Part shown: one piece after another, positions 1 through 28,308 of the stretch
How the letters are laid out: the number at the start of each line of letters is the position of its first letter
How positions within the stretch are numbered: position 1 is the first letter of the stretch
From: a virus
Taxonomy: Duplodnaviria > Heunggongvirae > Uroviricota > Caudoviricetes
Length of the DNA stretch: 28,308 nt
Direction: 5' to 3' (one strand)
IMG/VR virus record: IMGVR_UViG_3300045988_152359
Position numbers and translations under genes: made by a program
The notes under the pieces: model-generated
Databases searched by the model: none
What the model saw: only the letters and a program-made list of their open reading frames with translations
What the model was told of the DNA's origin: nothing

Positions 1-94
1 AAGCAAGGTTGTGCTCCTAAAGGAAGTGGCTTGAGGGAGCCACTTATATGTTGGGGAGGCAAAGCCTCCCGCAACATATCTTTTAGTAATCAAA

Positions 95-1177
95 TTAGAA
101 CTGGTAAACCATACCTACAGCAACGATATCATCGGTAGCAACGCCAGATGCTTTCGTGAAATCGCTCTTATCAATCAGGTTGATTTTGTAATCAACAAAA
201 GTGGACATATTTTTGTTGAAGTAATAGGTTGCACCTACATCAATATATTCAACCAGGTCCTGATCACCCCACGCACCCAAGTCTTTTCCTTTAGATTGCA
301 GGTAAGCAACGGACGGACGCAGACCGAAGTCGAACTGATATTGTGCAACTACTTCGAAGTTTTGTGCTTTGTTGGCAATATGGTTATTACCAAAAACAGT
401 CATGTTCTGGGTTTCAGAATAGGTGGTAGCCAGATAGATGTTGTTCGCATCATATTTCAGACCAGCTGCCCATACTTCAGCATTTTGACCAGATGCATTC
501 AGGCTGTTGTTACCGTAGATAACCTGATTATTAGTGCGGTCAGATTTAGCATAGGTTGCACCTACACCGAATCCTTCATACTCATAAGTAGTGGAGAAAC
601 CGAAACCATCACCATTAGCTTCAGTTACGTCAGTGCGGTCATTTTTACCCTGATACTGAGCAGCAAAGTTCAGACCATCAACCAGACCAAAGAAGTCGTT
701 GTTACGATAGGTTGCAACACCAGTGGTACGACCAGTCATGAACACATCTGTTTGGGTCCAGGTATCGCCACCGAATTCTGGCAGAACGTCAGTCCACGCA
801 CCGATGTCGTATGCTACACCGTAGTTACGGCCGTAATCGATTGAGCCGTAGTCACCGAATTTCAGGCCTGCAAATGCAAGACGGGTTTTGTCTTTGGAGG
901 AACCTTGAGATTCAGCGCGGTTGCCTTTGAATTCATATTCCCACTGACCGAAACCAGTCAGCTGATCGTTGATTTGGGTTTCACCTTTGAAGCCAAGACG
1001 GGCATAAGTAGTATCACCATCATCTGCATCATTAGAGGAGAAGTAGTGCTTAGCATTAACTTTCCCGTACAGATCCAGCTTGTTACTGTCTTTATTATAA
1101 ATTTCAGCTGCCTGAGCAGACATCGCCATCAGTACTGATGCAGCTACAGCAGAAATTGCCACTGTTAATTTTTTCAT
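95..1177 (-). CDS. nmpC: Outer-membrane general porin, OmpC/OmpF/PhoE superfamily (prophage-encoded NmpC/Lc-like)
   Basis: 360-aa ORF with signal peptide [25 protein letters not shown], porin N-terminal motif [13 protein letters not shown] and C-terminal aromatic end VGMVYQF. Lies immediately upstream of the lysis cassette on the opposite strand, as nmpC does in DLP12. Symbol by analogy, not verified. Confidence 0.85.
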
Positions 1178-1547
1178 CGTGAGCCCTTTTTTTTGAACTA
1201 TTATTAAAAAATGATGTCACTGCGCGATAAATATTCATCTAATCAATGTGATTATTTCAAGATGTAAGTTTTGGTTTCTCGTTTGATTTGTGAAGTAGAT
1301 CTCTATTTTTATCTGAACTTTTTTCTATCGAATCCTATTTATAGCTCGTGGCTGAATAAAAATAAATCTATTAGCCAATTTATATTAACGGCTGTTATTT
1401 ATAAGTGATCTATAATTTGAAGGTTCAATTTAAATCGGATAAAAATAACACTGTAAATTATTTGTTGGTTATTTGTTGAGATTTGCTTATGTATTTGTAG
1501 TGGTGTTTGGTTATGCTGTTAAGAGTGGTTACTTCGTCACACAGCTT

Positions 1548-1580
1548 AAACCCGCCGTCGAGCGGGTTTTTCCATTTTTT
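1548..1580 (+). terminator. Rho-independent terminator-like hairpin upstream of the lysis genes (candidate tR'-type late terminator)
   Basis: 8-bp stem AAACCCGC / GCGGGTTT with 6-nt loop, followed by TTCCATTTTTT; about 115 nt upstream of the holin start. Confidence 0.5.
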
Positions 1581-1692
1581 GAGTCTCGATATTAGCTGAT
1601 AACCCAATACCTGAGTTATTCACTGACTCCGAGTCTGTTACGTTTCGTAGTATTCCCTCAATTTACACCCGCTTTGTCTGCGAGGTGGGGTT

Positions 1693-1908
1693 ATGAAATC
1701 CATGGATAAGTTAACAACGGGTGTCGCCTATGGCACCTCAGCAGGTAGTGCCGGGTACTGGTTTTTACAGCTGCTAGATAAAGTCACGCCCTCACAGTGG
1801 GCGGCAATTGGAGTGCTGGGTAGCCTGGTATTTGGCCTGCTGACGTACCTGACAAACCTTTATTTCAAGATTAAAGAAGATAAGCGTAAGGCTGCGAGAG
1901 GTGAATAA
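1693..1908 (+). CDS. essD: Class II holin, phage-21 S-type pinholin
   Basis: 71 aa with dual-start motif MKSMDK, two hydrophobic segments and a charged C-terminal tail [13 protein letters not shown]; its stop overlaps the endolysin start (TAATG). Confidence 0.85.
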
Positions 1909-2405
1909 TGTCGCCATCATTACGCAAGGCTGTAGCAGCTGCTATTGGTGGTGGGGCTGTTGCCATAGCGTCTGTGCTCATCACTGGTCCGAGTGGTGAT
2001 GATGGTCTGGAAGGTGTCAGCTACATACCATATAAAGATATTGTTGGTGTATGGACTGTATGTCACGGGCATACAGGAAAAGACATCATGCTCGGTAAAA
2101 CGTATACCAAAGCAGAATGCAAAGCACTCTTGAATAAAGACCTTGCCACTGTCGCCAGACAAATTAACCCGTACATCAAAGTCGATATACCGGAAACAAC
2201 GCGCGGCGCTCTTTACTCATTCGTTTACAACGTGGGTGCTGGCAATTTCAGAACATCGACGCTTCTTCGCAAAATAAACCAGGGCGATATCAAAGGCGCA
2301 TGTGATCAGCTACGTCGCTGGACATATGCTGGCGGTAAGCAATGGAAAGGTCTCATGACTCGTCGTGAGATTGAGCGTGAAATCTGTTTGTGGGGTCAGC
2401 AATGA
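1908..2405 (+). CDS. rrrD: SAR (signal-anchor-release) endolysin, T4-lysozyme-like muramidase
   Basis: 165 aa; N-terminal Gly/Ala-rich weakly hydrophobic segment [18 protein letters not shown] typical of SAR domains, followed by a lysozyme catalytic region ([11 protein letters not shown]...WTVCHGHTG). Confidence 0.85.
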
Positions 2406-2863
2406 ACAGAGTAACCGCGATTATCTCCGCTCTGGTTATCTGCATCATCGTCTGCCTGTCATGGGCTGTTAATCATTACCGTGATAACGCCATTACCTAC
2501 AAAGCCCAGCGCGACAAAAATGCCAGAGAACTGAAGCTGGCGAACGCGGCAATTACTGACATGCAGATGCGTCAGCGTGATGTTGCTGCGCTCGATGCAA
2601 AATACACGAAGGAGTTAGCTGATGCTAAAGCTGAAAATGATGCTCTGCGTGATGATGTTGCCGCTGGTCGTCGTCGGTTGCACATCAAAGCAGTCTGTCA
2701 GTCAGTGCGTGAAGCCACCACCGCCTCCGGCGTGGATAATGCAGCCTCCCCCCGACTGGCAGACACCGCTGAACGGGATTATTTCACCCTCAGAGAGAGG
2801 CTGATCACTATGCAAAAACAACTGGAAGGAACCCAGAAGTATATTAATGAGCAGTGCAGATAG
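2390..2863 (+). CDS. rzpD: Inner-membrane spanin subunit Rz
   Basis: 157 aa; N-terminal transmembrane segment then a coiled-coil-like periplasmic domain; overlaps the endolysin 3' end and contains the Rz1 ORF in another frame. Confidence 0.8.
2622..2804 (+). CDS. rzoD: Outer-membrane lipoprotein spanin subunit Rz1, embedded in Rz in the +1 frame
   Basis: 60 aa; lipoprotein signal with lipobox VVGC and a proline-rich mature part ([15 protein letters not shown]); lies wholly inside the Rz gene in another frame. Confidence 0.75.
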
Positions 2864-2894
2864 AGCTGCCCATATCGATGGGCAACTCATGCAA

Positions 2895-3188
2895 TTATTG
2901 TGAGCAATACACACGCGCTTCCAGCGGAGTATAAATGCCTAAAGTAATAAAACCGAGCAATCCATTTACGAATGTTTGCTGGGTTTCTGTTTTAACAACA
3001 TTTTCTGCGCCGCCACAAATTTTGGCTGCATCAACAGTTTTCTCCTGTCCAATTCCCGAAACGAAGAAATGATGGGTGATGGTTTCCTTTGGTGTTACTG
3101 CTGTCGGTTTGTTTCCAACAGTAAACGTCTGTTGAGCACATCCTGTAATAAGCATTGCCAGAGCGGCAGAAAACAACATTTTTTTCAT
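2895..3188 (-). CDS. bor: Bor lipoprotein (lambda Bor family, serum-resistance moron)
   Basis: 97 aa from ATG at 3188 (MKKMLFSAALAMLITGCAQQTF...TPLEARVYCSQ), lipobox ITGC, preceded by AGGATAA; the ORF-track start at 3236 is an unsupported N-terminal extension. Confidence 0.9.
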   Translation of the reverse strand: MKKMLFSAALAMLITGCAQQTFTVGNKPTAVTPKETITHHFFVSGIGQEKTVDAAKICGGAENVVKTETQQTFVNGLLGFITLGIYTPLEARVYCSQ

Positions 3189-3368
3189 CTTATTATCCTG
3201 CATTGTTAAAAACGGCAGAATCCTATGTGACAACAATTAAACGATAGTTAAATGGATTGATGAAATTTAAAACTATATAGGTGTACGGTCAGACTATTGG
3301 AGGTAGTCAGGATTTGAATGTCAGTCTGTTGTCGGCATTCTGGCAATGCAATTTGGATAAAGCGGGGA

Positions 3369-3491
3369 TTAAAAAGATAGAGGCGAGCCGGTCAGGTAGA
3401 AATGAATCAGGCTCAAAGTGAAGCGGAAAAGGTCTGTGGCACAAACTGATACAGCCATAATTACAGCCTGATGATTTGTGGAATGAAACAT
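3369..3491 (-). CDS. Small hypothetical protein (40 aa, partly hydrophobic), not in the ORF track
   Basis: ATG at 3491 preceded by a strong Shine-Dalgarno (AAGGAGG, 6-nt spacer); translation MFHSTNHQAVIMAVSVCATDLFRFTLSLIHFYLTGSPLSF; lies in the otherwise non-coding gap between bor and the HNH gene. Confidence 0.35.
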   Translation of the reverse strand: MFHSTNHQAVIMAVSVCATDLFRFTLSLIHFYLTGSPLSF

Positions 3492-3713
3492 GTTGAACCT
3501 CCTTAATTAATGTTATTCGAGTGAGGAAGGCATTCTGTCCTTCTATAGTGTCCAGTAAATCAAACAGGAAACCTGTCCAACGTGTTGGACAAGCCTCTCC
3601 ATTAGTGAGTTGTATTGATCACAACTCTACAAAGAATTCATGACTGCGTAGATGAAAATAGTTTCACGATGAATGGAGGAGGCTATGTCGGTGGCTTCTT
3701 CATTGGAGTACAT

Positions 3714-4064
3714 ATGCCATCACGAATCCCAAAAGCCTGCCGCGTTCGCGGCTGCCGTAATACCACTACAGACCCGTCAGGCTACTGCGAAAGCCACAAA
3801 AACGAAGGCTGGAAACAATACAAGCCGGGGCAATCCCGTCATCAGCGCGGCTACGGTTCGAAGTGGGACAGTATCCGCGCGCGCATATTGAAGCGTGACA
3901 AAGGCCTGTGTCAGTTATGTCTGCGTGCTGGTGTGGTGCGTGAGGCGAAAACCGTTGACCACATCATCCCTAAAGCGCATGGCGGCACCGATGCAGACAG
4001 TAATCTGCAGAGCCTGTGCTGGCCGTGCCATAAGGCGAAGACGGCCCGTGAACGGCTAAAGTGA
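3714..4064 (+). CDS. HNH endonuclease (terminase-associated)
   Basis: C-terminal HNH motif ...CQLCLRAGVVREAKTVDHIIPKAHGGTDADSNLQSLCWPCHKAK; ATG at 3714 has a GGAG RBS. The ORF track starts at 3615, but that extension lacks an RBS. Confidence 0.8.
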   Translation: MPSRIPKACRVRGCRNTTTDPSGYCESHKNEGWKQYKPGQSRHQRGYGSKWDSIRARILKRDKGLCQLCLRAGVVREAKTVDHIIPKAHGGTDADSNLQSLCWPCHKAKTARERLK

Positions 4065-4189
4065 TAATAATTCTCAACTGTCTGAGGGGAGGGGCGTGTC
4101 AAATCTCTGTGACCTGACGTCTTCCGGACTGCCCGCCCCATCGTTTTTTTATACCCGCGAAAAATGAAATTTAACCAGGAGTGCCGCAT

Positions 4190-4684
4190 ATGGCTGGAAC
4201 GGCGGGGCGTTCCGGGCGTCGCCCCAAGCCAACGGCGCGCAAGGCGCTGGCCGGAAACCCCGGCAAGCGAGCCCTGAATAAAGATGAACCTGTTTTTACG
4301 CCCATCAAAGGTGTTGAGCCACCGGAGTGGTTCGCTGAAGAAGATCTCCCTCTCGCTACGATCATGTGGCAACTGACAACCAAAGAACTCTGCGGTCAGG
4401 GCCTGCTGTGCGTGACTGACCTCGCGGTGCTTGAGCGGTGGTGCGTGGCCTACGAGTTCTGGCGACGTGCCGTGAAAAATATTGCCAGACAGGGCAATAC
4501 CATCACCGGTGCAATGGGCGGTATGGTCAAAAATCCGGAGCTGACCGCCAAAAAAGAACAGGAGTCCGAGATGAGCAGTACGGGGGCAATGCTCGGACTC
4601 GACCCCAGCAGCCGCCAGCGTCTGATTGGCCTGGCGGGGAAGAAGAAAGCCACTAACCCGTTTCTGAAAATCATCGAATCATGA
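4190..4684 (+). CDS. Terminase small subunit (P27-like family)
   Basis: About 165 aa, basic N-terminus ([26 protein letters not shown]), immediately upstream of and overlapping the large terminase gene (ATGA); AGGAG RBS before ATG 4190 (the track uses GTG at 4181). Confidence 0.8.
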
Positions 4685-6414
4685 GCCGGAAATCTTACCC
4701 CAACGTAAATGCTGCCAATCAGTATGCCCGGGATGTCGTTCGCGGAAAGATTGTGGCCTGCCAGTTTGTGATTCAGGCCTGCCAGCGCCATCTTGATGAC
4801 CTGATGGCGGAAAAAAGTAAGTCGTTTCGTTACCGCTTCGACAAGGACCTGGCTGAACGGGCCGCGAAATTTATTCAGCTGTTGCCGCACACCAAGGGTG
4901 AGTGGGCATTCAAGAGGATGCCCATCACGCTGGAGCCGTGGCAGCTATTTGTGATCTGCTGTGCGTTTGGCTGGGTCAATAAAGGCACCCGGTTGCGCCG
5001 CTTCCGGGAGGTGTATACCGAAATCCCCCGTAAGAACGGCAAATCGGCAATCTCTGCCGGTGTTGCCCTGTATTGTTTTGTCTGTGATAACGAGTTTGGC
5101 GCGGAAGTGTATTCCGGTGCCACGACAGAGAAACAGGCGTGGGAAGTCTTTCGCCCGGCGCGACTGATGTGTAAACGCACACCCATGCTGACGGAAGCGT
5201 TCGGGATTGAGGTTAACGCCTCAAACATGAATCGTCCGGAGGATGGCGCGCGGTTTGAACCGCTGATCGGTAACCCCGGTGATGGTTCATCACCCCACTG
5301 TGCGGTGGTGGATGAATATCACGAGCACGCCACCGATGCGCTTTACACCACGATGCTTACCGGGATGGGGGCGCGACGTCAGCCACTGATGTGGGCCATT
5401 ACTACTGCCGGGTACAACATTGAGGGGCCGTGCTACGACAAGCGACGGGAAGTTATCGAGATGCTCAACGGTTCGGTACCCAACGATGAACTGTTCGGGA
5501 TCATCTATACCGTTGACGAAGGTGACGACTGGACCAACCCGCAGGTGCTGGAAAAAGCCAATCCAAATATTGGCGTGTCGGTTTATCGCGAATTTTTGTT
5601 AAGTCAGCAGCAGCGTGCGAAAAATAACGCCCGTCTGGCAAACGTCTTTAAAACAAAACACCTCAATATCTGGGTGTCGGCGCGTTCGGCGTATTTCAAC
5701 CTGGTGAGCTGGCAGAGCTGCGAGGATAAATCACTGACCCTTGAGCAGTTCGAGGGGCAGCCGTGCATTCTGGCCTTTGACCTGGCGCGTAAGCTGGATA
5801 TGAACAGCATGGCGCGACTTTATACCCGCGAGATTGACGGTAAAACGCATTACTACAGTGTGGCCCCGCGTTTCTGGGTACCGTATGACACGGTGTACAG
5901 CGTCGAGAAAAATGAAGATCGCCGGACAGCCGAACGCTTTCAGAAATGGGTGGAAATGGGCGTTCTGACCGTTACCGATGGTGCGGAGGTGGATTATCGC
6001 TACATCCTCGAAGAGGCCAAAGCGGCGAACAAAATCAGCCCGGTCAGTGAGTCACCCATCGACCCCTTCGGGGCGACCGGGCTGTCACATGACCTTGCTG
6101 ATGAAGACCTGAACCCCGTCACCATCATTCAGAACTACACCAACATGTCCGACCCGATGAAAGAGCTGGAAGCGGCAATTGAATCGGGGCGTTTTCATCA
6201 TGACGGCAATCCCATCATGACCTGGTGTATCGGCAACGTGGTCGGCAAAACCATTCCGGGTAACGATGATGTGGTGAAGCCCGTCAAGGAGCAGGCGGAA
6301 AACAAAATTGATGGTGCAGTTGCGCTGATTATGGCGGTTGGCAGAGCCATGCTGTACGAGAAAGAAGACACGCTGTCTGATCACATTGAGTCCTACGGGA
6401 TCCGCTCGCTTTAA
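4681..6414 (+). CDS. Terminase large subunit (ATPase/nuclease)
   Basis: 577 aa; position and size typical of an HK97-like large terminase; conserved layout terS-terL-portal. Confidence 0.9.
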
Positions 6415-6425
6415 CTGAGGTAATT

Positions 6426-6608
6426 ATGATCATGCTGATTCTCGCGCCTCTGGTGGGCGTGCTGGGTGCGCTTTTGCTGGCGTATGGTGCCTGGCTGATT
6501 TATCCCCCGGCGGGGTTTGTTGTTGCCGGGGCGCTGTGCCTGTTCTGGTCGTGGCTGGTGGCGCGATATCTCGACCGTACACAGCCGTCTGTCGGCGGAG
6601 GTAAATAG
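6426..6608 (+). CDS. Small hypothetical membrane protein
   Basis: 60 aa, almost entirely hydrophobic (two predicted TM segments); GAGG RBS; tightly packed between the terminase and portal genes. Confidence 0.5.
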
Positions 6609-7849
6609 TGTTCTTTTCGGGATTATTTCAACGAAAAAGTGACGCACCGGTGACCACGCCAGCAGAGCTGGCGGATGCTATCGGGCTGTCATATGACACC
6701 TATACCGGAAAGCAGATCAGCAGCCAGCGGGCCATGCGACTGACGGCGGTTTTTTCCTGCGTCAGGGTGCTGGCGGAGTCGGTCGGGATGTTGCCCTGCA
6801 ACCTGTATCACCTGAACGGCAGCCTGAAACAGAGAGCCACCGGCGAACGTCTGCATAAGCTGATCTCCACGCATCCCAATGGCTATATGACGCCGCAGGA
6901 GTTCTGGGAGCTGGTGGTCACCTGTCTGTGCCTGCGGGGAAACTTTTACGCCTACAAAGTGAAAGCATTTGGCGAAGTGGCTGAACTGCTGCCCGTCGAC
7001 CCAGGTTGTGTGGTACCGAAGCTTAACAGTAGCTGGGAACCGGTTTACCAGGTCACATTCCCGGACGGCTCCACGGATGTACTGAGCCAGGAAGATATCT
7101 GGCATGTGCGCACGCTGACGCTGGACGGTCTGGTGGGACTGAATCCCATCGCCTATGCCCGCGAGGCAATATCGCTGGCAGCTGCGACCGAAGAGCACGG
7201 GGCCAGACTGTTCAGCAATGGTGCGGTAACGTCCGGTGTGTTGCGTACAGAGCAGACGCTGTCGGATCAGGCTTATGAGCGTCTGAAGAAAGATTTTGAG
7301 GAGCGTCACACCGGGCTTGGTAATGCTCACCGCCCGATGATCCTTGAGATGGGGCTGGACTGGAAGTCGATGGCGCTGAACGCCGAGGACAGCCAGTTCC
7401 TGGAAACCCGCAAGTTTCAGCTTGAAGAAATCTGTCGTCTGTTCCGTGTGCCATTGCACATGGTGCAGAACACCGATCGCGCCACCTTCAACAATATCGA
7501 AGAACTGGGGCTGGGATTTATCAACTATTCACTGGTGCCGTATCTGACCCGCATTGAGCAGCGGATCAACACCGGACTGGTACGAAAAAGTAAGCAGGGC
7601 GTTTATTACGCCAAATTTAACGCCGGGGCGTTACTGCGCGGGGATATGAAGTCCCGTTTTGAAGCCTACGCCACCGGGATTAACTGGGGAATTTACTCTC
7701 CCAATGACTGCCGCGACCTGGAAGATATGAATCCGCGTCCCGGTGGGGATGTCTATCTCACACCGATGAACATGACCACGAAACCCTCCGATGGCAGTAA
7801 AGCCGGTAAGCAGAAGGATAACGCCAATGCAGACGAAACAACGTCTTGA
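6608..7849 (+). CDS. Portal protein (HK97 family)
   Basis: 413 aa directly after the terminase; GTG start with GGAGG RBS; size and position typical of an HK97-like portal. Confidence 0.85.
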   Translation: MFFSGLFQRKSDAPVTTPAELADAIGLSYDTYTGKQISSQRAMRLTAVFSCVRVLAESVGMLPCNLYHLNGSLKQRATGERLHKLISTHPNGYMTPQEFWELVVTCLCLRGNFYAYKVKAFGEVAELLPVDPGCVVPKLNSSWEPVYQVTFPDGSTDVLSQEDIWHVRTLTLDGLVGLNPIAYAREAISLAAATEEHGARLFSNGAVTSGVLRTEQTLSDQAYERLKKDFEERHTGLGNAHRPMILEMGLDWKSMALNAEDSQFLETRKFQLEEICRLFRVPLHMVQNTDRATFNNIEELGLGFINYSLVPYLTRIEQRINTGLVRKSKQGVYYAKFNAGALLRGDMKSRFEAYATGINWGIYSPNDCRDLEDMNPRPGGDVYLTPMNMTTKPSDGSKAGKQKDNANADETTS

Positions 7850-8477
7850 TGTACCGCTGAGTCTGAAATCTGTCAGTGACTCCGGTGAGTTTGAAGGGTA
7901 TGGCTCCGTCTTTGGTGTAAAGGACAGCCACGATGATGTGGTGATGTCCGGGGCATTTGCTGCTTCCCTGCGGGCGTGGAGTGACAGAAAAGCGTTACCT
8001 GCGCTGCTCTGGCAGCACCGCATGGATGAACCCATCGGTGTTTACACCGAAATGAAGGAAGACGATGTCGGGCTTTACGTCAGGGGACGGTTGCTTATTG
8101 ATGATGATCCCCTCGCAAAACGCGCACATGCACACATGAAGGCCGGTTCGTTAACCGGCCTTTCTATTGGGTACGTCCTGAAAGACTGGGAATACGACCG
8201 GAGCAAAGAAGCCTTTCTGTTGAAAGAAATCGACCTCTGGGAAGTCAGTCTGGTGACGTTTCCGTCTAACGACGAGGCGCGGATCAGCGACGTCAAGAAC
8301 GCGCTGGCCCGCGGGGAAATCCCCGAACAGAAAAAAATCGAAAGAGTCCTGCGTGATGTCGGACTCTCCCGTACCCAGGCCAAAGCATTCATGGCCGGGG
8401 GCTATGGCGCACTGTCCCTGCGCGACGCTGAGGATGTGGGCTCTGCACTGAATGCACTGAAAAATCTGAACTTCTAA
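7827..8477 (+). CDS. Prohead maturation protease (HK97 family)
   Basis: About 216 aa from ATG 7827 (AAGGA RBS); motifs GYGSVFGVKDSHDDVVMSGAF and LWQHRMDEPIGV resemble HK97-type prohead proteases; sits between portal and capsid. Confidence 0.8.
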   Translation: MQTKQRLDVPLSLKSVSDSGEFEGYGSVFGVKDSHDDVVMSGAFAASLRAWSDRKALPALLWQHRMDEPIGVYTEMKEDDVGLYVRGRLLIDDDPLAKRAHAHMKAGSLTGLSIGYVLKDWEYDRSKEAFLLKEIDLWEVSLVTFPSNDEARISDVKNALARGEIPEQKKIERVLRDVGLSRTQAKAFMAGGYGALSLRDAEDVGSALNALKNLNF

Positions 8478-8491
8478 TCAGGAGAAATACG

Positions 8492-9697
8492 ATGGCGGTT
8501 GATATTAAAGATGTCGAACAGGTCGCGCAGGAGCTGCAGCAGAAGTTTGACGACTTCAAAGCAAAGAACGACAAGCGCGTGGATGCGATTGAGCAGGAAA
8601 AAGGCAAGCTTGCCGGGCAGGTGGAAACCCTGAACGGGAAACTCAGCGAGCTGGAAAATCTCAAAAGCGACCTTGAAAAAGAGCTGCTTGAGCTGAAACG
8701 TCCGGCAGGTGGAGCGCAAAATAAACTGGCCACCGAGCATAAAGAGGCGTTTGTGGGCTTTCTACGTAAAGGCCGTGAAGACGGTCTGCGCGATCTGGAG
8801 CGTAAGGCATTGCAGGTGGGTACCGATGAAGACGGTGGCTACGCCGTGCCGGAAGAACTGGATCGCAACATTCTTAACCTGCTGAAAGATGAAGTGGTGA
8901 TGCGTCAGGAAGCCACGGTGATCACCGTTGGCGGTTCCGACTACAAAAAACTGGTGAATCTGGGCGGTACGGCTTCCGGATGGGTGGGGGAAACGGATAC
9001 GCGATCCCAGACTGCCACCTCCAGACTGGAGCTGATTGAACCTCTCATGGGGGAAATCTACGGCAACCCGCAGGCTACCCAGAAAATGCTGGACGATGCC
9101 TTCTTCAACGTGGAGGCCTGGATCAACAGCGAGCTGGCAACCGAATTTGCCGAACAGGAAGAAATTGCCTTTACCTCAGGCGATGGCACCAAGAAGCCGA
9201 AAGGGTTCCTGGCGTATGAATCCACTGATGAAACCGACAAGGTCCGGGCGTTCGGCAAACTTCAGCATATTGTATCCGGCGAAGCGACCGCGGTGACCGC
9301 AGACGCCATTATCAAACTGATTTACACGCTGCGTAAGGCACACCGCACTGGCGCGAAGTTCATGATGAACAACAACAGCCTGTTTGCCATCCGTCTGCTG
9401 AAAGACACCGAGGGTAACTATCTGTGGCGTCCGGGGCTGGAACTGGGGCAGCCGTCCTCTCTGGCGGGTTACGGTATCGCTGAAAACGAACAGATGCCGG
9501 ATATCGCCGCTGATGCGAAAGCCATTGCATTTGGTAACTTCAAACGGGGTTACACCATCGTTGACCGTATCGGCACCCGCATTCTGCGTGACCCGTACAC
9601 CAATAAACCGTTTGTCGGTTTTTATACCACCAAGCGCACCGGCGGGATGCTGGTCGATTCGCAGGCCATCAAACTGCTGAAGATTGCAGCGGCGTAA
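8492..9697 (+). CDS. Major capsid protein (HK97 fold) with N-terminal coiled-coil delta/scaffold domain
   Basis: 401 aa; N-terminal about 100 aa coiled-coil rich in E/K/L, then a capsid domain; strong RBS CAGGAGAAATACGATG; followed by a hairpin. Confidence 0.9.
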   Translation: MAVDIKDVEQVAQELQQKFDDFKAKNDKRVDAIEQEKGKLAGQVETLNGKLSELENLKSDLEKELLELKRPAGGAQNKLATEHKEAFVGFLRKGREDGLRDLERKALQVGTDEDGGYAVPEELDRNILNLLKDEVVMRQEATVITVGGSDYKKLVNLGGTASGWVGETDTRSQTATSRLELIEPLMGEIYGNPQATQKMLDDAFFNVEAWINSELATEFAEQEEIAFTSGDGTKKPKGFLAYESTDETDKVRAFGKLQHIVSGEATAVTADAIIKLIYTLRKAHRTGAKFMMNNNSLFAIRLLKDTEGNYLWRPGLELGQPSSLAGYGIAENEQMPDIAADAKAIAFGNFKRGYTIVDRIGTRILRDPYTNKPFVGFYTTKRTGGMLVDSQAIKLLKIAAA

Positions 9698-9705
9698 TCA
9701 CTCAG

Positions 9706-9724
9706 GGGCGCGGAACTGCGCCCC
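9706..9724 (+). terminator. GC-rich hairpin just downstream of the major capsid gene (possible attenuator)
   Basis: GGGGCGC-GGAACT-GCGCCCC with a weak U-tract after it (CTGTTCTGA). Confidence 0.3.
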
Positions 9725-9746
9725 CTGTTCTGACGGGTGAAGAATC

Positions 9747-9947
9747 ATGATCCTGAAACAAGATCTGAAATGGTCACCGTACGGTATGCGTGTTGAGGTC
9801 ATTCGGGCCGGTGAGTATGACGACGGGGCGCTTCCTGCCCGGGTGCAGGAGATTGCACTTCAGGCCGGGTTAGCAGAGCGCGGAACCAGTGCAAAAAGCA
9901 GTAAAGCGGCAAAAGAGAAAAAAGCCACGACCAGTAAAGAGGGCTGA
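9747..9947 (+). CDS. Hypothetical small head-module protein
   Basis: 66 aa filling the gap between capsid and connector genes, tightly spaced with the downstream gene; function not assignable. Confidence 0.45.
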   Translation: MILKQDLKWSPYGMRVEVIRAGEYDDGALPARVQEIALQAGLAERGTSAKSSKAAKEKKATTSKEG

Positions 9948-9949
9948 GT

Positions 9950-10273
9950 ATGCTTCTGACAATGGAAGATATTAAAGCCCAACTCCGGCTGGATGAGGAT
10001 TTCGATGCTGATGACCGCCATCTGCAACTGCTGGCCTGTGCGGCGCAAAAGCGGACGGAAACGTATCTGAACCGGAAGCTCTATGCACCGGATGAAACCA
10101 TTCCGGAGAGCGATCCGGACGGGCTGCACCTGCCGGATGATATTCGTCTGGGGATGCTGATGCTTATCAGCCATTTTTACGAAAACCGCTCGTCGGTTAC
10201 GGAAGTGGAGAAACTCGACATGCCGCAGAGTTTTGGCTGGCTTGTCGGCCCGTACAGGTACTTTCCGCAATGA
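9950..10273 (+). CDS. Head-tail connector / DNA-packaging protein (gp6-like)
   Basis: 107 aa; N-terminal motif EDIKAQLRLDEDFDADD typical of gp6-like connector proteins; conserved position after the capsid gene. Confidence 0.7.
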   Translation: MLLTMEDIKAQLRLDEDFDADDRHLQLLACAAQKRTETYLNRKLYAPDETIPESDPDGLHLPDDIRLGMLMLISHFYENRSSVTEVEKLDMPQSFGWLVGPYRYFPQ

Positions 10274-10680
10274 AAATTCGTCAGGCGCAGACCAGCGCAA
10301 CCTACATTCTGCCGGACCCCGGTGAACTGAATAAACGCGTCCTGATCCGCCTGCGGGTGGATATGCCCGCGGATAACTTTGGCGTGGAGCCTCAATACCC
10401 GGTTACGTTCCGGACATGGGCGAAGGTTATCCAGACCAGTGCCACCACCTGGCAGGAAACCGCGCAGACCGGGGACGCCATCACCCATTACATCACCATT
10501 CGTTACCGCCGGGGGATCACCGCTGATTATGAGGTGGTCTGCGGTGACAGTGTGTACCGGGTGAAACGTCAGCGCGATCTGAACGGGGCGCGGCGCTTTC
10601 TGCTGCTGGAGTGTACGGAGCTGGGCGAATGTAGGCAGAGTCACGGAGGCAGCAATGGCGACTCCCTTTTTTCACGTTGA
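10270..10680 (+). CDS. Head closure / head-tail adaptor protein
   Basis: 136 aa, translationally coupled (ATGA overlap) to the connector gene; position-based call. Confidence 0.6.
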   Translation: MKIRQAQTSATYILPDPGELNKRVLIRLRVDMPADNFGVEPQYPVTFRTWAKVIQTSATTWQETAQTGDAITHYITIRYRRGITADYEVVCGDSVYRVKRQRDLNGARRFLLLECTELGECRQSHGGSNGDSLFSR

Positions 10681-11161
10681 TGTTCAGCAGCCCGCCGAGA
10701 TGCGCTTTAACCGCGCCCGTGTCCGGCGGGCGTTTGTCACGATTGGGCAGCGTCATATGCGTGATGCCCGTCGGCTGGTGATGCGCCGTGCGCGGTCGGC
10801 ACCGGGTGAAAACCCCGGTTATCAGACCGGACGCCTGGCTCGTTCGATTGGTTATATGGTGCCGAGAGCCAGTAAAAAGCGAGCCGGTTTTATGACACGC
10901 ATTGCCCCTAACCAGCGCAACGGGAAGGGGAACCGGATGATCTCTGGTGACTTCTATCCGGCGTTTCTGTTTTTTGGTGTCCGGGGAGGAGCAAAACGTC
11001 GTCGTAGTCATCATCGTGGTGCATCCGGTGGCAGCGGCTGGCGACTGGCTCCACGTAATAACTTCATGGTGGAAGCGCTTGAAAAGAACCGCAGCTGGAC
11101 ACGCTATTTTCTGGCGCGGGAATTGCGTAAATCACTGAAGCCGGAGCGACGACACAGATGA
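10655..11161 (+). CDS. HK97 gp10-like neck/tail-component protein
   Basis: 168 aa, basic, overlapping the neighbouring genes; position in the neck module. Confidence 0.55.
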   Translation: MATPFFHVDVQQPAEMRFNRARVRRAFVTIGQRHMRDARRLVMRRARSAPGENPGYQTGRLARSIGYMVPRASKKRAGFMTRIAPNQRNGKGNRMISGDFYPAFLFFGVRGGAKRRRSHHRGASGGSGWRLAPRNNFMVEALEKNRSWTRYFLARELRKSLKPERRHR

Positions 11162-11718
11162 AACTGACGCCTGTTATTGCTGCGCTGCGTGCCCGCTGCC
11201 CGTATTTTGAAAACCGGGTGGCAGGCGCGGCACAGTTCAAAAATCTGCCGGAGGTCGGAAAGCTGAGACTCCCGGCGGCGTATGTGGTACCGGGTGATGA
11301 CTCTCCGGGAGAAAACAAAAGCCAGACCGACTACTGGCAGGAGCTGAAAGAGGGCTTCTCCGTGGTTGTCATACTGAGTAACGGGCGTGATGAGCGCGGT
11401 CAGTTTGCCTCGTATGATGTGGTGGACGATGTCCGGCAGATGCTCTTTAAGGCCCTGCTGGGCTGGAACCCGGAAGCGTGCGGTAACCCGATTACCTATG
11501 ACGGCGGCACGCTGCTGGATCTGAATCGTCATGAGCTGATTTATCAGTTCGATTTTTCGGTCATCAGCGAGCTGACTGAAGACGATACCCGCCAGCAGGA
11601 TGATCTGAACAGTCTGGATGAACTGCAAACGCTGGCGATTGATGTTGATTATCTCGAGCCCGGTAACGGGCCTGACGGCGATATCGAACATCACACCGAA
11701 ATAACCCTTCCTTCCTGA
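11158..11718 (+). CDS. Tail completion / tail terminator-like protein
   Basis: 186 aa, ATGA-coupled to the upstream gene and immediately before the sheath gene cluster; position-based call. Confidence 0.5.
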   Translation: MKLTPVIAALRARCPYFENRVAGAAQFKNLPEVGKLRLPAAYVVPGDDSPGENKSQTDYWQELKEGFSVVVILSNGRDERGQFASYDVVDDVRQMLFKALLGWNPEACGNPITYDGGTLLDLNRHELIYQFDFSVISELTEDDTRQQDDLNSLDELQTLAIDVDYLEPGNGPDGDIEHHTEITLPS

Positions 11719-11726
11719 GGATCCTC

Positions 11727-11897
11727 ATGTTTGTCAAACCTGTTAAAGGGCGGTCAGTGCCTGACCCTGCCCGCGGCGACCTTTTGCCCGCCGAAGGGCG
11801 AAATGTTGATGAGAACAACTACTGGCTGCGCCGTGAAGCAGCGGGTGATATCCGGCGCGTGAATAAAAAGGTGAACACCGATGACGATAAGCTTTAA
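11727..11897 (+). CDS. Small conserved protein preceding the tail sheath (DUF2635-like), not in the ORF track
   Basis: 56-aa ORF MFVKPVKGRSVPDPARGDLLPAEGRNVDENNYWLRREAAGDIRRV..., GAGG RBS 6 nt upstream, 3' end overlaps the sheath start; this family (as I recall it) is typical upstream of Mu-like sheath genes. Confidence 0.5.
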   Translation: MFVKPVKGRSVPDPARGDLLPAEGRNVDENNYWLRREAAGDIRRVNKKVNTDDDKL

Positions 11898-13377
11898 CAC
11901 CATTACGTCGAATACGCTGGTTCCGCTGTTTTATGCGGAAATGGATAACCAGGCGGCGAATACTGCACAGGACAGCGGGGCATCGTTGCTGATTGGTCAC
12001 GCCAATAACGGTGCAGAGATTGTTGCCAACAGTCTGGTGCTGATGCCGTCGGCAGACTATGCACGCCAGATTTGTGGTGCGGGAAGTCAGCTGGCGCGTA
12101 TGGTCGAGGCTTATCGCCAGACCGACCCGTTTGGCGAGCTGTATGTGATTGCCGTTCCGGAAGCCACAGGCGCGGCGGCAACGGTTACGCTGACAGTGAC
12201 CGGGGCGGCAACCGAAACCGGCACGGTGAATGTTTATGTGGGACGTACCCGCGTGCAGGCACCGGTGACCAACGGCGATAACGTCACGACGATTGCCAGC
12301 AGTATCAAAGATGCCATTAATGCCGTTCCGGCCCTGCCGTTTACGGCCTCATCTTCGGCAGGCGTGGTCACGCTGACCGCGCGTCATAAGGGGCTTTGCG
12401 GGAATGAAATTCCTGTCAGCCTCAATTACTACGGCTTTGGTGGGGGCGAAGTGCTGCCAGCGGGCGTACAGATTGCTGTGGCGACGGGGAGCGCCGGAAC
12501 GGGCGCTCCGGTTCTCACCGGCGCGGTGGCTGCAATGGCGGATGAGCCGTTTGATTATATTGGCCTGCCGTTCAACGACACGGCCTCCGTTAACACGCTG
12601 GTGACAGAGATGAACGATACCAGCGGTCGCTGGAGCTATGCGCGTCAGCTGTATGGTCATGTGTATACGGCAAAGATCGGCACGCTGTCAGAACTGGTGA
12701 ACGCAGGTGACCAGTTTAACCAGCAGCACATTACCCTGGCGGGATACGAAAAAGAGACCCAGACGCCTGCCGACGAGCTGGCGGCAAGCCGTACCGCCCG
12801 CGCAGCGGTGTTTATTCGCAACGATCCGGCACGTCCCACGCAGACCGGTGAGCTGGTGGGTATGCTGCCTGCGCCGAAGGGGAAACGGTTCACGATGACC
12901 GAACAACAGACCCTGCTGTCTCATGGCGTGGCAACGGCGTATGTCGAAAGCGGGGTGCTGCGCATTCAGCGTGATGTCACCACGTACAGGAAAAACGCTT
13001 ACGGTGTTGTGGATAACAGCTACCTCGACAGCGAGACGCTGCATACCAGCGCGTATGTGCTGCGCAAACTGAAATCCGTCATTACCAGTAAGTACGGGCG
13101 TCACAAGCTTGCCAGCGACGGTACCCGCTTTGGTCCCGGTCAGGCGATTGTCACACCGGCGGTGATCAAAGGGGAACTGCTGGCAACCTACCGTCAGCTT
13201 GAGCGTGCGGGGATCGTGGAAAACTACGAACTGTTTAAGCAGTACCTGGTTGTGGAGCGTGATGCCAGCGATCCGAACCGCCTGAACACGCTGTTCCCGC
13301 CTGACTATGTTAACCAGTTGCGTGTTTTTGCCGTGGTTAACCAGTTCCGTCTTCAGTATTCAGAGGAGTCTGCATAA
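11881..13377 (+). CDS. Contractile tail sheath protein (Mu gpL-like)
   Basis: 498 aa, followed by a small tube gene, the frameshifted chaperone pair and the tape measure gene - the canonical myovirus order. Confidence 0.85.
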   Translation: MTISFNTITSNTLVPLFYAEMDNQAANTAQDSGASLLIGHANNGAEIVANSLVLMPSADYARQICGAGSQLARMVEAYRQTDPFGELYVIAVPEATGAAATVTLTVTGAATETGTVNVYVGRTRVQAPVTNGDNVTTIASSIKDAINAVPALPFTASSSAGVVTLTARHKGLCGNEIPVSLNYYGFGGGEVLPAGVQIAVATGSAGTGAPVLTGAVAAMADEPFDYIGLPFNDTASVNTLVTEMNDTSGRWSYARQLYGHVYTAKIGTLSELVNAGDQFNQQHITLAGYEKETQTPADELAASRTARAAVFIRNDPARPTQTGELVGMLPAPKGKRFTMTEQQTLLSHGVATAYVESGVLRIQRDVTTYRKNAYGVVDNSYLDSETLHTSAYVLRKLKSVITSKYGRHKLASDGTRFGPGQAIVTPAVIKGELLATYRQLERAGIVENYELFKQYLVVERDASDPNRLNTLFPPDYVNQLRVFAVVNQFRLQYSEESA

Positions 13378-13733
13378 TGGCCCGTATCGGGGGAACCTGT
13401 TATTTCAAAATTGACGGTCAGCAGCTATCGCTGACCGGCGGCATTGAGGTGCCCATGAACAGGACGGTCAATGATGACATCATCGGCCTGGACGGTTCAG
13501 TGGACCGCAAGGAAACTCACCGTGCGCCTTATGTTAAAGGGACCTTCAAGGTGCCGAAGAATTTTCCGGTGAGCAAAATCACCTCGTCTGATGAGATGAC
13601 CATCACAGCCGAGCTGGCGAACGGTCAGGTCTATGTACTGTCGTCTGCCTGGCTGCACGGCGAAGCAAACCATAATGCCGAAGAAGGGACGGTTGATCTT
13701 GAGTTCCACGGTGAAGAAGGGGATTACCAGTAA
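13377..13733 (+). CDS. Tail tube protein (Mu gpM-like)
   Basis: 118 aa, ATGA-coupled to the sheath gene. Confidence 0.8.
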   Translation: MARIGGTCYFKIDGQQLSLTGGIEVPMNRTVNDDIIGLDGSVDRKETHRAPYVKGTFKVPKNFPVSKITSSDEMTITAELANGQVYVLSSAWLHGEANHNAEEGTVDLEFHGEEGDYQ

Positions 13734-14002
13734 TGAAAGAGCTTGAGTTAAAGAAACCGATTACCGCTCATGGCGAGACACTCTCCGTACTGGAGTTTGA
13801 TGAGCCCACCGGGAAAGATGTCCGCGAGCTGGGGTATCCCTACCAGATGAATCAGGATGAGTCCGTCAGACTTCTGGCGCATGTGGTATCGAAATACATT
13901 GTGCGGCTGGCGAAAGTGCCGCAAAGCTCTGTCGACCAGATGTCTCCGGCAGACCTGAATGCAGCGGCGTGGCTTGTGGCTGGTTTTTTCCTCCAGGCCT
14001 GA
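13733..14002 (+). CDS. Tail assembly chaperone (G-like, upstream frame)
   Basis: 89 aa immediately before the tape measure gene; ends in a slippery run; overlaps a -1 frame ORF. Confidence 0.75.
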   Translation: MKELELKKPITAHGETLSVLEFDEPTGKDVRELGYPYQMNQDESVRLLAHVVSKYIVRLAKVPQSSVDQMSPADLNAAAWLVAGFFLQA

Positions 14003-14151
14003 CGGCTGAATACCTCACTGATCGCTTCTTTGACTGCGCCAGTTACTGGCGCATTAATCCTTTCGAATTGCTGAATATGCCGATCAGTGAAATTCCCTTG
14101 CTGGTCAGTCAGGCAAACAGGATAGAGCAGGAGAAACGCACACATGGCTGA
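13969..14151 (+). CDS. Tail assembly chaperone frameshift extension (T-like part; expressed as a fusion from 13733 by -1 programmed frameshift)
   Basis: ORF in the -1 frame relative to 13733..14002; slippery heptamer T_TTT_TTC at 13984-13990 within the overlap; ends 8 nt into the tape measure gene. Confidence 0.65.
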   Translation: MACGWFFPPGLTAEYLTDRFFDCASYWRINPFELLNMPISEIPLLVSQANRIEQEKRTHG

Positions 14152-15979
14152 ATTTGAGCTTAAGGCGTTGATCACCGGTGTCGACAGGCTTTCTCCGGCG
14201 CTGTCGAAAATGCAAAAGAAAATCCGGGGATTTAAACGCCAGGCGGAAGAAGCGTCACAGGGTGGGCTGGCGCTTGGTGGCGGACTGGCAGCGGGTCTGA
14301 CGCTTTCCCTGAAATCTTATGCCGATCAGGAAAACGCCGCCACCGGGCTGAAAGTCGCCATGATGGATGCGAACGGCGAGGTCGGAAAGAGCTTTCAGGA
14401 CATCAATAAACTGGCTATTGGCCTGGGTAACCAGCTACCCGGTACAACGGCTGATTTTCAGAACATGATGCAGATGCTGGTGCGTCAGGGGATCCCGGCA
14501 GAAAACATTCTGGGCGGTGTGGGTAAAGCGACGGCTTATCTTGCGGTACAACTGAAAAAAACACCGGAAGCGGCTGCTGAGTTTGCCGCAAAGATGCAGG
14601 ATGCTACCGGAACGGCGTCAGAAGACATGATGGGGCTGTTCGACACTATCCAGAAGGCGTTTTATCTGGGCGTTGACGATACCAACATGTTGTCCTTCTT
14701 CACTAAAACCAGCTCTGTTCTGAAGATGGTGAACAAGGACGGTCTTCAGGCTGCACAGAGCCTTGCCCCCATCAGCGTCATGATGGATCAGATGGGGATG
14801 AACGGGGAGTCGGCAGGTAACGCCCTGCGAAAAGTTATCCAGTCCGGATTAAGCGTTAAGAAAATCAGGGACGTCAATAAAATCATGGCCCGCCAGAAAC
14901 TCGGGGTACAGCTCGATTTTACTGACGGCAAAGGGAGTTTTGGCGGTCTTGATAACATGTTCAGGCAACTGGCAAAGCTGCGAAAACTGACCGACGTTAA
15001 ACGAACTGGTGTACTTAAGGCAATATTTGGTGATGATGCCGAAACCCTTCAGGTGGTCAATGCGCTGATCGATAAAGGAAAGGATGGCTACGATCAGATC
15101 CAGCAGAAGATGAATAAACAGGCCAGCCTGAATAAACGTGTTCAGGCACAGCTTGGTACGCTGTCCAACCTGTGGGAGGCAATGACGGGGACCGCAACTA
15201 ACGGCCTTGCGGCTATTGGCGGCGCATTTTCTGGTGACGCTAAAAATATCACGCAATGGCTGGGGGAGTTGGGGGAGAAATTCACGAAGTTTGCGGATGA
15301 AAATCCCCGGGTTATTCGCGGCGTCGTCGGGCTTGCTGCTGGTCTTGCGATTCTGAAACTGGGATTGATGGGCGTTGGCGGTGCCATCAGTATTGTCAGC
15401 AGGATCATGTCGATGACGCCGATTGGCATGATTGCGACGGCGATAGCCCTGGCTGCGGGATTAATTATCACTAACTGGGATGTTGTCGGACCTTATTTTA
15501 AGAAACTCTGGGAAACCATTGGTCCTTATTTTGAGGCTGGCTGGGAACTCCTTAAGAAAGTTTTTGCCTGGTCGCCGCTGGGGATGGTGATCAATAACTG
15601 GGGGCCGGTTGTTAAGTGGTTTCAGGATATGTGGGACAAGCTGAAGCCAATTATTGAGTGGTTTACCGACAGTTCCGGTGACACGGTCGATGCCATTAAC
15701 TCTGCGCAGTGGGGCGCGGGTGCTTATGATGCTTATGGGACGGGAATACCGGCGCGGGGATACACACCTTATCCGGCGGTAGATCCGGCTCAGTCAAACA
15801 ACGCCTCCGGTGCCACAGGCCCGAATCCCTTCATGATTAACAAAGCTTCTGCGCCAAAAGTTGATGGTGAGATCAAGGTCTCTTTTATGAATTCGCCTCC
15901 GGGTATGCGGGTTATGGAAACGCGATCCAGCGGTTTTGATGTCAGCCATGATGTTGGCTATACGCGCTTTGGCAGGTAA
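14144..15979 (+). CDS. Tail tape measure protein
   Basis: 611 aa, Ala/Gly/Leu-rich helical protein with hydrophobic segments, directly downstream of the chaperone pair. Confidence 0.9.
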   Translation: MAEFELKALITGVDRLSPALSKMQKKIRGFKRQAEEASQGGLALGGGLAAGLTLSLKSYADQENAATGLKVAMMDANGEVGKSFQDINKLAIGLGNQLPGTTADFQNMMQMLVRQGIPAENILGGVGKATAYLAVQLKKTPEAAAEFAAKMQDATGTASEDMMGLFDTIQKAFYLGVDDTNMLSFFTKTSSVLKMVNKDGLQAAQSLAPISVMMDQMGMNGESAGNALRKVIQSGLSVKKIRDVNKIMARQKLGVQLDFTDGKGSFGGLDNMFRQLAKLRKLTDVKRTGVLKAIFGDDAETLQVVNALIDKGKDGYDQIQQKMNKQASLNKRVQAQLGTLSNLWEAMTGTATNGLAAIGGAFSGDAKNITQWLGELGEKFTKFADENPRVIRGVVGLAAGLAILKLGLMGVGGAISIVSRIMSMTPIGMIATAIALAAGLIITNWDVVGPYFKKLWETIGPYFEAGWELLKKVFAWSPLGMVINNWGPVVKWFQDMWDKLKPIIEWFTDSSGDTVDAINSAQWGAGAYDAYGTGIPARGYTPYPAVDPAQSNNASGATGPNPFMINKASAPKVDGEIKVSFMNSPPGMRVMETRSSGFDVSHDVGYTRFGR

Positions 15980-16039
15980 TGAAAAATTAATCTGTTAATG
16001 AGTCCCACTCCGGTGGGATTTTTTATGTACGGAGTTTAT

Positions 16040-17368
16040 ATGACGTGGAAAGACAGACTTCAGGACGCGTCATTTCGCGGTGTGCCGTTTAAGGTTGAAG
16101 AAGAAAGTGCGGGAACCGGTCGTCGTGTGGAAACGCACGAATACCCGAACCGCGACAAACCCTATACCGAAGACCTGGGGAAAATCACTTTCCGCCCGTC
16201 CATCACAGCTTATGTGGTGGGAGATGACTGCTTTGACCAGCGCGATCGCCTGATTGACGCGCTGAATAAACCCGGTCCCGGCACGTTTGTCCATCCGACT
16301 TACGGTGAGCTGAAAGTCTGTGTTGACGGGGAAGTTCGGGTCAGCACATCGAAGAGTGAAGGGCGTATTGTCCGCTTTGACCTGAAGTTTGTCGAAGCGG
16401 GAGAACTCTCTTACCCCACTTCAGGTGCGGCGACGGCGCAGACGCTGATGTCATCCTGTTCTGCACTGGATGACTGCATCAGTGACAGCTTCAGTGGTTT
16501 CAGTATCGATGGCGTGGCAGATTTTGTGCAGAACGACGTCGTCGGTAATGCCAGCACAATGCTTGGGTATGTTTCTGATGCGATGAAAGTGGTGGATTCT
16601 GCCGTATCGGATGCCGCCAGGCTGTTGCAGGGGGATATCTCGGTACTTCTGCCGCCGCCATCGTCAGGCAAAAATTTCGTTGAGCAGGTGCAGAAAATGT
16701 GGCGTACCGGGAAACGCCTTTATGGTAACGCCAGCGACCTGGTCACCATGATCAAAACGCTTTCCGGTGTCAGCCTCGGCAGCGATCTGCAACCGCGCGG
16801 CGTCTGGAAAACGGACAGTAAAACCAACGCCACGGCGACGCAGCAGCGTAACGTGGTTGCCAGCACCCTTCGTACGACCGCAATCAGCGAAGCGGCGTAT
16901 GCCGTCACACGATTGCCTGCGCCCACAACTTCCGCGGTGATGCAGAATGCCACAATGGGGCAGTCAACAACACCCGCGCAGAGCACCGGCTGGCCTTCTG
17001 TCACGCATCCGGCACTGAACAATGCACCGGCGGTGAAAAACACGGTTGACCTGCCAACGTGGGAAGAACTGACCGACATTCGCGACACACTGAATACGGC
17101 AATTGATAAGGAGTTGTCCCGTACAACCAGTGATGCGCTGTTTCTGGCGCTGCGCCGGGTGAAAGCAGATCTGAATGCGGATATCAACACGCGCCTTGAA
17201 CAGTCTGCACGGATCATTCAGCGCACGCCGGATGAGGTTTTACCCGCGCTGGTGCTGGCGGCGACCTTGTTTGATAACGCGGCGCGTGACGCGGACATTA
17301 TCCGGCGTAATGCCATTACGCATCCCGGCTTTGTGCCGGTGATCCCTCTGAAGGTGCCAGTGCAATGA
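16040..17368 (+). CDS. Mu gpN-like DNA circularisation protein (tail/baseplate-associated)
   Basis: N-terminus MTWKDRLQDASFRGVPFKVEEESAGTGRRVETHEYPNRDKPYTEDLG matches the gpN-family motif; GGAG RBS before ATG 16040 (track start 15998 rejected). Confidence 0.8.
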   Translation: MTWKDRLQDASFRGVPFKVEEESAGTGRRVETHEYPNRDKPYTEDLGKITFRPSITAYVVGDDCFDQRDRLIDALNKPGPGTFVHPTYGELKVCVDGEVRVSTSKSEGRIVRFDLKFVEAGELSYPTSGAATAQTLMSSCSALDDCISDSFSGFSIDGVADFVQNDVVGNASTMLGYVSDAMKVVDSAVSDAARLLQGDISVLLPPPSSGKNFVEQVQKMWRTGKRLYGNASDLVTMIKTLSGVSLGSDLQPRGVWKTDSKTNATATQQRNVVASTLRTTAISEAAYAVTRLPAPTTSAVMQNATMGQSTTPAQSTGWPSVTHPALNNAPAVKNTVDLPTWEELTDIRDTLNTAIDKELSRTTSDALFLALRRVKADLNADINTRLEQSARIIQRTPDEVLPALVLAATLFDNAARDADIIRRNAITHPGFVPVIPLKVPVQ

Positions 17369-18444
17369 ACGACAATGTCACGCTACGGGTAAATGGCCGG
17401 GAGTGGAATGGCTGGACATCGGTGCGCATCGGTGCCGGTGTTGAACGACTGGCGCGGGATTTCAGTGTGGAGATCACCCGCCAGTGGCCGGGAGATGAGG
17501 GTATTACCACGCTTCAGTCGCGCATTAAAAACGGTTCAAAAGTGGAGGTGCTGATTGGTGATGAGCTGGTGATCACCGGCTGGGTGGAGGCGACGCCCGT
17601 TCGTTACGATGCCCGTTCGGTCAGCACCGGTATTGCCGGACGTAGTCTGACGGCTGACCTGATTGACTGTGCAGCCGAACCGACACAGTTTAACGGACGC
17701 TCGCTGGTGCAGATTGCGCAGGCGCTTGCTGCGCCTTTCGGCATTGAGGTGGTGAACAGCGGTGCGCCGTCGGGTGTTATTCCTGATGTTCAGCCTGATC
17801 ACGGTGAAACGGTGATTGAGGTAATCAACAAAATACTCGGTCAGCAGCAGGCACTGGCTTACGACGACCCGCACGGCAGGCTGGTGATTGGCGGTATTGG
17901 CTCAACGCGGGCACATACTGCGCTGGTACTCGGGGAAAACATCCTTTCCTGTGATACGGAGAAGAGTATCCGGGAGCGGTTTTCAGTTTACCAGGTGGCG
18001 GGGCAGCGTGCCGGAAACGACGATGATTTCGGTGAGGCCACCACCACCGCGCTGCGAGCCCGCACAGAGGACGCATTTATTGCCCGTTACCGTCCGATGT
18101 ATATCAGGCAGACAGGGCAGGCTACGGGGGCAGGCTGTATTGCCCGTGCGGACTTTGAAGCCCGACTACGGGCGGCGCGGACGGATGAAACCACCTATGT
18201 GGTGCAGGGCTGGCGACAGGGTAACGGTACGCTGTGGCAGCCCAACCAGCGGGTGATTGTCTTCGATCCGGTCTGTGGTTTCGACAATACCGAACTGCTT
18301 GTTTCGGAAGTCACGTTTACTCAGGACCAGAACGGCACCCTGACGGAAATCCGTGTCGGCCCGCCTGATGCTTATCTGCCTGAACCCGAAGCCCCCGGCG
18401 CGCGAAAAAAGAAAAAAGCCAGAGTACAGGAGGACCCGTTCTGA
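17365..18444 (+). CDS. Mu gpP-like baseplate hub / tail protein
   Basis: 359 aa, ATGA-coupled to the gpN-like gene; conserved order N-P-baseplate. Confidence 0.75.
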   Translation: MNDNVTLRVNGREWNGWTSVRIGAGVERLARDFSVEITRQWPGDEGITTLQSRIKNGSKVEVLIGDELVITGWVEATPVRYDARSVSTGIAGRSLTADLIDCAAEPTQFNGRSLVQIAQALAAPFGIEVVNSGAPSGVIPDVQPDHGETVIEVINKILGQQQALAYDDPHGRLVIGGIGSTRAHTALVLGENILSCDTEKSIRERFSVYQVAGQRAGNDDDFGEATTTALRARTEDAFIARYRPMYIRQTGQATGAGCIARADFEARLRAARTDETTYVVQGWRQGNGTLWQPNQRVIVFDPVCGFDNTELLVSEVTFTQDQNGTLTEIRVGPPDAYLPEPEAPGARKKKKARVQEDPF

Positions 18445-18992
18445 TGAGGACGATTGAAGCCATGCAGCGACAACTCCTCGGCCTGATTGGGCGGGCCGTG
18501 GTGAAAAGCATCAGTGCCGCCACGAAATGTCAGACCGTGGATGTGTCCCTGATTGCCGGTGAACCCAAAGCTGGGGTTGAACATCTTGAACCCTACGGTT
18601 TTACCGCAAGGGCAAACAGCGGTGCGGAAGCGGTGGTGTTGTTTCCGGATGGCGACCGTTCTCATGCGGTGGTTGTTACGGTGTCGGACCGGCGCTACCG
18701 CCTGAAAGGGCTGCAGACGGGTGAGGTGGCTGTCTATGACGATCAGGGGCAGTCCGTGACGCTGACCCGGGAGGGGATCGTGGTGGACGGTGCAGGTAAA
18801 ACGATCACGTTTCGCAATGCACCTGAAGCACGTTTTGAAATGGACCTGGAAGTGACAGGACAGGTGAAAGACCTGTGCGACTCCGGCGGCACCACCATGT
18901 CAGCGATGCGGCTTGCCTATAACGGGCATCGTCACAGAGAGAACGGTCAGGGCAGTAACACCGACAAACCTGATAAAGCGATGGAGGCATGA
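18444..18992 (+). CDS. Baseplate assembly protein V-like (spike, Mu gp45-like)
   Basis: 182 aa; position after the gpP-like gene. Confidence 0.7.
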   Translation: MRTIEAMQRQLLGLIGRAVVKSISAATKCQTVDVSLIAGEPKAGVEHLEPYGFTARANSGAEAVVLFPDGDRSHAVVVTVSDRRYRLKGLQTGEVAVYDDQGQSVTLTREGIVVDGAGKTITFRNAPEARFEMDLEVTGQVKDLCDSGGTTMSAMRLAYNGHRHRENGQGSNTDKPDKAMEA

Positions 18993-19417
18993 TGGAACTG
19001 TGGCTGACGGTGAACGGTAAACGCACCTGCGCCAGCGCACCGCTGGATCCGCTGACCCGCGCCGTGGTGATTTCCCTGTTTACCTGGCGGCGGGCGGAGC
19101 CTGATGACAACGCCGACGTCCCGATGGGATGGTGGGGGGATACCTGGCCTGCGGTACAGAATGACCGTTACGGCTCCCGACTGTGGCTGCTTCAGCGCAG
19201 CAAACTGACCAATCAGCTGGTGCAGACGGTAAGGGGGTATATCCGCGAATGCCTGCAATGGATGGTTGATGACGGCGTGGTGTCCCGTATTGATCTGGAT
19301 ATCCGCCGCACCGGGATTAATGAACTGGGTAACAGTATCACTCTCTGGCGTCGTGACGGACCGGTAATGATTTCTTTTGATGATCTGTGGAGTGCGATAA
19401 CGCATGGCGGACAGTGA
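18989..19417 (+). CDS. Baseplate protein, GP46 family
   Basis: 142 aa, ATGA-coupled; conserved position between the V-like and J-like baseplate genes. Confidence 0.7.
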   Translation: MMELWLTVNGKRTCASAPLDPLTRAVVISLFTWRRAEPDDNADVPMGWWGDTWPAVQNDRYGSRLWLLQRSKLTNQLVQTVRGYIRECLQWMVDDGVVSRIDLDIRRTGINELGNSITLWRRDGPVMISFDDLWSAITHGGQ

Positions 19418-20462
19418 ATTTCAGCGCCCGACGCTGGCAGAAAATATCAGTATGCTCCGTAACGATTTATTCGCCAGGCTGGACGTCAGCGACACGCTCC
19501 GGCGCATGGATGAAGACGTGCGGGCAAAGGTGTATGCGGCGGCGCTGCATACGGTTTACGGGTACATCGATTATCTGGCAATGAATATGCTGCCTGACCT
19601 GTGCGATGAGTCCTGGCTGGCGCGACATGCTGCGATGAAACGGTGTCCGCGCAAGGGGGCCACGGCTGCCAGCGGGTATATGCGCTGGGAAGGTGTCAGC
19701 GATGGCCTGAAGGTGACTGCCGGGAGCGTGATTCAGCGCGATGACCTGGTTCAGTACACGGCAACTGCCGATGCAACCAGCTCCGGTGGTGTCCTGCGTG
19801 TGCCGATCACTTGCTCAACTACAGGCGCGGTCGGTAACGCTGACGACGGTACGGCATTAATCCTGGTCACGCCGGTGAATGGTCTGCCGTCTTCCGGTGT
19901 GGCTGACACCCTGACAGGCGGATTTGATACTGAAGAGCTGGAAACGTGGCGCGCCCGCGTCATTGAGCGGTATTACTGGACGCCTCAGGGCGGGGCTGAC
20001 GGGGACTATGTCGTCTGGGCTAAAGAAGTGCCAGGCATTACCCGTGCATGGACATACCGCCACTGGATGGGAACGGGAACTGTCGGTGTGATGATTGCCA
20101 GCAGTGACCTGATTAATCCCATTCCGGAAGAATCAACGGAAACGGCAGCAAGACAACATATCGGGCCACTGGCCCCGGTGGCAGGCTCTGATTTGTATGT
20201 ATTCAGGCCGGTGGCACATACGGTGGATTTTCATATCCGCGTGACGCCGGACACACCAGAAATACGGGCTGCCATTACCGCGGAGTTGCGTTCGTTCCTG
20301 CTGCGTGATGGTTATCCGCAGGGAGAACTGAAGGTGTCACGTATCAGTGAAGCGATTTCCGGTGCGAACGGGGAATACAGCCATCAGTTGCTTGCACCGG
20401 CAGACAATATCTCCATTGCAAAAAATGAACTGGCGGTACTGGGGACGATTTCATGGACGTGA
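19404..20462 (+). CDS. Baseplate J-like protein (Mu gp47-like)
   Basis: 352 aa, position and size typical of baseplate J-family wedge proteins. Confidence 0.8.
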
Positions 20463-21037
20463 CAAACGATGATTACATCCGTCTGTTGTCGGCACTGTTG
20501 CCACCCGGTCCGGCGTGGTCAGCCAGAGATCCGGCGATTGCCGGTGCGGCACCGTCATTAACCCGCGTTCATCAGCGTGCGGATGCCCTGATGCGGGAGC
20601 TGGATCCGCGCACCACCACTGAACTGATAAACCGCTGGGAGCGTCTGTGCGGTCTGCCGGATGAATGTATTCCCGCAGGGACACAGACCCTTCGCCAGCG
20701 TCAGCAACGACTGGATGCGAAGGTTAACCTGGCGGGCGGCATCAATGAGGATTTTTACCTTGCACAGCTTGCTGCCCTGGGCAGACCAGACGCTACCATC
20801 ACGCGATACGACAAAAGCACGTTCACCTGCTCATCTTCCTGTACTGACGCGGTGAATGCGCCGGAATGGCGGTATTACTGGCAGGTCAACATGCCAGCCG
20901 CCACCAACACCACCTGGATGACATGTGGCGATCCCTGTGATTCCGCACTGCGTATCTGGGGCGACACCGTTGTCGAATGTGTGCTTAACAAACTCTGCCC
21001 GTCGCATACCTACGTAATTTTTAAATATCCGGAGTAA
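20453..21037 (+). CDS. Tail protein, Mu gp48 / e14 YmfQ-like
   Basis: 194 aa immediately upstream of the tail fibre gene, the same length as e14 YmfQ as I recall it. Confidence 0.7.
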
Positions 21038-21040
21038 TCC

Positions 21041-21784
21041 ATGCATCGTATAGACACGAAAACCGCGCAGAAGGATAAGTTCGGCGCGGGTAAGAACGGT
21101 TTTACCCGTGGTAATCCCCAGACTGGTACGCCTGCCACCGATCTGGATGATGACTACTTTGACATGTTGCAGGAGGAGCTTTGCAGCGTTGTGGAGACCT
21201 CCGGTGCCAGCCTGGAGAAGGGGCGGCATGACCAGTTGCTTACCGCGCTTCGTGCTCTGCTGTTAAGCCGCAAGAATCCGTTTGGTGATATCAAATCGGA
21301 TGGCACGGTGAAAACGGCTCTCGAAAACCTTGGTTTGGGAGAAGCGGCAAAACGGAATGTGGGCAACGGGGAAAACCAAATCCCTGATATGTCTTTCTGG
21401 ACGGTTACTGGTGGCGATGGAAATTTTGTGATTCGTCAACCTGACGGGCTAATCATTCAGATGGTTACTGTAAGTATAAGCGGCCCAGTGGCGATGAATG
21501 GAATGACTGATAATGCTTATGCCATCACAGGTTCTAATAAGTCTTATATTGCCACAGCCACATTGCCCTTTGTATTTCCTAATAAGGTGCTGGGCGTTAT
21601 CCCTATGGTATCAACAACAGCTTATGGTGGTGTATCCAGTAATATTACAGGTTCATACGCGACTGCGGTTTGTTCTTTTGCCGCTGTCAGGGGGAATAAT
21701 ACGATTGTGTTCAAAGTCGACAAACCACTGAATGCAGCCTTTCCTTCAGATACCAGCGTCTCAGCGTTAATCATTGGACGGTAA
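21041..21784 (+). CDS. Tail fibre protein (constant N-terminal part plus currently expressed variable C-terminal part)
   Basis: 247 aa; the crossover site at 21319-21344 lies in-frame in the gene (encodes LENLGLGE), so the C-terminal about 150 aa are inside the invertible segment. Confidence 0.85.
21319..21344. repeat. Left recombination (crossover) site of the Pin-type invertible segment
   Basis: CTCTCGAAAACC-TT-GGTTTGGGAGAA; inverted copy of the site at 23251-23276 (13-bp identical core GGTTTGGGAGAAG in the reverse complement); resembles gix/cix-type sites with an AAACC-NN-GGTTT core. Confidence 0.75.
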
Positions 21785-21786
21785 TA

Positions 21787-22230
21787 ATGAACTCAGTATT
21801 CTTTTCACCCGGAAGTAAAAGTTTTTATCTGCAGGAATTGTTTCCAGAATATGAGGATGCGGGAACGCTTCCTGATGATGTTATTGAAATTACAAGAGAA
21901 ACATATGAGCAATTTCTTGGGCTGCATCCAGAAGGGAAAGAAATTGGCGCTGACAGTTCAGGACGGCCAGTATGGATTAATTCCCCACCCCCTTCAAAAG
22001 AGGATGAGGTGTTGACGGCTGAAATGAAAAAAATATCTTTGGTTTCTGAAGTCAATACCTACATCAATACTCATCAGTGGCCTGGCAAAGCGGCGATTGG
22101 TCGTCTGAAAAGTGAGGAACTGGCGCAATATAATTTGTGGCTGGATTATCTGGACGCACTGGAACTGGTTGATACCTCCAGTGCGCCAGATATTGAATGG
22201 CCTACGCCTCCGGCAGTTCAGGCCAGATGA
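21787..22230 (+). CDS. Tail fibre assembly protein (Tfa), currently expressed orientation
   Basis: 147 aa directly after the tail fibre gene, inside the invertible segment. Confidence 0.8.
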   Translation: MNSVFFSPGSKSFYLQELFPEYEDAGTLPDDVIEITRETYEQFLGLHPEGKEIGADSSGRPVWINSPPPSKEDEVLTAEMKKISLVSEVNTYINTHQWPGKAAIGRLKSEELAQYNLWLDYLDALELVDTSSAPDIEWPTPPAVQAR

Positions 22231-22804
22231 CATCCGGCGCGGTGCTGGTATCTGTTGCCGTCACCGCGTCAATGTAATCCAGCACAGCGTTAAGTCGGGT
22301 GTTTTCTGTCTGCGTCAGCTTCCGCCCGGCCTGTAATTTCAGTTGAATCAGACTGATGGAAGCCATTGCAGCATCAATCAGCGACTGGCGCTGTGCTTCT
22401 GCCGCTTCTACTGCGGCGCTATGCTGTGCCTCAGTATCGGTCACCCATTTCTCACCATCCCATTTATCGTATGGCGTTAACGGTGCGAGAGTGGTTGTAT
22501 TTTCGGGATAGTCGCCTGGTGCTGTGATTTCTTTAGCATCTCCCGTTTCGGTGTTATAGACAATTTCACCGCGATGGTCTGGCACATATTCCCATGAGTT
22601 AAAATCTGCAGAACGGCAGATTGCATAACCAGTTTTGTATGAGCCAGGAGCATCTAAACAGGAACATGCCGGAATGCCGACACCCACAGCAAGATATTCA
22701 GTTGATGTGAAAATATATTCCCGTGTTTCACCATCATAGTTATAAACCGTAATATTTCCTGCCTGGGTGGCGATAAATTCGTTATTTAATACATCGTAAT
22801 CCAT
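22202..22804 (-). CDS. Alternative tail fibre assembly protein (Tfa'), silent orientation
   Basis: 200 aa on the opposite strand, convergent with and slightly overlapping the plus-strand tfa; paired with the alternative fibre C-terminus. Confidence 0.8.
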   Translation of the reverse strand: MDYDVLNNEFIATQAGNITVYNYDGETREYIFTSTEYLAVGVGIPACSCLDAPGSYKTGYAICRSADFNSWEYVPDHRGEIVYNTETGDAKEITAPGDYPENTTTLAPLTPYDKWDGEKWVTDTEAQHSAAVEAAEAQRQSLIDAAMASISLIQLKLQAGRKLTQTENTRLNAVLDYIDAVTATDTSTAPDVIWPELPEA

Positions 22805-23304
22805 TATGCAGCCCTCACGATATAATTAAAGGCAATGTTACGAGGACGGTTTTCGTTTGCAGTTGGAACAACTCTGGAAGCATCAAATGTTACTCGCTTT
22901 GCATAACCACCTTTAATTGAATCAGATGAAGTATCTCCGATGACGCTGGTTGTAAAAACGCCAGAGTCAGAAGGATAGGTATTAAACCTGACATCTACTA
23001 ATGCACCAATTATATTTCGAATGGTATCTCCCTGTGACGAAAGCAAGCTACGGTTAGTATCAATCCCTCTTCCATCATCCCAGCCACGAATAAACTCACC
23101 GCGTAAATCAGGCAATTTATTTGTCGGGTAAACCTTTGCCAGTTCCGGGTATTCTTCAGCAGAAAAAGCCGCTCCGTTGCATTTCAGCCAGCCTGTTGGC
23201 GGAGTGGCGGAAGGCCACGGAACAGGCACGCCAACGGGTAATGCCGAACCTTCTCCCAAACCAACGTTTATGAAAATGCAGAAATAACGAGCAGATGACA
23301 TCAT
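22804..23304 (-). CDS. Alternative tail fibre C-terminal segment (promoter-less; fused to the constant part after inversion)
   Basis: Contains the tail-fibre motif LPDLRGEFIRGWDDGRG and the in-frame site-encoded VGLGEGS; the reading frame matches the constant part across the crossover site. The part beyond 23264 lies outside the invertible segment. Confidence 0.75.
   Translation of the reverse strand: MMSSARYFCIFINVGLGEGSALPVGVPVPWPSATPPTGWLKCNGAAFSAEEYPELAKVYPTNKLPDLRGEFIRGWDDGRGIDTNRSLLSSQGDTIRNIIGALVDVRFNTYPSDSGVFTTSVIGDTSSDSIKGGYAKRVTFDASRVVPTANENRPRNIAFNYIVRAA
23251..23276. repeat. Right recombination (crossover) site of the Pin-type invertible segment
   Basis: TTCTCCCAAACC-AA-CGTTTATGAAAA; central dinucleotide AA is the complement of TT at the left site; about 55 bp upstream of the invertase start. 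Confidence 0.75.
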
Positions 23305-23330
23305 TCCTGCTTTTGTCAGGGAGATCTACC

Positions 23331-23885
23331 ATGCTTATTGGCTATGTACGTGTGTCAACAAATGACCAGAACACAGATCTACAACGTAATGCGCTGAACT
23401 GTGCAGGATGCGAGCTGATTTTTGAAGACAAGATAAGCGGTACAAAGTCCGAAAGGCCGGGACTGAAAAAACTGCTCAGGACATTATCGGCAGGTGACAC
23501 TCTGGTTGTCTGGAAGCTGGATCGGCTGGGGCGTAGTATGCGGCATCTGGTCATTCTGGTTGAGGAGTTGCGCGAACGTGGCGTTAATTTTCGCAGCCTG
23601 ACGGATGCTATTGATACCAGCACACCGATGGGGCGTTTTTTCTTTCATGTGATGGGGGCCCTGGCTGAAATGGAACGAGAACTGATTGTTGAACGAACAA
23701 AAGCTGGACTGGAGGCTGCTCGCGCACAGGGACGAATTGGTGGACGTCGTCCCAAACTTACACCAGAACAATGGGCGCAGGCCGGGCGATTAATTGCATC
23801 AGGCGTTCCTCGCCAGAAGGTGGCGATCATCTATGATGTTGGTATATCGACACTGTATAAGAAGTTTCCGGTCGGAGATAAATGA
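23331..23885 (+). CDS. pin: Serine DNA invertase (Pin/Gin/Cin/Hin family)
   Basis: 184 aa from ATG 23331: MLIGYVRVSTNDQNTDLQ... (catalytic Ser in VRVSTNDQ) and C-terminal HTH GRRPKLTPEQWAQAGRLIASGVPRQKVAIIYDVGISTLYKKF; the ORF-track start at 23295 is an extension. Confidence 0.95.
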   Translation: MLIGYVRVSTNDQNTDLQRNALNCAGCELIFEDKISGTKSERPGLKKLLRTLSAGDTLVVWKLDRLGRSMRHLVILVEELRERGVNFRSLTDAIDTSTPMGRFFFHVMGALAEMERELIVERTKAGLEAARAQGRIGGRRPKLTPEQWAQAGRLIASGVPRQKVAIIYDVGISTLYKKFPVGDK

Positions 23886-23942
23886 AACCGTAGCACGTCG
23901 TATGCAAGATCGTGCTGCGGTTTATGCTTATCACTTAAAGAC

Positions 23943-24812
<870 letters not shown>

Positions 24813-24891
24813 CTAAGCCTTTGAATTTACAAGTACAAAAAAGATACTTTTCCTCATAATGTGAATTAATTTTATGTTTCGTTTGATGATT

Positions 24892-24957
24892 GGACCGGTC
24901 TCGAAAACCGGAGTAGGGGCAACTCTACCGGGGGGGCAAATCCCCCTCTCTCCGCCA
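24892..24957 (+). pseudogene. 3' two-thirds of tRNA-Ser(CGA), 66 nt - probable prophage attachment-site remnant
   Basis: GGACCGGTCTCGAAAACCGGAGTAGGGGCAACTCTACCGGGGGGGCAAATCCCCCTCTCTCCGCCA: anticodon loop with CGA, long class-II variable arm, T-arm, acceptor 3' strand and CCA. No 5' acceptor strand or D-arm upstream. T-loop reads GGCAAAT instead of canonical TTCAAAT. Confidence 0.8.
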
Positions 24958-25540
24958 CTTTATCAATGACTTATCTCCCGACTTCCCGCCTTGCTTTTCC
25001 TAAACAGAACAATCGTAGAATATTCTTGAAGGGTTAGATCGTCACTGTTTTCTGTTCGATACTGTGACATTCAGCACTTGATTCGCTATGGATCTGACAG
25101 GAAGGTTTCGAGCGAAAATCTGCAGTTATTCAGTCGTTTTCTTATCGGTCACCATTATTCTTTTAGACATTGATCCTACAAAGCTGCCGCAAAGTTGGTG
25201 GTGGGAACTGAAGTTGCGTAGAGAAGGGGTCAATACCCGGAGGCAAACATGGGCTGGCAAAAGTGTAGCGGTATTAGGCGCAGCTATTTAGCCTAGTTAT
25301 GTTTTATGAAAACTTGATATCATATAAGTGTCTTACTTATTGGCTGTAAATAAGGTTTTCTAAGGAATTGTTTCTTTAGTATCATTTGTAACTGTAACGG
25401 AATTTATAATCCTTTACTTTATTTTTACGGTATTTTTTATCACACCCTATTTTTTATGTGGTTTTTTATACTGAAGTTTGGCAAAGTGAACTTTATATGC
25501 ATATACTTCATCCTGGTTTCAGTTAAATTGGGTGGATGAT

Positions 25541-26284
25541 ATGGCAACTACATGTTCAGTTATATTGATTTTGGAGTCCTTTGATGTTTATTTCGGAAAA
25601 GAGAGTGTGTTTCTGGATAGAGGTTTATCTGTACTTGTCGACTCTAGCTATAGAGATTTTTTCCTGACATATCCTGAAAGAGTGATAGTGGCGGATTTTG
25701 GCGCTGAGTTTATTAGTCGCTATTTGAAAGCTAATAACTTAAGGGATATTTCTGATTGTAGGGAATATCCATCTTATTTAAAAATAAACTTTGCTGACTT
25801 CAGTTTAATTAAAGGATTAATTAGTTGGGCTAATCACTGTGCTGAATATATAGAAATTTTTGATGAGTCTATTGCTTTTACATGTCTCTCTGCATTTTCT
25901 TCTGAAAAACAATTTGGAGTATTTCTGTTTGGATGTTTGAAAAGCACAGGGGCTAAAGTTAAAACGATTATTCATACGGATTTATCTGCACCATGGCATC
26001 TTAAGGATATATCATCAAGATTATATCTCAGCGAAAGTTTACTAAAGAGGAAATTGAAAGAAGAGGGGGTATCATTCAGTAAGATCATACTTGATGAGAG
26101 GATGCAAATGGCTGAATATTTACTCAGCACTCGTTGTTATCCTATTAGTAAAGTAGCTAAGGTCTGTGGTTATGCCAGTGTCTCATACTTTACTTATGTA
26201 TTTAGACGTTATTTTGGTGTTTCTCCAAGTCAATACTCTCAGAGGAGTTCAGAAAGTAAAATTCTTACTCACCAGGGAATCTAA
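25541..26284 (+). CDS. AraC/XylS-family transcriptional regulator (AppY/YdeO/GadX-like), AT-rich
   Basis: About 247 aa; C-terminal double-HTH WHLKDISSRLYLSESLLKRKLKEEGVSFSKIILDERMQMAEYLL...VAKVCGYASVSYFTYVFRRYFGVSPSQY; visibly AT-rich with a long AT-rich leader. Start taken as ATG 25541 (the track uses GTG 25532). Confidence 0.85.
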   Translation: MATTCSVILILESFDVYFGKESVFLDRGLSVLVDSSYRDFFLTYPERVIVADFGAEFISRYLKANNLRDISDCREYPSYLKINFADFSLIKGLISWANHCAEYIEIFDESIAFTCLSAFSSEKQFGVFLFGCLKSTGAKVKTIIHTDLSAPWHLKDISSRLYLSESLLKRKLKEEGVSFSKIILDERMQMAEYLLSTRCYPISKVAKVCGYASVSYFTYVFRRYFGVSPSQYSQRSSESKILTHQGI

Positions 26285-26290
26285 TCATTG

Positions 26291-26553
26291 TTCTTGCCCC
26301 CTTATTTCCAGACAGGGGGTGTATCTTAAGTTAACGTTACCCGCTGACGTCGATATTCTCGCGGAGAGCGATAACCCAACGCACTGTGCGGATGGTTTTC
26401 ATTGTAATGTTCGATCGCCACTGCAAGATTATGCAATGCCGTTCTTATATTCGGTTTCGGCATGAACGCGATGTAGTCTTCCTTCATCGTTTTCACGAAC
26501 CTTTCTGCCATTCCATTACTCTGAGGACTGCTGATTACCCATGAGGAGTACAA
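26291..26553 (-). mobile_element. IS2-like (IS3-family) insertion sequence remnant: terminal repeat plus 3' end of the transposase gene, truncated
   Basis: Terminal sequence TTGCCCCCTTATTTCCAGACA at 26294-26314 resembles the IS2 inverted repeat; minus-strand ORF 26326..26553 encodes the transposase C-terminus; similarity ends abruptly near 26553. Confidence 0.65.
26326..26553 (-). pseudogene. IS3-family transposase (OrfB/InsD-like), C-terminal fragment
   Basis: 75-aa ORF ...[56 protein letters not shown]...; lacks the upstream catalytic (DDE) region. Confidence 0.7.
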
Positions 26554-26773
26554 TTAAACGGGTTAATCAGTTTCTCCATTTGAAAGAAAAAAGACTTCTG
26601 TACTGTTTGATATCACCGCTATTTTCTTATTTTCTGTGCAGGTCGTAGTGGGACAAAACTGAGACACATAAGGCCTCACAATGGCTTGCAAGGCTTTACA
26701 TGTTTTGATGTGGTGGGACGTGTGAGCGCAGTGTTGATGGGGTAATACTTTGAATTAGAAGCGGATTCTTATG

Positions 26774-26819
26774 ATTCGTAATGCGAAGGTCGTAGGTTCG
26801 ACTCCTATTATCGGCACCA
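26774..26819 (+). pseudogene. 3' 46 nt of tRNA-Thr(CGU) - second attachment-site remnant
   Basis: ATTCGTAATGCGAAGGTCGTAGGTTCGACTCCTATTATCGGCACCA: anticodon loop (CGT) through T-arm, acceptor 3' strand and CCA; no 5' half upstream. Confidence 0.75.
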
Positions 26820-27426
26820 TCAAGAAAATCAATAACTTAGCTTAACTTCTCTAAGAAATTGTATCTTCTGTTATCACTTACAAACGCCTATACGTTGTTA
26901 TGGGCTTTGGTAGTGTAACACGTATGGGCGAGTAGTTCCCAGGCTCAACCTCGTAACAAGTTCCTTTGAAGCTGGAAGACGTGCCACCGTCTCTAAACCT
27001 TCTACCAAAACTCTTAGCAAGATGTTCCACACCTGGCGCGGTGTCCAATGATGCTACACGTCGAGATGACGTCGCAGAGGATAAACAGGCTAAATGATGG
27101 GAAGAGTTTTAAGTGCAATAGTGGATTAAAGCCCACCTCTTCAAAACCTAACTTGATCGGGAAAGAATCAAGCTCTAGCACGGTTTCGTCCACCGGAGTA
27201 CAACGGGTGCCTGATAAGAGAAGAACTGCTAAGACTTCATAGCTTTTGTGAAAAAGCCCTTTTTAGTGGATATGCCTACGGCGCTTATTTTTTGGTATAA
27301 CCATCAAAGGCGCTTTATGGCTCCTATTGTCTTGAAAATGTATCTTTACTTGTATTGTGTTTTATGCGTAGTCTCCCTGTGTAGTATGTAACTTGTTAAT
27401 TTTCATATGAATACAGAGGCAACACG

Positions 27427-27537
27427 ATGAAAAACATTGCAGCTATAAAACGTAATAACCGCAAGATTCACGCTCGTAAGTTCCTGTCTACGCCAGAGGG
27501 AAAAGCCTGTCTACGCCAGAGGGAAAAGCCTGGCTAG
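27427..27537 (+). CDS. Small ORF (35 aa as read) disrupted by a 23-bp tandem duplication; inferred ancestral product about 50 aa, basic
   Basis: GAGG RBS 7 nt before ATG 27427; MKNIAAIKRNNRKIHARKFLSTPEGKA...; removing one repeat copy restores ...WLERKQRENEERKLLSELKWLKD, ending at 27602; an imperfect long hairpin and a T-tract follow. Confidence 0.4.
   Translation: MKNIAAIKRNNRKIHARKFLSTPEGKACLRQREKPG
27484..27529 (+). repeat. Perfect 23-bp direct tandem duplication (2 copies)
   Basis: CTGTCTACGCCAGAGGGAAAAGC at 27484-27506 and again at 27507-27529. Confidence 0.95.
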
Positions 27538-27885
27538 AGCGTAAACAGCGAGAGAACGAAGAAAGAAAACTCCTTAGTGAGTTGAAATGGCTTAAGGATT
27601 GAATCACCAGTAGGCGCATAACACATCCAGCAATCAAAGATGTGTTTGTGCGCCTGATAGTGAAATTATTAAAGTTTTTTAGTTAATGTAGCCATTGCAT
27701 GAACGATGATCGCTAGTGAATCGATTTTATCTCGAGGGGTAAAATAGATGAGGTATATGATGGTAACAATTACAGCTAAAGTAATTGTGGTTCTGCAGGT
27801 TTTTAAAATGGATAAGATAAAGCGCATAGATACCCCCTATTGATTTAACAACAACAAGGTATCATTTATTTTTTATTGCATGCAA

Positions 27886-27907
27886 TGTGCAAATTTTCAC
27901 ATATAAT
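27886..27907 (+). promoter_or_regulatory. CRP-like site (TGTGC-N6-TCACA) abutting a consensus -10 hexamer (TATAAT)
   Basis: TGTGCAAATTTTCACA at 27886-27901, then TATAAT at 27902-27907; no obvious downstream gene on the plus strand. Confidence 0.25.
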
Positions 27908-28152
27908 AGCTTACTATTCACTTTGCATGGTGTCAACAAGATGATGTGTTGTTTTGTTTGATTTGTTCAAGATAATATTTCATTTTCTCATCTGTATAAC
28001 TTGTGTTTTAGATAATTTCACTAATTGTAAAAGTTACGTATTGCTTAATAGCTGCCTTTTTATCTGAAATCGGCGCAAACGTGATCAATGTTTAACGCGA
28101 AGATCAGCGGCGTCAGGTCCACGCAGCGACAATTCTCAAATATCAGGAGGAA

Positions 28153-28308
28153 TTACGCTTCCTGCTCTTTCTTGATACGTTGCACCGTCTGTGTGCTGAC
28201 ACTGAAATCTTTTGCTACGCTCCGAATTGATCCACCATTCGCGAGAGCGGCAACAATTCCCGCTCGATCAATTGCTTTTCCATTACCACGTTTTGCTATA
28301 CGTCCAGC
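28153..28308 (-). CDS. Serine recombinase (resolvase/invertase family), C-terminal HTH end; partial - the gene continues beyond the window
   Basis: 52 in-frame codons to a TAA at 28153-28155: ...GRIAKRGNGKAIDRAGIVAALANGGSIRSVAKDFSVSTQTVQRIKKEQEA, matching the G-R-x-x-K plus HTH pattern of resolvase C-terminal domains. Confidence 0.5.
   Translation of the reverse strand, partial: AGRIAKRGNGKAIDRAGIVAALANGGSIRSVAKDFSVSTQTVQRIKKEQEA

Follow-up and report, generated by a model that had tools for sequence, protein, structure and literature searches.

Between bor and an HNH gene, a 28,308-nucleotide stretch of caudoviricete virus DNA (IMG/VR record IMGVR_UViG_3300045988_152359; hereafter the window) holds a short interval that raises the question of what a small ORF, a strong Shine-Dalgarno (SD) sequence, and a palindrome are doing together there. 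The locus, in an E. coli prophage, is a moron slot flanked by the lysis cassette and by packaging genes. The reading that we somewhat favor is that positions 3369 to 3617 form a cassette that remains silent until the polymerase of an infecting podophage transcribes a gene for a membrane-active peptide. On the minus strand, the proposed unit would comprise, in order, a promoter (P1), a hairpin (hairpin 1), a second promoter (P2), a short leader containing a consensus SD, and a 40-codon ORF.

A small ORF with a constrained C terminus

The initial annotation had pointed to a 40-codon minus-strand ORF preceded by a strong SD, and both are present at 3369 to 3504 and are conserved. The putative payload ORF occupies positions 3369 to 3491 on the minus strand, stop included, and encodes MFHSTNHQAVIMAVSVCATDLFRFTLSLIHFYLTGSPLSF, while direct reading of the sequence places AAGGAGG at 3498 to 3504 on the same strand, 6 nt 5' of the ATG (from SD to start region, minus strand 3504 to 3489, AAGGAGGTTCAACATG). 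By themselves the SD and ATG are not significant, since the window holds one AAGGAGG-N4-9-ATG where 0.32 would be expected, and 24 of 100 shuffles hold one or more. The AAGGAGG is unchanged across 16 distinct variants of the regulatory region, and the product is 40 aa long in 100 of 100 complete copies. Conservation of the ORF in related prophages, which had been named as a check, is apparent in a census of 147 copies anchored outside the ORF: 141 have an open frame of 29 to 41 codons with a common end point, nearly all cassette variants carry AAGGAGG or GGAGG, and the length is maintained across unrelated peptide sequences.

The distribution of polymorphism differs along the ORF. Its C-terminal 17 codons contain eight synonymous variants and one non-synonymous variant (expected synonymous fraction, 0.26), and the variable sites from 3372 to 3432, spanning the C-terminal 21 codons, fall nearly all on its third codon positions, which argues that the ORF is real coding sequence. 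The same tendency is seen in the last 16 codons when the window is compared to Klebsiella prophages, with 4 of 6 differences from Kp4864-1 at third positions (four codons changed synonymously, one non-synonymously) and 7 of 11 differences from Kp4856-1. In the hypervariable N-terminal 23 codons, 24 variants are non-synonymous, 3 are synonymous, and 1 creates a stop; this half shows no purifying selection, and its 23 codons do not carry a protein-coding signature. A view of the ORF as spurious, prompted by the match of 6 of 19 N-terminal residues to Shigella phage SfIV, was dropped after the codon-position analysis.

The last 17 to 18 codons of the ORF run antisense to the 3' end of a remnant Rz1/LysC-type o-spanin gene (3293 to 3421, plus strand). 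This remnant is recognized by its equivalence to SfIVp53, the end of which corresponds to window position 3421 in the same frame; by PGAP, whose call at the corresponding site in strain SCU-118 is an "Rz1 lytic protein, incomplete, missing N-terminus"; and by the pattern of sites, because those that vary to the left of 3371 track the third codon positions of lysC. Where the two overlap, period 3 is kept in the frame of the ORF to the detriment of that of lysC. A late operon transcript made during prophage induction would be antisense to the ORF.

The suggestion that the ORF encodes a small hydrophobic peptide agrees with its in-frame period-3 signature and with GRAVY values of 0.45 to 1.54, which are positive in all seven variants tested. 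Hydrophobicity is nonetheless uneven: the best 17-aa hydropathy windows of the seven variants range from 1.05 to 2.45 and reach transmembrane level only in some, the SfIV-type peptide having a top window of 1.05 only. Comparison of the peptide to PADLOC, Pfam, PHROGs, and NCBIfam gave no significant match (those in Pfam and NCBIfam were far below cut-off), and tblastn against 50,697 phage records returned temperate phages only. As no podophage homologue was found among these records, the ORF does not appear to be a captured podophage gene.

Three other features of the interval were considered and set aside. A 40-aa plus-strand ORF at 3521 to 3643, also open in SfIV, is treated as non-coding, as its changes are mainly non-synonymous, and so is an upstream extension of the HNH frame, which an indel interrupts in SfIV. 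Pairing of the plus-strand CCUCCUU, as an anti-SD, with GGAGGAGG (3675 to 3682) or with the HNH SD shows no covariation, CCTCCTT being invariant although GGAGGAGG changes (to GAAGGCAG in SfIV), and the idea was rejected.

Two podophage-type promoters upstream of the ORF

P1 (3595 to 3617, minus strand; -17 to +6, CAATACAACTCACTAAT GGAGAG; predicted +1 at G3600) conforms to the T7/Berlin-type (Studiervirinae) consensus, the 23-nt TAATACGACTCACTAT(A/T)GGGAGA extending from -17 to +6. Between -17 and -1 (3617 to 3601) it matches phi9 (TAATACAACTCACTAAT), a promoter annotated in Yersinia phage Yepe2, at 16 of 17 positions; its C at -17 is also found in Yepe2 phi13 and phi17, and its GGAGAG start in phi6.5. 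The corresponding allele in SfIV, CAATACGACTCACTAATGGGGAG, matches Yepe2 phi13 at 21 of 23 positions. Relative to the Berlin 17-mer consensus, P1 has three mismatches (-17, -11, and -2), a level equalled in 20 of 300 shuffles, so that P1 alone is only marginally significant in a 28-kb window. Because the consensus match is marginal, support for P1 comes from its match to a natural variant and from its position beside P2, P1 lying 57 nt upstream on the same strand.

P2 (3540 to 3560, minus strand; -17 to +4, ATTTACTGGACACTATA GAAG; predicted +1 at G3543) has the arrangement of SP6/K1-5-type (Molineuxvirinae) promoters, ATTTA-NNN-GACACTATA-GAAG over about 21 nt with G at +1. It is identical at 21 of 21 positions to a repeated intergenic 21-mer of Escherichia coli phage K1-5, the consensus promoter of that phage, with copies at 12580, 14590, 22852, and 39265. 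When the SP6 18-mer is searched with up to three mismatches, P2 is the sole match in the window (three mismatches), compared to none in 100 shuffles; in the shuffle control for P2 itself, the best of 300 shuffles has 2 mismatches in 17. The core is changed in some alleles, for example to GGACAGTATAGG in about 12 of 101 copies, and such alleles may be dead. The initial annotation had placed a half-site related to the palindrome at 3547 to 3554. A TGTCCA repeat does lie at 3549 to 3554, and the half-site is the GGACACTATA core of P2. By sequence, then, P1 is a T7/Berlin-type promoter and P2 a K1-5-type promoter, each of which would be fired by a phage RNA polymerase (RNAP).

The palindrome as a podophage hairpin

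Hairpin 1 (3568 to 3597, minus strand) has a 13-bp stem and a 4-nt loop and would span +4 to +33 of the predicted P1 transcript. At its core is the 8-2-8 palindrome TGTCCAAC-GT-GTTGGACA at 3574 to 3591, which had been noticed in the sequence and is both present and conserved, its pairing kept by compensatory changes. The hairpin appears in both the minimum free energy (MFE) and centroid folds; in the alignment, 95% of cells are paired and three pairs show compensatory double changes, and the covariation score was reached in 0 of 500 shuffles. The element, TGTC(C/T)AAC-NN-GTTGGACA, recurs in SP6 (9 copies), GRNsp51 (9), Kp7 (7), and K1-5 (3 to 4), and no copy was found in T7-like Yepe2. Among SP6-like phages it is often immediately 5' of a phage promoter or SD, and the window copy, with an exact core, is directly 3' of P1 and 13 nt 5' of P2. 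The palindrome is thus recognizable as a conserved intergenic hairpin repeat of SP6-like podophages, with 3 to 9 copies per genome, which replaces the earlier proposal of an operator or a cos/terminase site. A cos or HNH-associated role is also unlikely because HNH and the segment do not stay together outside E. coli/Shigella in an HNH-anchored retrieval of 44 genomes.

On the minus strand of the window, the palindrome was flagged as resembling a terminator, with a U-rich tail that is interrupted, and the plus strand has no T-run beside it. A Rho-independent terminator was rejected, as the SfIV and Klebsiella copies do not keep the U-tract. Natural T7-type promoters, as in Yepe2, also have 5' stem-loops directly downstream. 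A possible hairpin 2 (3526 to 3543, minus strand), with a 5-bp stem GAAGG/CCUUC, would lie at the extreme 5' end of the P2 transcript. All cells (100%) are paired, and the sole changes are A to G, giving G.U in minus-strand RNA as opposed to A.C on the plus strand; the hairpin is weak and absent from the MFE fold.

Promoter alleles among related prophages and their origin

In related prophages, promoters likewise precede an ORF of 29 to 41 codons that is mostly hydrophobic, has a strong SD, and ends antisense in the 3' end of the o-spanin gene. SfIV carries an SP6-type allele, ATTTAGGTGACACTtTAGAAG, matching SP6 at 20 of 21 positions and, with its flanks, a GRNsp51 promoter at 31 of 32 (E = 5e-6). 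In Klebsiella prophage Kp4864-1, AATAGTGGCGAGgATAGAAC matches at 19 of 20 positions a motif with 10 or more copies in the SP6-like Klebsiella phage Kp7, and the region shares 87% identity with Kp7 5864 to 5910 over 47 nt; the same prophage also has a KP34-type 20-mer that occurs two to three times per ~43-kb podophage contig. The promoter of ST101phi6.1, TTAATGCGACTCACTATAGAGAGA, matches 21 of 23 positions, counted by eye, of the T7 consensus. Kp7-type, KP34-type, and T7-type promoters are all found in Klebsiella prophages, and promoters of up to four specificities stand in tandem, in one orientation, ahead of the SD and ORF. These prophage alleles match podophages of related hosts, namely those of E. 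coli, Shigella, and Klebsiella.

Recombination with podophage DNA could have brought in these elements, and the near-identity to GRNsp51 and Kp7 attests to their origin and not to their function. The best surviving alternative, although unlikely, is that the locus is debris left when a lambdoid phage exchanged DNA, by an illegitimate or homologous event, with co-infecting T7-like and SP6-like phages, with inert promoters and hairpin and an ORF that is merely a chance open frame antisense to lysC. Near-identity to podophage intergenic units that includes the flanks would be expected of such a fossil, lambdoid genomes are highly mosaic at this locus, and the N-terminal half of the ORF is free to vary. 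Chance exchange would not readily place elements of two to four podophage subfamilies in tandem and in one orientation before the same strong SD and ORF, however, nor would it match the alleles to the podophages of each related host. A coding signature gained at the expense of lysC, a length of 29 to 41 codons held across unrelated peptides, and survival of the cassette when its flanks are replaced likewise argue against inert debris.

Such flank swaps are apparent on both sides. On one side, the cassette is kept next to bor or next to LysB/LysC; on the other, it is kept next to HNH, a lambda-type terminase, or a metallopeptidase-like gene, and a recombination joint lies just past the ORF stop. 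An integrase- or sit-type island was considered for JJ1886 and ruled out, the context being a complete lambdoid prophage.

No terminator was found 3' of the ORF, either by inspection of 3189 to 3368 or by a terminator scan, so a transcript from P1 or P2 may have targets other than the ORF. Most host terminators do not stop T7-type RNAPs, and in the window bor/iss lies 180 nt downstream on the same strand. The payload might then be the RNA itself, running leftward through bor/iss and antisense to the lysis and Q genes, perhaps as far as the early operon, with effects that may include up-regulation of Bor/Iss, last-chance rescue of the prophage, or RNA-mediated hindrance of the invader. We consider this quite unlikely, as the downstream neighbor varies (bor, antisense LysC/LysB, and others), only the SD and ORF are constant, and the coding signature points to selection on the peptide.

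A proposed phage-triggered peptide

Returning to a peptide as the payload, no sigma-70-like promoter was found on either strand from 3100 to 3800, where the -35/-10 candidates picked by eye were all poor, and the ORF should be silent in the lysogen because it has no recognizable host RNAP promoter there. It is probably switched on only during infection by a T7-type or SP6/K1-5-type phage, when the invader's own single-subunit RNAP would recognize P1 or P2 and transcribe the ORF at a high level. T7 gene 10 is driven by the phi10 promoter, a 5' hairpin, and a strong SD, and the signals here would act in a similar way. The largely hydrophobic peptide might then damage or depolarize the membrane, or block infection by some other means, and the invader's cycle would be aborted to the benefit of sister lysogens and the prophage they carry. 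We infer the activity of both promoters with phage polymerases, the production of the peptide, and its toxic or protective effect; a suicide or exclusion peptide is the most likely product.

The initial annotation had suggested a type I toxin-like or exclusion peptide. A toxin-like or exclusion role remains the most plausible, but membership among type I toxins is not established because neither an antitoxin RNA family nor a sigma-70 promoter was found; for an antisense antitoxin RNA, Rfam gave no credible match in the whole window at the gathering threshold or in 3150 to 3760 at E of 10 or below. These results also weigh on a third alternative, in which the locus is a moron expressed in the lysogen, its type I toxin or constitutive exclusion peptide made by host RNAP and its palindrome serving as operator or terminator. 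The small hydrophobic peptide with its strong SD, the slot that it occupies, and the terminator-like score of the palindrome with its U-rich tail would all suit a moron. This reading is nevertheless improbable, as the U-tract is missing from the SfIV and Klebsiella copies, the palindrome is a podophage repeat element rather than a prophage operator, and the exact matches to phage promoters would be left unexplained. That the promoters act purely as a decoy, titrating or misdirecting the invader's RNAP with the ORF irrelevant, seems very improbable indeed: the array of up to four promoters with different specificities would fit, but one chromosomal copy presumably could not titrate an abundant polymerase, and the conserved SD, ORF, and coding signature would have no explanation.

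Extending the phage-triggered peptide to the relatives is more tentative. It is possible, at somewhat under even chances, that the cassette is a natural "promoter-trap" form of immunity borne by temperate phages of Enterobacteriaceae, in which an array of promoters from podophage lineages controls one small toxic peptide gene. The promoters would have been copied from T7-, SP6/K1-5-, Kp7-, and KP34-type podophages, one for each local lineage, and the polymerase of the invader would be both sensor and executioner. The arrays and the hypervariable N terminus of the peptide would then record an arms race with podophages.

Relationship to known systems

The cassette shares with the T7 phi10 and SP6 late-gene signals, the basis of pET vectors, an RNAP promoter, a 5' stem-loop near +1, and a consensus SD. 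In those signals the stem-loop begins within a few nucleotides of +1 and the SD is 6 to 8 nt from the ATG, and natural Yepe2, SP6, and K1-5 promoters have the same layout of promoter, stem-loop, and SD. The differences are that the cassette is in a temperate phage without such a polymerase, that promoters of two subfamilies are stacked, and that the gene encodes a 40-aa peptide for which we found no podophage homologue.

Type I toxins such as Hok, TisB, Ldr, Ibs, and ShoB are about 20 to 50 aa long with a hydrophobic core, are often prophage borne, and are kept tightly off. The putative peptide would resemble them in its small size, its prophage location, a need for tight silence, and a hydrophobic core, although hydropathy reaches transmembrane level only in some variants; it has no sequence similarity to them and no antisense RNA antitoxin was identified; control would lie in the specificity of foreign-polymerase promoters rather than in antisense RNA. 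Natural abortive-infection systems rely on constitutive sensors that detect phage proteins or DNA-protein complexes. PifA of the F plasmid and RexAB of lambda, which act against T7-group phages, are borne on mobile elements, act after infection starts, and sacrifice or arrest the infected cell. Unlike in these, the sensor of the cassette would be the promoter itself. Phage satellites, including PICIs, are resident elements induced by helper-phage factors, and the cassette would likewise be a resident element answering a component of an incoming or induced phage. It is not a mobilizable island, however, has no replication or packaging genes under its promoters, and would be triggered by the RNAP of an unrelated virulent phage. 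The logic proposed for the cassette, a lethal gene under a phage-specific promoter, is said to have been engineered by Djordjevic et al. in 1997 in an artificial Lactococcus suicide cassette.

The only prior report we found of such promoters outside podophages is that of Chen and Schneider (2006, Nucleic Acids Res 34:1133) on tandem T7-like promoter regions. These reportedly are 12 clusters, each of two or three T7-group promoters, in prophage-like DNA of enterobacterial chromosomes without a matching RNAP gene, within islands said to be 4 to 13 kb long, with an integrase, direct repeats, two to five downstream "phage-related" genes, and promoters spanning 150 to 620 bp. Compared to the islands so reported, the present unit is about 250 bp long and is found in complete lambdoid prophages, where lysis and packaging genes meet, the 40-codon ORF is the sole constant feature downstream, and the promoter alleles match podophages of related hosts. 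A search of full-text literature, including the exact promoter and palindrome strings, returned no description of the cassette.

Implications and occurrence in E. coli genomes

If the proposed function is correct, the cassette would be a minimal defense of about 250 bp without a protein sensor or antitoxin, and a natural counterpart of engineered phage-triggered suicide circuits. Its specificity could be read from DNA, because the promoter alleles would name the podophage groups against which the lysogen is armed, with consequences for host-range prediction for therapeutic K1-5-, SP6-, T7-, and KP34-type phages and for our view of competition between prophages and virulent phages. The cassette would also account for the o-spanin gene fragment kept in lambda-type lysis modules. 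Regardless of any role in defense, the locus clearly exemplifies the passage of regulatory DNA from virulent podophages into temperate phages. The cassette also has a bearing on annotation, being present in 633 of 5,426 complete E. coli genomes (~12%). Every RefSeq E. coli record examined leaves the region blank, and one GenBank phage record calls the ORF as a hypothetical protein.

Results

A minus-strand 40-codon ORF (3369-3491), an AAGGAGG Shine-Dalgarno (SD) sequence before it (3498-3504) and an 8-2-8 palindrome (3574-3591) had been noted in the initial annotation, and inspection of the sequence confirmed all three. They lie in a lambdoid prophage of E. coli, in a 525-bp annotation-free stretch that follows the genes for endolysin (1908-2405), Rz (2390-2863) and minus-strand bor/iss (2895-3188) and precedes those for an HNH endonuclease (3714-4064), a P27-type small terminase, a large terminase and HK97-type head proteins. 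Together with two candidate promoters on the same strand, they make up what we call the cassette (3369-3617). The segment 3240-3713 is found in 633 of 5,426 complete E. coli genomes. Among the RefSeq E. coli records listed, neighboring genes are the sole annotation around the ORF, while one GenBank phage record carries it as "hypothetical protein." Rfam gave no match at the locus, and a sigma-70 scan of 3100-3800 on both strands gave no promoter-like site.

Evidence that the ORF is coding comes from its polymorphisms. AAGGAGG-N4-9-ATG is unremarkable alone (one in the window against 0.32 expected), and the ORF was initially viewed as spurious, the 40-codon ORF of Shigella phage SfIV matching it at 6 of 19 N-terminal residues; the positions of polymorphisms overturned this view. 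The ORF is present in 100 of 100 complete IMG/VR copies (48 unique), which is weak proof, as the pattern used to gather them spanned SD and ATG and so fixed the start. In these copies, the variable sites across 3372-3432 (3372, 3375, 3378, 3387, 3402, 3411, 3414, and 3432) occupy the third position of ORF codons, which in the lysC frame is the second, with one first-position site the sole exception. The C-terminal 17 codons hold 8 synonymous variants and 1 nonsynonymous variant, where the expected synonymous fraction is 0.26, and leftward of the ORF stop the variable sites shift to lysC third positions. Because polymorphisms fall on ORF third positions, the C-terminal 21 residues, DLFRFTLSLIHFYLTGSPLSF, are constrained as protein on the minus strand, and the lysC tail drifts where changes are silent for the ORF. 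The only alternative frame with the identical third position is closed by stop codons. A plus-strand 40-codon ORF (3521-3643, GTG start), open in SfIV too (43 codons), is probably not a gene, its changes being mostly nonsynonymous and an SD absent.

Candidate promoter P2 (minus, 3560->3540) reads ATTTACTGGACACTATAGAAG. It is the sole window match to the SP6 18-mer, the standard SP6 primer, with 3 mismatches, a fit seen in 0 of 100 shuffles. Repeated SP6-like 21-mers were taken from phage genomes for comparison: that of SP6 and GRNsp51 is ATTTAGGTGACACTATAGAAG and close variants, and that of the E. coli phage K1-5, at four intergenic sites on the coding strand, is identical to P2 (21/21 nt). 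The closest match in 300 shuffled windows had 2 mismatches in 17. In SfIV, the P2 allele has the SP6 form, ATTTAGGTGACACTtTAGAAG, and with its flanks matches a GRNsp51 promoter at 31 of 32 positions (E=5e-6). The half-site that had been thought related to the palindrome is instead the GGACACTATA core of P2.

Candidate promoter P1 (minus, 3617->3595; CAATACAACTCACTAATGGAGAG) is of the T7/Berlin type, with BLAST leading to T7-like phages at sites annotated "promoter." Of the 13 promoters annotated in Yersinia phage Yepe2, phi9 (TAATACAACTCACTAAT) agrees with it at 16 of 17 positions, phi13 and phi17 share its C at -17, and phi6.5 has its GGAGAG at +1. Against the consensus alone P1 is marginal (3 mismatches, equalled in 20 of 300 shuffles); its weight comes from the match to natural variants, from lying on the strand of P2 and 57 nt upstream of it, and from better alleles in relatives. 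The SfIV allele of P1 matches phi13 at 21 of 23 positions.

Between the candidate promoters, the palindrome forms the core of a minus-strand RNA hairpin (3568-3597) with a 13-bp stem and 4-nt loop, present in both MFE and centroid folds and spanning +4 to +33 of the predicted P1 transcript. Over 16 distinct variants, 95% of stem cells are paired (37-58% in slid controls), both partners change in three pairs (C-G/U-A, A-U/C-G), and the covariation score was reached by 0 of 500 shuffles. SP6-like phages carry this sequence, TGTC(C/T)AAC-NN-GTTGGACA, and flanks similar to those seen here as an intergenic repeat (9 copies in SP6, 9 in GRNsp51, 7 in Kp7, and 3-4 in K1-5), of which the T7-like Yepe2 genome has no copy. 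In the SP6-like genomes the element precedes an SD by 20-40 nt or a phage promoter by 5-14 nt; the window shows this hairpin-then-promoter arrangement too, P2 following after 13 nt. In SP6, GRNsp51, K1-5, and Kp7 alike, one copy lies within the primase/helicase gene; candidate roles in podophages are an RNase III site, a terminator, or a protein-binding site. In the window, a minus-strand terminator, which a scan had suggested, was rejected, as neither the SfIV copy nor those of Klebsiella have the U-rich tail. At its 5' end, the predicted P2 transcript could form a 5-bp stem (minus, 3543-3526) that is always paired and whose A->G-only changes fit minus-strand RNA only; because the stem is absent from the MFE fold, we list it as possible.

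The ORF's end lies antisense within an o-spanin remnant. In the SfIV copy of 3302-3713, which is 84% identical, an Rz1/LysC-type o-spanin gene has its 3' end on the plus strand and runs as far as the counterpart of 3421; in strain SCU-118, PGAP calls the equivalent region an N-terminally truncated Rz1 pseudogene. The window carries a complete lambda-type Rz/Rz1-bor module fused to the final ~120 nt of the LysC-type gene (3293-3421, plus). Recombination joints of different prophages fall at ~3302-3330, just past the ORF stop, as though the ORF bounded the DNA open to exchange.

The segment has varied neighbors. In E. coli these are bor or LysB/LysC, an intact HNH gene, or HNH stumps with lambda-type terminases. 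The 44 loci retrieved from other genomes by HNH protein share nothing past the o-spanin 3' end; the segment is not a fixed companion of HNH. In Edwardsiella, 26 nt separate the o-spanin stop from the HNH start. Other E. coli copies are accompanied by an IS1203 insertion or an extra gene, or are partly duplicated in tandem. In O157:H7 the cassette persists beside an HNH gene interrupted by IS1203; elsewhere it is kept with the first ~150 nt of HNH as a stump in prophages that use lambda-type terminases (Nu1/DUF1441, nohD) for packaging (loci L053, L054, L051, and L056 for both contexts together). The extra gene, plus strand and between cassette and HNH, encodes a 64-aa hypothetical protein (WP_109161702.1; L048 1682-1876, L049 1753-1947). 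E. coli A0 34/86 (L051 1261-1978) has the regulatory region and first ~20 nt of HNH partly duplicated in tandem (window 3491-3730 equivalent), giving two P1-hairpin-P2 sets in series. In an S. flexneri SFBU0723 prophage (L004 1966-2454), the o-spanin/HNH slot is filled by an uncharacterized 162-aa ORF, which suggests that morons in general may settle in this slot.

Klebsiella temperate phages carry a cassette of the same kind at the LysC 3' end. That of Kp4864-1 runs from a T7-type site, GACTCACTATTAGGAAGG, through the identical palindrome and then the motifs AATAGTGGCGAGgATAGAAC, TTTAATGTTACACGAGTAGGAAC, and AAGTTACACAATAGAA to an AAGGAG SD and a 38-codon ORF. A motif that stands ahead of genes at least 10 times in the Klebsiella SP6-like phage Kp7 agrees with AATAGTGGCGAGgATAGAAC at 19 of 20 positions, and Kp7 5864-5910 has 87% identity to the palindrome and promoter taken as a unit. 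A 20-mer related to TTTAATGTTACACGAGTAGGAAC, TTAATGTTACNGGAGTAGGA, occurs 2-3 times per ~43-kb podophage contig, on one strand. Many Klebsiella cassettes (L153 2645-2700; L161, L162) conserve AAGTTACACAATAGAA immediately before the SD. The motif resembles the SP6-type core GTGACACTATAGAA; no podophage group matching it was found, and IMG/VR contains so many occurrences of the 15-mer that it is uninformative by itself. The ST101phi6.1 site, TTAATGCGACTCACTATAGAGAGA, matches the T7 consensus at 21 of 23 positions counted by eye. Ahead of their promoter array, Klebsiella cassettes (L153 ~2830-2860; L154, L161, L162) have a further conserved palindrome, TTGTCTCTTAT(A/G)AGAGACAA, which the E. coli window lacks.

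The Klebsiella copies agree with the coding signature. The Kp4864-1 peptide shares ...LSLIHFYLTGSPLSF with the window, and in the last 16 codons the two differ at 6 sites, 4 of them third positions (4 synonymous codons, 1 nonsynonymous); for Kp4856-1, third positions account for 7 of 11 differences. A census anchored on the lysC 3' region alone, outside ORF and signals, collected 147 copies (91 unique). A 29-41-codon ORF with a common end point is kept in 141 of them, nearly always behind AAGGAGG or GGAGG, which bears out the ORF's conservation in related prophages, a check that the initial annotation had proposed. Promoter architectures include T7>hairpin>Kp7>KP34>P4. The peptides form several classes, including ...LSLIHFYLTGSPLSF, ...INAI..LICLLIAK.YGVLQYF, and MSHIEIIQLIDSYVLLATHIICLI.AYRKLIADLSRRS; GRAVY is positive in 7 of 7 representatives (0.45-1.54; best 17-aa windows 1.05-2.45), with no significant match in Pfam, PHROGs, PADLOC, or NCBIfam.

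Discussion

The anatomy of the cassette (promoter, 5' stem-loop, consensus SD) is that of a T7-group expression unit, in a phage without such a polymerase. Candidate promoters typical of several podophage subfamilies follow one another in a single orientation, and their alleles correspond to podophages whose host is the same or closely related. These sequences are most economically read as a gene that would be silent under host RNA polymerase and would be transcribed from the candidate promoters by the polymerase of an infecting podophage, its small hydrophobic product serving to abort or exclude the infection. Sequence identities, hairpin covariation, coding signature, conservation, and modularity are what we observe directly; that the promoters are used and that the peptide is translated, toxic, and protective is what we infer.

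The main rival is an inert fossil of recombination with podophages. Near-identity to particular podophage intergenic units favors it and, on sequence grounds, shows that the parts of the cassette derive from podophages by recombination; a fossil leaves unexplained the stacking of promoters, the constant SD and ORF, and the coding signature. The gene itself was not captured from a podophage, as tblastn homologues of the peptide occur in temperate phages only. A second rival is read-through into bor/iss and beyond, which could matter as no terminator follows the ORF.

Full-text literature searches, including exact motif strings, gave no description of the cassette. The nearest report found is that of Chen & Schneider (2006), who reportedly described tandem T7-like promoters in enterobacterial prophage-like islands, said to be 4-13 kb long with an integrase and several downstream genes. 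Those islands may include this locus.

The N-terminal half of the ORF is hypervariable (3436-3488, minus), with third positions varying least. Its 23 codons hold 3 synonymous and 24 nonsynonymous variants in two main allele blocks, with recombinants between them (e.g., P0009), a pattern that could reflect diversifying selection or allele exchange.

What the first reader, a model, noticed from the sequence alone, without database searches (positions are those of the whole stretch)
13733..14151. Programmed -1 frameshift in the tail assembly chaperone pair upstream of the tape measure gene
The 89-codon ORF (13733-14002) and the overlapping ORF (13969-14151) are in frames consistent with a -1 slip. 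The overlap contains T_TTT_TTC at 13984-13990 in the correct register of the upstream frame (GGT TTT TTC to TTT TTT CCT). The predicted fusion ends ...WLVAGFF-FPPGLTAEYLTDR.... The same chaperone-pair arrangement is conserved before tape-measure genes, as in lambda G/GT.
Basis: partly seen in the sequence, partly recalled or inferred. Interest (0 to 1): 0.4.

Follow-up and report, generated by a model that had tools for sequence, protein, structure and literature searches.

The report
Tail-chaperone frameshift in SfV-like prophage
This is a real but ordinary signal that makes a small share of ribosomes slip back one base, so one phage gene gives a short and a long tail-assembly helper protein, as already shown for phage P2; public genome records do not mark it.

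Summary
ORF1 (13733-14002, 89 aa) is a Phage_TAC_7 tail assembly chaperone (PF10109, E=1.9e-16). It lies between the tail tube gene and the tape measure gene of an SfV/SfI-like prophage. T_TTT_TTC at 13984-13990 is the only in-register slippery heptamer in ORF1. The -1 frame then runs to TGA 14149-14151, 8 nt into the tape measure gene. That fills the only large gap (141 nt) in the tail operon.

(139 aa), not FF-FPP.

Comparative evidence is strong:
- 125 of 136 distinct relatives keep an in-register TTTTTT[C/G].
- Codon-position variation switches from frame 0 to frame -1 at the site.
- Most relatives have no start codon for the -1 ORF.
- The seven relatives with no slippery T run carry the extension in the +1/-2 frame.

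The closest known case is phage P2 E/E+E' rather than lambda G/GT. P2 has the same Pfam family, GGT TTT TTG at the same domain end, products of 91 and 142 aa, and the same 8-nt overlap. No canonical stimulatory structure was found. This is a new, unannotated member of a well-known kind, so interest is low.

The parts
13377..13733 (+). Tail tube gene (118 aa), immediately upstream; its stop overlaps the chaperone start
   Evidence: PF10618 Tail_tube, E=2.4e-33. Annotated as tail tube protein in RefSeq, SfV and vB_EcoM-689R6.
13733..14002 (+). Tail assembly chaperone gene, frame-0 product of 89 aa (P2 gpE-like)
   Evidence: PF10109 Phage_TAC_7, E=1.9e-16, residues 4-86 on model positions 2-78 of 79. 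Also phrog_166 tail protein. RefSeq calls it 'phage tail assembly protein'. SD duplex energy upstream is -7.9 kcal/mol.
13984..13990 (+). Slippery heptamer T_TTT_TTC in X_XXY_YYZ register (frame-0 codons GGT TTT TTC)
   Evidence: Only in-register heptamer in ORF1. All 7 columns are invariant in 15 SfV-clade sequences. 125 of 136 distinct relatives keep an in-register TTTTTT[C/G]. It is homologous in position to the P2 site GGT TTT TTG.
13990..14151 (+). -1 frame extension (E'-like, 53 aa plus TGA), read only after the slip; the whole fusion is 13733-13990 joined to 13990-14151, 139 aa
   Evidence: Frame and translation. Variation by codon position in the -1 frame is 13/6/33 for 14003-14076 and 20/11/34 for 14077-14143; pN/pS is 0.14-0.56, and the other frames contain stops. 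phrog_32181, unknown function, E=2e-41. tblastn finds both halves in phages at about 40% identity. An E'-only profile against P2 E' gives hhalign probability 81%, E=1.2e-5.
14144..15979 (+). Tape measure gene (611 aa); its ATG lies 8 nt before the end of the -1 ORF (ATGGCTGA)
   Evidence: PF10145, E=1.3e-26. The RefSeq CDS start is the same. SD duplex energy is -7.4 kcal/mol. P2 E+E' overlaps gene T by the same 8 nt.
14035..14053 (+). Perfect 8-bp hairpin or palindrome TGCGCCAG-TTA-CTGGCGCA inside the E' region; role unknown, and probably not part of the frameshift signal
   Evidence: Folding. All 8 pairs are invariant in 12 sequences. The four degenerate third positions in the stem are invariant in 55 versions while the loop third position varies. 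It starts 44 nt after the heptamer. It occurs once in the window. No Rfam match.

Best explanation
This is the tail assembly chaperone pair of an SfV/SfI-type temperate myophage (HK97-like head, Mu-like contractile tail). It is expressed by programmed -1 ribosomal frameshifting and is the counterpart of phage P2 E/E+E'.

Most ribosomes translate 13733-14002 and release the 89-aa chaperone. A minority slip when tRNA-Phe molecules sit on UUU (P site, 13985-13987) and UUC (A site, 13988-13990). Both move back one base onto UUU UUU (13984-13989). Decoding then resumes at CCU (13990) in the -1 frame and continues to UGA at 14149-14151. The product is a 139-aa protein with the same 86-residue N-terminal chaperone domain plus a 53-residue extension.

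By analogy with lambda gpG/gpGT and P2 gpE/gpE+E', the shared domain coats the tape measure protein. The extension of the rare long form links that complex to the tail tube subunit. The fixed ratio between the two forms is what matters, and neither protein ends up in the virion.

Shown here: the anatomy, the family assignment, conservation of the site and register, protein-coding selection in the -1 frame, and the lack of independent initiation signals. Inferred: that the slip is ribosomal, its efficiency (probably a few percent or less, with no canonical stimulator), and the binding partners of the two domains.
For: 1. Anatomy. The 141-nt stretch 14003-14143 is the only large gap in the tail operon (the others are -26 to +18 nt), and the -1 ORF fills it exactly.

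2. Family. ORF1 is PF10109 'tail assembly chaperone E, 41 or 14'. P2 gpE is in the same family. In both proteins the domain match ends at the slip codon: residue 86 here and residue 85 in P2.

3. Same site and geometry as the annotated P2 case. P2 has GGT TTT TTG where the window has GGT TTT TTC. The products are 91 and 142 aa in P2 against 89 and 139 aa here. Both long forms overlap the tape measure gene by 8 nt.

4. Conservation. EPP-1, AH07, ST64B, F1055, SfIV, phiP27, BgVeeders33, DVM-2008, PG1 and PBb002, plus 11 bacterial genomes, all keep an in-register T_TTT_TT[C/T/G] at the aligned Phe and a -1 ORF running to the tape measure start. Among IMG/VR loci, 125 of 136 distinct versions do so.

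5. Correlated change. The 7 Burkholderia-type loci with GGC TTC TTC (no slippery run) carry the E'-like peptide in the +1/-2 frame instead.

6. Coding selection switches frame at the site. Variation at codon positions 1/2/3 is 44/28/153 in frame 0 upstream. It is 13/6/33 in frame -1 directly downstream (p=1.2e-5). pN/pS is 0.14-0.56.

7. No independent initiation. GTG 13969 has no SD (+0.4 kcal/mol, against -7.4 to -8.6 for the tube, chaperone and tape measure genes). 13 of 18 relatives have no ATG/GTG/TTG in the -1 frame upstream of the heptamer.

8. Motif competence. U_UUU_UUC and U_UUU_UUU belong to the efficient H_HHU_UUY class in E. coli, giving 0.12% and 0.33% unstimulated and 7.6% and 10.2% with the IS3 pseudoknot (PMC4066793).

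9. Cassette exchange. The chaperone, its extension and the tape measure gene are swapped as one block between this prophage and SfIV. Positions 13771-16051 are unrelated while the flanks are 97-98% identical. This fits co-adapted partners.
Against: There are no expression data for this element, so no product was observed. No stimulatory element sits at canonical spacing: the first 60 nt downstream fold no better than shuffles (z=0.07) and there is no conserved SD-like sequence upstream. The bare heptamer gives only about 0.1% in a reporter. Four SfV-like variants have GGG TTT TTC or GGG TTT TTT, which breaks the P-site half of the heptamer. The extension does not match Pfam Phage_P2_GpE (PF06528) at E<=10, so homology of that half to P2 E' rests on a profile comparison. 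A one-base U insertion by RNA polymerase in the T6 run would give the same protein and cannot be excluded from sequence alone.
Confidence: 0.88

Rival explanations
1. The same 139-aa protein is made by transcriptional slippage. RNA polymerase adds one extra U in the T6 run, and a fraction of mRNAs then carry the two ORFs in one frame.
For: The site is a homopolymeric T6 run (T7 in the ST64B-type cassette). Inserting one U gives GGU UUU UUU CCU, which is the identical G-F-F-P junction. Conservation of the run fits this model equally well. UUUUUUU is under-represented in E. coli genes in all three frames, possibly for this reason (PMC4066793).
Against: From general knowledge, productive slippage in bacteria normally needs runs of about 8-9 or more; six T is short. 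The P2 site in the same family is annotated and described as a -1 translational frameshift (PMC3091744). The PG1, PBb002 and P2 sites end in G (T_TTT_TTG), and all sites found are in the ribosomal X_XXY_YYZ register. However, the register is partly fixed by the conserved Phe codons.
Confidence: 0.06
2. ORF 13969-14151 is an independent small gene (60 aa) translated from its own GTG start.
For: It is listed as an ORF with a GTG start. One phage record annotates it as a separate hypothetical protein. PHROGs holds it as its own family, phrog_32181.
Against: There is no SD before GTG 13969 (+0.4 kcal/mol, against -7.4 to -8.6 for the adjacent genes). 13 of 18 relatives have no start codon in the -1 frame upstream of the heptamer, and in many the -1 frame opens only 7-16 codons before it. 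Coding-type selection covers 14003-14076, which is upstream of the first in-frame ATG at 14077.
Confidence: 0.02
3. Nothing is recoded. The -1 ORF is a chance open frame or a decaying remnant in a non-coding spacer, and only the 89-aa protein is made.
For: RefSeq and most GenBank records annotate only the 89-aa gene and leave 14003-14143 empty. Given the protein sequence, the heptamer is expected by chance at p=0.22 in a single sequence.
Against: The -1 peptide is conserved at the protein level in phages that share no detectable DNA similarity here. Third-position-dominated variation and pN/pS below 1 are seen only in the -1 frame, and the other frames contain stops. The heptamer is conserved through synonymous turnover of neighbouring codons. 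The homologous P2 arrangement is annotated as essential.
Confidence: 0.03

Closest known systems
Phage P2 gpE / gpE+E' (-1 frameshift at T_TTT_TTG in the FETUD tail operon; Christie et al. 2002, as cited in PMC3091744)
   Same: The Pfam family of the upstream product is the same (PF10109). The gene order is the same: sheath, tube, chaperone, tape measure. The slip codons GGT TTT TTN sit at the C-terminal end of the domain in both (residues 84-86 here, 83-85 in P2). Product sizes are close (89 and 139 aa here, 91 and 142 aa in P2). Both long forms overlap the tape measure gene by 8 nt. Neither has a downstream structure (PMC3091744). The extension shows remote similarity (hhalign probability 81%, E=1.2e-5).
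   Different: The last base of the heptamer is C rather than G. Overall identity is about 21%. The extension does not reach Pfam PF06528 (Phage_P2_GpE). The host phage has a Mu-type baseplate and tail module, not a P2-type one. The frame-0 stop lies 16 nt after the start of the heptamer, against 25 nt in P2.
Phage lambda gpG / gpGT (-1 frameshift at G_GGA_AAG; Levin et al. 1993; Xu et al. 2004, 2013, 2014, as summarised in PMC5009743)
   Same: The logic and the position before the tape measure gene are the same. A short and a long chaperone share an N-terminus. The long form is made at low level by a -1 slip. Neither product is in the virion.
   Different: There is no detectable sequence relationship, since only PF10109 matches ORF1. 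The heptamer is different. Lambda is a siphovirus with no sheath. The partner of the extension (the tube protein gpV in lambda) is only inferred here.
Phage Mu gp41 (tail assembly chaperone with a -2 frameshift; Xu et al. 2004, as cited in PMC5009743 and PMC2628397)
   Same: The rest of the tail module is Mu-like: sheath, tube, DNA circulation protein and gp44-46-like baseplate proteins. Mu gp41 also scores on PF10109, though just under the curated cut-off (24.7 against 25 bits).
   Different: Mu gp41 is 144 aa with its own family (PF23746), and its extension is in the +1/-2 frame. In the window that frame closes after 16 codons, and the extension is in the -1 frame. So the tail is Mu-like but the recoding solution is P2-like.
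dnaX and IS3/IS911-type bacterial -1 frameshift signals
   Same: All use an X_XXY_YYZ heptamer with tandem tRNA slippage. U_UUU_UUC is used by some IS elements.
   Different: Those signals rely on an upstream SD-like element and/or a downstream hairpin or pseudoknot 5-9 nt away. None was found here.

Membership tests
Frameshifted tail assembly chaperone pair of long-tailed phages (Xu et al. 2004 class) | Two overlapping ORFs located between the major tail (tube) gene and the tape measure gene | tested here: met
   Tube gene 13377-13733, ORF1 13733-14002, -1 ORF running to 14151, tape measure gene 14144-15979.
Frameshifted tail assembly chaperone pair of long-tailed phages (Xu et al. 2004 class) | [quoted passage not shown] | tested here: met
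   T_TTT_TTC at 13984-13990, starting 16 nt before the frame-0 stop codon. It is the only in-register heptamer in ORF1.
Frameshifted tail assembly chaperone pair of long-tailed phages (Xu et al. 2004 class) | The downstream ORF has no translation start of its own | tested here: met
   There is no SD at GTG 13969 (+0.4 kcal/mol). A start codon is absent in 13 of 18 relatives.
Frameshifted tail assembly chaperone pair of long-tailed phages (Xu et al. 2004 class) | The arrangement and slip site are conserved among relatives despite sequence divergence | tested here: met
   Conserved in 10 divergent phages and 11 genomes and in 125 of 136 distinct IMG/VR versions. The codon-position pattern switches frame at the site.
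Frameshifted tail assembly chaperone pair of long-tailed phages (Xu et al. 2004 class) | Both products are made in a fixed ratio, and both are required for tail assembly | not testable with these tools
   This needs protein detection and genetics. No expression data were found in the literature library.
P2 gpE family (Pfam PF10109 Phage_TAC_7) | The upstream product matches the family HMM above the gathering threshold | tested here: met
   60.3 bits against a cut-off of 25, E=1.9e-16, covering model positions 2-78 of 79.
P2 E' domain (Pfam PF06528 Phage_P2_GpE) | The -1 extension matches the family HMM | tested here: not met
   No hit at E<=10 for the 53-aa extension or for the fusion, whereas P2 E+E' scores 76 bits. 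A profile of 13 extensions against P2 E' gives hhalign probability 81%, E=1.2e-5 over 41 columns. Remote homology is therefore plausible, but the extension is not a member by the Pfam model.
Mu gp41-type chaperone with a -2 frameshift | The extension is encoded in the +1/-2 frame | tested here: not met
   The +1/-2 frame is open for only 16 codons and ends 5 nt past the ORF1 stop. PF23746 Gp41_Mu does not match ORF1.
Stimulated bacterial -1 PRF signals (dnaX / IS3 type) | A downstream hairpin or pseudoknot 5-9 nt from the heptamer, or an SD-like element 6-17 nt upstream | tested here: not met
   The 60 nt downstream give z=0.07. The nearest stable helices start 24 and 44 nt downstream. The upstream 17 nt vary at synonymous sites and are not SD-like. 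No Rfam match.

The most novel reading that the evidence does not exclude
The invariant 8-bp hairpin at 14035-14053 lies 44 nt downstream of the slip site. Its synonymous stem positions are frozen in 55 versions while the loop position varies. It might be a functional RNA or DNA element specific to the SfV-type chaperone and tape measure cassette. One possibility is a long-range modulator of frameshift efficiency; another is control of mRNA stability or of tape measure translation. Either would make this a frameshift site with a non-canonical, distant control element rather than a bare heptamer.
Probability: 0.1. Interest if true: 0.4.

Novelty: new member of a known kind. Interest (0 to 1): 0.15.

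Why it matters
The main value is for annotation. This prophage segment occurs in 1113 of 5426 complete E. coli genomes and in Shigella phages SfI, SfII and SfV. Every RefSeq or GenBank record inspected annotates only the 89-aa gene. They leave 141 nt blank or call a spurious 60-aa 'hypothetical protein'. Marking the ribosomal slippage would add a protein that is probably essential for tails, and would give phrog_32181 a function.

The case also shows that a Mu-like tail module can use the P2-type -1 solution, whereas Mu itself uses -2. Within one Pfam family the frame of the extension changes together with loss of the slippery run. The mechanism and biology are otherwise textbook.

Tried and rejected
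- Structure. AlphaFold2 on the single fusion sequence gave pLDDT 47 and pTM 0.30, which is too poor for a fold search, so none was run.
- PDB sequence search returned only chance hits to light-harvesting proteins.
- NCBIfam has no model for either product.
- Rfam gave nothing above noise. The promoter and terminator scan found nothing relevant.
- Xu et al. 2004 and Christie et al. 2002 are not in the paper library. I could not check whether SfV is already listed there, and their content is cited second-hand from PMC5009743, PMC2628397 and PMC3091744.
- The single genome-contig scan, run with one protein, returned only close relatives plus one false hit, L022. The 11-sequence alignment was too diverse for a locus scan.
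- The 'fused' database proteins P0001-P0006 looked at first like natural in-frame versions. They are singletons with scrambled junctions and are most likely indel-ridden assemblies.
[quoted passage not shown] It is in SB21, not in the chaperone gene sb15.
- The long-range helix 14015-14023 / 14081-14089 (z=-3.25) has almost no covariation support (covariation term -0.1).
- Reinitiation after the frame-0 stop was rejected. The first -1 frame ATG is at 14077, downstream of the conserved SYWRINPFELL motif and of a region already under -1 frame coding selection.

Full report
**What is in the sequence.** The window is a prophage of the SfV/SfI/SfII type. Positions 13300-14300 are 98-99% identical to those Shigella phages, and the segment is present in 1113 of 5426 complete E. 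coli genomes. About 70% of the first 25 kb is collinear with SfI, SfII and vB_EcoM-689R6. The tail operon reads as follows:

| Gene | Coordinates | Evidence |
|---|---|---|
| Sheath | 11881-13377 | PF04984 and related sheath domains |
| Tube | 13377-13733 | PF10618 |
| ORF1 (89 aa) | 13733-14002 | PF10109 Phage_TAC_7 'tail assembly chaperone E, 41 or 14', E=1.9e-16 |
| Tape measure | 14144-15979 | PF10145 |
| DNA circulation protein, Mu gp43-like | 15998-17368 | PF07157 |
| Baseplate hub, Mu gp44-like | 17365-18444 | GpP/gp44-like domains |

**Checking the observation.** ORF1 is in frame 2 and the ORF 13969-14151 is in frame 1, which is the -1 frame. That frame is in fact open from 13861. The frame-0 codons are GGT TTT TTC at 13982-13990, so T_TTT_TTC (13984-13990) is in the X_XXY_YYZ register. 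It is the only such heptamer in ORF1. After a tandem -1 slip the next codon is CCT (13990). The fusion is therefore ...WLVAGFF|PPGLTAEYLTDR..., 139 aa. No variant of the slip (tandem, P-site only, or one codon earlier) gives three Phe. The +1/-2 frame closes after 16 codons. The -1 ORF stops at TGA 14149-14151, 8 nt inside the tape measure gene (ATGGCTGA). The 141 nt it fills are the only sizeable gap in a tail operon whose other junctions range from -26 to +18 nt.

**Is it more than chance?** Not in this sequence alone. With the residues G-F-F fixed and codons drawn from the window's own usage, T_TTT_TTY appears in 22% of resamplings. The weight comes from comparison.

- *Protein-level conservation of both halves.* tblastn with the conceptual fusion finds both halves, in two frames, in phages with 35-45% identity. 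These are ST64B, F1055, SfIV, phiP27 and BgVeeders33, plus EPP-1 and AH07 at 67-77%.
- *Conserved site and register.* Each of these keeps an in-register T_TTT_TT[C/T] at the aligned Phe-Phe, and so do DVM-2008, PG1 and PBb002 (T_TTT_TTC or T_TTT_TTG) and 11 bacterial genomes. Each also has a -1 ORF ending within a few nt of the tape measure start.
- *Larger sample.* Across 246 IMG/VR loci there are 136 distinct sequences, and 125 of them keep TTTTTT[C/G] in register.
- *Invariance in the SfV clade.* In an ungapped alignment of 15 SfV-clade sequences all seven heptamer columns are invariant, although the adjacent Ala codon uses all four synonymous forms.
- *Frame switch in the substitution pattern.* With 55 distinct versions, variation by codon position is 44/28/153 in frame 0 upstream of the site. 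It is 13/6/33 (p=1.2e-5) and 20/11/34 in the -1 frame downstream. pN/pS is 0.14-0.56 in the -1 frame, and the other two frames contain stops.

Coding therefore changes phase at the heptamer.

**Independent expression of the second ORF is unlikely.** GTG 13969 has no Shine-Dalgarno pairing (+0.4 kcal/mol, against -7.4 to -8.6 for the tube, chaperone and tape measure starts). 13 of 18 relatives have no ATG, GTG or TTG in the -1 frame upstream of the heptamer. That frame often opens only 7-16 codons before it. The first -1 frame ATG after the frame-0 stop is at 14077. This is downstream of the conserved motif SYWRINPFELL and of sequence that already shows -1 frame coding selection. Reinitiation therefore does not explain the conservation.

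Eleven of the 136 distinct versions lack the full heptamer.

- Four are SfV-like, with the synonymous change GGT to GGG. This leaves TTT_TTC or TTT_TTT, and the efficient U_UUC/U_UUU tetramers described in PMC4066793 remain.
- Seven are Burkholderia-type loci (L198-L204) with GGC TTC TTC. In exactly these the E'-like peptide (VFDLAYFW..SPA..) lies in the +1/-2 frame, as in Mu.
- Separately, the phage record IPK (marked UNVERIFIED) has the peptide in the -1 frame but with only a three-codon overlap and no obvious site.

Loss of the T run thus goes with a change of frame, which supports a causal link between heptamer and -1 decoding.

**What it is.** The closest known system is P2 E/E+E', not lambda G/GT. 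In the P2 RefSeq record E is 91 aa and E+E' is 142 aa. The record annotates a -1 translational frameshift, and E+E' ends 8 nt into the tape measure gene T. The P2 slip codons are GGT TTT TTG (V-G-F-L) at residues 83-85, and the window has GGT TTT TTC at residues 84-86. Both upstream products are PF10109, and in both the domain match ends at the slip codon. Conceptual fusions from 11 phages, including P2, align collinearly. The slip-site Phe, one Ala and one Pro of the extension are among the six invariant columns.

The extension itself is the less certain half. It hits no Pfam family, including PF06528, which recognises P2 E'. It belongs to phrog_32181, 'unknown function'. A profile of 13 extensions aligns to P2 E' with hhalign probability 81% and E=1.2e-5. 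That profile includes the P2-like PBb002 sequence, so this is moderate support only.

Mu has the most similar tail genes overall, yet it uses a 144-aa gp41 (PF23746) and a -2 shift. This prophage therefore combines a Mu-like tail with a P2-like recoding solution.

**How it most likely works.** A minority of ribosomes slip -1 with tRNA-Phe on UUU and UUC.

- *Motif strength.* According to Sharma et al. 2014, U_UUU_UUC and U_UUU_UUU belong to the most efficient heptamer class in E. coli. They give 0.12% and 0.33% alone and 7.6% and 10.2% with the IS3 pseudoknot. The P2 motif U_UUU_UUG gives 0.12% alone.
- *Stimulators.* I found none at canonical spacing. The 60 nt after the heptamer fold no better than shuffles, both here (z=0.07) and in P2 (z=-0.01). 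This agrees with what is reported for P2-like phages (PMC3091744). There is no Rfam match and no conserved SD-like element upstream.
- *Efficiency.* It cannot be predicted. The Atkins et al. review puts lambda at about 1 GT per 30 G and P2-like phages 2-3 times higher.
- *Function.* It is inferred from lambda and P2. The shared N-terminal domain binds the tape measure protein, and the extension recruits tube subunits.
- *Linkage to the tape measure gene.* The chaperone (from codon 13), the extension, the whole tape measure gene and about 50 nt of the next gene are exchanged as one block between this prophage and SfIV. Positions 13771-16051 are unrelated, while the flanks are 97-98% identical.

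**Rivals.**
- *Transcriptional slippage in the T6 run.* It would give the identical protein and cannot be excluded from sequence. Six T is short for that mechanism, and the homologous P2 case is described as translational. I give it about 6%.
- *An independent 60-aa gene.* About 2%.
- *No recoding at all.* About 3%.

The last two are contradicted.

**Novelty and score.** The kind is well known, from Levin 1993, Christie 2002 and Xu 2004. The site is positionally homologous to an experimentally studied one. None of the RefSeq or GenBank records inspected marks it. I found no paper in the library that describes it for SfV-type phages, but I could not read Xu et al. 2004 to see whether SfV is listed there. 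I file it as a new, unannotated member of a known kind. Interest is about 0.15, and the value lies mainly in annotation.

**Unexplained residue.** A perfect 8-bp hairpin (TGCGCCAG-TTA-CTGGCGCA) sits at 14035-14053 within codons C-A-S-Y-W-R. It is invariant in all SfV-clade sequences. Its four degenerate stem third positions never change in 55 versions, while the loop third position does (T 11, C 43, A 1). Only 7 of about 46 degenerate third positions outside the overlap are invariant. That gives roughly 2e-4 before correcting for scanning, and the effective number of independent lineages is small. The hairpin is 44 nt from the slip site, absent from the ST64B-type cassette, and has no known counterpart. 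I treat it as a lead and not as part of the signal.

Noticed in passing
window 14035-14053: A perfect 8-bp hairpin or palindrome, TGCGCCAG-TTA-CTGGCGCA, lies inside the E' coding region. All four degenerate third positions in the stem are invariant in 55 distinct SfV-clade versions, while the loop third position varies. It is 44 nt downstream of the heptamer, occurs once in the window, has no Rfam match, and is absent from the ST64B-type cassette. Its function is unknown.
   Followed up: partly
window 13771-16051: Mosaic cassette. Against phage SfIV the window is 97-98% identical up to 13770 and again from 16052, but unrelated in between. The chaperone from codon 13, the -1 extension, the whole tape measure gene and the first ~50 nt of the DNA-circulation gene have been exchanged as one block for the ST64B-type version.
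   Followed up: partly
L198-L204 (IMG/VR Burkholderia-type loci), about 1440-1616 in each locus; also L026 (phage IPK) 1141-1400: These relatives have GGC TTC TTC in place of the slippery run, and their E'-like peptide is in the +1/-2 frame, as in Mu. IPK (an UNVERIFIED record) has it in the -1 frame with only a 3-codon overlap and no obvious slip site. So the recoding mode differs within one Pfam family.
   Followed up: partly
L010 (Burkholderia phage BgVeeders33) 1056-1115: A strong stem-loop starts 7 nt after its G_GGT_TTT_TTC run (-26.8 kcal/mol, z=-3.55). That is canonical stimulator spacing, unlike the enterobacterial relatives. It may be a genuine frameshift stimulator in that phage.
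   Followed up: no
L048, L079, L085, L220 (IMG/VR SfV-like contigs), at the position equivalent to window 13982-13990: Four distinct versions carry GGG TTT TTC or GGG TTT TTT (synonymous GGT to GGG). This removes the first T of the heptamer and leaves only a U_UUC/U_UUU tetramer for A-site slippage. These prophages may frameshift less, or may be decaying.
   Followed up: no
window 14003-14143 and the equivalent stretch in public records (L001-L009): RefSeq (PGAP) and most GenBank records leave this 141-nt stretch unannotated. One record calls the 60-aa ORF a separate hypothetical protein. The same gap is likely present in over a thousand E. coli genome annotations.
   Followed up: yes
proteins P0001-P0006: The protein database holds a few apparently in-frame 'fused' versions (107-139 aa). 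Their junctions are scrambled and each is a singleton from a Logan or ENA assembly. They are most likely indel errors and not natural fusions. P0120 (Hamiltonella defensa) ends ...AGFFFPG and may carry a longer T run.
   Followed up: partly
window 14015-14023 with 14081-14089: A long-range helix, CACTGATCG/CGATCAGTG, makes the 100 nt after the heptamer fold better than shuffles (z=-3.25). The alignment gives almost no covariation support (covariation term -0.1, several broken pairs).
   Followed up: yes
literature (PMC5581363, PMC8944631): A Phage_TAC_7 family protein from a Burkholderia gladioli prophage (Bg_9562) is reported as a type III-secreted antifungal effector. That is an unexpected second role for this chaperone family. 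It was not examined for the window's protein.
   Followed up: no

Follow-up and report, generated by a model that had tools for sequence, protein, structure and literature searches.

A pin-associated invertible tail-fibre locus of the e14/SfV type in an E. coli prophage

Invertible tail-fibre switches of phages share a common layout, in which the fibre N-terminus is constant and encoded outside the segment, and the segment holds two alternative C-termini, one on each strand, to be joined in frame through the crossover site. Din-type sites are two inverted 26-bp elements of imperfect dyad symmetry whose half-sites are conserved and whose 2-bp cores match. The Din invertases are proteins of ~180-195 amino acids with a resolvase catalytic domain at the N-terminus, a catalytic serine at position 9-10 and a C-terminal helix-turn-helix, and in these systems the 5' portion of the invertase gene contains an enhancer with two Fis sites, Fis and negative supercoiling being needed (the invertasome). 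The P segment of e14 and its invertase gene pinE were reportedly described by Plasterk & van de Putte in 1985 and by Mehta et al. in 2004. Phages SfV, SfI, SfII and SfIV of Shigella are serotype-converting, and these phages as well as E. coli phage SKA5 have a lambda-like head and a Mu-like tail. Inversion in e14 was demonstrated by whole-genome sequencing, PCR and qPCR (PMC4272514; PMC12529663). The role of the e14 switch in K-12 is disputed, and defence against phage T2 has been proposed (PMC12529663).

We analysed a 28.3-kb stretch of viral DNA (28,308 nucleotides, hereafter the window), which is an E. coli myovirus prophage of the SfV/e14 type. Its tail-fibre locus is the already described e14 P segment/pin system and as such nothing new. 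The first-pass annotation had proposed an architecture like that of the Mu G, P1 C and e14 P segments, and the crossover sites, reading frame, tips, chaperones and invertase all agree with this proposal. The features of the locus are as follows.

21041-21784, plus strand: tail-fibre gene as now assembled, 247 aa; an ORF with a constant N-terminus (residues 1-101) ending in GLGE, followed by the variable tip
21318-21343, plus strand: left 26-bp crossover site (pix-type), CTCTCGAAAACC-TT-GGTTTGGGAGAA, within the fibre gene; core TT at 21330-21331
21332-23262, no strand: invertible segment, 1931 nt, the stretch between the core dinucleotides
21787-22230, plus strand: tfa, tail-fibre assembly chaperone of the expressed tip; Pfam Caudo_TAP, E 2.7e-28
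22202-22804, minus strand: tfaE-like assembly chaperone of the silent tip; Pfam Caudo_TAP, E 2.3e-32
22804-23262, minus strand: silent alternative fibre C-terminus (stfE type) with LPDLRGEFIRGWDDGRG; Pfam Collar, E 3e-15
23251-23276, plus strand: right 26-bp crossover site, TTCTCCCAAACC-AA-CGTTTATGAAAA; core AA at 23263-23264
23331-23885, plus strand: pin, 184-aa serine DNA invertase starting MLIGYVRVSTNDQ; Pfam Resolvase and HTH_7, catalytic Ser9 present
23352-23415, plus strand: putative Fis recombinational enhancer within the 5' portion of pin; G-N13-C 15-mers at two places (pin nt 22-36, pin nt 71-85)

Aligned as inverted repeats, the left and right sites agree at 21 of 26 positions, and over the inner 14 nt (TT plus GGTTTGGGAGAA) they do not differ at all. 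The pair is in inverted orientation, and the cores TT and AA are equivalent when inverted. Previously the sites had been placed at 21319-23276; both were confirmed, with the start moved by one base to 21318. A degenerate invertase-site pattern (≤3 mismatches) was found in exactly two places in the window, which are these two sites, with a shuffled expectation of 0.00. Since the same search revealed no further cryptic crossover sites in the 28.3 kb, the locus is a two-state switch and not a multi-site shufflon. A 25-nt imperfect inverted repeat (21214-21238 / 23232-23256, 84%), which overlaps the right site, was taken as chance because it does not contain the AAACC-NN-GGTTT core. Alignment with known Gin/Cin/Pin sites had been set beforehand as a test, and the known sites used for comparison were those of e14 and Mu only, P1 cix and Salmonella hix being left out. 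The left site is identical at 26/26 positions to the K-12 e14 crossover site at L005:4279 and the right site, likewise at 26/26, to the one at L005:6106. With Mu gix the left site agrees in register at 18/26 positions, its codon phase equals that of gixL in Mu S, and the half-site consensus TTnTCnnAAACC is common to the sites of the window and Mu gix.

Taken on its own, the identical 14-nt core would fit an inverted repeat that is a chance match or homologous coding sequence, without site-specific recombination: with 3 mismatches allowed it was found 3 times against 3.1 expected, and is thus not rarer than chance. The full 26-bp pattern, however, was found twice with 0 expected, both 26-mers are those of experimentally verified e14 sites, and an invertase gene adjoins the right site. 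Moreover, in a comparison of E. coli IrN and Cn5 the homologous segment of 1931 nt is an exact reverse complement, the flanks of 6432 and 4568 nt show 0 mismatches, and the inversion breakpoints fall exactly within the crossover sites. The pattern count, the e14 identity and these breakpoints refute the chance or coding-homology explanation, to which we attach practically no weight.

The measured length of 1931 nt agrees with the ~1.9 kb between inverted sites given in the first-pass annotation, which had also stated that the reading frame is kept across the site in both orientations. The left site, within the 247-aa fibre ORF, encodes ...LENLGLGE..., and upon inversion in silico the fibre becomes an uninterrupted in-frame ORF of 249 aa (...GLGEGSALPVGVPVPWP...LPDLRGEFIRGWDDGRG...). 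As had also been described, one fibre C-terminus with tfa lies on the plus strand and an alternative C-terminus with a second tfa on the minus strand, each tip being accompanied by a Caudo_TAP chaperone. In both cassettes the chaperone gene is directly downstream of its own tip, tfa starting 2 nt beyond the fibre stop codon. The two chaperone genes are convergent, and the 3' end of the tfaE-like gene, whose product is identical to K-12 TfaE at 173/196 residues, overlaps tfa by 29 nt. Fibre residues 1-101 are almost invariant among four related fibres and divergence starts right after GLGE. The expressed tip gave a weak C-terminal match to Pfam Gp53-like_C (22.7 bits, under the cutoff of 24.9), while the silent tip is identical to K-12 stfE at 101/152 residues; the sequences of the two tips are unrelated, 17/41 being the best local alignment, and the tips belong to different Pfam families. 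An NCBIfam search named none of the fibre or tfa proteins at family level.

The pin gene starts 55 nt after the right site. Its assignment as a Pin-type invertase is borne out by Pfam (Resolvase 175.5 bits, HTH_7 49.4 bits), by the match to the Mu Gin structures 3UJ3/4M6F (E 1e-93 over residues 1-181) and by identity to K-12 PinE at 175/184 residues (95%); identity to Mu Gin is 141/180 (78%), and the MLIGYVRVSTNDQ motif is the same as in wild-type Gin. NCBIfam gave only sub-threshold matches of Pin, to other serine recombinases. Judged from its sequence, the pin gene is intact and full length and retains the Gin active-site motifs. A promoter and terminator scan of 20900-24100 found 7 candidates against 4.7 +/- 1.8 in shuffled sequence, which is not above chance, and detected no promoter for pin in the 55-nt gap between site and gene.

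A Fis enhancer within pin is plausible. Both 15-mers occupy equal positions in Mu gin and K-12 pinE, a conservation confounded by coding constraint, and 95.5 bp separate the first 15-mer from the centre of the site in the window, Mu and K-12 alike, the 15-mers lying inside the coding region. Of the AT-rich Hin enhancer motifs ATTTA and TAATG quoted in PMC3798978, TAATG is present in the window and ATCTA replaces ATTTA. Dependence of the switch on Fis and the enhancer would be expected.

Among complete E. coli genomes, 16 have the 3.6-kb locus oriented as in the window and 32 have it flipped. Relatives whose sites are identical and whose DNA is 95.6% identical exist in both orientations, and so does the otherwise identical pair IrN/Cn5; hence the observation of a single orientation only, which had been named as grounds for rejecting the switch, does not hold. 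The window itself displays one orientation, which would also suit a fossil switch, its architecture kept and its orientation fixed in a source strain where the segment no longer inverts, for example through a silent pin, a defective enhancer or decay of the prophage. Damage to or loss of the invertase is indeed seen in related prophages, fin being frameshifted in PSS-11 and pin absent from BE311. On the other hand, Pin appears intact and is 95% identical to the active PinE, both sites equal the active e14 sites, and the relatives just described are found in both states, so that we regard a fossil as very unlikely. Inversion probably takes place in the source strain itself.

The likeness to e14 extends beyond the two 26-bp sites and Pin. 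The constant fibre stem has 2 differences in ~101 residues, the upstream ymfQ product (YmfQ) is identical at 189/194 residues, the gene order fibre-tfa / tfaE-stfE-pin is the same, and a tfaE plus stfE-type cassette stands at the silent position. Nevertheless, e14 is a 15-kb remnant, whereas the window holds a myovirus prophage that seems complete, having genes for terminase, portal, capsid, sheath, tape measure and baseplate. The expressed cassette differs as well: the 247-aa fibre with a gp53-like tip stands in place of the 209-aa StfP, and its tfa is only 69/123 identical to TfaP. Furthermore, the far end of the stfE-type tip diverges, the segment measures 1931 bp compared with 1797 bp reported in K-12, and pin is followed by a LEM-3-like GIY-YIG protein gene, in contrast to mcrA in e14.

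With Mu the locus shares the layout Sc / Sv-U / U'-Sv' / gin and a left site inside the fibre gene (QNLGLQE in Mu, ENLGLGE here); over both sites the in-register agreement is 17-18/26. In contrast, the G segment of Mu spans ~3 kb and its fibres are much longer (504 aa for S), no similarity is detectable between the variable tips, and the two gix sites repeat each other perfectly in inverted orientation around a TC/GA core, while the sites of the window have a TT/AA core and outer half-sites that are not alike. Baseplate and fibre-stem DNA is 97-99% identical to that of the Shigella phages SfV, SfI, SfII and SfIV and of E. coli SKA5. The same fibre-tfa / tfa'-Sv'-invertase module is present in SKA5, a record deposited as a complete genome. 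For SfI, SfII and SfV the match stops at window position 21391, ~48 nt beyond the left site.

We therefore consider it highly probable that the locus is a prophage tail-fibre switch of the e14/SfV type, in which inversion by Pin swaps tip and chaperone and thereby hedges bets on host range. Pin dimers would bind the two 26-bp sites and cut both at the central TT/AA dinucleotide, and strand exchange by 180-degree subunit rotation would invert the 1931-bp segment. As the fibre promoter and the first 101 codons lie outside the segment and the site itself encodes GLGE, either orientation should join the stem in frame to one tip, and the matching tfa chaperone would be brought directly downstream of whichever tip is expressed. 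At present this would be the gp53-like tip, with the collar-domain stfE-type tip as the alternative. Virions released by a population of lysogens would thus carry one or the other of two fibres, and the two tips may recognize different receptors and so change the host range.

The minus-strand ORF of the silent cassette raises a further issue, since it (22804-23304) extends through the right site and beyond the segment, where it has an ATG of its own at 23304 closely preceded by AGGA. The leader, MMSSARYFCIFINV, has a conserved counterpart in K-12 (MMPFACYFFIFINV), and in IrN and Cn5 it is joined to one or the other tip. The switch might accordingly serve the host, a leader-fused free tip protein made from the silent position blocking adsorption of other phages; inversion of the e14 P segment is reported to yield StfE2, which blocks T2 adsorption (PMC12529663). 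However, the prophage looks complete, from terminase to baseplate genes, and thus a host-range role in the virion is the simpler reading. In addition, the tip of the would-be StfE2 analogue differs from K-12 StfP past the first few residues after GLGE, and so the T2 result is not transferable to this prophage; nor was a promoter found for the minus-strand ORF in the scan of 20900-24100, the candidates not being above chance. A role of the switch in serving the host is thus unlikely in our view. It is likewise unlikely that inversion, in addition to its effect on the virion fibre, switches a second product, a short protein from ATG 23304/23301 consisting of leader MMSSARYFCIFINV and the silent-position tip, which might mask a receptor or exclude superinfection in the lysogen. 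If true, a single recombination event would reset both the host range of the outgoing phage and the phage resistance of the host.

For the virion fibre switch that we favour, confirmation of a textbook programmed inversion mainly serves annotation. The fibre gene should carry two alternative 3' ends, what is called "hypothetical protein" and "phage tail protein" at this locus represents a single gene in its two states, and assemblies of the strain may disagree here without any error. The claim of T2 resistance in K-12 (PMC12529663) lends the locus some topical interest. Furthermore, the pair of gp53-like and collar-domain cassettes enlarges the collection of exchangeable receptor-binding modules from E. 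coli and Shigella prophages of the e14/SfV type, a collection useful for the prediction of host range.

Pin-catalysed, probably Fis-assisted inversion very likely operates at this locus; it would join the constant N-terminal stem of the tail fibre to one of two variable C-terminal tips, each with its own tail-fibre assembly chaperone (Tfa), giving rise to two virion types. The first-pass annotation had proposed such a Pin-type invertible tail-fibre switch, and both its observation and its interpretation proved correct.

Features of the switch locus and its neighbours.
20453-21037, ymfQ, Mu gp48-like baseplate protein
21041-21784, fibre gene, 247 aa
21318-21343, left crossover site, CTCTCGAAAACC-TT-GGTTTGGGAGAA
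21787-22230, plus strand, tfa, Pfam Caudo_TAP (E 2.7e-28)
22202-22804, minus strand, tfaE-like gene, Pfam Caudo_TAP (E 2.3e-32)
22804-23304, minus strand, silent-site ORF with LPDLRGEFIRGWDDGRG, reading out through the right site
23251-23276, right crossover site, TTCTCCCAAACC-AA-CGTTTATGAAAA
23331-23885, pin, Pfam Resolvase and HTH_7
23943-24767, minus strand, LEM-3-like GIY-YIG domain gene, 274 aa, Pfam PF22945 (E 2.4e-14)
25532-26284, plus strand, AraC-family regulator gene, beyond the prophage tail module
26326-26553, minus strand, IS3-type integrase-core (transposase) gene fragment, beyond the prophage tail module

Both previously quoted site sequences are present in the window, the left one correctly located except for its start, which lies at 21318 and not at 21319. 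As inverted repeats the two sites agree at 21 of 26 positions, with the core dinucleotide and inner half-site (14 nt) identical, and a generic repeat finder also picked up the pair (20-nt repeat, 95%). The 14-mer alone, at three mismatches, is no rarer than chance in the window; a degenerate pattern of the whole 26-bp site, allowing up to 3 mismatches, occurs at exactly 2 places in 28.3 kb versus 0.00 expected from shuffles, and a chance repeat was excluded. Since this pattern revealed no further crossover sites in the 28.3-kb window, the switch is a simple two-state one. A 25-nt inverted repeat (84% complementary) linking 21214-21238 in the constant fibre region with 23232-23256, overlapping the right site, is without the AAACC-NN-GGTTT core and was taken as chance. 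The sites also align with those of known invertases, as the earlier proposal required. They align in register with gixL and gixR of phage Mu, read from the Mu record (17-18 of 26 positions), the consensus of the eight half-sites of window and Mu being TTnTCnnAAACC. The left site encodes LENLGLGE (fibre residues 94-101); its Mu counterpart gixL lies inside the fibre gene S, where it encodes QNLGLQE and has the same codon phase. The core is non-palindromic, TT on the left and AA on the right, an arrangement that permits inversion by serine invertases. The cryptic prophage e14 of E. coli K-12 (MG1655 e14 region) has both 26-bp sites without a single difference, and they are the ones given as the inverted repeats of the e14 P segment (TTGGTTTGGGAGAAGG; PMC12529663).

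In silico inversion of 21332-23262 (1931 nt) left both 26-mers unaltered, and the frame, as had been claimed, is kept in both orientations: the fibre of 247 aa is replaced by an uninterrupted ORF of 249 aa that ends in a stop codon overlapping the start codon (ATG) of the tfaE-like gene. In Pfam the expressed tip has a weak Gp53-like_C match (22.7 bits, under the cutoff of 24.9) and the silent tip a phage tail collar domain (E 3e-15). When the fibre was aligned with K-12 StfP and the fibres of E. coli strains Cn5 and PSS-11, the first 101 residues were essentially invariant and the likeness collapsed right after GLGE; the crossover site is therefore also a mosaic boundary. Homology to phages SfI, SfII and SfV continues about 48 nt beyond the left site (21344-21391) and then ends, and the match to one E. 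coli genome (P470, H38) ends at 21342, inside the site. The site region seems to be used as a boundary for cassette exchange among these prophages. The convergent tfa genes overlap at their 3' ends by 29 nt (22202-22230), and an imperfect inverted repeat of 18 nt on either side of it (22140-22157 and 22266-22283) is due to a C-terminal motif shared by the chaperones (WLDYLDA... / VLDYIDA...).

Pin residues 1-181 align with the crystallised Mu invertase Gin (3UJ3, 4M6F; E ~1e-93), and the two proteins share, unchanged, the VVWKLDRLGRS motif and the MLIGYVRVSTNDQ segment, which holds the catalytic serine; overall identity is 175/184 to K-12 PinE and 141/180 to Gin. An upstream in-frame ATG (window 23295-23330), adding 12 codons (MTSFLLLSGRST), was rejected, as the Gin/PinE alignment and the RefSeq annotation of relatives favour the start at 23331. 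Two G-N13-C type 15-mers lie at nt 22-36 (GTGTCAACAAATGAC) and 71-85 (GTGCAGGATGCGAGC) of pin, with equivalents at exactly the same positions in Mu gin and K-12 pinE, and the first is 95.5 bp from the nearest crossover site centre in window, Mu and K-12 alike. This location fits the published place of the gin and hin enhancers within the invertase genes (Kahmann 1985; Johnson & Simon 1985, both as referenced in PMC3798978). Because the region codes for the most conserved part of Pin, the conservation of the 15-mers is non-independent evidence; a candidate Fis enhancer within the 5' portion of pin is plausible but unproven.

Only the sequenced orientation occurs within the window, and a locked or fossil switch is nevertheless unlikely, as pin and the sites are intact. 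For the first-pass annotation, only one orientation ever being seen alongside an active invertase would have counted against a switch; public genomes of relatives contain both. Of complete E. coli genomes, 39 contain all of the sequenced left junction (20900-21830), and the in silico flipped junction is whole in ten genomes (coverage 99-100%). The 3.6-kb locus is found in one piece in the sequenced orientation in 16 genomes and flipped in 32. The clearest case is a pair of isolates from Indonesia, IrN and Cn5, with a prophage whose switch locus is 95.6% identical to that of the window; their flanks (6432 and 4568 nt compared) show 0 mismatches, and between the core dinucleotides the 1931 nt of one strain are the exact reverse complement of those of the other (0 mismatches versus 1379 directly). 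Accordingly, RefSeq annotates both strains with the same proteins, their accessions having changed places. In clonal K-12 cultures both e14 orientations coexist, as determined by sequencing and PCR (PMC4272514) and by qPCR, and PinE overproduction raises the inverted fraction (PMC12529663). In PSS-11 (8333-8734) a related prophage has the segment flipped, and its invertase, annotated as fin, is frameshifted and truncated; this switch looks naturally locked, unless another Pin-type invertase serves in trans.

The window is the late region of a prophage that looks complete and functional, with genes for terminase, portal, an HK97-type capsid, sheath, tube, tape measure and a Mu-like baseplate. 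Many E. coli genomes contain prophages 96-98% identical to it, and its baseplate shares 97-99% identity with that of the Shigella phages SfI, SfII, SfIV and SfV. The fibre-tfa / tfa'-Sv'-invertase module is also present in phage SKA5, whose record was deposited as a complete genome, and e14 is a remnant of this phage type. The GIY-YIG gene lies immediately 3' of pin, where K-12 e14 and phage vB_EcoM-689R6 instead have the McrA restriction enzyme (mcrA), and is kept in strain BE311, a relative that has lost pin; this position at the prophage end has the look of a slot in which cargo or defence genes are exchanged. In relatives, IS421 or other IS elements are inserted between the GIY-YIG and AraC genes.

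The ATG of the silent-site ORF (23304 or 23301), with AGGA just upstream, lies outside the invertible segment, so that the silent tip, whichever of the two it is, is preceded in the ORF by a 14-aa leader, MMSSARYFCIFINV (23265-23304, minus strand). This leader is the counterpart of the first part of StfE2, a chimera of the short stfE leader and the StfP tip that inversion is reported to create in K-12 and that reportedly keeps T2 from adsorbing (PMC12529663). A second orientation-dependent product of this kind, as a rival or additional role, might be suggested by the leader's conservation with K-12 stfE and by the IrN and Cn5 loci, where it is joined to one or the other tip. However, the tip concerned differs from StfP, a promoter scan found no promoter and the prophage appears functional; such a role is therefore improbable.

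Dozens of RefSeq genomes have annotated loci nearly identical to this one, and the system is the already described founding member of the "Pin" class; the only local particularity of the window's switch is which tip-cassette pair is present.

What the first reader, a model, noticed from the sequence alone, without database searches (positions are those of the whole stretch)
24892..24957. Prophage boundary marked by a tRNA-Ser(CGA) 3' fragment with a non-canonical T-loop
A 66-nt stretch is colinear with the 3' two-thirds of a class-II tRNA-Ser: anticodon arm with CGA, long variable arm, T-arm, acceptor 3' strand and CCA. No 5' acceptor strand or D-arm precedes it, so it is not a gene but the typical duplicated att core left by an integrase targeting a tRNA 3' end. 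It places the right prophage end about 175 bp beyond the GIY-YIG gene. The T-loop reads GGCAAAT instead of TTCAAAT, so this copy is probably the phage-derived or decayed arm rather than a functional tRNA part.
Basis: seen in the sequence. Interest (0 to 1): 0.5.

Follow-up and report, generated by a model that had tools for sequence, protein, structure and literature searches.

The report
Fossil tRNA-Ser attachment site inside prophage
The tRNA-Ser piece is real, but it is a dead leftover of an older phage integration site, carried with 278 bases of captured host DNA inside a prophage whose true right end is a tRNA-Thr fragment 1.86 kb further on.

Summary
Observation confirmed. Window 24892-24957 is the last 66 nt of E. 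coli serU, tRNA-Ser(CGA), 64/66 identical, with T-loop TT changed to GG at 24935-24936. No complete tRNA is called.

Interpretation only partly right. It is an attR-type junction of a serU-targeting phage: strain MB15 carries the same phage arm at the native serU locus. It is not the end of this prophage.

- The next 278 bp (24958-25235) are the native serU-yodB spacer.
- That spacer breaks off into the last ~55 bp of an IS630-family element (25236-25290).
- An AraC-family regulator gene and a transposase relic follow.
- A perfect 46-nt tRNA-Thr (thrW) 3' fragment lies at 26774-26819. Its left arm, joined to the thrW-side arm and integrase of a closely related genome, rebuilds the attP of Shigella phages SfI/SfII/SfIV/SfV at 98-99%.
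- That related genome has intact thrW and this integrase at the other prophage end, not serU.

The block from the serU fragment to the transposase relic also sits in three free phage genomes: ev099, mEp332 and PhiR70_1. It is therefore phage-borne passenger DNA. Most likely it is a fossil of an imprecise excision from serU, followed by a swap of the integration module.

The GG T-loop is neutral decay: relic copies carry TT, GT, GG and a one-G deletion. Ordinary phage genome archaeology; modest interest.

The parts
23943..24716 (-). LEM-3-like GIY-YIG gene, the last gene of the late/right arm shared with serU-integrated prophages
   Evidence: Pfam PF22945 hit. RefSeq annotation in L001, L004 and L007. 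98.5% identical to the MB15 prophage at native serU.
24717..24891 (+). Phage-side (P) arm of a serU-type attachment site, 'type 1'
   Evidence: Nearly identical to the DNA between the GIY-YIG gene and the attR core in MB15 at the native serU locus. A different 'type 2' arm occupies this position in ev099, mEp332 and the SerU-LTIIb prophage.
24892..24959 (+). Fossil serU att core: the 3' 66 nt of tRNA-Ser(CGA) plus CT. This is the 68-bp block shared by attL and attR in MB15. T-loop TT->GG at 24935-24936.
   Evidence: No tRNA called.
24960..25235 (+). Captured host DNA: the start of the native serU-yodB intergenic spacer (278 bp counted from 24958)
   Evidence: Matches the DNA right after serU in about 5405 of 5426 E. 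coli genomes, best 99.6%. Aligned to K-12 and MB15. The native spacer continues for about 290 bp more to yodB.
25236..25290 (+). Last ~55 bp (right inverted-repeat end plus TA) of an IS630-family insertion sequence. This is the breakpoint that ends the serU-derived DNA.
   Evidence: Matches the 3' end and right terminus of an annotated IS630-family element on plasmid NZ_AP045065.1. Terminal inverted repeat identified. No genome or viral contig has the rest of the IS here.
25541..26284 (+). AraC-family transcriptional regulator, cargo gene; probably patE of O157:H7 (not verified by sequence)
   Evidence: Pfam HTH_AraC and HTH_18. Annotated AraC in L001, L004, L005 and in phage ev099. patE = z0321 on OI-8 (PMC10877973). 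Its position in O157 genomes at about 0.33 Mb is consistent. No source names it PatE.
26326..26539 (-). Transposase relic ('integrase core domain'; called InsD/transposase in the phage records). Right limit of the block shared with the free phages.
   Evidence: Annotation in L001, L009 and PhiR70_1. Homology to ev099 and mEp332 ends at 26539.
26649..26773 (+). P arm of the SfV/P22-type (thrW) attachment site
   Evidence: Contiguous 98-99% match of the reconstructed attP to Shigella phages SfIV, SfI, SfV and SfII, starting at window 26649.
26774..26819 (+). True attR core of the resident prophage: a perfect copy of the 3' 46 nt of thrW, tRNA-Thr(CGT), from the anticodon loop to CCA
   Evidence: Intact thrW plus integrase at the other end in NZ_CP148334.1. 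The DNA to the right abuts intact thrW in other genomes, with matches starting at window 26774.
26820..28308 (.). Start of an older thrW-associated island, outside the prophage
   Evidence: In 8 listed genomes this DNA lies directly downstream of intact tRNA-Thr, followed by a hypothetical gene and a recombinase-family gene.

Best explanation
The 66-nt tRNA-Ser(CGA) piece is an inert molecular fossil. It is the attR junction (phage arm - core - bacterial flank) of a temperate phage that once sat in serU. It is preserved with the first 278 bp of the serU-yodB spacer as passenger DNA in the cargo slot between the tail-fibre/pin/GIY-YIG genes and the phage's present attachment site.

The resident prophage is an SfV-like lambdoid with a contractile tail. 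It uses an SfV/P22-type integrase and is inserted in thrW. Its real right end is the thrW 46-nt repeat at 26774-26819.

Shown:
1. The fragment and the next 278 bp are native serU-locus DNA.
2. The same phage arm occurs as a genuine attR at native serU.
3. The host-derived stretch stops at a truncated IS630-family end, then an AraC regulator gene and a transposase relic.
4. The whole block is carried by free, viable phages with other attachment modules (a lambda attP core in ev099).
5. The thrW-type attP can be rebuilt across the prophage ends.

Inferred:
1. The block arose once. The serU-flank/IS630 junction is the same, SNPs aside, in every viral contig checked and in the aligned genomes.
2. 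It arose when a serU-integrated prophage left the chromosome by an illegitimate event. One break lay 278 bp outside attR and the other lay in an IS630 copy in the cargo region next to its own integrase side, as in a lambda-bio type transducing phage.
3. This separated the core from its integrase-side arm. The lineage later acquired thrW-type or lambda-type int/att modules by recombination.
4. The fragment itself does nothing now; it persists by linkage to the AraC gene.
5. Its T-loop GG is neutral decay at a G-run hotspot (TT -> GT -> GG).
For: - Identity to serU and its spacer.
- Native-locus counterpart (MB15): mtfA-serU-cargo-int ... pinE-GIY-YIG-fragment-yodB, homologous to the window from 3714 to 25235.
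- Opposite end of the closest complete genome is thrW plus integrase.
- thrW 46-nt repeat at 26774-26819.
- The reconstructed attP equals the attP/int of SfIV, SfI, SfV and SfII at 98-99% across the junction; the SfI and SfII records annotate attP there.
- DNA right of 26819 abuts intact thrW in other genomes.
- Block 24896-26539 is 98.4-98.8% identical in free phages ev099, mEp332 and PhiR70_1, between tail-fibre assembly genes and, in ev099, the integrase. ev099 has the lambda attP core GCTTTTTTATACTAA next to int/xis.
- Genuine serU phages (Chris1, KpF5) have the integrase 65-110 bp after the core, with no host spacer.
- IS630-family end identified.
- The same junction is in all 34 IMG/VR contigs that carry the IS end; none has an intact IS. 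In 5,426 complete E. coli genomes no AraC copy has an intact IS630 beside it.
- Decay series TT/GT/GG/one-G deletion, with GT arising on two different flank haplotypes. The exact GG form scores >=99% in 126 of 432 records carrying the type-1 junction.
Against: - The window does not contain the left prophage end. thrW plus integrase is inferred from a related genome that is only about 97.5% identical in the structural genes and differs left of window 2402.
- The ancestral state (an intact IS630 next to the AraC gene, or a serU-type integrase next to this block) was not found in any collection. The imprecise-excision origin therefore remains an inference.
- The similarity between the DNA after the IS end and a serU-phage integrase-side arm is only an 11-mer (E = 0.12).
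- Several different phage arms are joined to the same junction, and matching left arms occur at both loci. The relic has therefore taken part in later recombination, so 'inert' applies to tRNA and att function, not necessarily to homology-driven exchange.
Confidence: 0.8

Rival explanations
1. One reading: the fragment is the current attR of this prophage, which sits in serU with an intact serU and a serU-type integrase at the other end.
For: The fragment has the exact form of a serU attR, and the same arm is a true attR in MB15 and RMDEC332. The 278 bp to its right are native serU flank.
Against: The flank stops after 278 bp at an IS630 end and never reaches yodB. The locus lies between thrW/proA and yagU/ecp, not between mtfA and yodB. 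The other end is thrW with an SfV-type integrase. A perfect thrW repeat with an SfV-type P arm lies 1.86 kb to the right. The block is internal to free phage genomes.
Confidence: 0.03
2. Same fossil, different origin. The serU attR and flank were moved into a thrW-type phage by homologous recombination or chromosomal rearrangement, not by imprecise excision. One crossover lay in shared late genes between a serU prophage and a thrW prophage, and the other lay between two IS630 copies. A deletion inside the IS followed, and free phages inherited the block afterwards.
For: The breakpoint lies exactly at an IS630-family element. The serU-type and thrW-type prophages share about 21 kb of late genes. 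Identical left arms occur at both loci: JML285 at thrW versus E-ge-1 at native serU, 99.6% over 5.6 kb ending with the 278-bp flank, and the GIY-YIG arm in the window versus MB15. This shows that such exchanges do happen.
Against: No genome has an IS630 copy in the native serU-yodB spacer at that point or an intact one next to the AraC gene. It needs an extra deletion running from the IS left terminus to 55 bp before its right end. The native serU locus appears to remain in carriers (a second matching place per record), so a simple reciprocal inversion is not enough.
Confidence: 0.3
3. The relic is still used. It would serve as a secondary attachment site for serU-type integrases, or as a 344-bp portable homology to the chromosome, letting phages swap whole late-gene arms onto the AraC cargo and its attachment module.
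For: At least four different phage arms are joined to the one serU-flank/IS630 junction, with the switch at the 5' edge of the core. The same arm variants are found at native serU and at the relic.
Against: The pattern is equally explained by ordinary RecA recombination anywhere in the 344 bp. The test for site-specific exchange failed: the GT T-loop allele found with two arm types sits on different flank haplotypes, so it arose twice. No tandem product (core followed by a serU-type integrase at the thrW locus) was seen. Copies accumulate mutations in the core.
Confidence: 0.15
4. The fragment is expressed as a functional tRNA-derived RNA, for example a decoy for an anticodon nuclease or a regulatory fragment.
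For: It keeps an intact anticodon stem-loop and variable arm.
Against: It has no 5' half, no tRNA call and no promoter-like site upstream on the + strand. The T-loop and the 5' edge vary freely among copies, with TT/GT/GG/deletion and several arm variants, at about the same rate as the adjacent spacer.
Confidence: 0.02

Closest known systems
attR junctions of serU-integrating prophages of E. coli (MB15-type prophage; SerU-LTIIb prophage KU052038; Sp14 of O157:H7 Sakai at serU, per PMC8190617)
   Same: The same 62-68-bp identity block covers the anticodon arm to the 3' end of tRNA-Ser(CGA). The same phage-side arm as MB15. The same first 278 bp of bacterial flank.
   Different: Here the junction is not at the serU locus. 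The flank is cut after 278 bp by an IS630 end, no serU or serU-type integrase lies at the other end, and the junction is inside a prophage that uses another site.
attP/attR of thrW-integrating phages P22, SfI, SfII, SfIV, SfV and SfX
   Same: Window 26649-26819 together with the thrW-side arm and integrase is 98-99% identical to the SfI/SfII/SfIV/SfV attP-int region and about 79% to P22. The 46-nt core runs from the anticodon loop to CCA of thrW.
   Different: This applies to the thrW fragment, not to the serU fragment under review. From my own knowledge, the cargo slot next to attP holds O-antigen glucosylation (gtr) genes in the Sf phages; here it holds pin, GIY-YIG, the serU fossil and an AraC gene.
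Specialized transducing phages of the lambda gal/bio type (imprecise excision that captures DNA flanking the prophage)
   Same: Host DNA contiguous with an att core lies inside a viable phage genome, with a novel joint to phage-side DNA.
   Different: The captured piece is only 278 bp of non-coding spacer and the joint is in an IS remnant. The event is ancient and fixed in many lineages. The phage has since changed integration module. The excision event itself is inferred, not observed.
Pseudo-tRNA att relics in cryptic prophages, e.g. ptwF at the end of CP4-6 in E. coli K-12 (from memory, not tested here)
   Same: A non-functional 3' tRNA fragment left by integrase-mediated insertion.
   Different: Those relics lie at the locus of the tRNA they copy and mark an element boundary. 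This one copies a tRNA from about 1.8 Mb away and marks no current boundary.

Membership tests
Functional tRNA-Ser gene | Complete cloverleaf (acceptor 5' strand, D-arm) detectable by tRNA finders | tested here: not met
   ARAGORN finds 0 genes in the window. Rfam finds nothing at gathering score and only a 21.5-bit sub-threshold hit with permissive settings. The upstream 24 nt are unrelated to serU.
Functional tRNA-Ser gene | Canonical T-loop (T54-Psi55-C56) | tested here: not met
   GGCAAAT instead of TTCAAAT at 24935-24936.
attR (phage arm - core - bacterial flank) of a serU-targeting tyrosine-integrase phage | Identity block with the 3' part of serU, bounded on the left by phage DNA | tested here: met
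   68-bp block at 24892-24959. The left arm is nearly identical to that of the MB15 prophage at native serU.
attR (phage arm - core - bacterial flank) of a serU-targeting tyrosine-integrase phage | Native bacterial flank (towards yodB) on the right | tested here: inconclusive
   Native for 278 bp only, then a truncated IS630 end and an AraC gene. yodB is never reached.
attR (phage arm - core - bacterial flank) of a serU-targeting tyrosine-integrase phage | Matching attL (intact serU plus cognate integrase) at the opposite end of the same prophage | tested here: not met
   In NZ_CP148334.1 the opposite end is thrW plus an SfV-type integrase. The left end is not in the window itself.
Current attR of a thrW (P22/SfV-type) prophage; applies to 26774-26819 | Direct repeat of the thrW 3' 46 nt, with a P arm that is contiguous with the integrase-side arm in free phage attP | tested here: met
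   Perfect 46-nt copy. The reconstructed attP matches SfIV/SfI/SfV/SfII at 98-99% across the junction.
Current attR of a thrW (P22/SfV-type) prophage; applies to 26774-26819 | Excision regenerates attP and attB | not testable with these tools
   Needs induction and junction PCR or long reads.
Phage-borne host DNA from imprecise excision (specialized-transduction type) | Host chromosomal DNA adjoining an att core, present inside packaged phage genomes | tested here: met
   Block 24896-26539 is in ev099, mEp332 and PhiR70_1 at 98.4-98.8%. Its first 340 bp are serU-locus DNA.
Phage-borne host DNA from imprecise excision (specialized-transduction type) | Novel joint created by illegitimate recombination between the flank and the prophage interior, with loss of the DNA in between | tested here: inconclusive
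   A single joint, the same apart from SNPs, is present wherever it was checked. No pre-event state was found. The evidence that the DNA beyond the IS end is a former integrase-side arm is an 11-mer only.

The most novel reading that the evidence does not exclude
The captured serU core with 278 bp of host flank may not be merely dead. It may act as a portable recombination anchor: a secondary att site for serU-type integrases, or a patch of chromosomal homology. Unrelated temperate phages (contractile-tailed SfV-like, lambda-like) could repeatedly swap whole late-gene arms through it, and so pass the AraC (patE-like) cargo between phages that integrate at serU, thrW and attB-lambda.
Probability: 0.15. 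Interest if true: 0.5.

Novelty: new member of a known kind. Interest (0 to 1): 0.3.

Why it matters
- **Boundary calling.** A tRNA 3' fragment next to phage genes is not proof of a prophage boundary. Ending the prophage at the serU fragment would cut off 1.9 kb that includes a regulator gene (probably the acid-resistance/LEE regulator PatE of O157:H7), and would assign the wrong integration site (serU instead of thrW).
- **Phage evolution.** It is a datable footprint showing that this phage lineage once lived in serU, captured flanking host DNA, and then changed integration specificity. The footprint now travels in both SfV-like and lambda-like phages and is present in roughly 10% of complete E. 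coli genomes (536 of 5,426).
- **Limits.** It does not open a new mechanism.

Tried and rejected
1. My first search for a thrW repeat gave zero matches, and I briefly concluded that the thrW attR had been lost. This was a false negative. I searched the related locus L001, whose copy has a 1-nt deletion, with an ungapped pattern. A k-mer scan found the perfect copy in the window.
2. I assumed the window was identical to NZ_CP148334.1 because 24400-25500 matched 100%. It is not: identity is 97.5% in the late genes, and the DNA differs left of 2402 and right of 26820.
3. I searched for the ancestral state, an intact IS630 element next to the AraC gene. There is none in 5,426 E. coli genomes, none in IMG/VR and none in the GTDB species representatives.
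4. I tested whether the DNA right of the IS end is a former serU-phage integrase-side arm. Only an 11-nt identity (CTAGTTATGTT) to the MB15 arm at a similar offset turned up, E = 0.12. I kept this as speculation only.
5. I tested for integrase-mediated rather than homologous arm exchange, using the GT T-loop allele shared by a type-1 and a type-2 arm. The two copies sit on different flank haplotypes, so the allele arose twice and is uninformative.
6. A lambda-core-like string (TTTTTTATACT) upstream of the AraC gene is only an 11-mer in AT-rich DNA, so I dismissed it as chance.
7. No source names the AraC protein PatE, and the original PatE paper is not held.
8. Literature searches found no description of this serU relic at thrW.

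Full report
**1.

Window 24892-24957 reads GGACCGGTCTCGAAAACCGGAGTAGGGGCAACTCTACCGGGGGGGCAAATCCCCCTCTCTCCGCCA. Aligned to a K-12-type serU locus (L003: mtfA - serU - 569-bp spacer - yodB), it equals linear nt 25-90 of the 90-nt tRNA-Ser(CGA) gene. There are two differences, TT->GG at 24935-24936 in the T-loop. The 24 nt upstream are unrelated to the 5' part of the tRNA.

- ARAGORN calls no tRNA anywhere in the window.
- Rfam finds nothing at gathering score.
- With permissive settings there is only a sub-threshold tRNA-Sec-model hit (21.5 bits against a gathering score of 47) and an antisense hit to a plastid trnS-derived family.

**2. It has the anatomy of a serU attR**

The 278 bp after the CCA (24958-25235) match the DNA immediately downstream of serU in about 5405 of 5426 complete E. 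coli genomes, at about 97% and at best 99.6%.

I built a chimeric query from the window arm, the fragment and the K-12 spacer through yodB. It found strains MB15 and RMDEC332 with 100% coverage. In MB15 the order is mtfA - intact serU - three cargo genes - tyrosine integrase ... HNH - terminase ... pinE - GIY-YIG - fragment - yodB. That prophage is homologous to the window from 3714 (the HNH gene) to 25235.

MB15's attL and attR share the 68-bp block GGACCGG...CCGCCACT, which is window 24892-24959.

**3. But it is not at serU and not at the end of this prophage**

The genomes that contain the junction carry it between proA-thrW and yagU-ecp, not between mtfA and yodB.

- In NZ_CP148334.1, 100% identical over 24400-25500, the other prophage end is intact thrW, tRNA-Thr(CGT), followed directly by a site-specific integrase.
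- The serU-derived DNA stops at 25235. Positions 25236-25290 are the last ~55 bp, including the right inverted repeat and TA, of an IS630-family element.
- Next come an AraC-family regulator gene (25541-26284) and a transposase relic (26326-26539).

My first search for a thrW repeat was negative. That was an artefact: I searched the related locus L001, whose copy has a 1-nt deletion, without allowing gaps. A k-mer scan found a perfect 46-nt copy of the thrW 3' end in the window (ATTCGTAATGCG...GGCACCA, 26774-26819).

I then joined window 26400-26819 to the DNA that follows thrW in NZ_CP148334.1. The result matches the attP-int region of the free Shigella phages SfIV, SfI, SfV and SfII over its last 679 bp (from window 26649) at 98-99%, across the junction. 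It matches P22 at about 79%. The SfI and SfII records annotate attP there.

The DNA to the right of 26819 is an island that abuts intact thrW in other genomes, and the matches begin exactly at window 26774. The resident prophage is therefore an SfV-like phage in thrW whose right end is 26819/26820. The serU fragment lies 1.86 kb inside it.

**4. The block is phage-borne**

Free phage genomes ev099 (Radostvirus), mEp332 and PhiR70_1 carry window 24896-26539 at 98.4-98.8%. That span covers the serU core, the 278-bp spacer, the IS630 end, the AraC gene and the transposase relic. It lies after the tail-fibre assembly genes and, in ev099, before the integrase.

ev099 has the lambda attP core GCTTTTTTATACTAA next to lambda-like int/xis, so the serU core is not its attachment site.

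Genuine serU phages (Citrobacter phage Chris1, Klebsiella phage KpF5) have the integrase 65-110 bp after the core and no host spacer.

In IMG/VR, all 34 contigs that carry the IS end next to the AraC flank also carry the serU-flank/IS630 junction, apart from SNPs, and none has an intact IS. No intact IS630 lies next to the AraC gene in 5,426 E. coli genomes, and the GTDB representatives have no hit. The junction therefore looks like a single historical event.

**5. Most likely history (inferred)**

A serU-integrated phage of the MB15 type left the chromosome by an illegitimate event. One break lay 278 bp beyond attR. The other lay inside an IS630 copy in the cargo slot between its core and integrase; MB15 has three cargo genes in that slot.

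The product would be: P arm - core - 278 bp - IS630 end - cargo (AraC). In this product the core is cut off from its integrase-side arm. Descendants then acquired other int/att modules: SfV/P22-type in the window, lambda-type in ev099.

The alternative is a transfer by homologous crossovers in shared late genes and in IS630 copies. I cannot exclude it and give it about 0.3. It needs an extra internal IS deletion, and no IS630 copy is seen at the native site.

**6. Later recombination at the relic**

At least four left-arm variants are joined to the same junction:

| Arm | Sequence at the core edge | Examples |
|---|---|---|
| type 1 | GATGATTGGACC | window, MB15 |
| type 1c | GATGATCGGGTC | 6 IMG/VR contigs |
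| JML285 form | GATGAACGGGGC | JML285 |
| type 2 | CTCTGTATCATC | ev099, mEp332, native SerU-LTIIb attR |

JML285 (thrW locus) and E-ge-1 (native serU locus) are 99.6% identical over 5.6 kb that ends with the 278-bp flank. The 344-bp serU-derived patch has therefore mediated arm exchange with prophages at native serU.

Whether this is RecA- or integrase-driven is open. My one discriminating test failed: the GT allele found with two arm types sits on different flank haplotypes.

**7. The odd T-loop**

MB15's native attR, JML285, E-ge-1, ev099, mEp332 and SerU-LTIIb all have the canonical TT. Among relic copies I find TT, GT (twice, independently), GG (8 of 30 IMG/VR contigs, all type-1 arm) and a one-G deletion. 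The window's exact form scores >=99% in 126 of the 432 records with the type-1 junction.

This is stepwise extension of the G5 run at a mutational hotspot in a copy under no selection. It is not a signature of phage origin. The mechanism (misalignment at the run) is my inference.

**8. Comparison with known systems and verdict**

The closest known things are:
- serU attR junctions (MB15-type, SerU-LTIIb, and Sp14 of Sakai at serU per PMC8190617);
- the thrW attP of P22 and the Sf phages, for the real boundary;
- lambda gal/bio-type imprecise excision, for the origin;
- pseudo-tRNA relics such as ptwF (from memory).

O157:H7 carries the same block in its thrW prophage region (Sp1/Sp2 at thrW per PMC8190617). 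The AraC gene is probably patE (z0321, OI-8; PMC10877973), but I could not verify that by sequence.

It is a new example of a known kind of relic: useful for boundary calling and for reading phage history, but not surprising. Interest 0.3.

Noticed in passing
window 26774-26819 (+): Perfect 46-nt copy of the 3' end of thrW, tRNA-Thr(CGT), preceded by an SfV/P22-type P arm (26649-26773). This is the real right end of the prophage.
   Followed up: yes
window 25236-25290: Last ~55 bp, with the terminal inverted repeat, of an IS630-family insertion sequence. The rest of the element is missing in every genome and viral contig examined.
   Followed up: yes
window 25541-26284 (+): AraC-family regulator carried as phage cargo, present in about 536 E. 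coli genomes including O157:H7 and in three free phages. Its position in O157 fits patE (z0321, OI-8), a prophage-encoded activator of acid resistance. Identity was not verified by sequence.
   Followed up: partly
window 26326-26539 (-): Transposase relic ('integrase core domain', called InsD in a phage record). It is longer in O157:H7 and JML285 (435 nt against 210 nt). Homology with phages ev099 and mEp332 ends inside it.
   Followed up: partly
window 22078-23269, next to the pin gene at 23295-23885 (+): The tail-fibre C-terminal/assembly segment is inverted relative to the MB15 and O157:H7 prophages (minus-strand BLAST hits). It lies next to a resolvase-family DNA invertase (Pin), so this is an invertible host-range switch caught in the other orientation.
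   Followed up: partly
window 95-1177 (-): A 360-aa Gram-negative porin gene (Pfam Porin_1, E = 3e-153) inside the prophage, upstream of the lysis genes. It is a phage-encoded outer-membrane porin of the Lc/NmpC kind. This part of the window differs from the otherwise closest genome NZ_CP148334.1.
   Followed up: no
window 3615-4064 (+); homology break at 3714: An HNH endonuclease gene immediately upstream of a P27-family small terminase gene. The homology between the thrW-type prophage of the window and the serU-type prophage of MB15 begins exactly here, so this is a mosaic joint between the early/lysis and late modules.
   Followed up: partly
relic copies in L014-L043 (IMG/VR) and L001, L004, L005: T-loop allelic series at the G-run of the dead serU core: GGGGGTT, GGGGGGT (arose twice on different haplotypes), GGGGGGG and a one-G deletion. 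A small natural example of a homopolymer-adjacent substitution hotspot.
   Followed up: yes
L001 22376-22420 (NZ_CP148334.1): The thrW attR core of that strain has a 1-nt deletion (TATCGCACCA instead of TATCGGCACCA). This hid it from an ungapped pattern search, and it may impair excision of that strain's prophage.
   Followed up: partly
window 24903-24954 (-): Rfam hit (31.8 bits, below the gathering score of 68) to the plastid psbI-rps4 3'UTR family on the antisense strand. This probably reflects that family's overlap with a plastid tRNA-Ser gene. It is not a feature of the window.
   Followed up: no

What the first reader, a model, noticed from the sequence alone, without database searches (positions are those of the whole stretch)
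24958..26284. AT-rich orphan AraC-family regulator (AppY/YdeO-like) stranded between two att remnants
A regulator of about 247 aa with a classic AraC double-HTH C-terminus and an N-terminus resembling the AppY/YdeO/GadX group. Its base composition is far more AT-rich than the prophage structural genes, and it has a ~580-bp AT-rich leader typical of H-NS-silenced horizontally acquired regulators. DLP12 carries appY at a comparable position after its tail-fibre genes, so prophage-end regulators of this family recur; the regulon of this one is unknown.
Basis: partly seen in the sequence, partly recalled or inferred. Interest (0 to 1): 0.4.

Follow-up and report, generated by a model that had tools for sequence, protein, structure and literature searches.

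The report
PatE acid-resistance regulator on a prophage
The gene is real and intact, but it is an ordinary copy of PatE, a prophage-borne AraC-type regulator already shown in E. coli O157:H7 to switch on acid-resistance genes, so its regulon is not unknown.

Summary
An intact 247-aa AraC-family ORF lies at 25541-26284 (+). It is the most AT-rich stretch of the window (34% GC against 56% for the structural genes). It sits between a 66-nt serU tRNA 3' fragment (24892-24957) and a 46-nt thrW tRNA 3' fragment (26774-26819).

The protein is 243/247 identical to the only AraC-family protein of prophage CP-933H/Sp1 in E. coli O157:H7 EDL933 and Sakai, and it sits in the same gene order. That protein is PatE (z0321, O-island 8). 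It is published as a stationary-phase, RpoS-dependent activator of gadE, gadBC and hdeAB that also lowers LEE expression.

The gene occurs in 658 of 5426 complete E. coli genomes and was annotated intact in every full-length hit listed.

The "580-bp leader" is a mosaic: 278 bp of chromosomal DNA from beside serU, the end of an IS630-family element, then about 243 bp of 28% GC DNA. The whole 1.64-kb cassette recurs at about 98.5% identity in viable lambdoid phages and in prophages at att-lambda.

Verdict: already known, low interest.

The parts
24892..24957 (+). Fossil att core: 3' part (nt 25-90) of tRNA-Ser serU. The T-loop is mutated in this window only (GGGCAAATC instead of GTTCAAATC). It is not a functional tRNA.
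   Evidence: 97% identity over 66 nt to K-12 serU. Alignment with K-12, Sakai and phage ev099. ARAGORN finds no tRNA in the window. Rfam gives only sub-threshold hits.
24958..25235 (+). 278 bp of E. coli chromosomal DNA that normally follows serU directly, towards yodB.
   Evidence: Matches 5405 of 5426 complete genomes at about 97%, at an unannotated site. In K-12 the match starts at the base after serU. Alignment.
25236..25297 (+). Terminal scrap of an IS630-family element: the last about 34 nt of the transposase CDS plus the right end. It marks the deletion junction with the serU flank. The right limit at 25297 is read from the sequence.
   Evidence: 55-bp match at 92.9% (H65). The match spans the 3' end of an IS630-family transposase CDS and 22 nt beyond it.
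25298..25540 (+). patE upstream region, 28% GC. It holds a promoter-like TTGGCA-18-TATACT at 25478-25507 and a GGTGGA ribosome-binding motif just before the ATG.
   Evidence: Composition and sequence. Consensus scan; this is a motif match only, and no transcription start is known here.
25541..26284 (+). patE: a 247-aa AraC/XylS-family activator. Residues about 1-140 form the companion domain and 141-247 the double-HTH DNA-binding domain. The allele is D26/L29/Y37/H153.
26289..26553 (-). IS3-family remnant (ISEc48/IS2-like), the 3' part of the transposase with the rve_3 domain. The shared cassette ends inside it at 26539.
   Evidence: Pfam rve_3 E 8.6e-17 and NCBIfam IS2 TnpB. Sakai annotates 'ISEc48 partial' at the corresponding place. 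Cassette limits.
26649..26773 (+). Phage att arm of the thrW-integrating type, similar to the attP regions of SfII, SfV, SfI and SfIV.
   Evidence: 95-97% matches to the attP/int regions of those phages. 98% match to the Sakai Sp1/Sp2 boundary.
26774..26819 (+). thrW 3' 46 nt. This is the current attR core of this prophage and the left boundary of the next island.
   Evidence: 100% identity to thrW nt 31-76. tRNA-Thr hits. It corresponds to the Sp1/Sp2 boundary in Sakai.

Best explanation
The ORF at 25541-26284 is an orthologue of PatE, the prophage-encoded AraC/XylS activator of E. coli O157:H7.

How it most likely works: it is transcribed from its own AT-rich upstream region, mainly in stationary phase and dependent on RpoS. 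Its C-terminal double helix-turn-helix domain binds AT-rich DNA upstream of host promoters in the acid-fitness island. The published target region is -132 to -45 of hdeA. This raises hdeAB, gadE and, through GadE, gadBC, which improves survival at pH 2.5 or below. In LEE-positive strains it also lowers type III secretion gene expression indirectly.

It is cargo in the 'b region' of the prophage, between the tail-fibre/invertase genes and attR, and acts on the host rather than on the phage.

Shown here: the identity, the domain architecture, the genomic context and the distribution. Taken from the literature on the EDL933 allele: the regulon, the hdeA region, RpoS dependence and the acid phenotype. 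Inferred: that this allele, which differs at 4 residues, behaves the same, and that the TATACT motif is its promoter.
For: - The protein is 243/247 identical to Sakai ECs_0287. That protein equals the EDL933 and OK1 protein WP_000246059.1.
- It is the only AraC-family CDS in the thrW prophage CP-933H/Sp1.
- The gene order is the same: tail fibre, pinE, GIY-YIG gene, AraC gene, IS3 scrap, thrW repeat.
- PatE is z0321 on O-island 8. It activates gadB, gadC, gadE and hdeAB through an hdeA cis-element at -132 to -45, and represses six LEE genes (review PMC10877973).
- Z0321, described as 'putative regulator (prophage CP-933H)', is 6-fold RpoS-dependent and highly expressed (PMC2907692).
- ECs0287 rises at entry into stationary phase (PMC2241611).
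- The DNA-binding domain matches the solved GadX domain 3mkl at E 4.5e-24. The model aligns to it at TM 0.9 and 42% identity.
- The gene is annotated intact in every full-length hit listed from the 658 carrier genomes. The exact protein was seen on 1000 or more contigs.
Against: - No experiment bears on this allele. It differs from the studied one at E26D, S29L, S37Y and R153H, with 4 non-synonymous against 2 synonymous codon changes.
- The primary papers (Bender 2012, Yang 2015) were not available, so the functional statements rest on reviews and on two transcriptome papers.
- The z0321 to ECs_0287 mapping is inferred. It rests on position and on this being the only AraC gene in the prophage, not on a locus-tag table.
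- The promoter motif is only a consensus match, in a region where the scan found fewer such sites than in shuffled sequence.
Confidence: 0.88

Rival explanations
1. It is an allelic variant with a shifted function. The four substitutions, three of them clustered in the first beta-strands of the N-terminal domain, change effector sensing, dimerisation or the target set, so its regulon differs from that of EDL933 PatE.
For: D26/L29/Y37/H153 is specific to the window allele. EDL933, two free phages and two att-lambda prophage copies all carry E26/S29/S37/R153. There are 4 non-synonymous against 2 synonymous changes. This allele is the commoner one in databases, on 1000 or more contigs against 132.
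Against: Identity is 98%. The DNA-binding domain differs only at residue 153. That position varies among functional relatives: H in AppY and P0008, K in YdeO, Y in GadW. The counts are too small to show selection.
Confidence: 0.07
2. It is silent xenogeneic cargo. The gene is kept off by H-NS in this host and contributes nothing under normal conditions, which is the reader's H-NS idea taken to its limit.
For: The CDS is 34% GC and the upstream 250 bp are 28% GC, the composition H-NS prefers according to established knowledge. The gene is flanked by IS scraps, so it is not in a native transcriptional context.
Against: In EDL933 the transcript is abundant in stationary phase (log2 12.4) and RpoS-dependent. 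It is induced at stationary entry in Sakai. A patE-null mutant shows lower acid-resistance gene expression. The ORF is kept intact in nearly all 658 carrier genomes and in viable phages. H-NS binding itself was not testable here.
Confidence: 0.08
3. It is a phage-directed regulator. It controls neighbouring prophage genes, such as the PD-T4-3 defence gene, the pin invertase or lysogeny functions, rather than host genes.
For: It lies next to a divergently placed GIY-YIG/PD-T4-3 gene in this prophage type.
Against: The same 1.64-kb cassette occurs in lambdoid phages and att-lambda prophages that lack those neighbours. Its partners are therefore not conserved. The published targets are host genes.
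Confidence: 0.03

Closest known systems
PatE (z0321 / ECs_0287 / WP_000246059.1), prophage CP-933H = Sp1, E. coli O157:H7
   Same: 243/247 residues and the same length. Same position at the right end of a thrW prophage, after pinE and the GIY-YIG gene and before the IS3 scrap and the thrW repeat. Same upstream cassette, including the serU fragment.
   Different: Four substitutions (D26E, L29S, Y37S, H153R, written window to EDL933). Here the prophage still has its lysis, head and contractile-tail genes, whereas Sp1/CP-933H is a 10.6-kb remnant. The element after the thrW repeat also differs.
YdeO (E. coli K-12, EvgA-controlled activator of gadE)
   Same: It is the best NCBIfam model, aligned over residues 4-238. 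Size and two-domain layout are the same, and the N-terminal CSVI(L/F)I motif is shared. Both feed into the gadE/hdeAB circuit (the YdeO part is established knowledge).
   Different: Only 34% identity, 25% in the N-terminal domain. The score of 146.7 is below the YdeO cut-off of 348. YdeO is chromosomal, beside safA, not prophage-borne.
GadW / GadX (acid-fitness island regulators)
   Same: The DNA-binding domains are 41-46% identical. The solved GadX domain is the nearest structure, at E 4.5e-24.
   Different: 32% (GadW) and 26% (GadX) overall identity. The GadX model score of 110.6 is below its cut-off of 500.
AppY (DLP12 cryptic prophage, K-12)
   Same: Both are prophage-borne AraC regulators placed after tail-fibre remnants near the right prophage end. 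AppY also raises acid resistance (PMC10057817).
   Different: 27.5% identity, 17% in the N-terminal domain. AppY groups with GadW in the neighbour-joining tree, not with PatE. Its flanking sequences are different.
Other phage-borne PatE-like proteins (phrog_1450), and PsrA/PsrB of O157:H7
   Same: There are full-length relatives at 80-83% (P0007, P0008) and at 46-54% (P0011-P0021). The 51% group sits between Q and the holin gene in lambdoid phages. A 35% relative lies just upstream of the tRNAs and stx2k. PsrB is reported to bind the same hdeA region as PatE.
   Different: They occupy different slots in the phage genome, and their functions are untested. I could not retrieve PsrA or PsrB sequences, so their identity to PatE was not measured.
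Rns / CsvR / ToxT (fatty-acid-responsive virulence AraC regulators)
   Same: They are the closest full-length solved structures by sequence (E about 1e-15) and by Foldseek (E about 1e-10). Size and layout, a beta-rich N-terminal domain plus a double HTH, are the same.
   Different: About 20% identity and TM only 0.40, because the N-terminal half of the model is unreliable (pLDDT 31-70). No evidence for a fatty-acid pocket.

Membership tests
AraC/XylS family | C-terminal domain of about 100 aa with two helix-turn-helix motifs | tested here: met
   Pfam HTH_18 at 58.4 bits (cut-off 33.6) and HTH_AraC at 60.2 bits (cut-off 26.6) with two stretches. GadX DNA-binding domain 3mkl at E 4.5e-24. The model of this domain has pLDDT 87-95 and TM 0.9 to 3mkl.
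AraC/XylS family | N-terminal companion (sensing or dimerisation) domain | tested here: inconclusive
   140 residues are present and predicted beta-rich. pLDDT is only 31-72 there. Full-length Foldseek hits to Rns, CsvR and ToxT have TM 0.40.
PatE orthologue group | Near-identity to the EDL933 protein characterised by Bender et al. 2012 | tested here: met
   243/247 identical. The EDL933, Sakai and OK1 proteins are identical to each other.
PatE orthologue group | Same genomic context (CP-933H/Sp1 right end at thrW) | tested here: met
   97.4% nucleotide identity over window 23250-26539 to Sakai and OK1, with the thrW repeat following. Gene tables.
PatE orthologue group | Binds the hdeA promoter, activates gadE, gadBC and hdeAB, and raises acid survival | not testable with these tools
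   Reported for EDL933 only, via review PMC10877973.
PatE orthologue group | Stationary-phase, RpoS-dependent expression | not testable with these tools
   Literature for EDL933 and Sakai. Here there is only a TTGGCA-18-TATACT motif at 25478-25507.
YdeO (NCBIfam NF007407 equivalog) | Score at or above the curated cut-off of 348 bits | tested here: not met
   146.7 bits and 34% identity.
GadX (NCBIfam NF007432 equivalog) | Score at or above the curated cut-off of 500 bits | tested here: not met
   110.6 bits, and only residues 105-242 align.
H-NS-silenced xenogeneic gene | GC content well below that of the host genome | tested here: met
   34.4% GC in the CDS and 28.4% upstream, against 50.9% for the window.
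H-NS-silenced xenogeneic gene | H-NS occupancy and derepression in an hns mutant | not testable with these tools
   No data retrieved. Published expression data argue against complete silencing.

The most novel reading that the evidence does not exclude
The 1.64-kb patE cassette (window 24896-26539) may be a relic of specialised transduction. On this reading, a phage once integrated at serU excised aberrantly. It took with it the attR core, at least 278 bp of adjacent chromosome and, after an IS630-mediated deletion, the patE gene. The unit has since passed by recombination among unrelated temperate-phage backbones: the thrW prophage with a contractile tail seen here, lambdoid phages such as ev099, mEp332 and PhiR70_1, and att-lambda prophages. 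PatE would then have been a chromosomal or island-borne regulator captured by a phage, not an ordinary phage moron.

Capture of the host serU flank is essentially shown. That patE was captured in the same event is speculation.
Probability: 0.3. Interest if true: 0.3.

Novelty: already known. Interest (0 to 1): 0.12.

Why it matters
This closes the finding. The regulator has a name, a published regulon and a phenotype, so it should not be carried forward as an orphan of unknown function.

Modest added value:
- patE is not specific to O157. It occurs in about 12% of complete E. coli genomes.
- It travels as a fixed 1.64-kb cassette that includes captured serU-flanking host DNA.
- The cassette is present in phages that still form plaques or were isolated as virions. 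Acid-resistance tuning by PatE is therefore horizontally transmissible among E. coli today.

Tried and rejected
- The primary papers (Bender 2012, PMC3416394; Yang 2015, PMC4288888) are not held. I relied on reviews and two transcriptome papers.
- NC_002655, the EDL933 record with Z locus tags, is not in the collection. I used the re-sequenced EDL933 record instead.
- Source names for the protein cluster give only 'AraC family transcriptional regulator', never PatE.
- The AlphaFold model from a 13-sequence alignment has mean pLDDT 67 and an unreliable N-terminal half. Nothing can be said about a ligand pocket. The Foldseek full-length hits (TM 0.40) are only a family-level indication.
- A search for a native chromosomal home of patE in one genome per species found nothing with the single protein. 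With the family alignment it found only YdeO-level (35%) and 51% relatives in Escherichia/Shigella and in contaminated bins.
- I guessed that psrA lies in Sakai Sp6. No AraC gene is annotated there, so the PsrA/PsrB comparison was abandoned.
- Rfam on 24700-26900 gave only sub-threshold hits caused by the tRNA-Ser fragment.
- The 'PatE (CIW80_12240)' overexpressed in E. coli Nissle (bioRxiv 10.1101/2025.08.01.668021) is described there as a homologue. Nissle matched only the 278-bp serU flank of my query (H54). It is therefore not this gene, and I did not use it as evidence.
- I first took the ORF at 95-1177 (-) for the prophage integrase. It is an nmpC-like porin gene.

Full report
**1. What is in the sequence**

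The region holds one substantial ORF, from 25532 (GTG) or 25541 (ATG) to 26284 on the + strand. RefSeq annotates the 247-aa ATG form in near-identical loci. A GGTGGA ribosome-binding motif precedes that ATG.

Pfam finds the two-HTH AraC DNA-binding domain: HTH_AraC E 1.9e-16 with two stretches, and HTH_18 E 8.7e-16 over residues 161-238. The best NCBIfam model is YdeO, aligned over almost the whole protein. It scores 146.7 bits, far below the cut-off of 348. GadX comes next at 110.6 bits against a cut-off of 500.

The CDS is 34.4% GC, with GC3 at 26.7%. The 250 bp upstream are 28.4% GC. The prophage structural genes are 55.7% GC. The lowest-GC 744-bp stretch of the whole window starts at about 25301.

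**2. The two att remnants**

- Window 24892-24957 matches nt 25-90 of tRNA-Ser serU at 97%. Two T-loop bases are changed in this window only.
- Window 26774-26819 matches nt 31-76 of tRNA-Thr thrW at 100%.
- ARAGORN finds no intact tRNA.
- The thrW fragment, together with the preceding arm that matches the attP regions of SfII, SfV and SfI, is the working attR of this thrW-type prophage. It corresponds to the Sp1/Sp2 boundary in Sakai.
- The serU fragment is a fossil, discussed in section 5.

**3. Identity**

The DNA of the finding is present at 99.8-99.9% in many E. coli chromosomes and at 98.8% in O157:H7.

In O157:H7 strains OK1, Sakai and EDL933 the orthologue lies in the defective prophage next to thrW (Sp1 = CP-933H). 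The gene order there is tail fibre, tfa, pinE, GIY-YIG gene, AraC gene, IS3 scrap, then the P4-like element Sp2. It is the only AraC-family CDS in that prophage.

The three O157 proteins are identical to each other. They differ from the window protein at four positions: 26, 29, 37 and 153.

The literature identifies this gene:
- PatE is encoded by z0321 on O-island 8 of EDL933. It is an AraC/XylS regulator.
- It activates gadB, gadC, gadE and hdeAB, acting at -132 to -45 of the hdeA promoter.
- It negatively affects six LEE genes (review PMC10877973, citing Bender et al. 2012).
- An independent microarray study lists Z0321 as 'putative regulator (prophage CP-933H), O-island 8'. It is 6-fold RpoS-dependent and highly expressed.
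- ECs0287 is induced at entry into stationary phase in Sakai.
- The AppY paper names PatE and PsrB as prophage AraC regulators of the AR2 system.

The step from z0321 to WP_000246059.1 is an inference. It rests on position and on uniqueness within the prophage. I could not open a record with Z locus tags or the primary paper. I consider the step safe.

**4. Relatives**

| Relative | Identity to the window protein | Source |
|---|---|---|
| YdeO | 34% | |
| GadW | 32% | |
| AppY | 27.5% | |
| GadX | 26% | |
| EnvY | 26% | |
| YbcM | 20% | |

The N-terminal domains are much more divergent (10-25%) than the DNA-binding domains (33-46%).

Closer relatives are all unnamed and, where their context was examined, phage-borne:
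- 80-83% identity: P0007 and P0008.
- 46-54% identity: P0011-P0021.
- 35% identity: a gene in phage phiSTEC1575-Stx2k.

The 51% group lies between Q and the holin gene of lambdoid phages. The 35% relative sits just upstream of the tRNAs and stx2k. PHROGs puts PatE in phrog_1450, which has no assigned function.

In a simple neighbour-joining tree PatE groups with these phage proteins. YdeO, GadW and AppY lie outside that group.

By sequence the nearest solved structures are the GadX DNA-binding domain, then full-length CsvR, Rns and ToxT. An AlphaFold model was confident only for the DNA-binding domain. Nothing can be said about a ligand pocket.

**5. The 'leader' and the cassette**

The 583 bp between the serU fragment and the ATG is a mosaic.

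- 24958-25235 (278 bp) is DNA that directly follows serU in 5405 of 5426 complete E. coli genomes. In K-12 the match starts at the base after the tRNA.
- 25236 to about 25297 is the right end of an IS630-family element.
- Only the last roughly 243 bp are the very AT-rich DNA that belongs with patE.
- The single promoter-like site, TTGGCA-18-TATACT at 25478-25507, would give a short 5' UTR. It is unverified.

The block 24896-26539 comprises the serU fragment, the flank, the IS630 end, patE and the IS3 scrap. It recurs as a unit at 98.4-98.7% identity in three isolated lambdoid phages: ev099, mEp332 and PhiR70_1. There it lies between tail-fibre assembly and int, in the lambda 'b region'. It also recurs in defective lambdoid prophages at att-lambda beside ybhB and bioA.

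A tRNA 3' core followed without a break by that tRNA's chromosomal flank is what an attR junction looks like. Its presence inside phage genomes means host DNA was captured, most simply by aberrant excision from serU. Whether patE came along in that event cannot be decided. No native serU-linked patE relative was found.

**6. Distribution and integrity**

The patE CDS is present in 658 of 5426 complete E. coli genomes, and 654 hold at least 80% of it. It was annotated as an intact regulator in every full-length hit of an evenly spaced listing. The exact window protein was seen on 1000 or more contigs. A minority read-through form of 308 aa exists (P0006). The pseudogene criterion is not met.

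**7. Mechanism and rivals**

The best-supported account is that this is PatE working as published. It would be a stationary-phase, RpoS-dependent activator that binds AT-rich DNA upstream of hdeA and raises the gadE-controlled glutamate-dependent acid-resistance system. It acts on the host, not the phage. Confidence is 0.88.

Three rivals remain:
- An allele with altered properties, suggested by the four substitutions, three of which cluster at residues 26-37.
- A silenced passenger gene. Published expression and mutant data contradict this.
- A regulator of neighbouring phage genes. The cassette's changing neighbours contradict this.

H-NS involvement is plausible from composition but untested.

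**8. Verdict**

The gene is already known and interest is low. The cassette structure and its presence in viable phages are the only modest additions.

Noticed in passing
window 24892-25235: A serU tRNA 3' fragment is followed without a break by 278 bp of the chromosomal DNA that flanks serU in nearly all E. coli. This is an attR-type junction embedded in a prophage integrated at thrW. The same junction lies inside the viable phages ev099, mEp332 and PhiR70_1. It looks like a relic of aberrant excision (specialised transduction).
   Followed up: partly
window 23943-24767 (-): The GIY-YIG (LEM-3-like) ORF next to patE matches the PADLOC anti-phage defence model PD-T4-3 over its full length (E 2.7e-140) and phrog_5356. 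It is conserved in O157 Sp1/CP-933H (ECs_0285). The prophage right end therefore carries a defence gene beside the acid-resistance regulator.
   Followed up: partly
L007 and L008 (att-lambda, ybhB-bioA side); L005 and L006 (phages mEp332 and ev099): The patE cassette sits at a second chromosomal site, att-lambda, at the end of DLP12-like defective prophages (nohD, truncated terminase/tail, tfa, patE). In L007 an IS1 has replaced its left part. In free lambdoid phages it sits in the b region next to int.
   Followed up: yes
L012:4992-5732 (Lambda_2G7a); L013:5001-5714 (phiSTEC1575-Stx2k): PatE paralogues occupy other phage cargo (moron) slots. A 51% relative lies between Q and the holin gene of lambdoid phages; at 85% nucleotide identity or more it is present in 699 of 5426 E. 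coli genomes. A 35% relative lies directly upstream of the tRNA genes and stx2k. None has a tested function in the sources seen.
   Followed up: partly
window 25541-26284, residues 26, 29, 37, 153: The window allele (D26, L29, Y37, H153) differs from EDL933, two free phages and two att-lambda copies, which all share E26, S29, S37 and R153. There are four non-synonymous against two synonymous codon differences from EDL933.
   Followed up: partly
window 95-1177 (-): The 360-aa ORF at the left edge is an nmpC-like porin gene, about 90% identical in DNA to the DLP12 nmpC region. It is not an integrase. The window therefore starts in the late (Q-lysis) region of the prophage.
   Followed up: partly
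window 22202-23885: A pinE invertase gene (23295-23885) sits beside oppositely oriented tail-fibre and tail-fibre-assembly ORFs (22202-23304, - strand). This is the layout of an invertible host-range segment. Part of this region aligns inverted relative to the NADC1036 and O157 copies.
   Followed up: no
window 26840-28308: The DNA after the thrW repeat is not the P4-like element found in O157 and NADC1036. Only 1 of 5426 genomes (strain 08-00022) covers at least 80% of 26285-28308, annotated there as recombinase, hypothetical protein and GNAT acetyltransferase. No ORF longer than 64 aa lies in the window's own stretch 26840-28308. The junction is rare.
   Followed up: no

What the first reader, a model, noticed from the sequence alone, without database searches (positions are those of the whole stretch)
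26774..26819. Second, different tRNA fragment (tRNA-Thr CGU 3' end) about 1.8 kb downstream - composite island architecture
A 46-nt 3' piece of tRNA-Thr(CGU) sits in the same orientation as the tRNA-Ser fragment. Between the two lie only the AT-rich AraC regulator and the IS2-like remnant. Two att-type remnants from different tRNAs so close together imply successive integration and decay events: a heavily eroded thrW-type island carrying the regulator, with the prophage integrated nearby or into it.
Basis: partly seen in the sequence, partly recalled or inferred. Interest (0 to 1): 0.45.

Follow-up and report, generated by a model that had tools for sequence, protein, structure and literature searches.

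The report
Right attachment site of thrW prophage
The 46-base tRNA-Thr piece is the ordinary right-hand attachment scar (attR) of the SfV-type prophage that fills this window, butted against a second element integrated earlier at the same tRNA gene; this layout is already annotated in reference E. coli genomes.

Summary
Window 26774-26819 is 46/46 identical to the 3' end of thrW and letter-for-letter the published att core of phages SfI/SfII/SfV/SfX/P22. The interpretation needs correcting. The 240 nt to its left (26534-26773) are the P arm of phage attP. The DNA to its right is 100% identical to the sequence directly following an intact thrW in a prophage-free strain. So the 46-mer is attR (P-core-B') of the SfV-like prophage occupying window 1-26819. 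In related genomes (BE311, 2018-10-2CC, O157 Sakai) the other end of the prophage is proA, intact thrW, then an SfV-type integrase. The AraC regulator (98% to Sakai ECs_0287, probably PatE) is not on an eroded thrW island. It is prophage cargo in the slot where Shigella phages carry gtr genes. The tRNA-Ser piece is not a local integration scar. It comes with 275 nt of native serU flank, in a cassette also found in lambda-type phages. A composite does exist, but on the other side: window 26820 onward starts a separate ~13-kb element with its own integrase and a 19-nt thrW repeat. Sakai's Sp1/Sp2 boundary has the same arrangement. This is ordinary and already known.

The parts
1..24891 (+). Body of an SfI/SfII/SfV-type myovirus prophage, left end cut by the window: porin moron, lysis genes, terminase, head, contractile tail, tail fibres with pin invertase, GIY-YIG gene
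   Evidence: 97-98% nucleotide identity to SfI, SfII, SfIV, SfV and vB_EcoM-689R6 over about 4100-21400. Same gene order in E. coli prophages at thrW.
24892..24957 (+). 3' 66 nt of tRNA-Ser(CGA) serU, with two T-loop substitutions; a passenger fossil, not a local att site
   Evidence: 64/66 to K-12 serU nt 25-90. No second copy at the far end of homologous prophages.
24958..25235 (+). Native chromosomal DNA from the serU-yodB intergenic region
   Evidence: Window 24892-25235 is 97% identical over 344 nt to K-12 serU plus its downstream flank. It equals the attR side of prophage SerU-LTIIb, which is followed by yodB.
24896..26536 (+). Cargo cassette (serU piece + flank + AraC gene + IS2 remnant) shared among temperate phages
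   Evidence: 98.4-98.8% identical to phages PhiR70_1, ev099 and mEp332, where it lies between tail-fibre genes and a lambda-type int. At least 80% of a 756-nt probe (serU plus window 24958-25623, i.e. the cassette's left end up to the start of the AraC gene) is present in 524 complete E. coli genomes.
25541..26284 (+). AraC/XylS-family regulator, YdeO/GadX-like; ortholog of Sakai Sp1 ECs_0287 (probably PatE)
   Evidence: NCBIfam YdeO 8.8e-43 and GadX 7.3e-32, both below the equivalog cut-offs. 244/248 aa identical to ECs_0287. Z0321/PatE is the regulator of CP-933H/OI-8 (PMC10877973, PMC2907692).
26326..26553 (-). C-terminal remnant of the IS2 transposase (InsD/TnpB)
   Evidence: NCBIfam IS2 TnpB 5.5e-28, profile positions 224-290 of 301. 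Annotated as a partial 'integrase core domain' pseudogene in homologous genomes.
26534..26773 (+). P arm of the phage attachment site (attP-derived half of attR)
   Evidence: 97.5% to PhiR29_1 from 26534, 91% to phi458 from 26581, 95-96.5% to the SfI/SfV attP region from 26649.
26774..26819 (+). 46-bp att core, identical to the 3' end of thrW. It is the attR core of the SfV-like prophage, and its last 19 nt are also the left repeat of the downstream element
   Evidence: 46/46 to thrW. Identical to the published SfI/SfII/SfV/SfX/P22 core (PMC3636060). A 19-nt thrW repeat closes the downstream element in L012 and L005.
26820..28308 (+). Left end of a second, ~13-kb thrW-integrated element (B' side of attR). 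It carries a small ORF with a 23-nt tandem duplication (27483-27536) and the 3' end of a serine recombinase gene (28153-28308, minus strand)
   Evidence: The first 100 nt are 100/100 identical (98.5% over all 1489 nt) to the DNA that starts immediately after intact thrW in prophage-free strain cM8a. In L012 and L005 the element ends with a tyrosine integrase and a 19-nt thrW repeat, next to yagP'/paoD. The recombinase C-terminus is 50/51 identical to the L012 protein.

Best explanation
The 46-mer is the core of attR, the right prophage-host junction left by integrase-mediated site-specific recombination of an SfV/SfI-type temperate phage into the tRNA-Thr(CGU) gene thrW. The phage attP carries a copy of the last 46 nt of thrW. 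Recombination with the chromosomal gene rebuilds an intact thrW at the left junction (attL), next to int. It leaves the displaced 46-nt copy at the right junction, between the phage P arm (26534-26773) and whatever lay downstream of thrW beforehand. Here that downstream DNA was not core chromosome. It was a ~13-kb integrative element already resident at thrW, with its own integrase and a 19-nt core. The incoming phage therefore inserted between thrW and that element, making a tandem array in which the 46-mer is the shared junction. The AraC (PatE-like) regulator, the IS2 remnant and the tRNA-Ser piece form a cargo cassette inside the prophage, in the slot between the tail-fibre genes and attP where Shigella Sf phages carry gtrABC. 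Shown: sequence identities, junction anatomy, the empty-site comparison, and the far-end architecture in related genomes. Inferred: the order of arrival of the two elements, the present functionality of attR, and the presence of thrW plus int upstream of this particular window.
For: (1) The core is identical to thrW nt 31-76 and to the experimentally defined 46-base att core of SfI, reported as shared with SfII, SfV, SfX and P22 (PMC3636060). (2) The left arm is 95-97.5% identical to the attP P arm of sequenced phages SfI, SfV, phi458 and PhiR29_1. The right arm is unrelated to the phage int-side arm. (3) Empty site: in E. coli cM8a the order is proA, intact thrW, then immediately the homolog of window 26820-28308 (first 100 nt 100/100 identical, 98.5% overall). 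(4) Occupied sites with both ends visible: in BE311 and 2018-10-2CC the order is proA, thrW (76 nt), int 14 nt later and convergent (98% aa identity to SfV Int), prophage, GIY-YIG, serU piece, AraC, IS2 remnant, P arm, 46-mer. 2018-10-2CC has the same right flank as the window. (5) SfI and SfV have the order tail fibre, cargo (gtr), about 200 bp, attP core, int, which predicts exactly this attR. (6) O157:H7 Sakai annotates the same thing: Sp1 (thrW, int ... pinE, ECs_0285, ECs_0287, partial IS3) ends, and Sp2 begins, inside a second copy of the 46-mer at 310599-310644. (7) The downstream element is bounded by thrW/46-mer on the left and a 19-nt thrW repeat after its own integrase on the right. 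(8) Tandem integration of an incoming Sf phage at the thrW-proximal att of a resident element has been shown experimentally (PMC3306764).
Against: The window does not reach the left end of the prophage, so intact thrW and int are not seen in this genome itself. The collection holds no genome identical to the window (best 96.8-98.2% over the prophage). Homology to the Shigella phages' P arm covers only the proximal 125 of about 200 nt; the full 240 nt match only E. coli phages. Whether attR is still recombination-competent is untested.
Confidence: 0.93

Rival explanations
1. One reading: the 46-mer is the terminal repeat of a separate, heavily eroded thrW island that carries the AraC regulator, and the prophage is a different element integrated beside or into that island, possibly through the tRNA-Ser piece.
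For: Two different tRNA pieces lie 1.8 kb apart in the same orientation. The interval is AT-rich (GC 0.32-0.35 against 0.525 for the prophage) and contains an IS remnant.
Against: There is no second thrW repeat and no phage-integrase remnant between the prophage structural genes and the 46-mer. The DNA abutting the 46-mer on the regulator side is a phage attP arm. Homologous prophages are flanked by thrW repeats (76 nt and 46 nt) and hold only one serU piece. The serU piece comes with serU chromosomal flank and travels inside virion genomes of phages with a lambda-type integrase. Sakai's annotation places the regulator inside Sp1.
Confidence: 0.04
2. The 46-mer belongs only to the downstream ~13-kb element, as its left att repeat, and its adjacency to the prophage is coincidental. 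In that case the prophage would be a defective remnant with no att of its own.
For: The last 19 nt of the 46-mer are repeated at the far end of the downstream element, just after its integrase (L012 15143-15161, L005 29259-29277).
Against: That element needs only 19 nt, yet the repeat here is the full 46 nt that Sf/P22-type integrases use. It is joined to a 240-nt phage P arm. In cM8a the element sits directly after intact thrW with no extra 46-mer. The two readings are not exclusive: the best explanation already treats the 46-mer as a shared junction.
Confidence: 0.02
3. The piece is a decayed duplicate tRNA gene or a chance similarity.
For: None beyond the absence of a full tRNA.
Against: It is a 46/46 exact match ending precisely at the published att core boundary, and 0 of 100 shuffles gave any match.
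Confidence: 0.01

Closest known systems
Sp1/Sp2 tandem prophages at thrW in E. coli O157:H7 Sakai (Sp1 corresponds to CP-933H / O-island 8 of EDL933)
   Same: Same locus and same right-end module: tail fibre, pinE, GIY-YIG (ECs_0285), serU piece, AraC (ECs_0287, 98% aa), partial IS, P arm, 46-mer. Window 23250-26536 is 97.5% identical and 26648-26821 is 98.3% identical. The 46-mer is the annotated boundary between two tandem elements (PMC8190617).
   Different: Sp1 is a 10.6-kb deletion remnant with a pseudogenised int, whereas the window's prophage retains a full set of SfV-type structural genes. The downstream partner in Sakai is a P4-like element (Sp2) with a different flank, not the ~13-kb element found here.
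attP/attR of Shigella flexneri serotype-converting phages SfI, SfII, SfIV, SfV, SfX (and Salmonella P22)
   Same: Identical 46-bp core, a homologous P arm, the same geometry (tail fibre, cargo, attP, int), and integration into thrW next to proA.
   Different: The cargo is a PatE-like AraC cassette instead of gtrABC O-antigen modification genes. The host is E. coli-like, with an E. coli-type downstream flank.
Experimentally produced tandem SfI-SfX lysogens at thrW (PMC3306764)
   Same: An incoming thrW phage inserts at the thrW-proximal att of a resident element, leaving an internal att core between the two.
   Different: There both elements are Sf phages using the same 46-bp core. Here the resident element has an unrelated integrase (24% to IntF) and a 19-nt core.
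attR of cryptic prophage CP4-6 in E. coli K-12
   Same: The same 46-mer (49 nt in K-12) marks the right end of an element integrated at thrW.
   Different: CP4-6 has its integrase (intF) on the attR side and an unrelated arm sequence. The window's downstream element is not CP4-6: integrase 24% identity, resolvase not YagL.

Membership tests
attR junction of a thrW-specific SfV/SfI/P22-type prophage | 46-bp core identical to the 3' end of thrW and to the published phage att core | tested here: met
   46/46; identical to the core printed in PMC3636060.
attR junction of a thrW-specific SfV/SfI/P22-type prophage | Phage-derived P arm on the prophage side of the core | tested here: met
   Window 26534-26773 matches PhiR29_1 (97.5%), phi458 (91%) and SfI/SfV (95-96.5%) attP left arms.
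attR junction of a thrW-specific SfV/SfI/P22-type prophage | The non-phage side equals what follows thrW in a strain lacking the prophage (empty-site test) | tested here: met
   In cM8a, intact thrW is followed immediately by the homolog of window 26820-28308; the first 100 nt are 100/100 identical.
attR junction of a thrW-specific SfV/SfI/P22-type prophage | Partner attL: intact thrW plus the int-side arm plus an SfV-type integrase at the other prophage end | tested here: inconclusive
   This lies outside the window, so it is not seen in this genome. It is met in BE311, 2018-10-2CC and Sakai, which carry the same right end.
attR junction of a thrW-specific SfV/SfI/P22-type prophage | Int/Xis-dependent excision that regenerates attP and attB | not testable with these tools
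   Needs induction and junction PCR, or read-level evidence.
Functional tRNA-Thr gene | Complete cloverleaf detected by tRNA models | tested here: not met
   ARAGORN found 0 genes. Rfam gave no tRNA hit at this site. Only nt 31-76 of the tRNA are present.
   There is a single thrW-derived repeat in the window. The only 'integrase core' ORF is an IS2 transposase remnant. The left boundary of the segment is a serU piece, not a thrW piece.
Tandem (composite) array of integrative elements at one tRNA gene | A second element beyond the internal core, with its own integrase and terminal repeat | tested here: met
   In L012 and L005 the homolog of the window's right flank extends about 13 kb to a tyrosine integrase and a 19-nt thrW repeat, next to yagP'/paoD. 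The window itself holds only the first 1.5 kb.

The most novel reading that the evidence does not exclude
The most novel reading still open concerns the neighbouring tRNA-Ser piece, not the tRNA-Thr piece. The cassette (serU 3' 66 nt + 275 nt of serU-yodB chromosomal DNA + patE-like AraC gene + IS2 remnant) may be the footprint of an aberrant, lambda-bio-style excision of a serU-integrated prophage that captured its own attR and host flank. It would then have spread by recombination into the tail-fibre/attP cargo slot of phages with unrelated integrases (thrW-type SfV-like, lambda-type ev099/mEp332). That would make it a traceable natural case of specialised-transduction DNA becoming a widely shared phage moron that carries an acid-resistance/virulence regulator.
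Probability: 0.3. Interest if true: 0.3.

Novelty: already known. Interest (0 to 1): 0.08.

Why it matters
It matters mainly for correct annotation. The 46-mer fixes the right boundary of the prophage at 26819 and puts the PatE-like regulator and the serU fossil inside the phage as mobile cargo. It also shows that a second, independent element begins at 26820. thrW is a well-documented integration hotspot, and the tandem arrangement here matches the reference O157 Sakai genome and laboratory Sf-phage lysogens, so no new biology is implied.

Tried and rejected
(1) I tried to reach the left end of the prophage in the source genome by exact-protein lookup of the window's leftmost gene, the porin at 95-1177. 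The protein occurs in more than 17,000 collection blocks, in unrelated lambdoid prophages, so this led nowhere. (2) I looked for the window's exact source among 5,426 complete E. coli genomes. None was found: best 96.8-98.2% over the prophage, and only one genome (401651) covers at least 80% of the right-hand 3.6 kb. In 401651 an ISAs1-associated deletion has removed the prophage and thrW, so it says nothing about the left end. (3) I tested whether the downstream element is CP4-6. It is not: integrase 24% to IntF, resolvase not homologous to YagL. (4) I tested whether the lambdoid phages carrying the cassette integrate at serU. ev099's integrase is lambda-type, its genomic matches carry no tRNA-Ser, and ev099 holds a single serU piece, so the piece is not its att site. 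(5) I tested whether any genome has an intact serU fused to the AraC gene. All 25 listed hits start at serU nt 20-25, none at nt 1 (only the 25 listed rows were inspected). (6) Rfam in E-value mode gave only weak, sub-threshold hits on the serU piece and nothing on the thrW piece. (7) The PatE paper itself (PMC3416394) is not held, so the PatE = ECs_0287 equivalence rests on locus descriptions in PMC10877973 and PMC2907692.

Full report
OBSERVATION. Window 26774-26819 reads ATTCGTAATGCGAAGGTCGTAGGTTCGACTCCTATTATCGGCACCA. Compared with K-12 thrW (tRNA-Thr CGU, fetched), it equals nt 31-76 of the gene, 46/46. Identity ends exactly at the 46th base. The string occurs once in the window, and none of 100 dinucleotide-preserving shuffles gave a match even with 3 mismatches allowed. 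ARAGORN and Rfam find no complete tRNA anywhere in the window.

WHAT THE 46-MER IS. The first 24.8 kb of the window are a myovirus prophage, 97-98% identical to Shigella phages SfI, SfII, SfIV and SfV over the packaging, head and tail genes. Those phages integrate into thrW. The SfI paper prints the experimentally determined att core, reported as shared with SfII, SfV, SfX and P22, and it is letter-for-letter the window's 46 nt (PMC3636060). In the SfI and SfV genomes the order is tail fibre, cargo (gtrABC), about 200 bp, attP core, then int convergent 15 nt downstream. After integration this predicts an intact thrW next to int at one end. At the other end it predicts tail fibre, cargo, P arm, 46-mer, then host DNA.

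JUNCTION ANATOMY. Base-by-base comparison shows that the left arm of the window's 46-mer is phage attP DNA. It is 97.5% identical to E. coli phage PhiR29_1 from 26534, 91% to phi458 from 26581, and 95-96.5% to SfI/SfV from 26649. The right arm is unrelated to the phages' int-side arm. Instead, its first 100 nt are 100/100 identical, and all 1489 nt are 98.5% identical, to the DNA that begins immediately after an intact thrW in E. coli cM8a. In that strain the order is proB, proA, thrW, then the flank, with no SfV-like prophage. That is an occupied-versus-empty site comparison, and it defines the window's structure as P-core-B', i.e. attR.

THE OTHER END. The window does not include the left prophage end, and no genome in the collection is identical to it. 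An exact-protein lookup from the leftmost gene was uninformative because that porin is ubiquitous. Three genomes carrying the same right-end module do show the whole element. In BE311 and 2018-10-2CC the order is proA, thrW (76 nt), a tyrosine integrase 14 nt later and convergent (98% aa identical to SfV Int), xis, lambdoid early genes, lysis, structural genes, tail fibre, pin, GIY-YIG, serU piece, AraC, IS2 remnant, P arm, 46-mer. 2018-10-2CC also has the window's exact right flank. These prophages are bracketed by thrW repeats (76 and 46 nt) and contain only one serU piece. This excludes entry through a serU-type site.

THE REGULATOR AND THE tRNA-Ser PIECE. Window 24892-25235 is 97% identical to K-12 serU nt 25-90 plus 275 nt of its native downstream flank towards yodB. 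The same stretch forms the attR side of the serU prophage SerU-LTIIb. The block 24896-26536 (serU piece, flank, AraC, IS2 remnant) is 98.4-98.8% identical in phages PhiR70_1, ev099 and mEp332. In ev099 it lies between the tail-fibre genes and a lambda-type int, and it is the only serU-derived sequence there. The cassette's left end (at least 80% of a 756-nt probe reaching the start of the AraC gene) occurs in 524 complete E. coli genomes. In the listed hits it always begins at serU nt 20-25, never with an intact tRNA. So the serU piece is a passenger fossil within a mobile cargo cassette, and its two T-loop substitutions fit decay. The regulator is YdeO/GadX-like and 244/248 identical to ECs_0287 of Sakai prophage Sp1. 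The regulator of the equivalent EDL933 prophage CP-933H/OI-8 is Z0321 = PatE, a known prophage-encoded activator of acid resistance (PMC10877973, PMC2907692, PMC10057817). I did not test that equivalence by sequence. Other thrW phages hold different cargo in the same slot: gtrABC in Sf phages, and an omptin/Xre/acetyltransferase set in PhiR29_1.

THE REAL COMPOSITE. In cM8a and 401651 the DNA homologous to window 26820 onward continues for about 13 kb. It includes a small serine recombinase (whose C-terminus is the window's last ORF, 50/51 identical), capsid- and baseplate-like genes and a tyrosine integrase. It ends with a 19-nt repeat of the thrW 3' end, next to yagP'/paoD. This is a separate integrative element that uses a shorter core. 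It is not CP4-6 (integrase 24% to IntF, resolvase unrelated to YagL). The window's 46-mer is therefore the shared junction of a tandem array: thrW, SfV-like prophage, 46-mer, 13-kb element, 19-mer, yagP'. The flank right of the 46-mer differs between strains. CH4794 has an integrase pseudogene plus a type I R-M/AbiE island, BE311 has another integrase, and Sakai has the P4-like Sp2. The P arm and 46-mer stay constant. This is as expected if the same phage family repeatedly enters thrW ahead of whatever is resident. Such tandem entry at the thrW-proximal att has been produced in the laboratory with SfI and SfX (PMC3306764).

COMPARISON WITH THE KNOWN. The O157:H7 Sakai reference annotates exactly this arrangement. 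Prophage Sp1 runs from within thrW to 310627 and Sp2 starts at 310628. The second copy of the 46-mer lies at 310599-310644, with the same P arm (98.3%) and the same pin/GIY-YIG/serU-piece/AraC/IS module (97.5%). [quoted passage not shown] VERDICT. The fragment is real and is an att remnant, and the locus is composite. But it is the ordinary attR of the prophage in the window, not the trace of an eroded regulator-bearing island. The tRNA-Ser piece is imported cargo, not a second local scar. The finding is already known and of low interest. The only mildly novel thread is the apparent origin of the PatE cassette from captured serU-locus DNA, which I followed only partly.

Noticed in passing
window 24892-25235 (within cassette 24896-26536): The tRNA-Ser piece is followed by 275 nt of genuine serU->yodB chromosomal DNA. 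The whole cassette recurs at 98-99% identity in lambda-int phages ev099, PhiR70_1 and mEp332. It looks like the footprint of an aberrant excision of a serU prophage that later spread as a moron. The piece has two T-loop substitutions relative to serU (GGTTCAAAT to GGGGCAAAT).
   Followed up: partly
window 25541-26284: The AraC-family regulator is 244/248 aa identical to Sakai Sp1 ECs_0287. It is probably the acid-resistance/LEE regulator PatE (Z0321, CP-933H/OI-8). The equivalence is inferred from locus descriptions and was not sequence-tested.
   Followed up: partly
window 26820-28308; L012 2190-15161; L005 15001-29277: A ~13-kb uncharacterised integrative element sits downstream of thrW. It has a small serine recombinase, capsid- and baseplate-like genes, its own tyrosine integrase (24% to IntF) and a 19-nt thrW repeat. 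It could be a cryptic prophage or a satellite.
   Followed up: partly
window 27483-27536: A 23-nt tandem duplication (CCTGTCTACGCCAGAGGGAAAAG, 2.3 copies) is absent from the homologous sequence in strains cM8a and 401651. It frameshifts the small ORF starting at 27428.
   Followed up: yes
L001 11135-11338 (strain CH4794); K-12 NC_000913.3 about 297255-297380: The DNA immediately right of the attR 46-mer in CH4794 is annotated as the C-terminal fragment of an integrase pseudogene. It is homologous to the flank right of K-12's CP4-6 attR. This appears to be a fossil of yet another thrW-integrated element under the present ones.
   Followed up: partly
L012 1-75 and L013 (strain 401651): An ISAs1 element abuts the serU piece. 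The prophage, thrW and proAB are missing, and an Rhs/T6SS region is joined there instead. This looks like an IS-associated deletion that left only the cassette, the 46-mer and the downstream element.
   Followed up: partly
window 21041-23885: Tail-fibre and tail-fibre-assembly genes lie in opposite orientations next to a pin-type invertase (23295-23885). This is the usual invertible host-range switch of e14/Mu/P1-type tails.
   Followed up: no
window 95-1177 (minus strand): An NmpC-like porin gene sits between the Q antiterminator region and the lysis genes. The identical protein is listed in more than 17,000 blocks of the public assembly collection, in many unrelated lambdoid prophages.
   Followed up: partly

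What the first reader, a model, noticed from the sequence alone, without database searches (positions are those of the whole stretch)
27427..27602. Small basic ORF with RBS and terminator-like hairpin, frameshifted by a perfect 23-bp tandem duplication
A GAGG RBS precedes ATG 27427. The sequence CTGTCTACGCCAGAGGGAAAAGC occurs twice back to back (27484-27529). As read, the ORF stops after 35 codons; deleting one copy restores a 50-codon ORF ending at 27602, followed by a long imperfect hairpin and a T-tract. This is either a recent slippage-type pseudogenisation or a rare duplication/deletion on-off switch of a small regulatory protein in an otherwise ORF-poor AT-rich region.
Basis: seen in the sequence. 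Interest (0 to 1): 0.45.

Follow-up and report, generated by a model that had tools for sequence, protein, structure and literature searches.

The report
Frameshifted small gene beside unknown RNA
A perfect 23-base tandem duplication has knocked out, in one E. coli-like clone, a real and conserved 50-residue protein gene of unknown function; the mutation is ordinary, but the gene always sits just downstream of a roughly 450-base structured RNA that matches no catalogued RNA family.

Summary
CTGTCTACGCCAGAGGGAAAAGC occurs twice back to back (27484-27506, 27507-27529). It shifts the frame of an ORF that starts at ATG 27427 behind a GAGG ribosome-binding site. As read, the ORF is 36 codons, not 35.

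Removing one copy gives exactly the 50-aa protein WP_000788776.1, annotated as hypothetical in about 479 of 5426 complete E. coli genomes. Relatives of 49-54 aa occur across Enterobacterales and are under strong purifying selection (dN/dS about 0.02-0.2), so the gene is real.

The two-copy allele is absent from all complete E. coli genomes. It occurs on only four near-identical metagenome contigs, against thousands of contigs with intact forms. This fits a recent slippage-type loss-of-function mutation in one clone, primed by the short repeat CCTGtCTA/CCTGgCTA. It does not fit an on-off switch.

The predicted protein is a basic helical hairpin, and the frameshift removes helix 2.

The gene is always preceded by a conserved element of about 450 nt (26880-27332) with strong base-pair covariation and no Rfam match. 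The pair lies next to tRNA-Thr or tRNA-Leu, at the edge of small phage-like integrative elements. The function of the protein and of the RNA is unknown.

The parts
27427..27602 (+). Frameshifted small-protein gene. This is the span of the ancestral 50-codon ORF plus the 23-bp insertion.
   Evidence: Removing one repeat copy gives MKNIAAIKRNNRKIHARKFLSTPEGKAWLERKQRENEERKLLSELKWLKD, identical to WP_000788776.1. dN/dS is 0.02-0.2 across genera.
27427..27537 (+). The ORF as it now reads: 36 codons plus a stop (MKNIAAIKRNNRKIHARKFLSTPEGKACLRQREKPG).
   Evidence: This product is P0053, seen on 4 contigs.
27416..27419 (+). Shine-Dalgarno GAGG, 7 nt upstream of the ATG.
   Evidence: GGAGG or GAGG sits at the same spacing in the relatives listed.
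27484..27506 (+). Copy 1 of the 23-bp unit.
27507..27529 (+). Copy 2 of the 23-bp unit, followed by the partial third copy CCTGgCTA. This is the microhomology that primed the slippage.
27498..27504 (+). G GGA AAA, a heptamer of the X XXY YYZ type in phase with the ORF. A -1 ribosomal slip here would enter the frame that encodes the original C-terminus. This is an inferred possibility and is untested.
   Evidence: Read from the sequence. The heptamer is not conserved in other genera.
27604..27663 (+). Long imperfect hairpin directly after the ancestral stop codon.
   Evidence: -28.8 kcal/mol, z = -5.1. The terminator scan does not call it.
26880..27332 (+). Conserved structured RNA-like element of about 450 nt upstream of the ORF, with no Rfam family match.
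   Evidence: Alignments A4 and A7. 57 pairs are 95.6% paired, against 35-40% when partners are slid, and 24 pairs show changes on both sides, against 3-9. The nhmmer match covers 26880-27332. Rfam searches were negative.
26774..26819 (+). The 3' 46 nt of tRNA-Thr(CGT). This is the attR repeat left by the prophage that fills the window upstream.
   Evidence: Alignment to intact thrW in L001 and L002. ARAGORN finds no whole tRNA in the window.
28153..28308 (-). 3' end of a serine recombinase (resolvase/invertase) gene, the next gene of the island. It is cut off by the end of the window.
   Evidence: tblastn gives 98% identity over 51 aa to WP_001273868.1. Pfam Resolvase is recorded in L003-L005.

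Best explanation
Window 27427-27602 is a recently inactivated allele of a genuine, conserved small-protein gene (50 aa, basic, predicted helix-turn-helix hairpin).

How it arose: in the ancestral sequence the 8-nt imperfect repeat CCTGtCTA / CCTGgCTA lies 23 bp apart. Replication slippage between these repeats duplicated the intervening 23 bp. Because 23 is not a multiple of 3, translation leaves the frame after residue 27 and stops after 9 foreign residues. The invariant Trp28, Leu29 and Lys32 and the whole second helix are lost. The allele is therefore most likely a loss-of-function mutation fixed in one clone, not a programmed switch.

What the gene belongs to: it is the second half of a conserved two-part module, a structured RNA of about 450 nt followed by the small ORF. 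The module lies 60-120 nt downstream of tRNA-Thr(CGT) or tRNA-Leu(CAA). This is the tRNA-proximal edge of small phage-like integrative elements whose tyrosine integrase sits at the far end.

My working guess for function is that the Arg/Lys-rich hairpin binds nucleic acid, most plausibly the neighbouring RNA or the element's early transcript.

Shown: the duplication, the frameshift, the reality and conservation of the gene, the rarity of the allele, and the covariation in the RNA. Inferred: the slippage mechanism and loss of function. Speculative: RNA binding.
For: - Duplication and frameshift.
- The single-copy allele is the annotated 50-aa CDS directly after thrW in E. coli.
- About 479 of 5426 complete genomes carry the gene, and every row listed spans 156 or 145 bp rather than 179 or 168 (one weak partial match aside), i.e. 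single copy. A 46-nt junction query finds nothing in any of them.
- The intact 50-aa form is on at least 1000 contigs and the 52-aa forms on more than 2500. The 36-aa form is on 4.
- Those 4 contigs differ by 0-1 base over 3.4-3.9 kb.
- The family was found in 21 species-level loci, most with an intact 49-52-aa ORF behind a GAGG/GGAGG site and five with degenerate copies, plus 39 of 40 IMG/VR loci, all complete ORFs of 50-54 aa.
- dN/dS is 0.02-0.2 with saturated dS.
- The AlphaFold2 model has pLDDT 88.8, with helices at 4-20 and 23-51.
- Invariant residues W28 and K32 (and L29, invariant in two of three alignments and above 90% in the third) lie beyond the break.
- Microhomology is visible in alignment A1.
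- RNA module.
- Position relative to the tRNA.
- Island content and the distal integrase.
Against: - No expression or proteomic data exist for either allele.
- The truncated product keeps the most conserved basic segment (residues 8-27) and could retain partial activity.
- The in-phase G GGA AAA heptamer could let a small fraction of ribosomes reach the original C-terminal frame.
- The independence of the four metagenome assemblies, and whether they come from different samples, could not be checked.
- Read-level heterogeneity between one and two copies could not be examined.
- Nothing directly links the protein to the RNA except fixed adjacency. Thermodynamic folding of the single RNA sequence is unremarkable (z = -0.89).
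Confidence: 0.8

Rival explanations
1. Reversible on-off switch. The 23-bp unit expands and contracts at useful frequency, so that the population toggles expression of the small protein.
For: A perfect tandem duplication can in principle be lost again by the same slippage, restoring the gene exactly (inference). The repeat is flanked by a partial third copy.
Against: - The two-copy junction is in 0 of 5426 complete E. coli genomes.
- No 3- or 4-copy products appear among the 57 protein clusters.
- The only carriers are near-identical contigs, i.e. one clone.
- The repeat-prone sequence is not conserved in other genera: the codons differ at synonymous sites.
- Known contingency loci use many copies of 1-9-nt units, not two copies of 23 nt (established knowledge).
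Confidence: 0.06
2. The allele is still functional. Either the 36-aa peptide, which retains the conserved basic helix 1, is enough for activity, or a -1 ribosomal slip on G GGA AAA (27498-27504) yields a 58-aa protein with SLSTPEGK duplicated in the inter-helix loop.
For: Residues 8-27 are the best-conserved part of the family. The heptamer is in the X XXY YYZ phase, and the -1 frame encodes the full original C-terminus. The duplicated residues would fall in the predicted loop between the helices.
Against: - W28, L29, K32 and E38 are invariant or nearly invariant and are lost in the 36-aa form.
- The heptamer is not conserved in relatives (GGGCAAG, GGTAAA).
- No stimulatory structure was sought or found.
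- Slippage on X XXA AAA without a stimulator is generally low in E. coli (established knowledge, not tested here).
Confidence: 0.09
3. Sequencing or assembly artefact. The duplication does not exist in the organism.
For: The window is a metagenome contig and the reads were not available.
Against: The identical junction occurs in three further contigs from other ENA assemblies, with different contig names and lengths. A 46-bp repeat is shorter than the k = 141 implied by two of the contig names, so it lies within single k-mers and is read directly rather than inferred from the assembly graph.
Confidence: 0.03

Closest known systems
WP_000788776.1 / UniRef A0A0B0T5C3 family of uncharacterised 49-54-aa Enterobacterales proteins
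   Same: Residues 1-27 are identical, and the DNA after removal of one repeat copy encodes the same protein. The SD and the position after thrW and the RNA element also match.
   Different: The window's copy carries the 23-bp duplication and encodes 36 aa. The family itself has no known function and no Pfam, NCBIfam, PHROG or PDB relative.
Slipped-strand (microhomology-primed) tandem duplications that create frameshift pseudogenes
   Same: A perfect head-to-tail copy is bounded by a short direct repeat (CCTGnCTA), its length is not a multiple of three, and it occurs in a single lineage.
   Different: Nothing distinguishes it from the general class. It is an ordinary example.
Phase-variable contingency loci (simple-sequence-repeat switches of Neisseria, Haemophilus, Campylobacter)
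   Same: Repeat-number change inside a coding region shifts the frame.
   Different: There are only two copies of a long, 23-nt unit. There is no copy-number polymorphism among relatives, and the repeat-prone sequence is not conserved.
Rop/Rom of ColE1 plasmids (63-aa helical hairpin that binds RNA loop-loop complexes) and arginine-rich RNA-binding peptides such as lambda N
   Same: It is a small protein with a predicted two-helix hairpin, an Arg/Lys-rich first helix, and a gene next to a structured RNA on a mobile element. This is an analogy only.
   Different: There is no detectable sequence or fold match to any solved structure. RNA binding is untested. Rop is acidic to neutral and acts as a dimer, and neither property was examined here.
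Large structured bacterial RNAs on mobile elements or near tRNA genes (GOLLD, ROOL, HEARO/omega RNA, P4 CI RNA)
   Same: The upstream element is long (about 450 nt), has several helices with covariation including a long-range closing helix, and lies on a phage-like element next to a tRNA gene.
   Different: No Rfam 15 model matches, even at E <= 10. It occurs in a different host group (Enterobacterales) and is always followed by this small ORF.

Membership tests
WP_000788776.1-type small protein family | Conserved core KRNNRKIHARKFL(S/A)TPEGKAWL(E/A)(R/K)K | tested here: inconclusive
   The core is present up to ...EGKA (residue 27). W28 onward is replaced by CLRQREKPG as read, and is restored exactly when one repeat copy is removed.
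WP_000788776.1-type small protein family | Length of 49-54 aa with a strong SD 5-8 nt upstream | tested here: not met
   The SD is present (GAGG, 7 nt upstream), but the ORF is 36 aa as read. It is 50 aa after reconstruction. The locus is therefore a disrupted member, i.e. a pseudogene allele.
WP_000788776.1-type small protein family | Location 280-345 nt downstream of the motif ATAAACAGGCnnAATGnTGGGAAGA of the conserved RNA element | tested here: met
   The motif is at 27081 and the ATG at 27427. The arrangement is the same in 39 of 40 motif-selected loci.
Phase-variable contingency locus | Copy-number polymorphism of the repeat among close relatives | tested here: not met
   The two-copy junction is in 0 of 5426 complete genomes. 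Only a one-copy form and a single two-copy clone are seen.
Phase-variable contingency locus | High-frequency reversible switching within a population | not testable with these tools
   This needs raw reads or a fluctuation assay.
Intrinsic (Rho-independent) terminator | G+C-rich stem followed within 0-2 nt by a U-tract | tested here: not met
   The stem is strong. The T-run begins 11 nt after the outer stem and 18 nt after the main stem, and the scan does not call the site.
Programmed -1 ribosomal frameshift site | In-phase X XXY YYZ heptamer | tested here: met
   G GGA AAA lies at 27498-27504, with GGA as codon 25 and AAA as codon 26.
Programmed -1 ribosomal frameshift site | Conservation of the heptamer, and a stimulatory element | tested here: not met
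   Relatives have GGGCAAG, GGCAAA or GGTAAA at this position. No stimulator was identified.
Any Rfam 15 RNA family (for the upstream element) | Covariance-model score at or near the gathering threshold | tested here: not met
   There are no matches at gathering thresholds. The best E-value match scores 18.7 bits against a cut-off of 80, for a eukaryotic snoRNA model.
Rop/Rom-like RNA-binding helical hairpin | Two-helix hairpin fold | tested here: met
   The AlphaFold2 model has helices at 4-20 and 23-51, pLDDT 88.8. This is a prediction only.
Rop/Rom-like RNA-binding helical hairpin | Sequence or structural homology to Rop; RNA binding | tested here: not met
   The profile search of PDB sequences gave 0 hits at E <= 10, and the Foldseek PDB search gave 0 hits. 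Binding is not testable here.

The most novel reading that the evidence does not exclude
The small ORF and the structured RNA of about 450 nt upstream of it form a previously undescribed RNA-protein module. The basic helical hairpin would bind or act through that RNA, controlling the early transcription, immunity or excision of a family of tRNA-integrating phage-like elements in E. coli, Klebsiella, Enterobacter and relatives. The 23-bp duplication allele would then be a natural knockout of the protein half.
Probability: 0.25. Interest if true: 0.65.

Novelty: new member of a known kind. Interest (0 to 1): 0.35.

Why it matters
The duplication matters little by itself. It is a textbook slippage frameshift in one clone, useful mainly as a natural null allele.

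What it points to is worth more. A small protein gene under strong purifying selection is present in roughly 9% of complete E. coli genomes and in Klebsiella, Enterobacter, Citrobacter, Raoultella, Pantoea and others, and it is everywhere annotated as hypothetical. It is invariably paired with a long, covariation-supported structured RNA that no Rfam model recognises.

Large structured RNAs of unknown function are rare. Finding one in the best-studied bacterial family, on a mobile element next to tRNA genes, would give RNA biologists and mobile-element researchers a tractable system in genetically easy hosts.

Tried and rejected
Searches that gave nothing:
- Pfam, NCBIfam and PHROGs scans of the 50-aa and 36-aa products gave no significant family. 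The best was a CSLinker motif at E = 0.12.
- The PDB sequence profile search and the Foldseek PDB search of the model gave no hits.
- An exhaustive profile search of 1.84 billion representatives found only 43 proteins. Nearly all are small, the few long ones match only through short repeated stretches, and none gives a functional clue.
- The junction 20-mer scan of the JGI metagenome contigs gave one hit, in unrelated sequence.
- INPHARED phages gave no match to the module. The two 'plasmid' hits gave no functional clue; one record is 4.8 Mb, the size of a chromosome.
- Rfam gave nothing, at gathering and at E <= 10.
- Literature searches for the accession, for peptide strings and for thrW-island RNAs found nothing relevant.
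- The sigma-70 scan found no promoter for the ORF.

Weaker or conflicting results:
- Single-sequence folding of the RNA was not better than shuffles.
- The ribosum-scored RNAalifold run proposed a local hairpin in place of the long-range helix. I rejected it because its pairs break in the window's sequence, whereas the long-range helix covaries.

Readings considered and rejected:
- A coding reading of the upstream element: I saw no conserved ORF there, and the indels between lineages are not multiples of three.
- Independent translation of the C-terminal fragment: there is no ATG, GTG or TTG before the last eight codons in that frame.

Full report
**Observation.** The 23-mer CTGTCTACGCCAGAGGGAAAAGC occurs at 27484-27506 and again, without a mismatch, at 27507-27529. 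Tandem Repeats Finder reports it as period 23, 2.3 copies, score 101, the strongest tandem repeat in the window. The 0.3 extra copy is CCTGgCTA, which resembles the start of the unit (CCTGtCTA). GAGG lies 7 nt upstream of ATG 27427. The frame that carries the original C-terminus is open from 27480 to the TGA at 27600-27602. It has no ATG, GTG or TTG before its last eight codons, so that fragment cannot be made on its own.

**The reconstructed ORF is a real gene.** Megablast of 27200-27900 against 5426 complete E. coli genomes gives full-length matches that are 23-25 bp shorter than the query. In the two records I opened, the match is a 153-nt CDS, WP_000788776.1, 'hypothetical protein'. It is the first gene after the tRNA-Thr gene thrW next to proA.
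- A three-way alignment shows the window differs from these genomes, across the ORF, only by the extra 23 bp.
- A search of 5.8 billion protein clusters finds 57 relatives, nearly all of 49-61 aa. They come from Escherichia, Shigella, Klebsiella, Enterobacter and Raoultella.
- A scan of one genome per species adds Citrobacter, Kosakonia, Kluyvera, Scandinavium, Pantoea, Erwinia, Winslowiella, Pluralibacter and Mangrovibacter. Most of these copies start a few bases after GGAGG or GAGG.
- Nei-Gojobori counts over 40 aligned codons give dN/dS of 0.05-0.2. Over the 26-codon core they give 0.02-0.1. Synonymous sites are often saturated. This is the signature of a translated, constrained protein.
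- No Pfam, NCBIfam, PHROG or PDB relative exists. An exhaustive profile search of 1.84 billion representatives finds only 43 proteins, nearly all small.

**How common the two-copy allele is.** About 479 complete E. coli genomes carry the gene. Apart from one weak partial match, every row in a spread sample of the ranking spans 156 or 145 bp rather than 179 or 168, i.e. one copy.
- A 46-nt query made of the two copies cannot seed on a single-copy allele, because the longest shared word is under 28 nt. It finds nothing in any of the genomes.
- The exact 50-aa protein is on at least 1000 contigs of the large collection, and three 52-aa variants are on 568, at least 1000 and at least 1000. The 36-aa product is on 4.
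- Those four are the window and three ENA metagenome contigs. They share the same upstream prophage end and differ from the window by 0, 0 and 1 base over 3.4-3.9 kb.
- None of the sequences retrieved from these clusters corresponds to a three- or four-copy allele.
- All 39 evaluable IMG/VR loci that carry the upstream RNA motif have a complete ORF of 50-54 aa.

The allele is therefore real, since it was assembled independently several times and the 46-bp repeat is shorter than the assemblers' k-mers. It is also private to one clone.

**Mechanism and consequence.** In the single-copy sequence...GTT CCTGTCTACGCCAGAGGGAAAAG CCTGGCTAGAG..., the words CCTGtCTA and CCTGgCTA start 23 bp apart. Misalignment of the nascent strand between them during replication would produce exactly this duplication. 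This is an inference from the sequence. Twenty-three is 2 modulo 3, so the frame is lost after Ala27.
- An AlphaFold2 model of the 52-aa E. coli variant, built with a 21-sequence alignment, has mean pLDDT 88.8. It is a two-helix hairpin with helices 4-20 and 23-51 and the turn at Ser/Ala-Thr-Pro.
- The frameshift keeps helix 1, the Arg/Lys-rich KRNNRKIHARKF segment, and the turn. It removes helix 2 with the invariant or near-invariant W28, L29, K32 and E38. Loss of function is the most likely outcome.
- One caveat comes directly from the sequence. G GGA AAA at 27498-27504 is an in-phase X XXY YYZ heptamer. A -1 slip there enters the frame that encodes the original C-terminus, giving a 58-aa protein with SLSTPEGK repeated in the loop. 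The heptamer is not conserved in other genera, so this would be incidental leakiness, not a designed feature.

**Surroundings.** The window holds only the last 46 nt of tRNA-Thr(CGT), at 26774-26819.
- Everything upstream is a prophage. The matching records are annotated with tail-fibre and tail-fibre-assembly genes, a Pin-type invertase, a GIY-YIG protein and an AraC regulator, and an IS3-type fragment follows.
- So a phage has integrated into thrW, and 26774-26819 is its attR. The small ORF belongs to an older resident of the same site.
- In E. coli that resident is an element of about 12.5 kb with the following order: thrW, the conserved non-coding element, the small ORF, and a serine recombinase on the other strand. 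These are followed by a dozen small genes, an O-like replication initiator, a weak major-head-protein match, a tape-measure protein, a Dit-like tail protein and, at the far end and pointing inward, a tyrosine integrase with a DUF6538 N-terminus. The same order is seen in L034 and L044.
- In other genera the cargo differs or is reduced. In Enterobacter adelaidei ordinary-looking chromosomal genes follow. The small ORF is the one island protein recognisable in all these loci.
- The module lies after tRNA-Thr(CGT) in Escherichia, Raoultella, Citrobacter, Enterobacter and Scandinavium. It lies after tRNA-Leu(CAA) in Pantoea, Winslowiella and one E. coli-like contig. It therefore travels with the element rather than with the tRNA.

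**The upstream element.** Aligning the tRNA-to-ORF interval across genera shows about 450 nt of strong DNA conservation and no conserved ORF that I could see. Lineage-specific insertions fall where hairpins can be drawn.
- RNAalifold predicts 66 pairs, 28 of them with compensatory double changes.
- On a trimmed 19-sequence alignment, a 57-pair structure is paired in 95.6% of cells, against 35-40% when the 3' partners are slid by 1-3 columns. It has 24 pairs with changes on both sides, against 3-9, and a covariation score of 0.264 against 0.04-0.07. Only 0-6 of 500 column shuffles (0 for four of the five measures) reach the observed values.
- Clear examples are CUUGAUC/GAUCAAG against CCGGAUC/GAUCCGG, GUCC/GGGU against GAUC/GAUC against AGCC/GGCU, and ACGUC/GACGU against CCUU/AAGG against GUGCU/AGCAC.
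- A long-range helix, UGAUGGG (27095-27101) with CCAUCA (27300-27306), becomes UGUUGGG with CCCAACA in most other genera.
- Frequent G-U pairs on the + strand would be C-A on the other strand. The folded strand is therefore the one shared with the tRNA and the ORF.
- No Rfam 15 family matches, at gathering thresholds or at E <= 10.
- The motif ATAAACAGGCnnAATGnTGGGAAGA lies 280-345 nt upstream of the ATG in most ORF-selected loci that have enough upstream sequence. Conversely, 39 of 40 motif-selected loci have the ORF.
- In Chryseobacterium-labelled L023 the element is split. In L024 it is absent and the ORF is degenerate.
- Single-sequence folding energy is not unusual (z = -0.89). The case for structure rests on covariation, and the structure was derived from the same alignment. 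The slid-partner control answers that only in part.

**What it probably does.** Nothing here shows function. I commit to the following order of likelihood.
- The protein is a nucleic-acid-binding helical hairpin encoded by a mobile element. This follows from its basic helix 1, its fold and its context.
- Its most plausible ligand is the adjacent RNA or the element's early transcript, because the two are never separated. The likely process is control of the element's early genes, immunity or excision.
- After excision, the circle would place the integrase gene and the RNA-ORF pair divergently around attP. This is an inference from the gene order. I put about 0.25 on the RNA-partner idea.
- The hairpin after the stop codon (27604-27663) is strong but lacks an adjacent U-tract, and the sequence after the stop codon differs outside the 50-aa E. 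coli lineage. It may stabilise or end the transcript, but it is not a canonical terminator.

**Comparison and verdict.** The mutation is an ordinary microhomology-primed tandem duplication producing a frameshift pseudogene. It fails the defining tests of a contingency locus. The gene is a disrupted member of an uncharacterised small-protein family. Resemblance to Rop/Rom or to arginine-rich RNA-binding peptides is analogy only. The finding as written deserves a low-to-moderate score. Its main value is that it flags a conserved RNA-plus-small-protein module that appears to be undescribed: it is absent from Rfam, and my limited literature searches found nothing.

Noticed in passing
window 26880-27332 (+): A conserved element of about 450 nt lies between the tRNA remnant and the small ORF. 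It shows strong base-pair covariation across at least 12 genera, including a long-range helix (27095-27101 with 27300-27306). It matches no Rfam 15 family and is always followed by the small ORF. E. coli carries a lineage-specific 42-nt insertion (about 27103-27144) that can itself form a stem (GAAGAG...CUCUUC).
   Followed up: yes
window 26774-26819: These are the last 46 nt of tRNA-Thr(CGT), starting in the anticodon loop, with no 5' half. This is the attR copy left by the prophage that occupies the window upstream, so thrW carries at least two elements in tandem.
   Followed up: partly
window 27293-27316 and the equivalent in other genera (A7 columns 589-612): The 3' strand of the long-range helix (CCCAACA or CCAUCA) can alternatively form a local hairpin: GUGCC-CAACAC-GGCAC in most genera, UGGU-AUA-ACCA in the window. 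The hairpin lies just after a conserved U-rich run (CUUUUCUUAU / UUAUUUUUU). Mutually exclusive pairings next to a U-run are what an attenuator or riboswitch expression platform looks like. This was not analysed further.
   Followed up: no
window 26856-26866 and 27335-27346: Similar words, AAATTGTATCTTC and AAAATGTATCTTT, flank the structured element on both sides. The downstream one is part of a conserved TTGTA-N7-TTGTA-like stretch across genera (A4 columns 733-750). It could be a promoter element or a protein-binding site.
   Followed up: no
L028 31479-44294 (E. coli NZ_CP022912.1); also L034 and L044: The island that owns the small ORF is a 12.5-kb phage-like mini-element. It has an O-like replication initiator, a weak major-head match, a tape-measure protein, a Dit-like tail protein, a serine recombinase and a distal DUF6538-type tyrosine integrase. 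In L028 it is followed in tandem by an island annotated with a second integrase, an Ash-family protein and a DUF927 protein, which looks P4-like. It may be a decayed prophage or a phage satellite.
   Followed up: partly
protein hits P0054, P0013, P0016, P0010, P0045, P0047, P0031, P0027, P0056, P0057: Several other disrupted alleles of the same small gene exist in E. coli and Shigella. Some appear to be frameshifts at the A-runs GGGAAAAG and AGAAAGAAAA, and others have the C-terminus replaced by foreign sequence. Most are singletons, so some may be homopolymer sequencing errors. Together they hint that the gene is dispensable in some lineages.
   Followed up: no
window 27750-28050: This is the most AT-rich stretch near the finding (GC 0.29). 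It lies between the hairpin and the 3' end of the serine recombinase gene and has no ORF over 40 aa. It is identical in L001 and L002 apart from one base.
   Followed up: no
window 26326-26553 (-) and 25532-26284 (+): An IS3-family transposase fragment (rve_3 domain recorded for the matching gene in L004) and an AraC-family regulator sit at the prophage end just before attR. Matching E. coli prophages are annotated with a LEM-3-like GIY-YIG protein, tfaE, ymfQ and pinE.
   Followed up: no
L008 (MAG labelled Bacillota) and L023 (labelled Chryseobacterium): The loci carrying this Enterobacterales module, including L009 (another Bacillota-labelled MAG), sit in genome records labelled as unrelated phyla. 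L008 and L009 encode a product 96% identical to the E. coli protein. This probably reflects contaminated bins or assemblies rather than true hosts.
   Followed up: no
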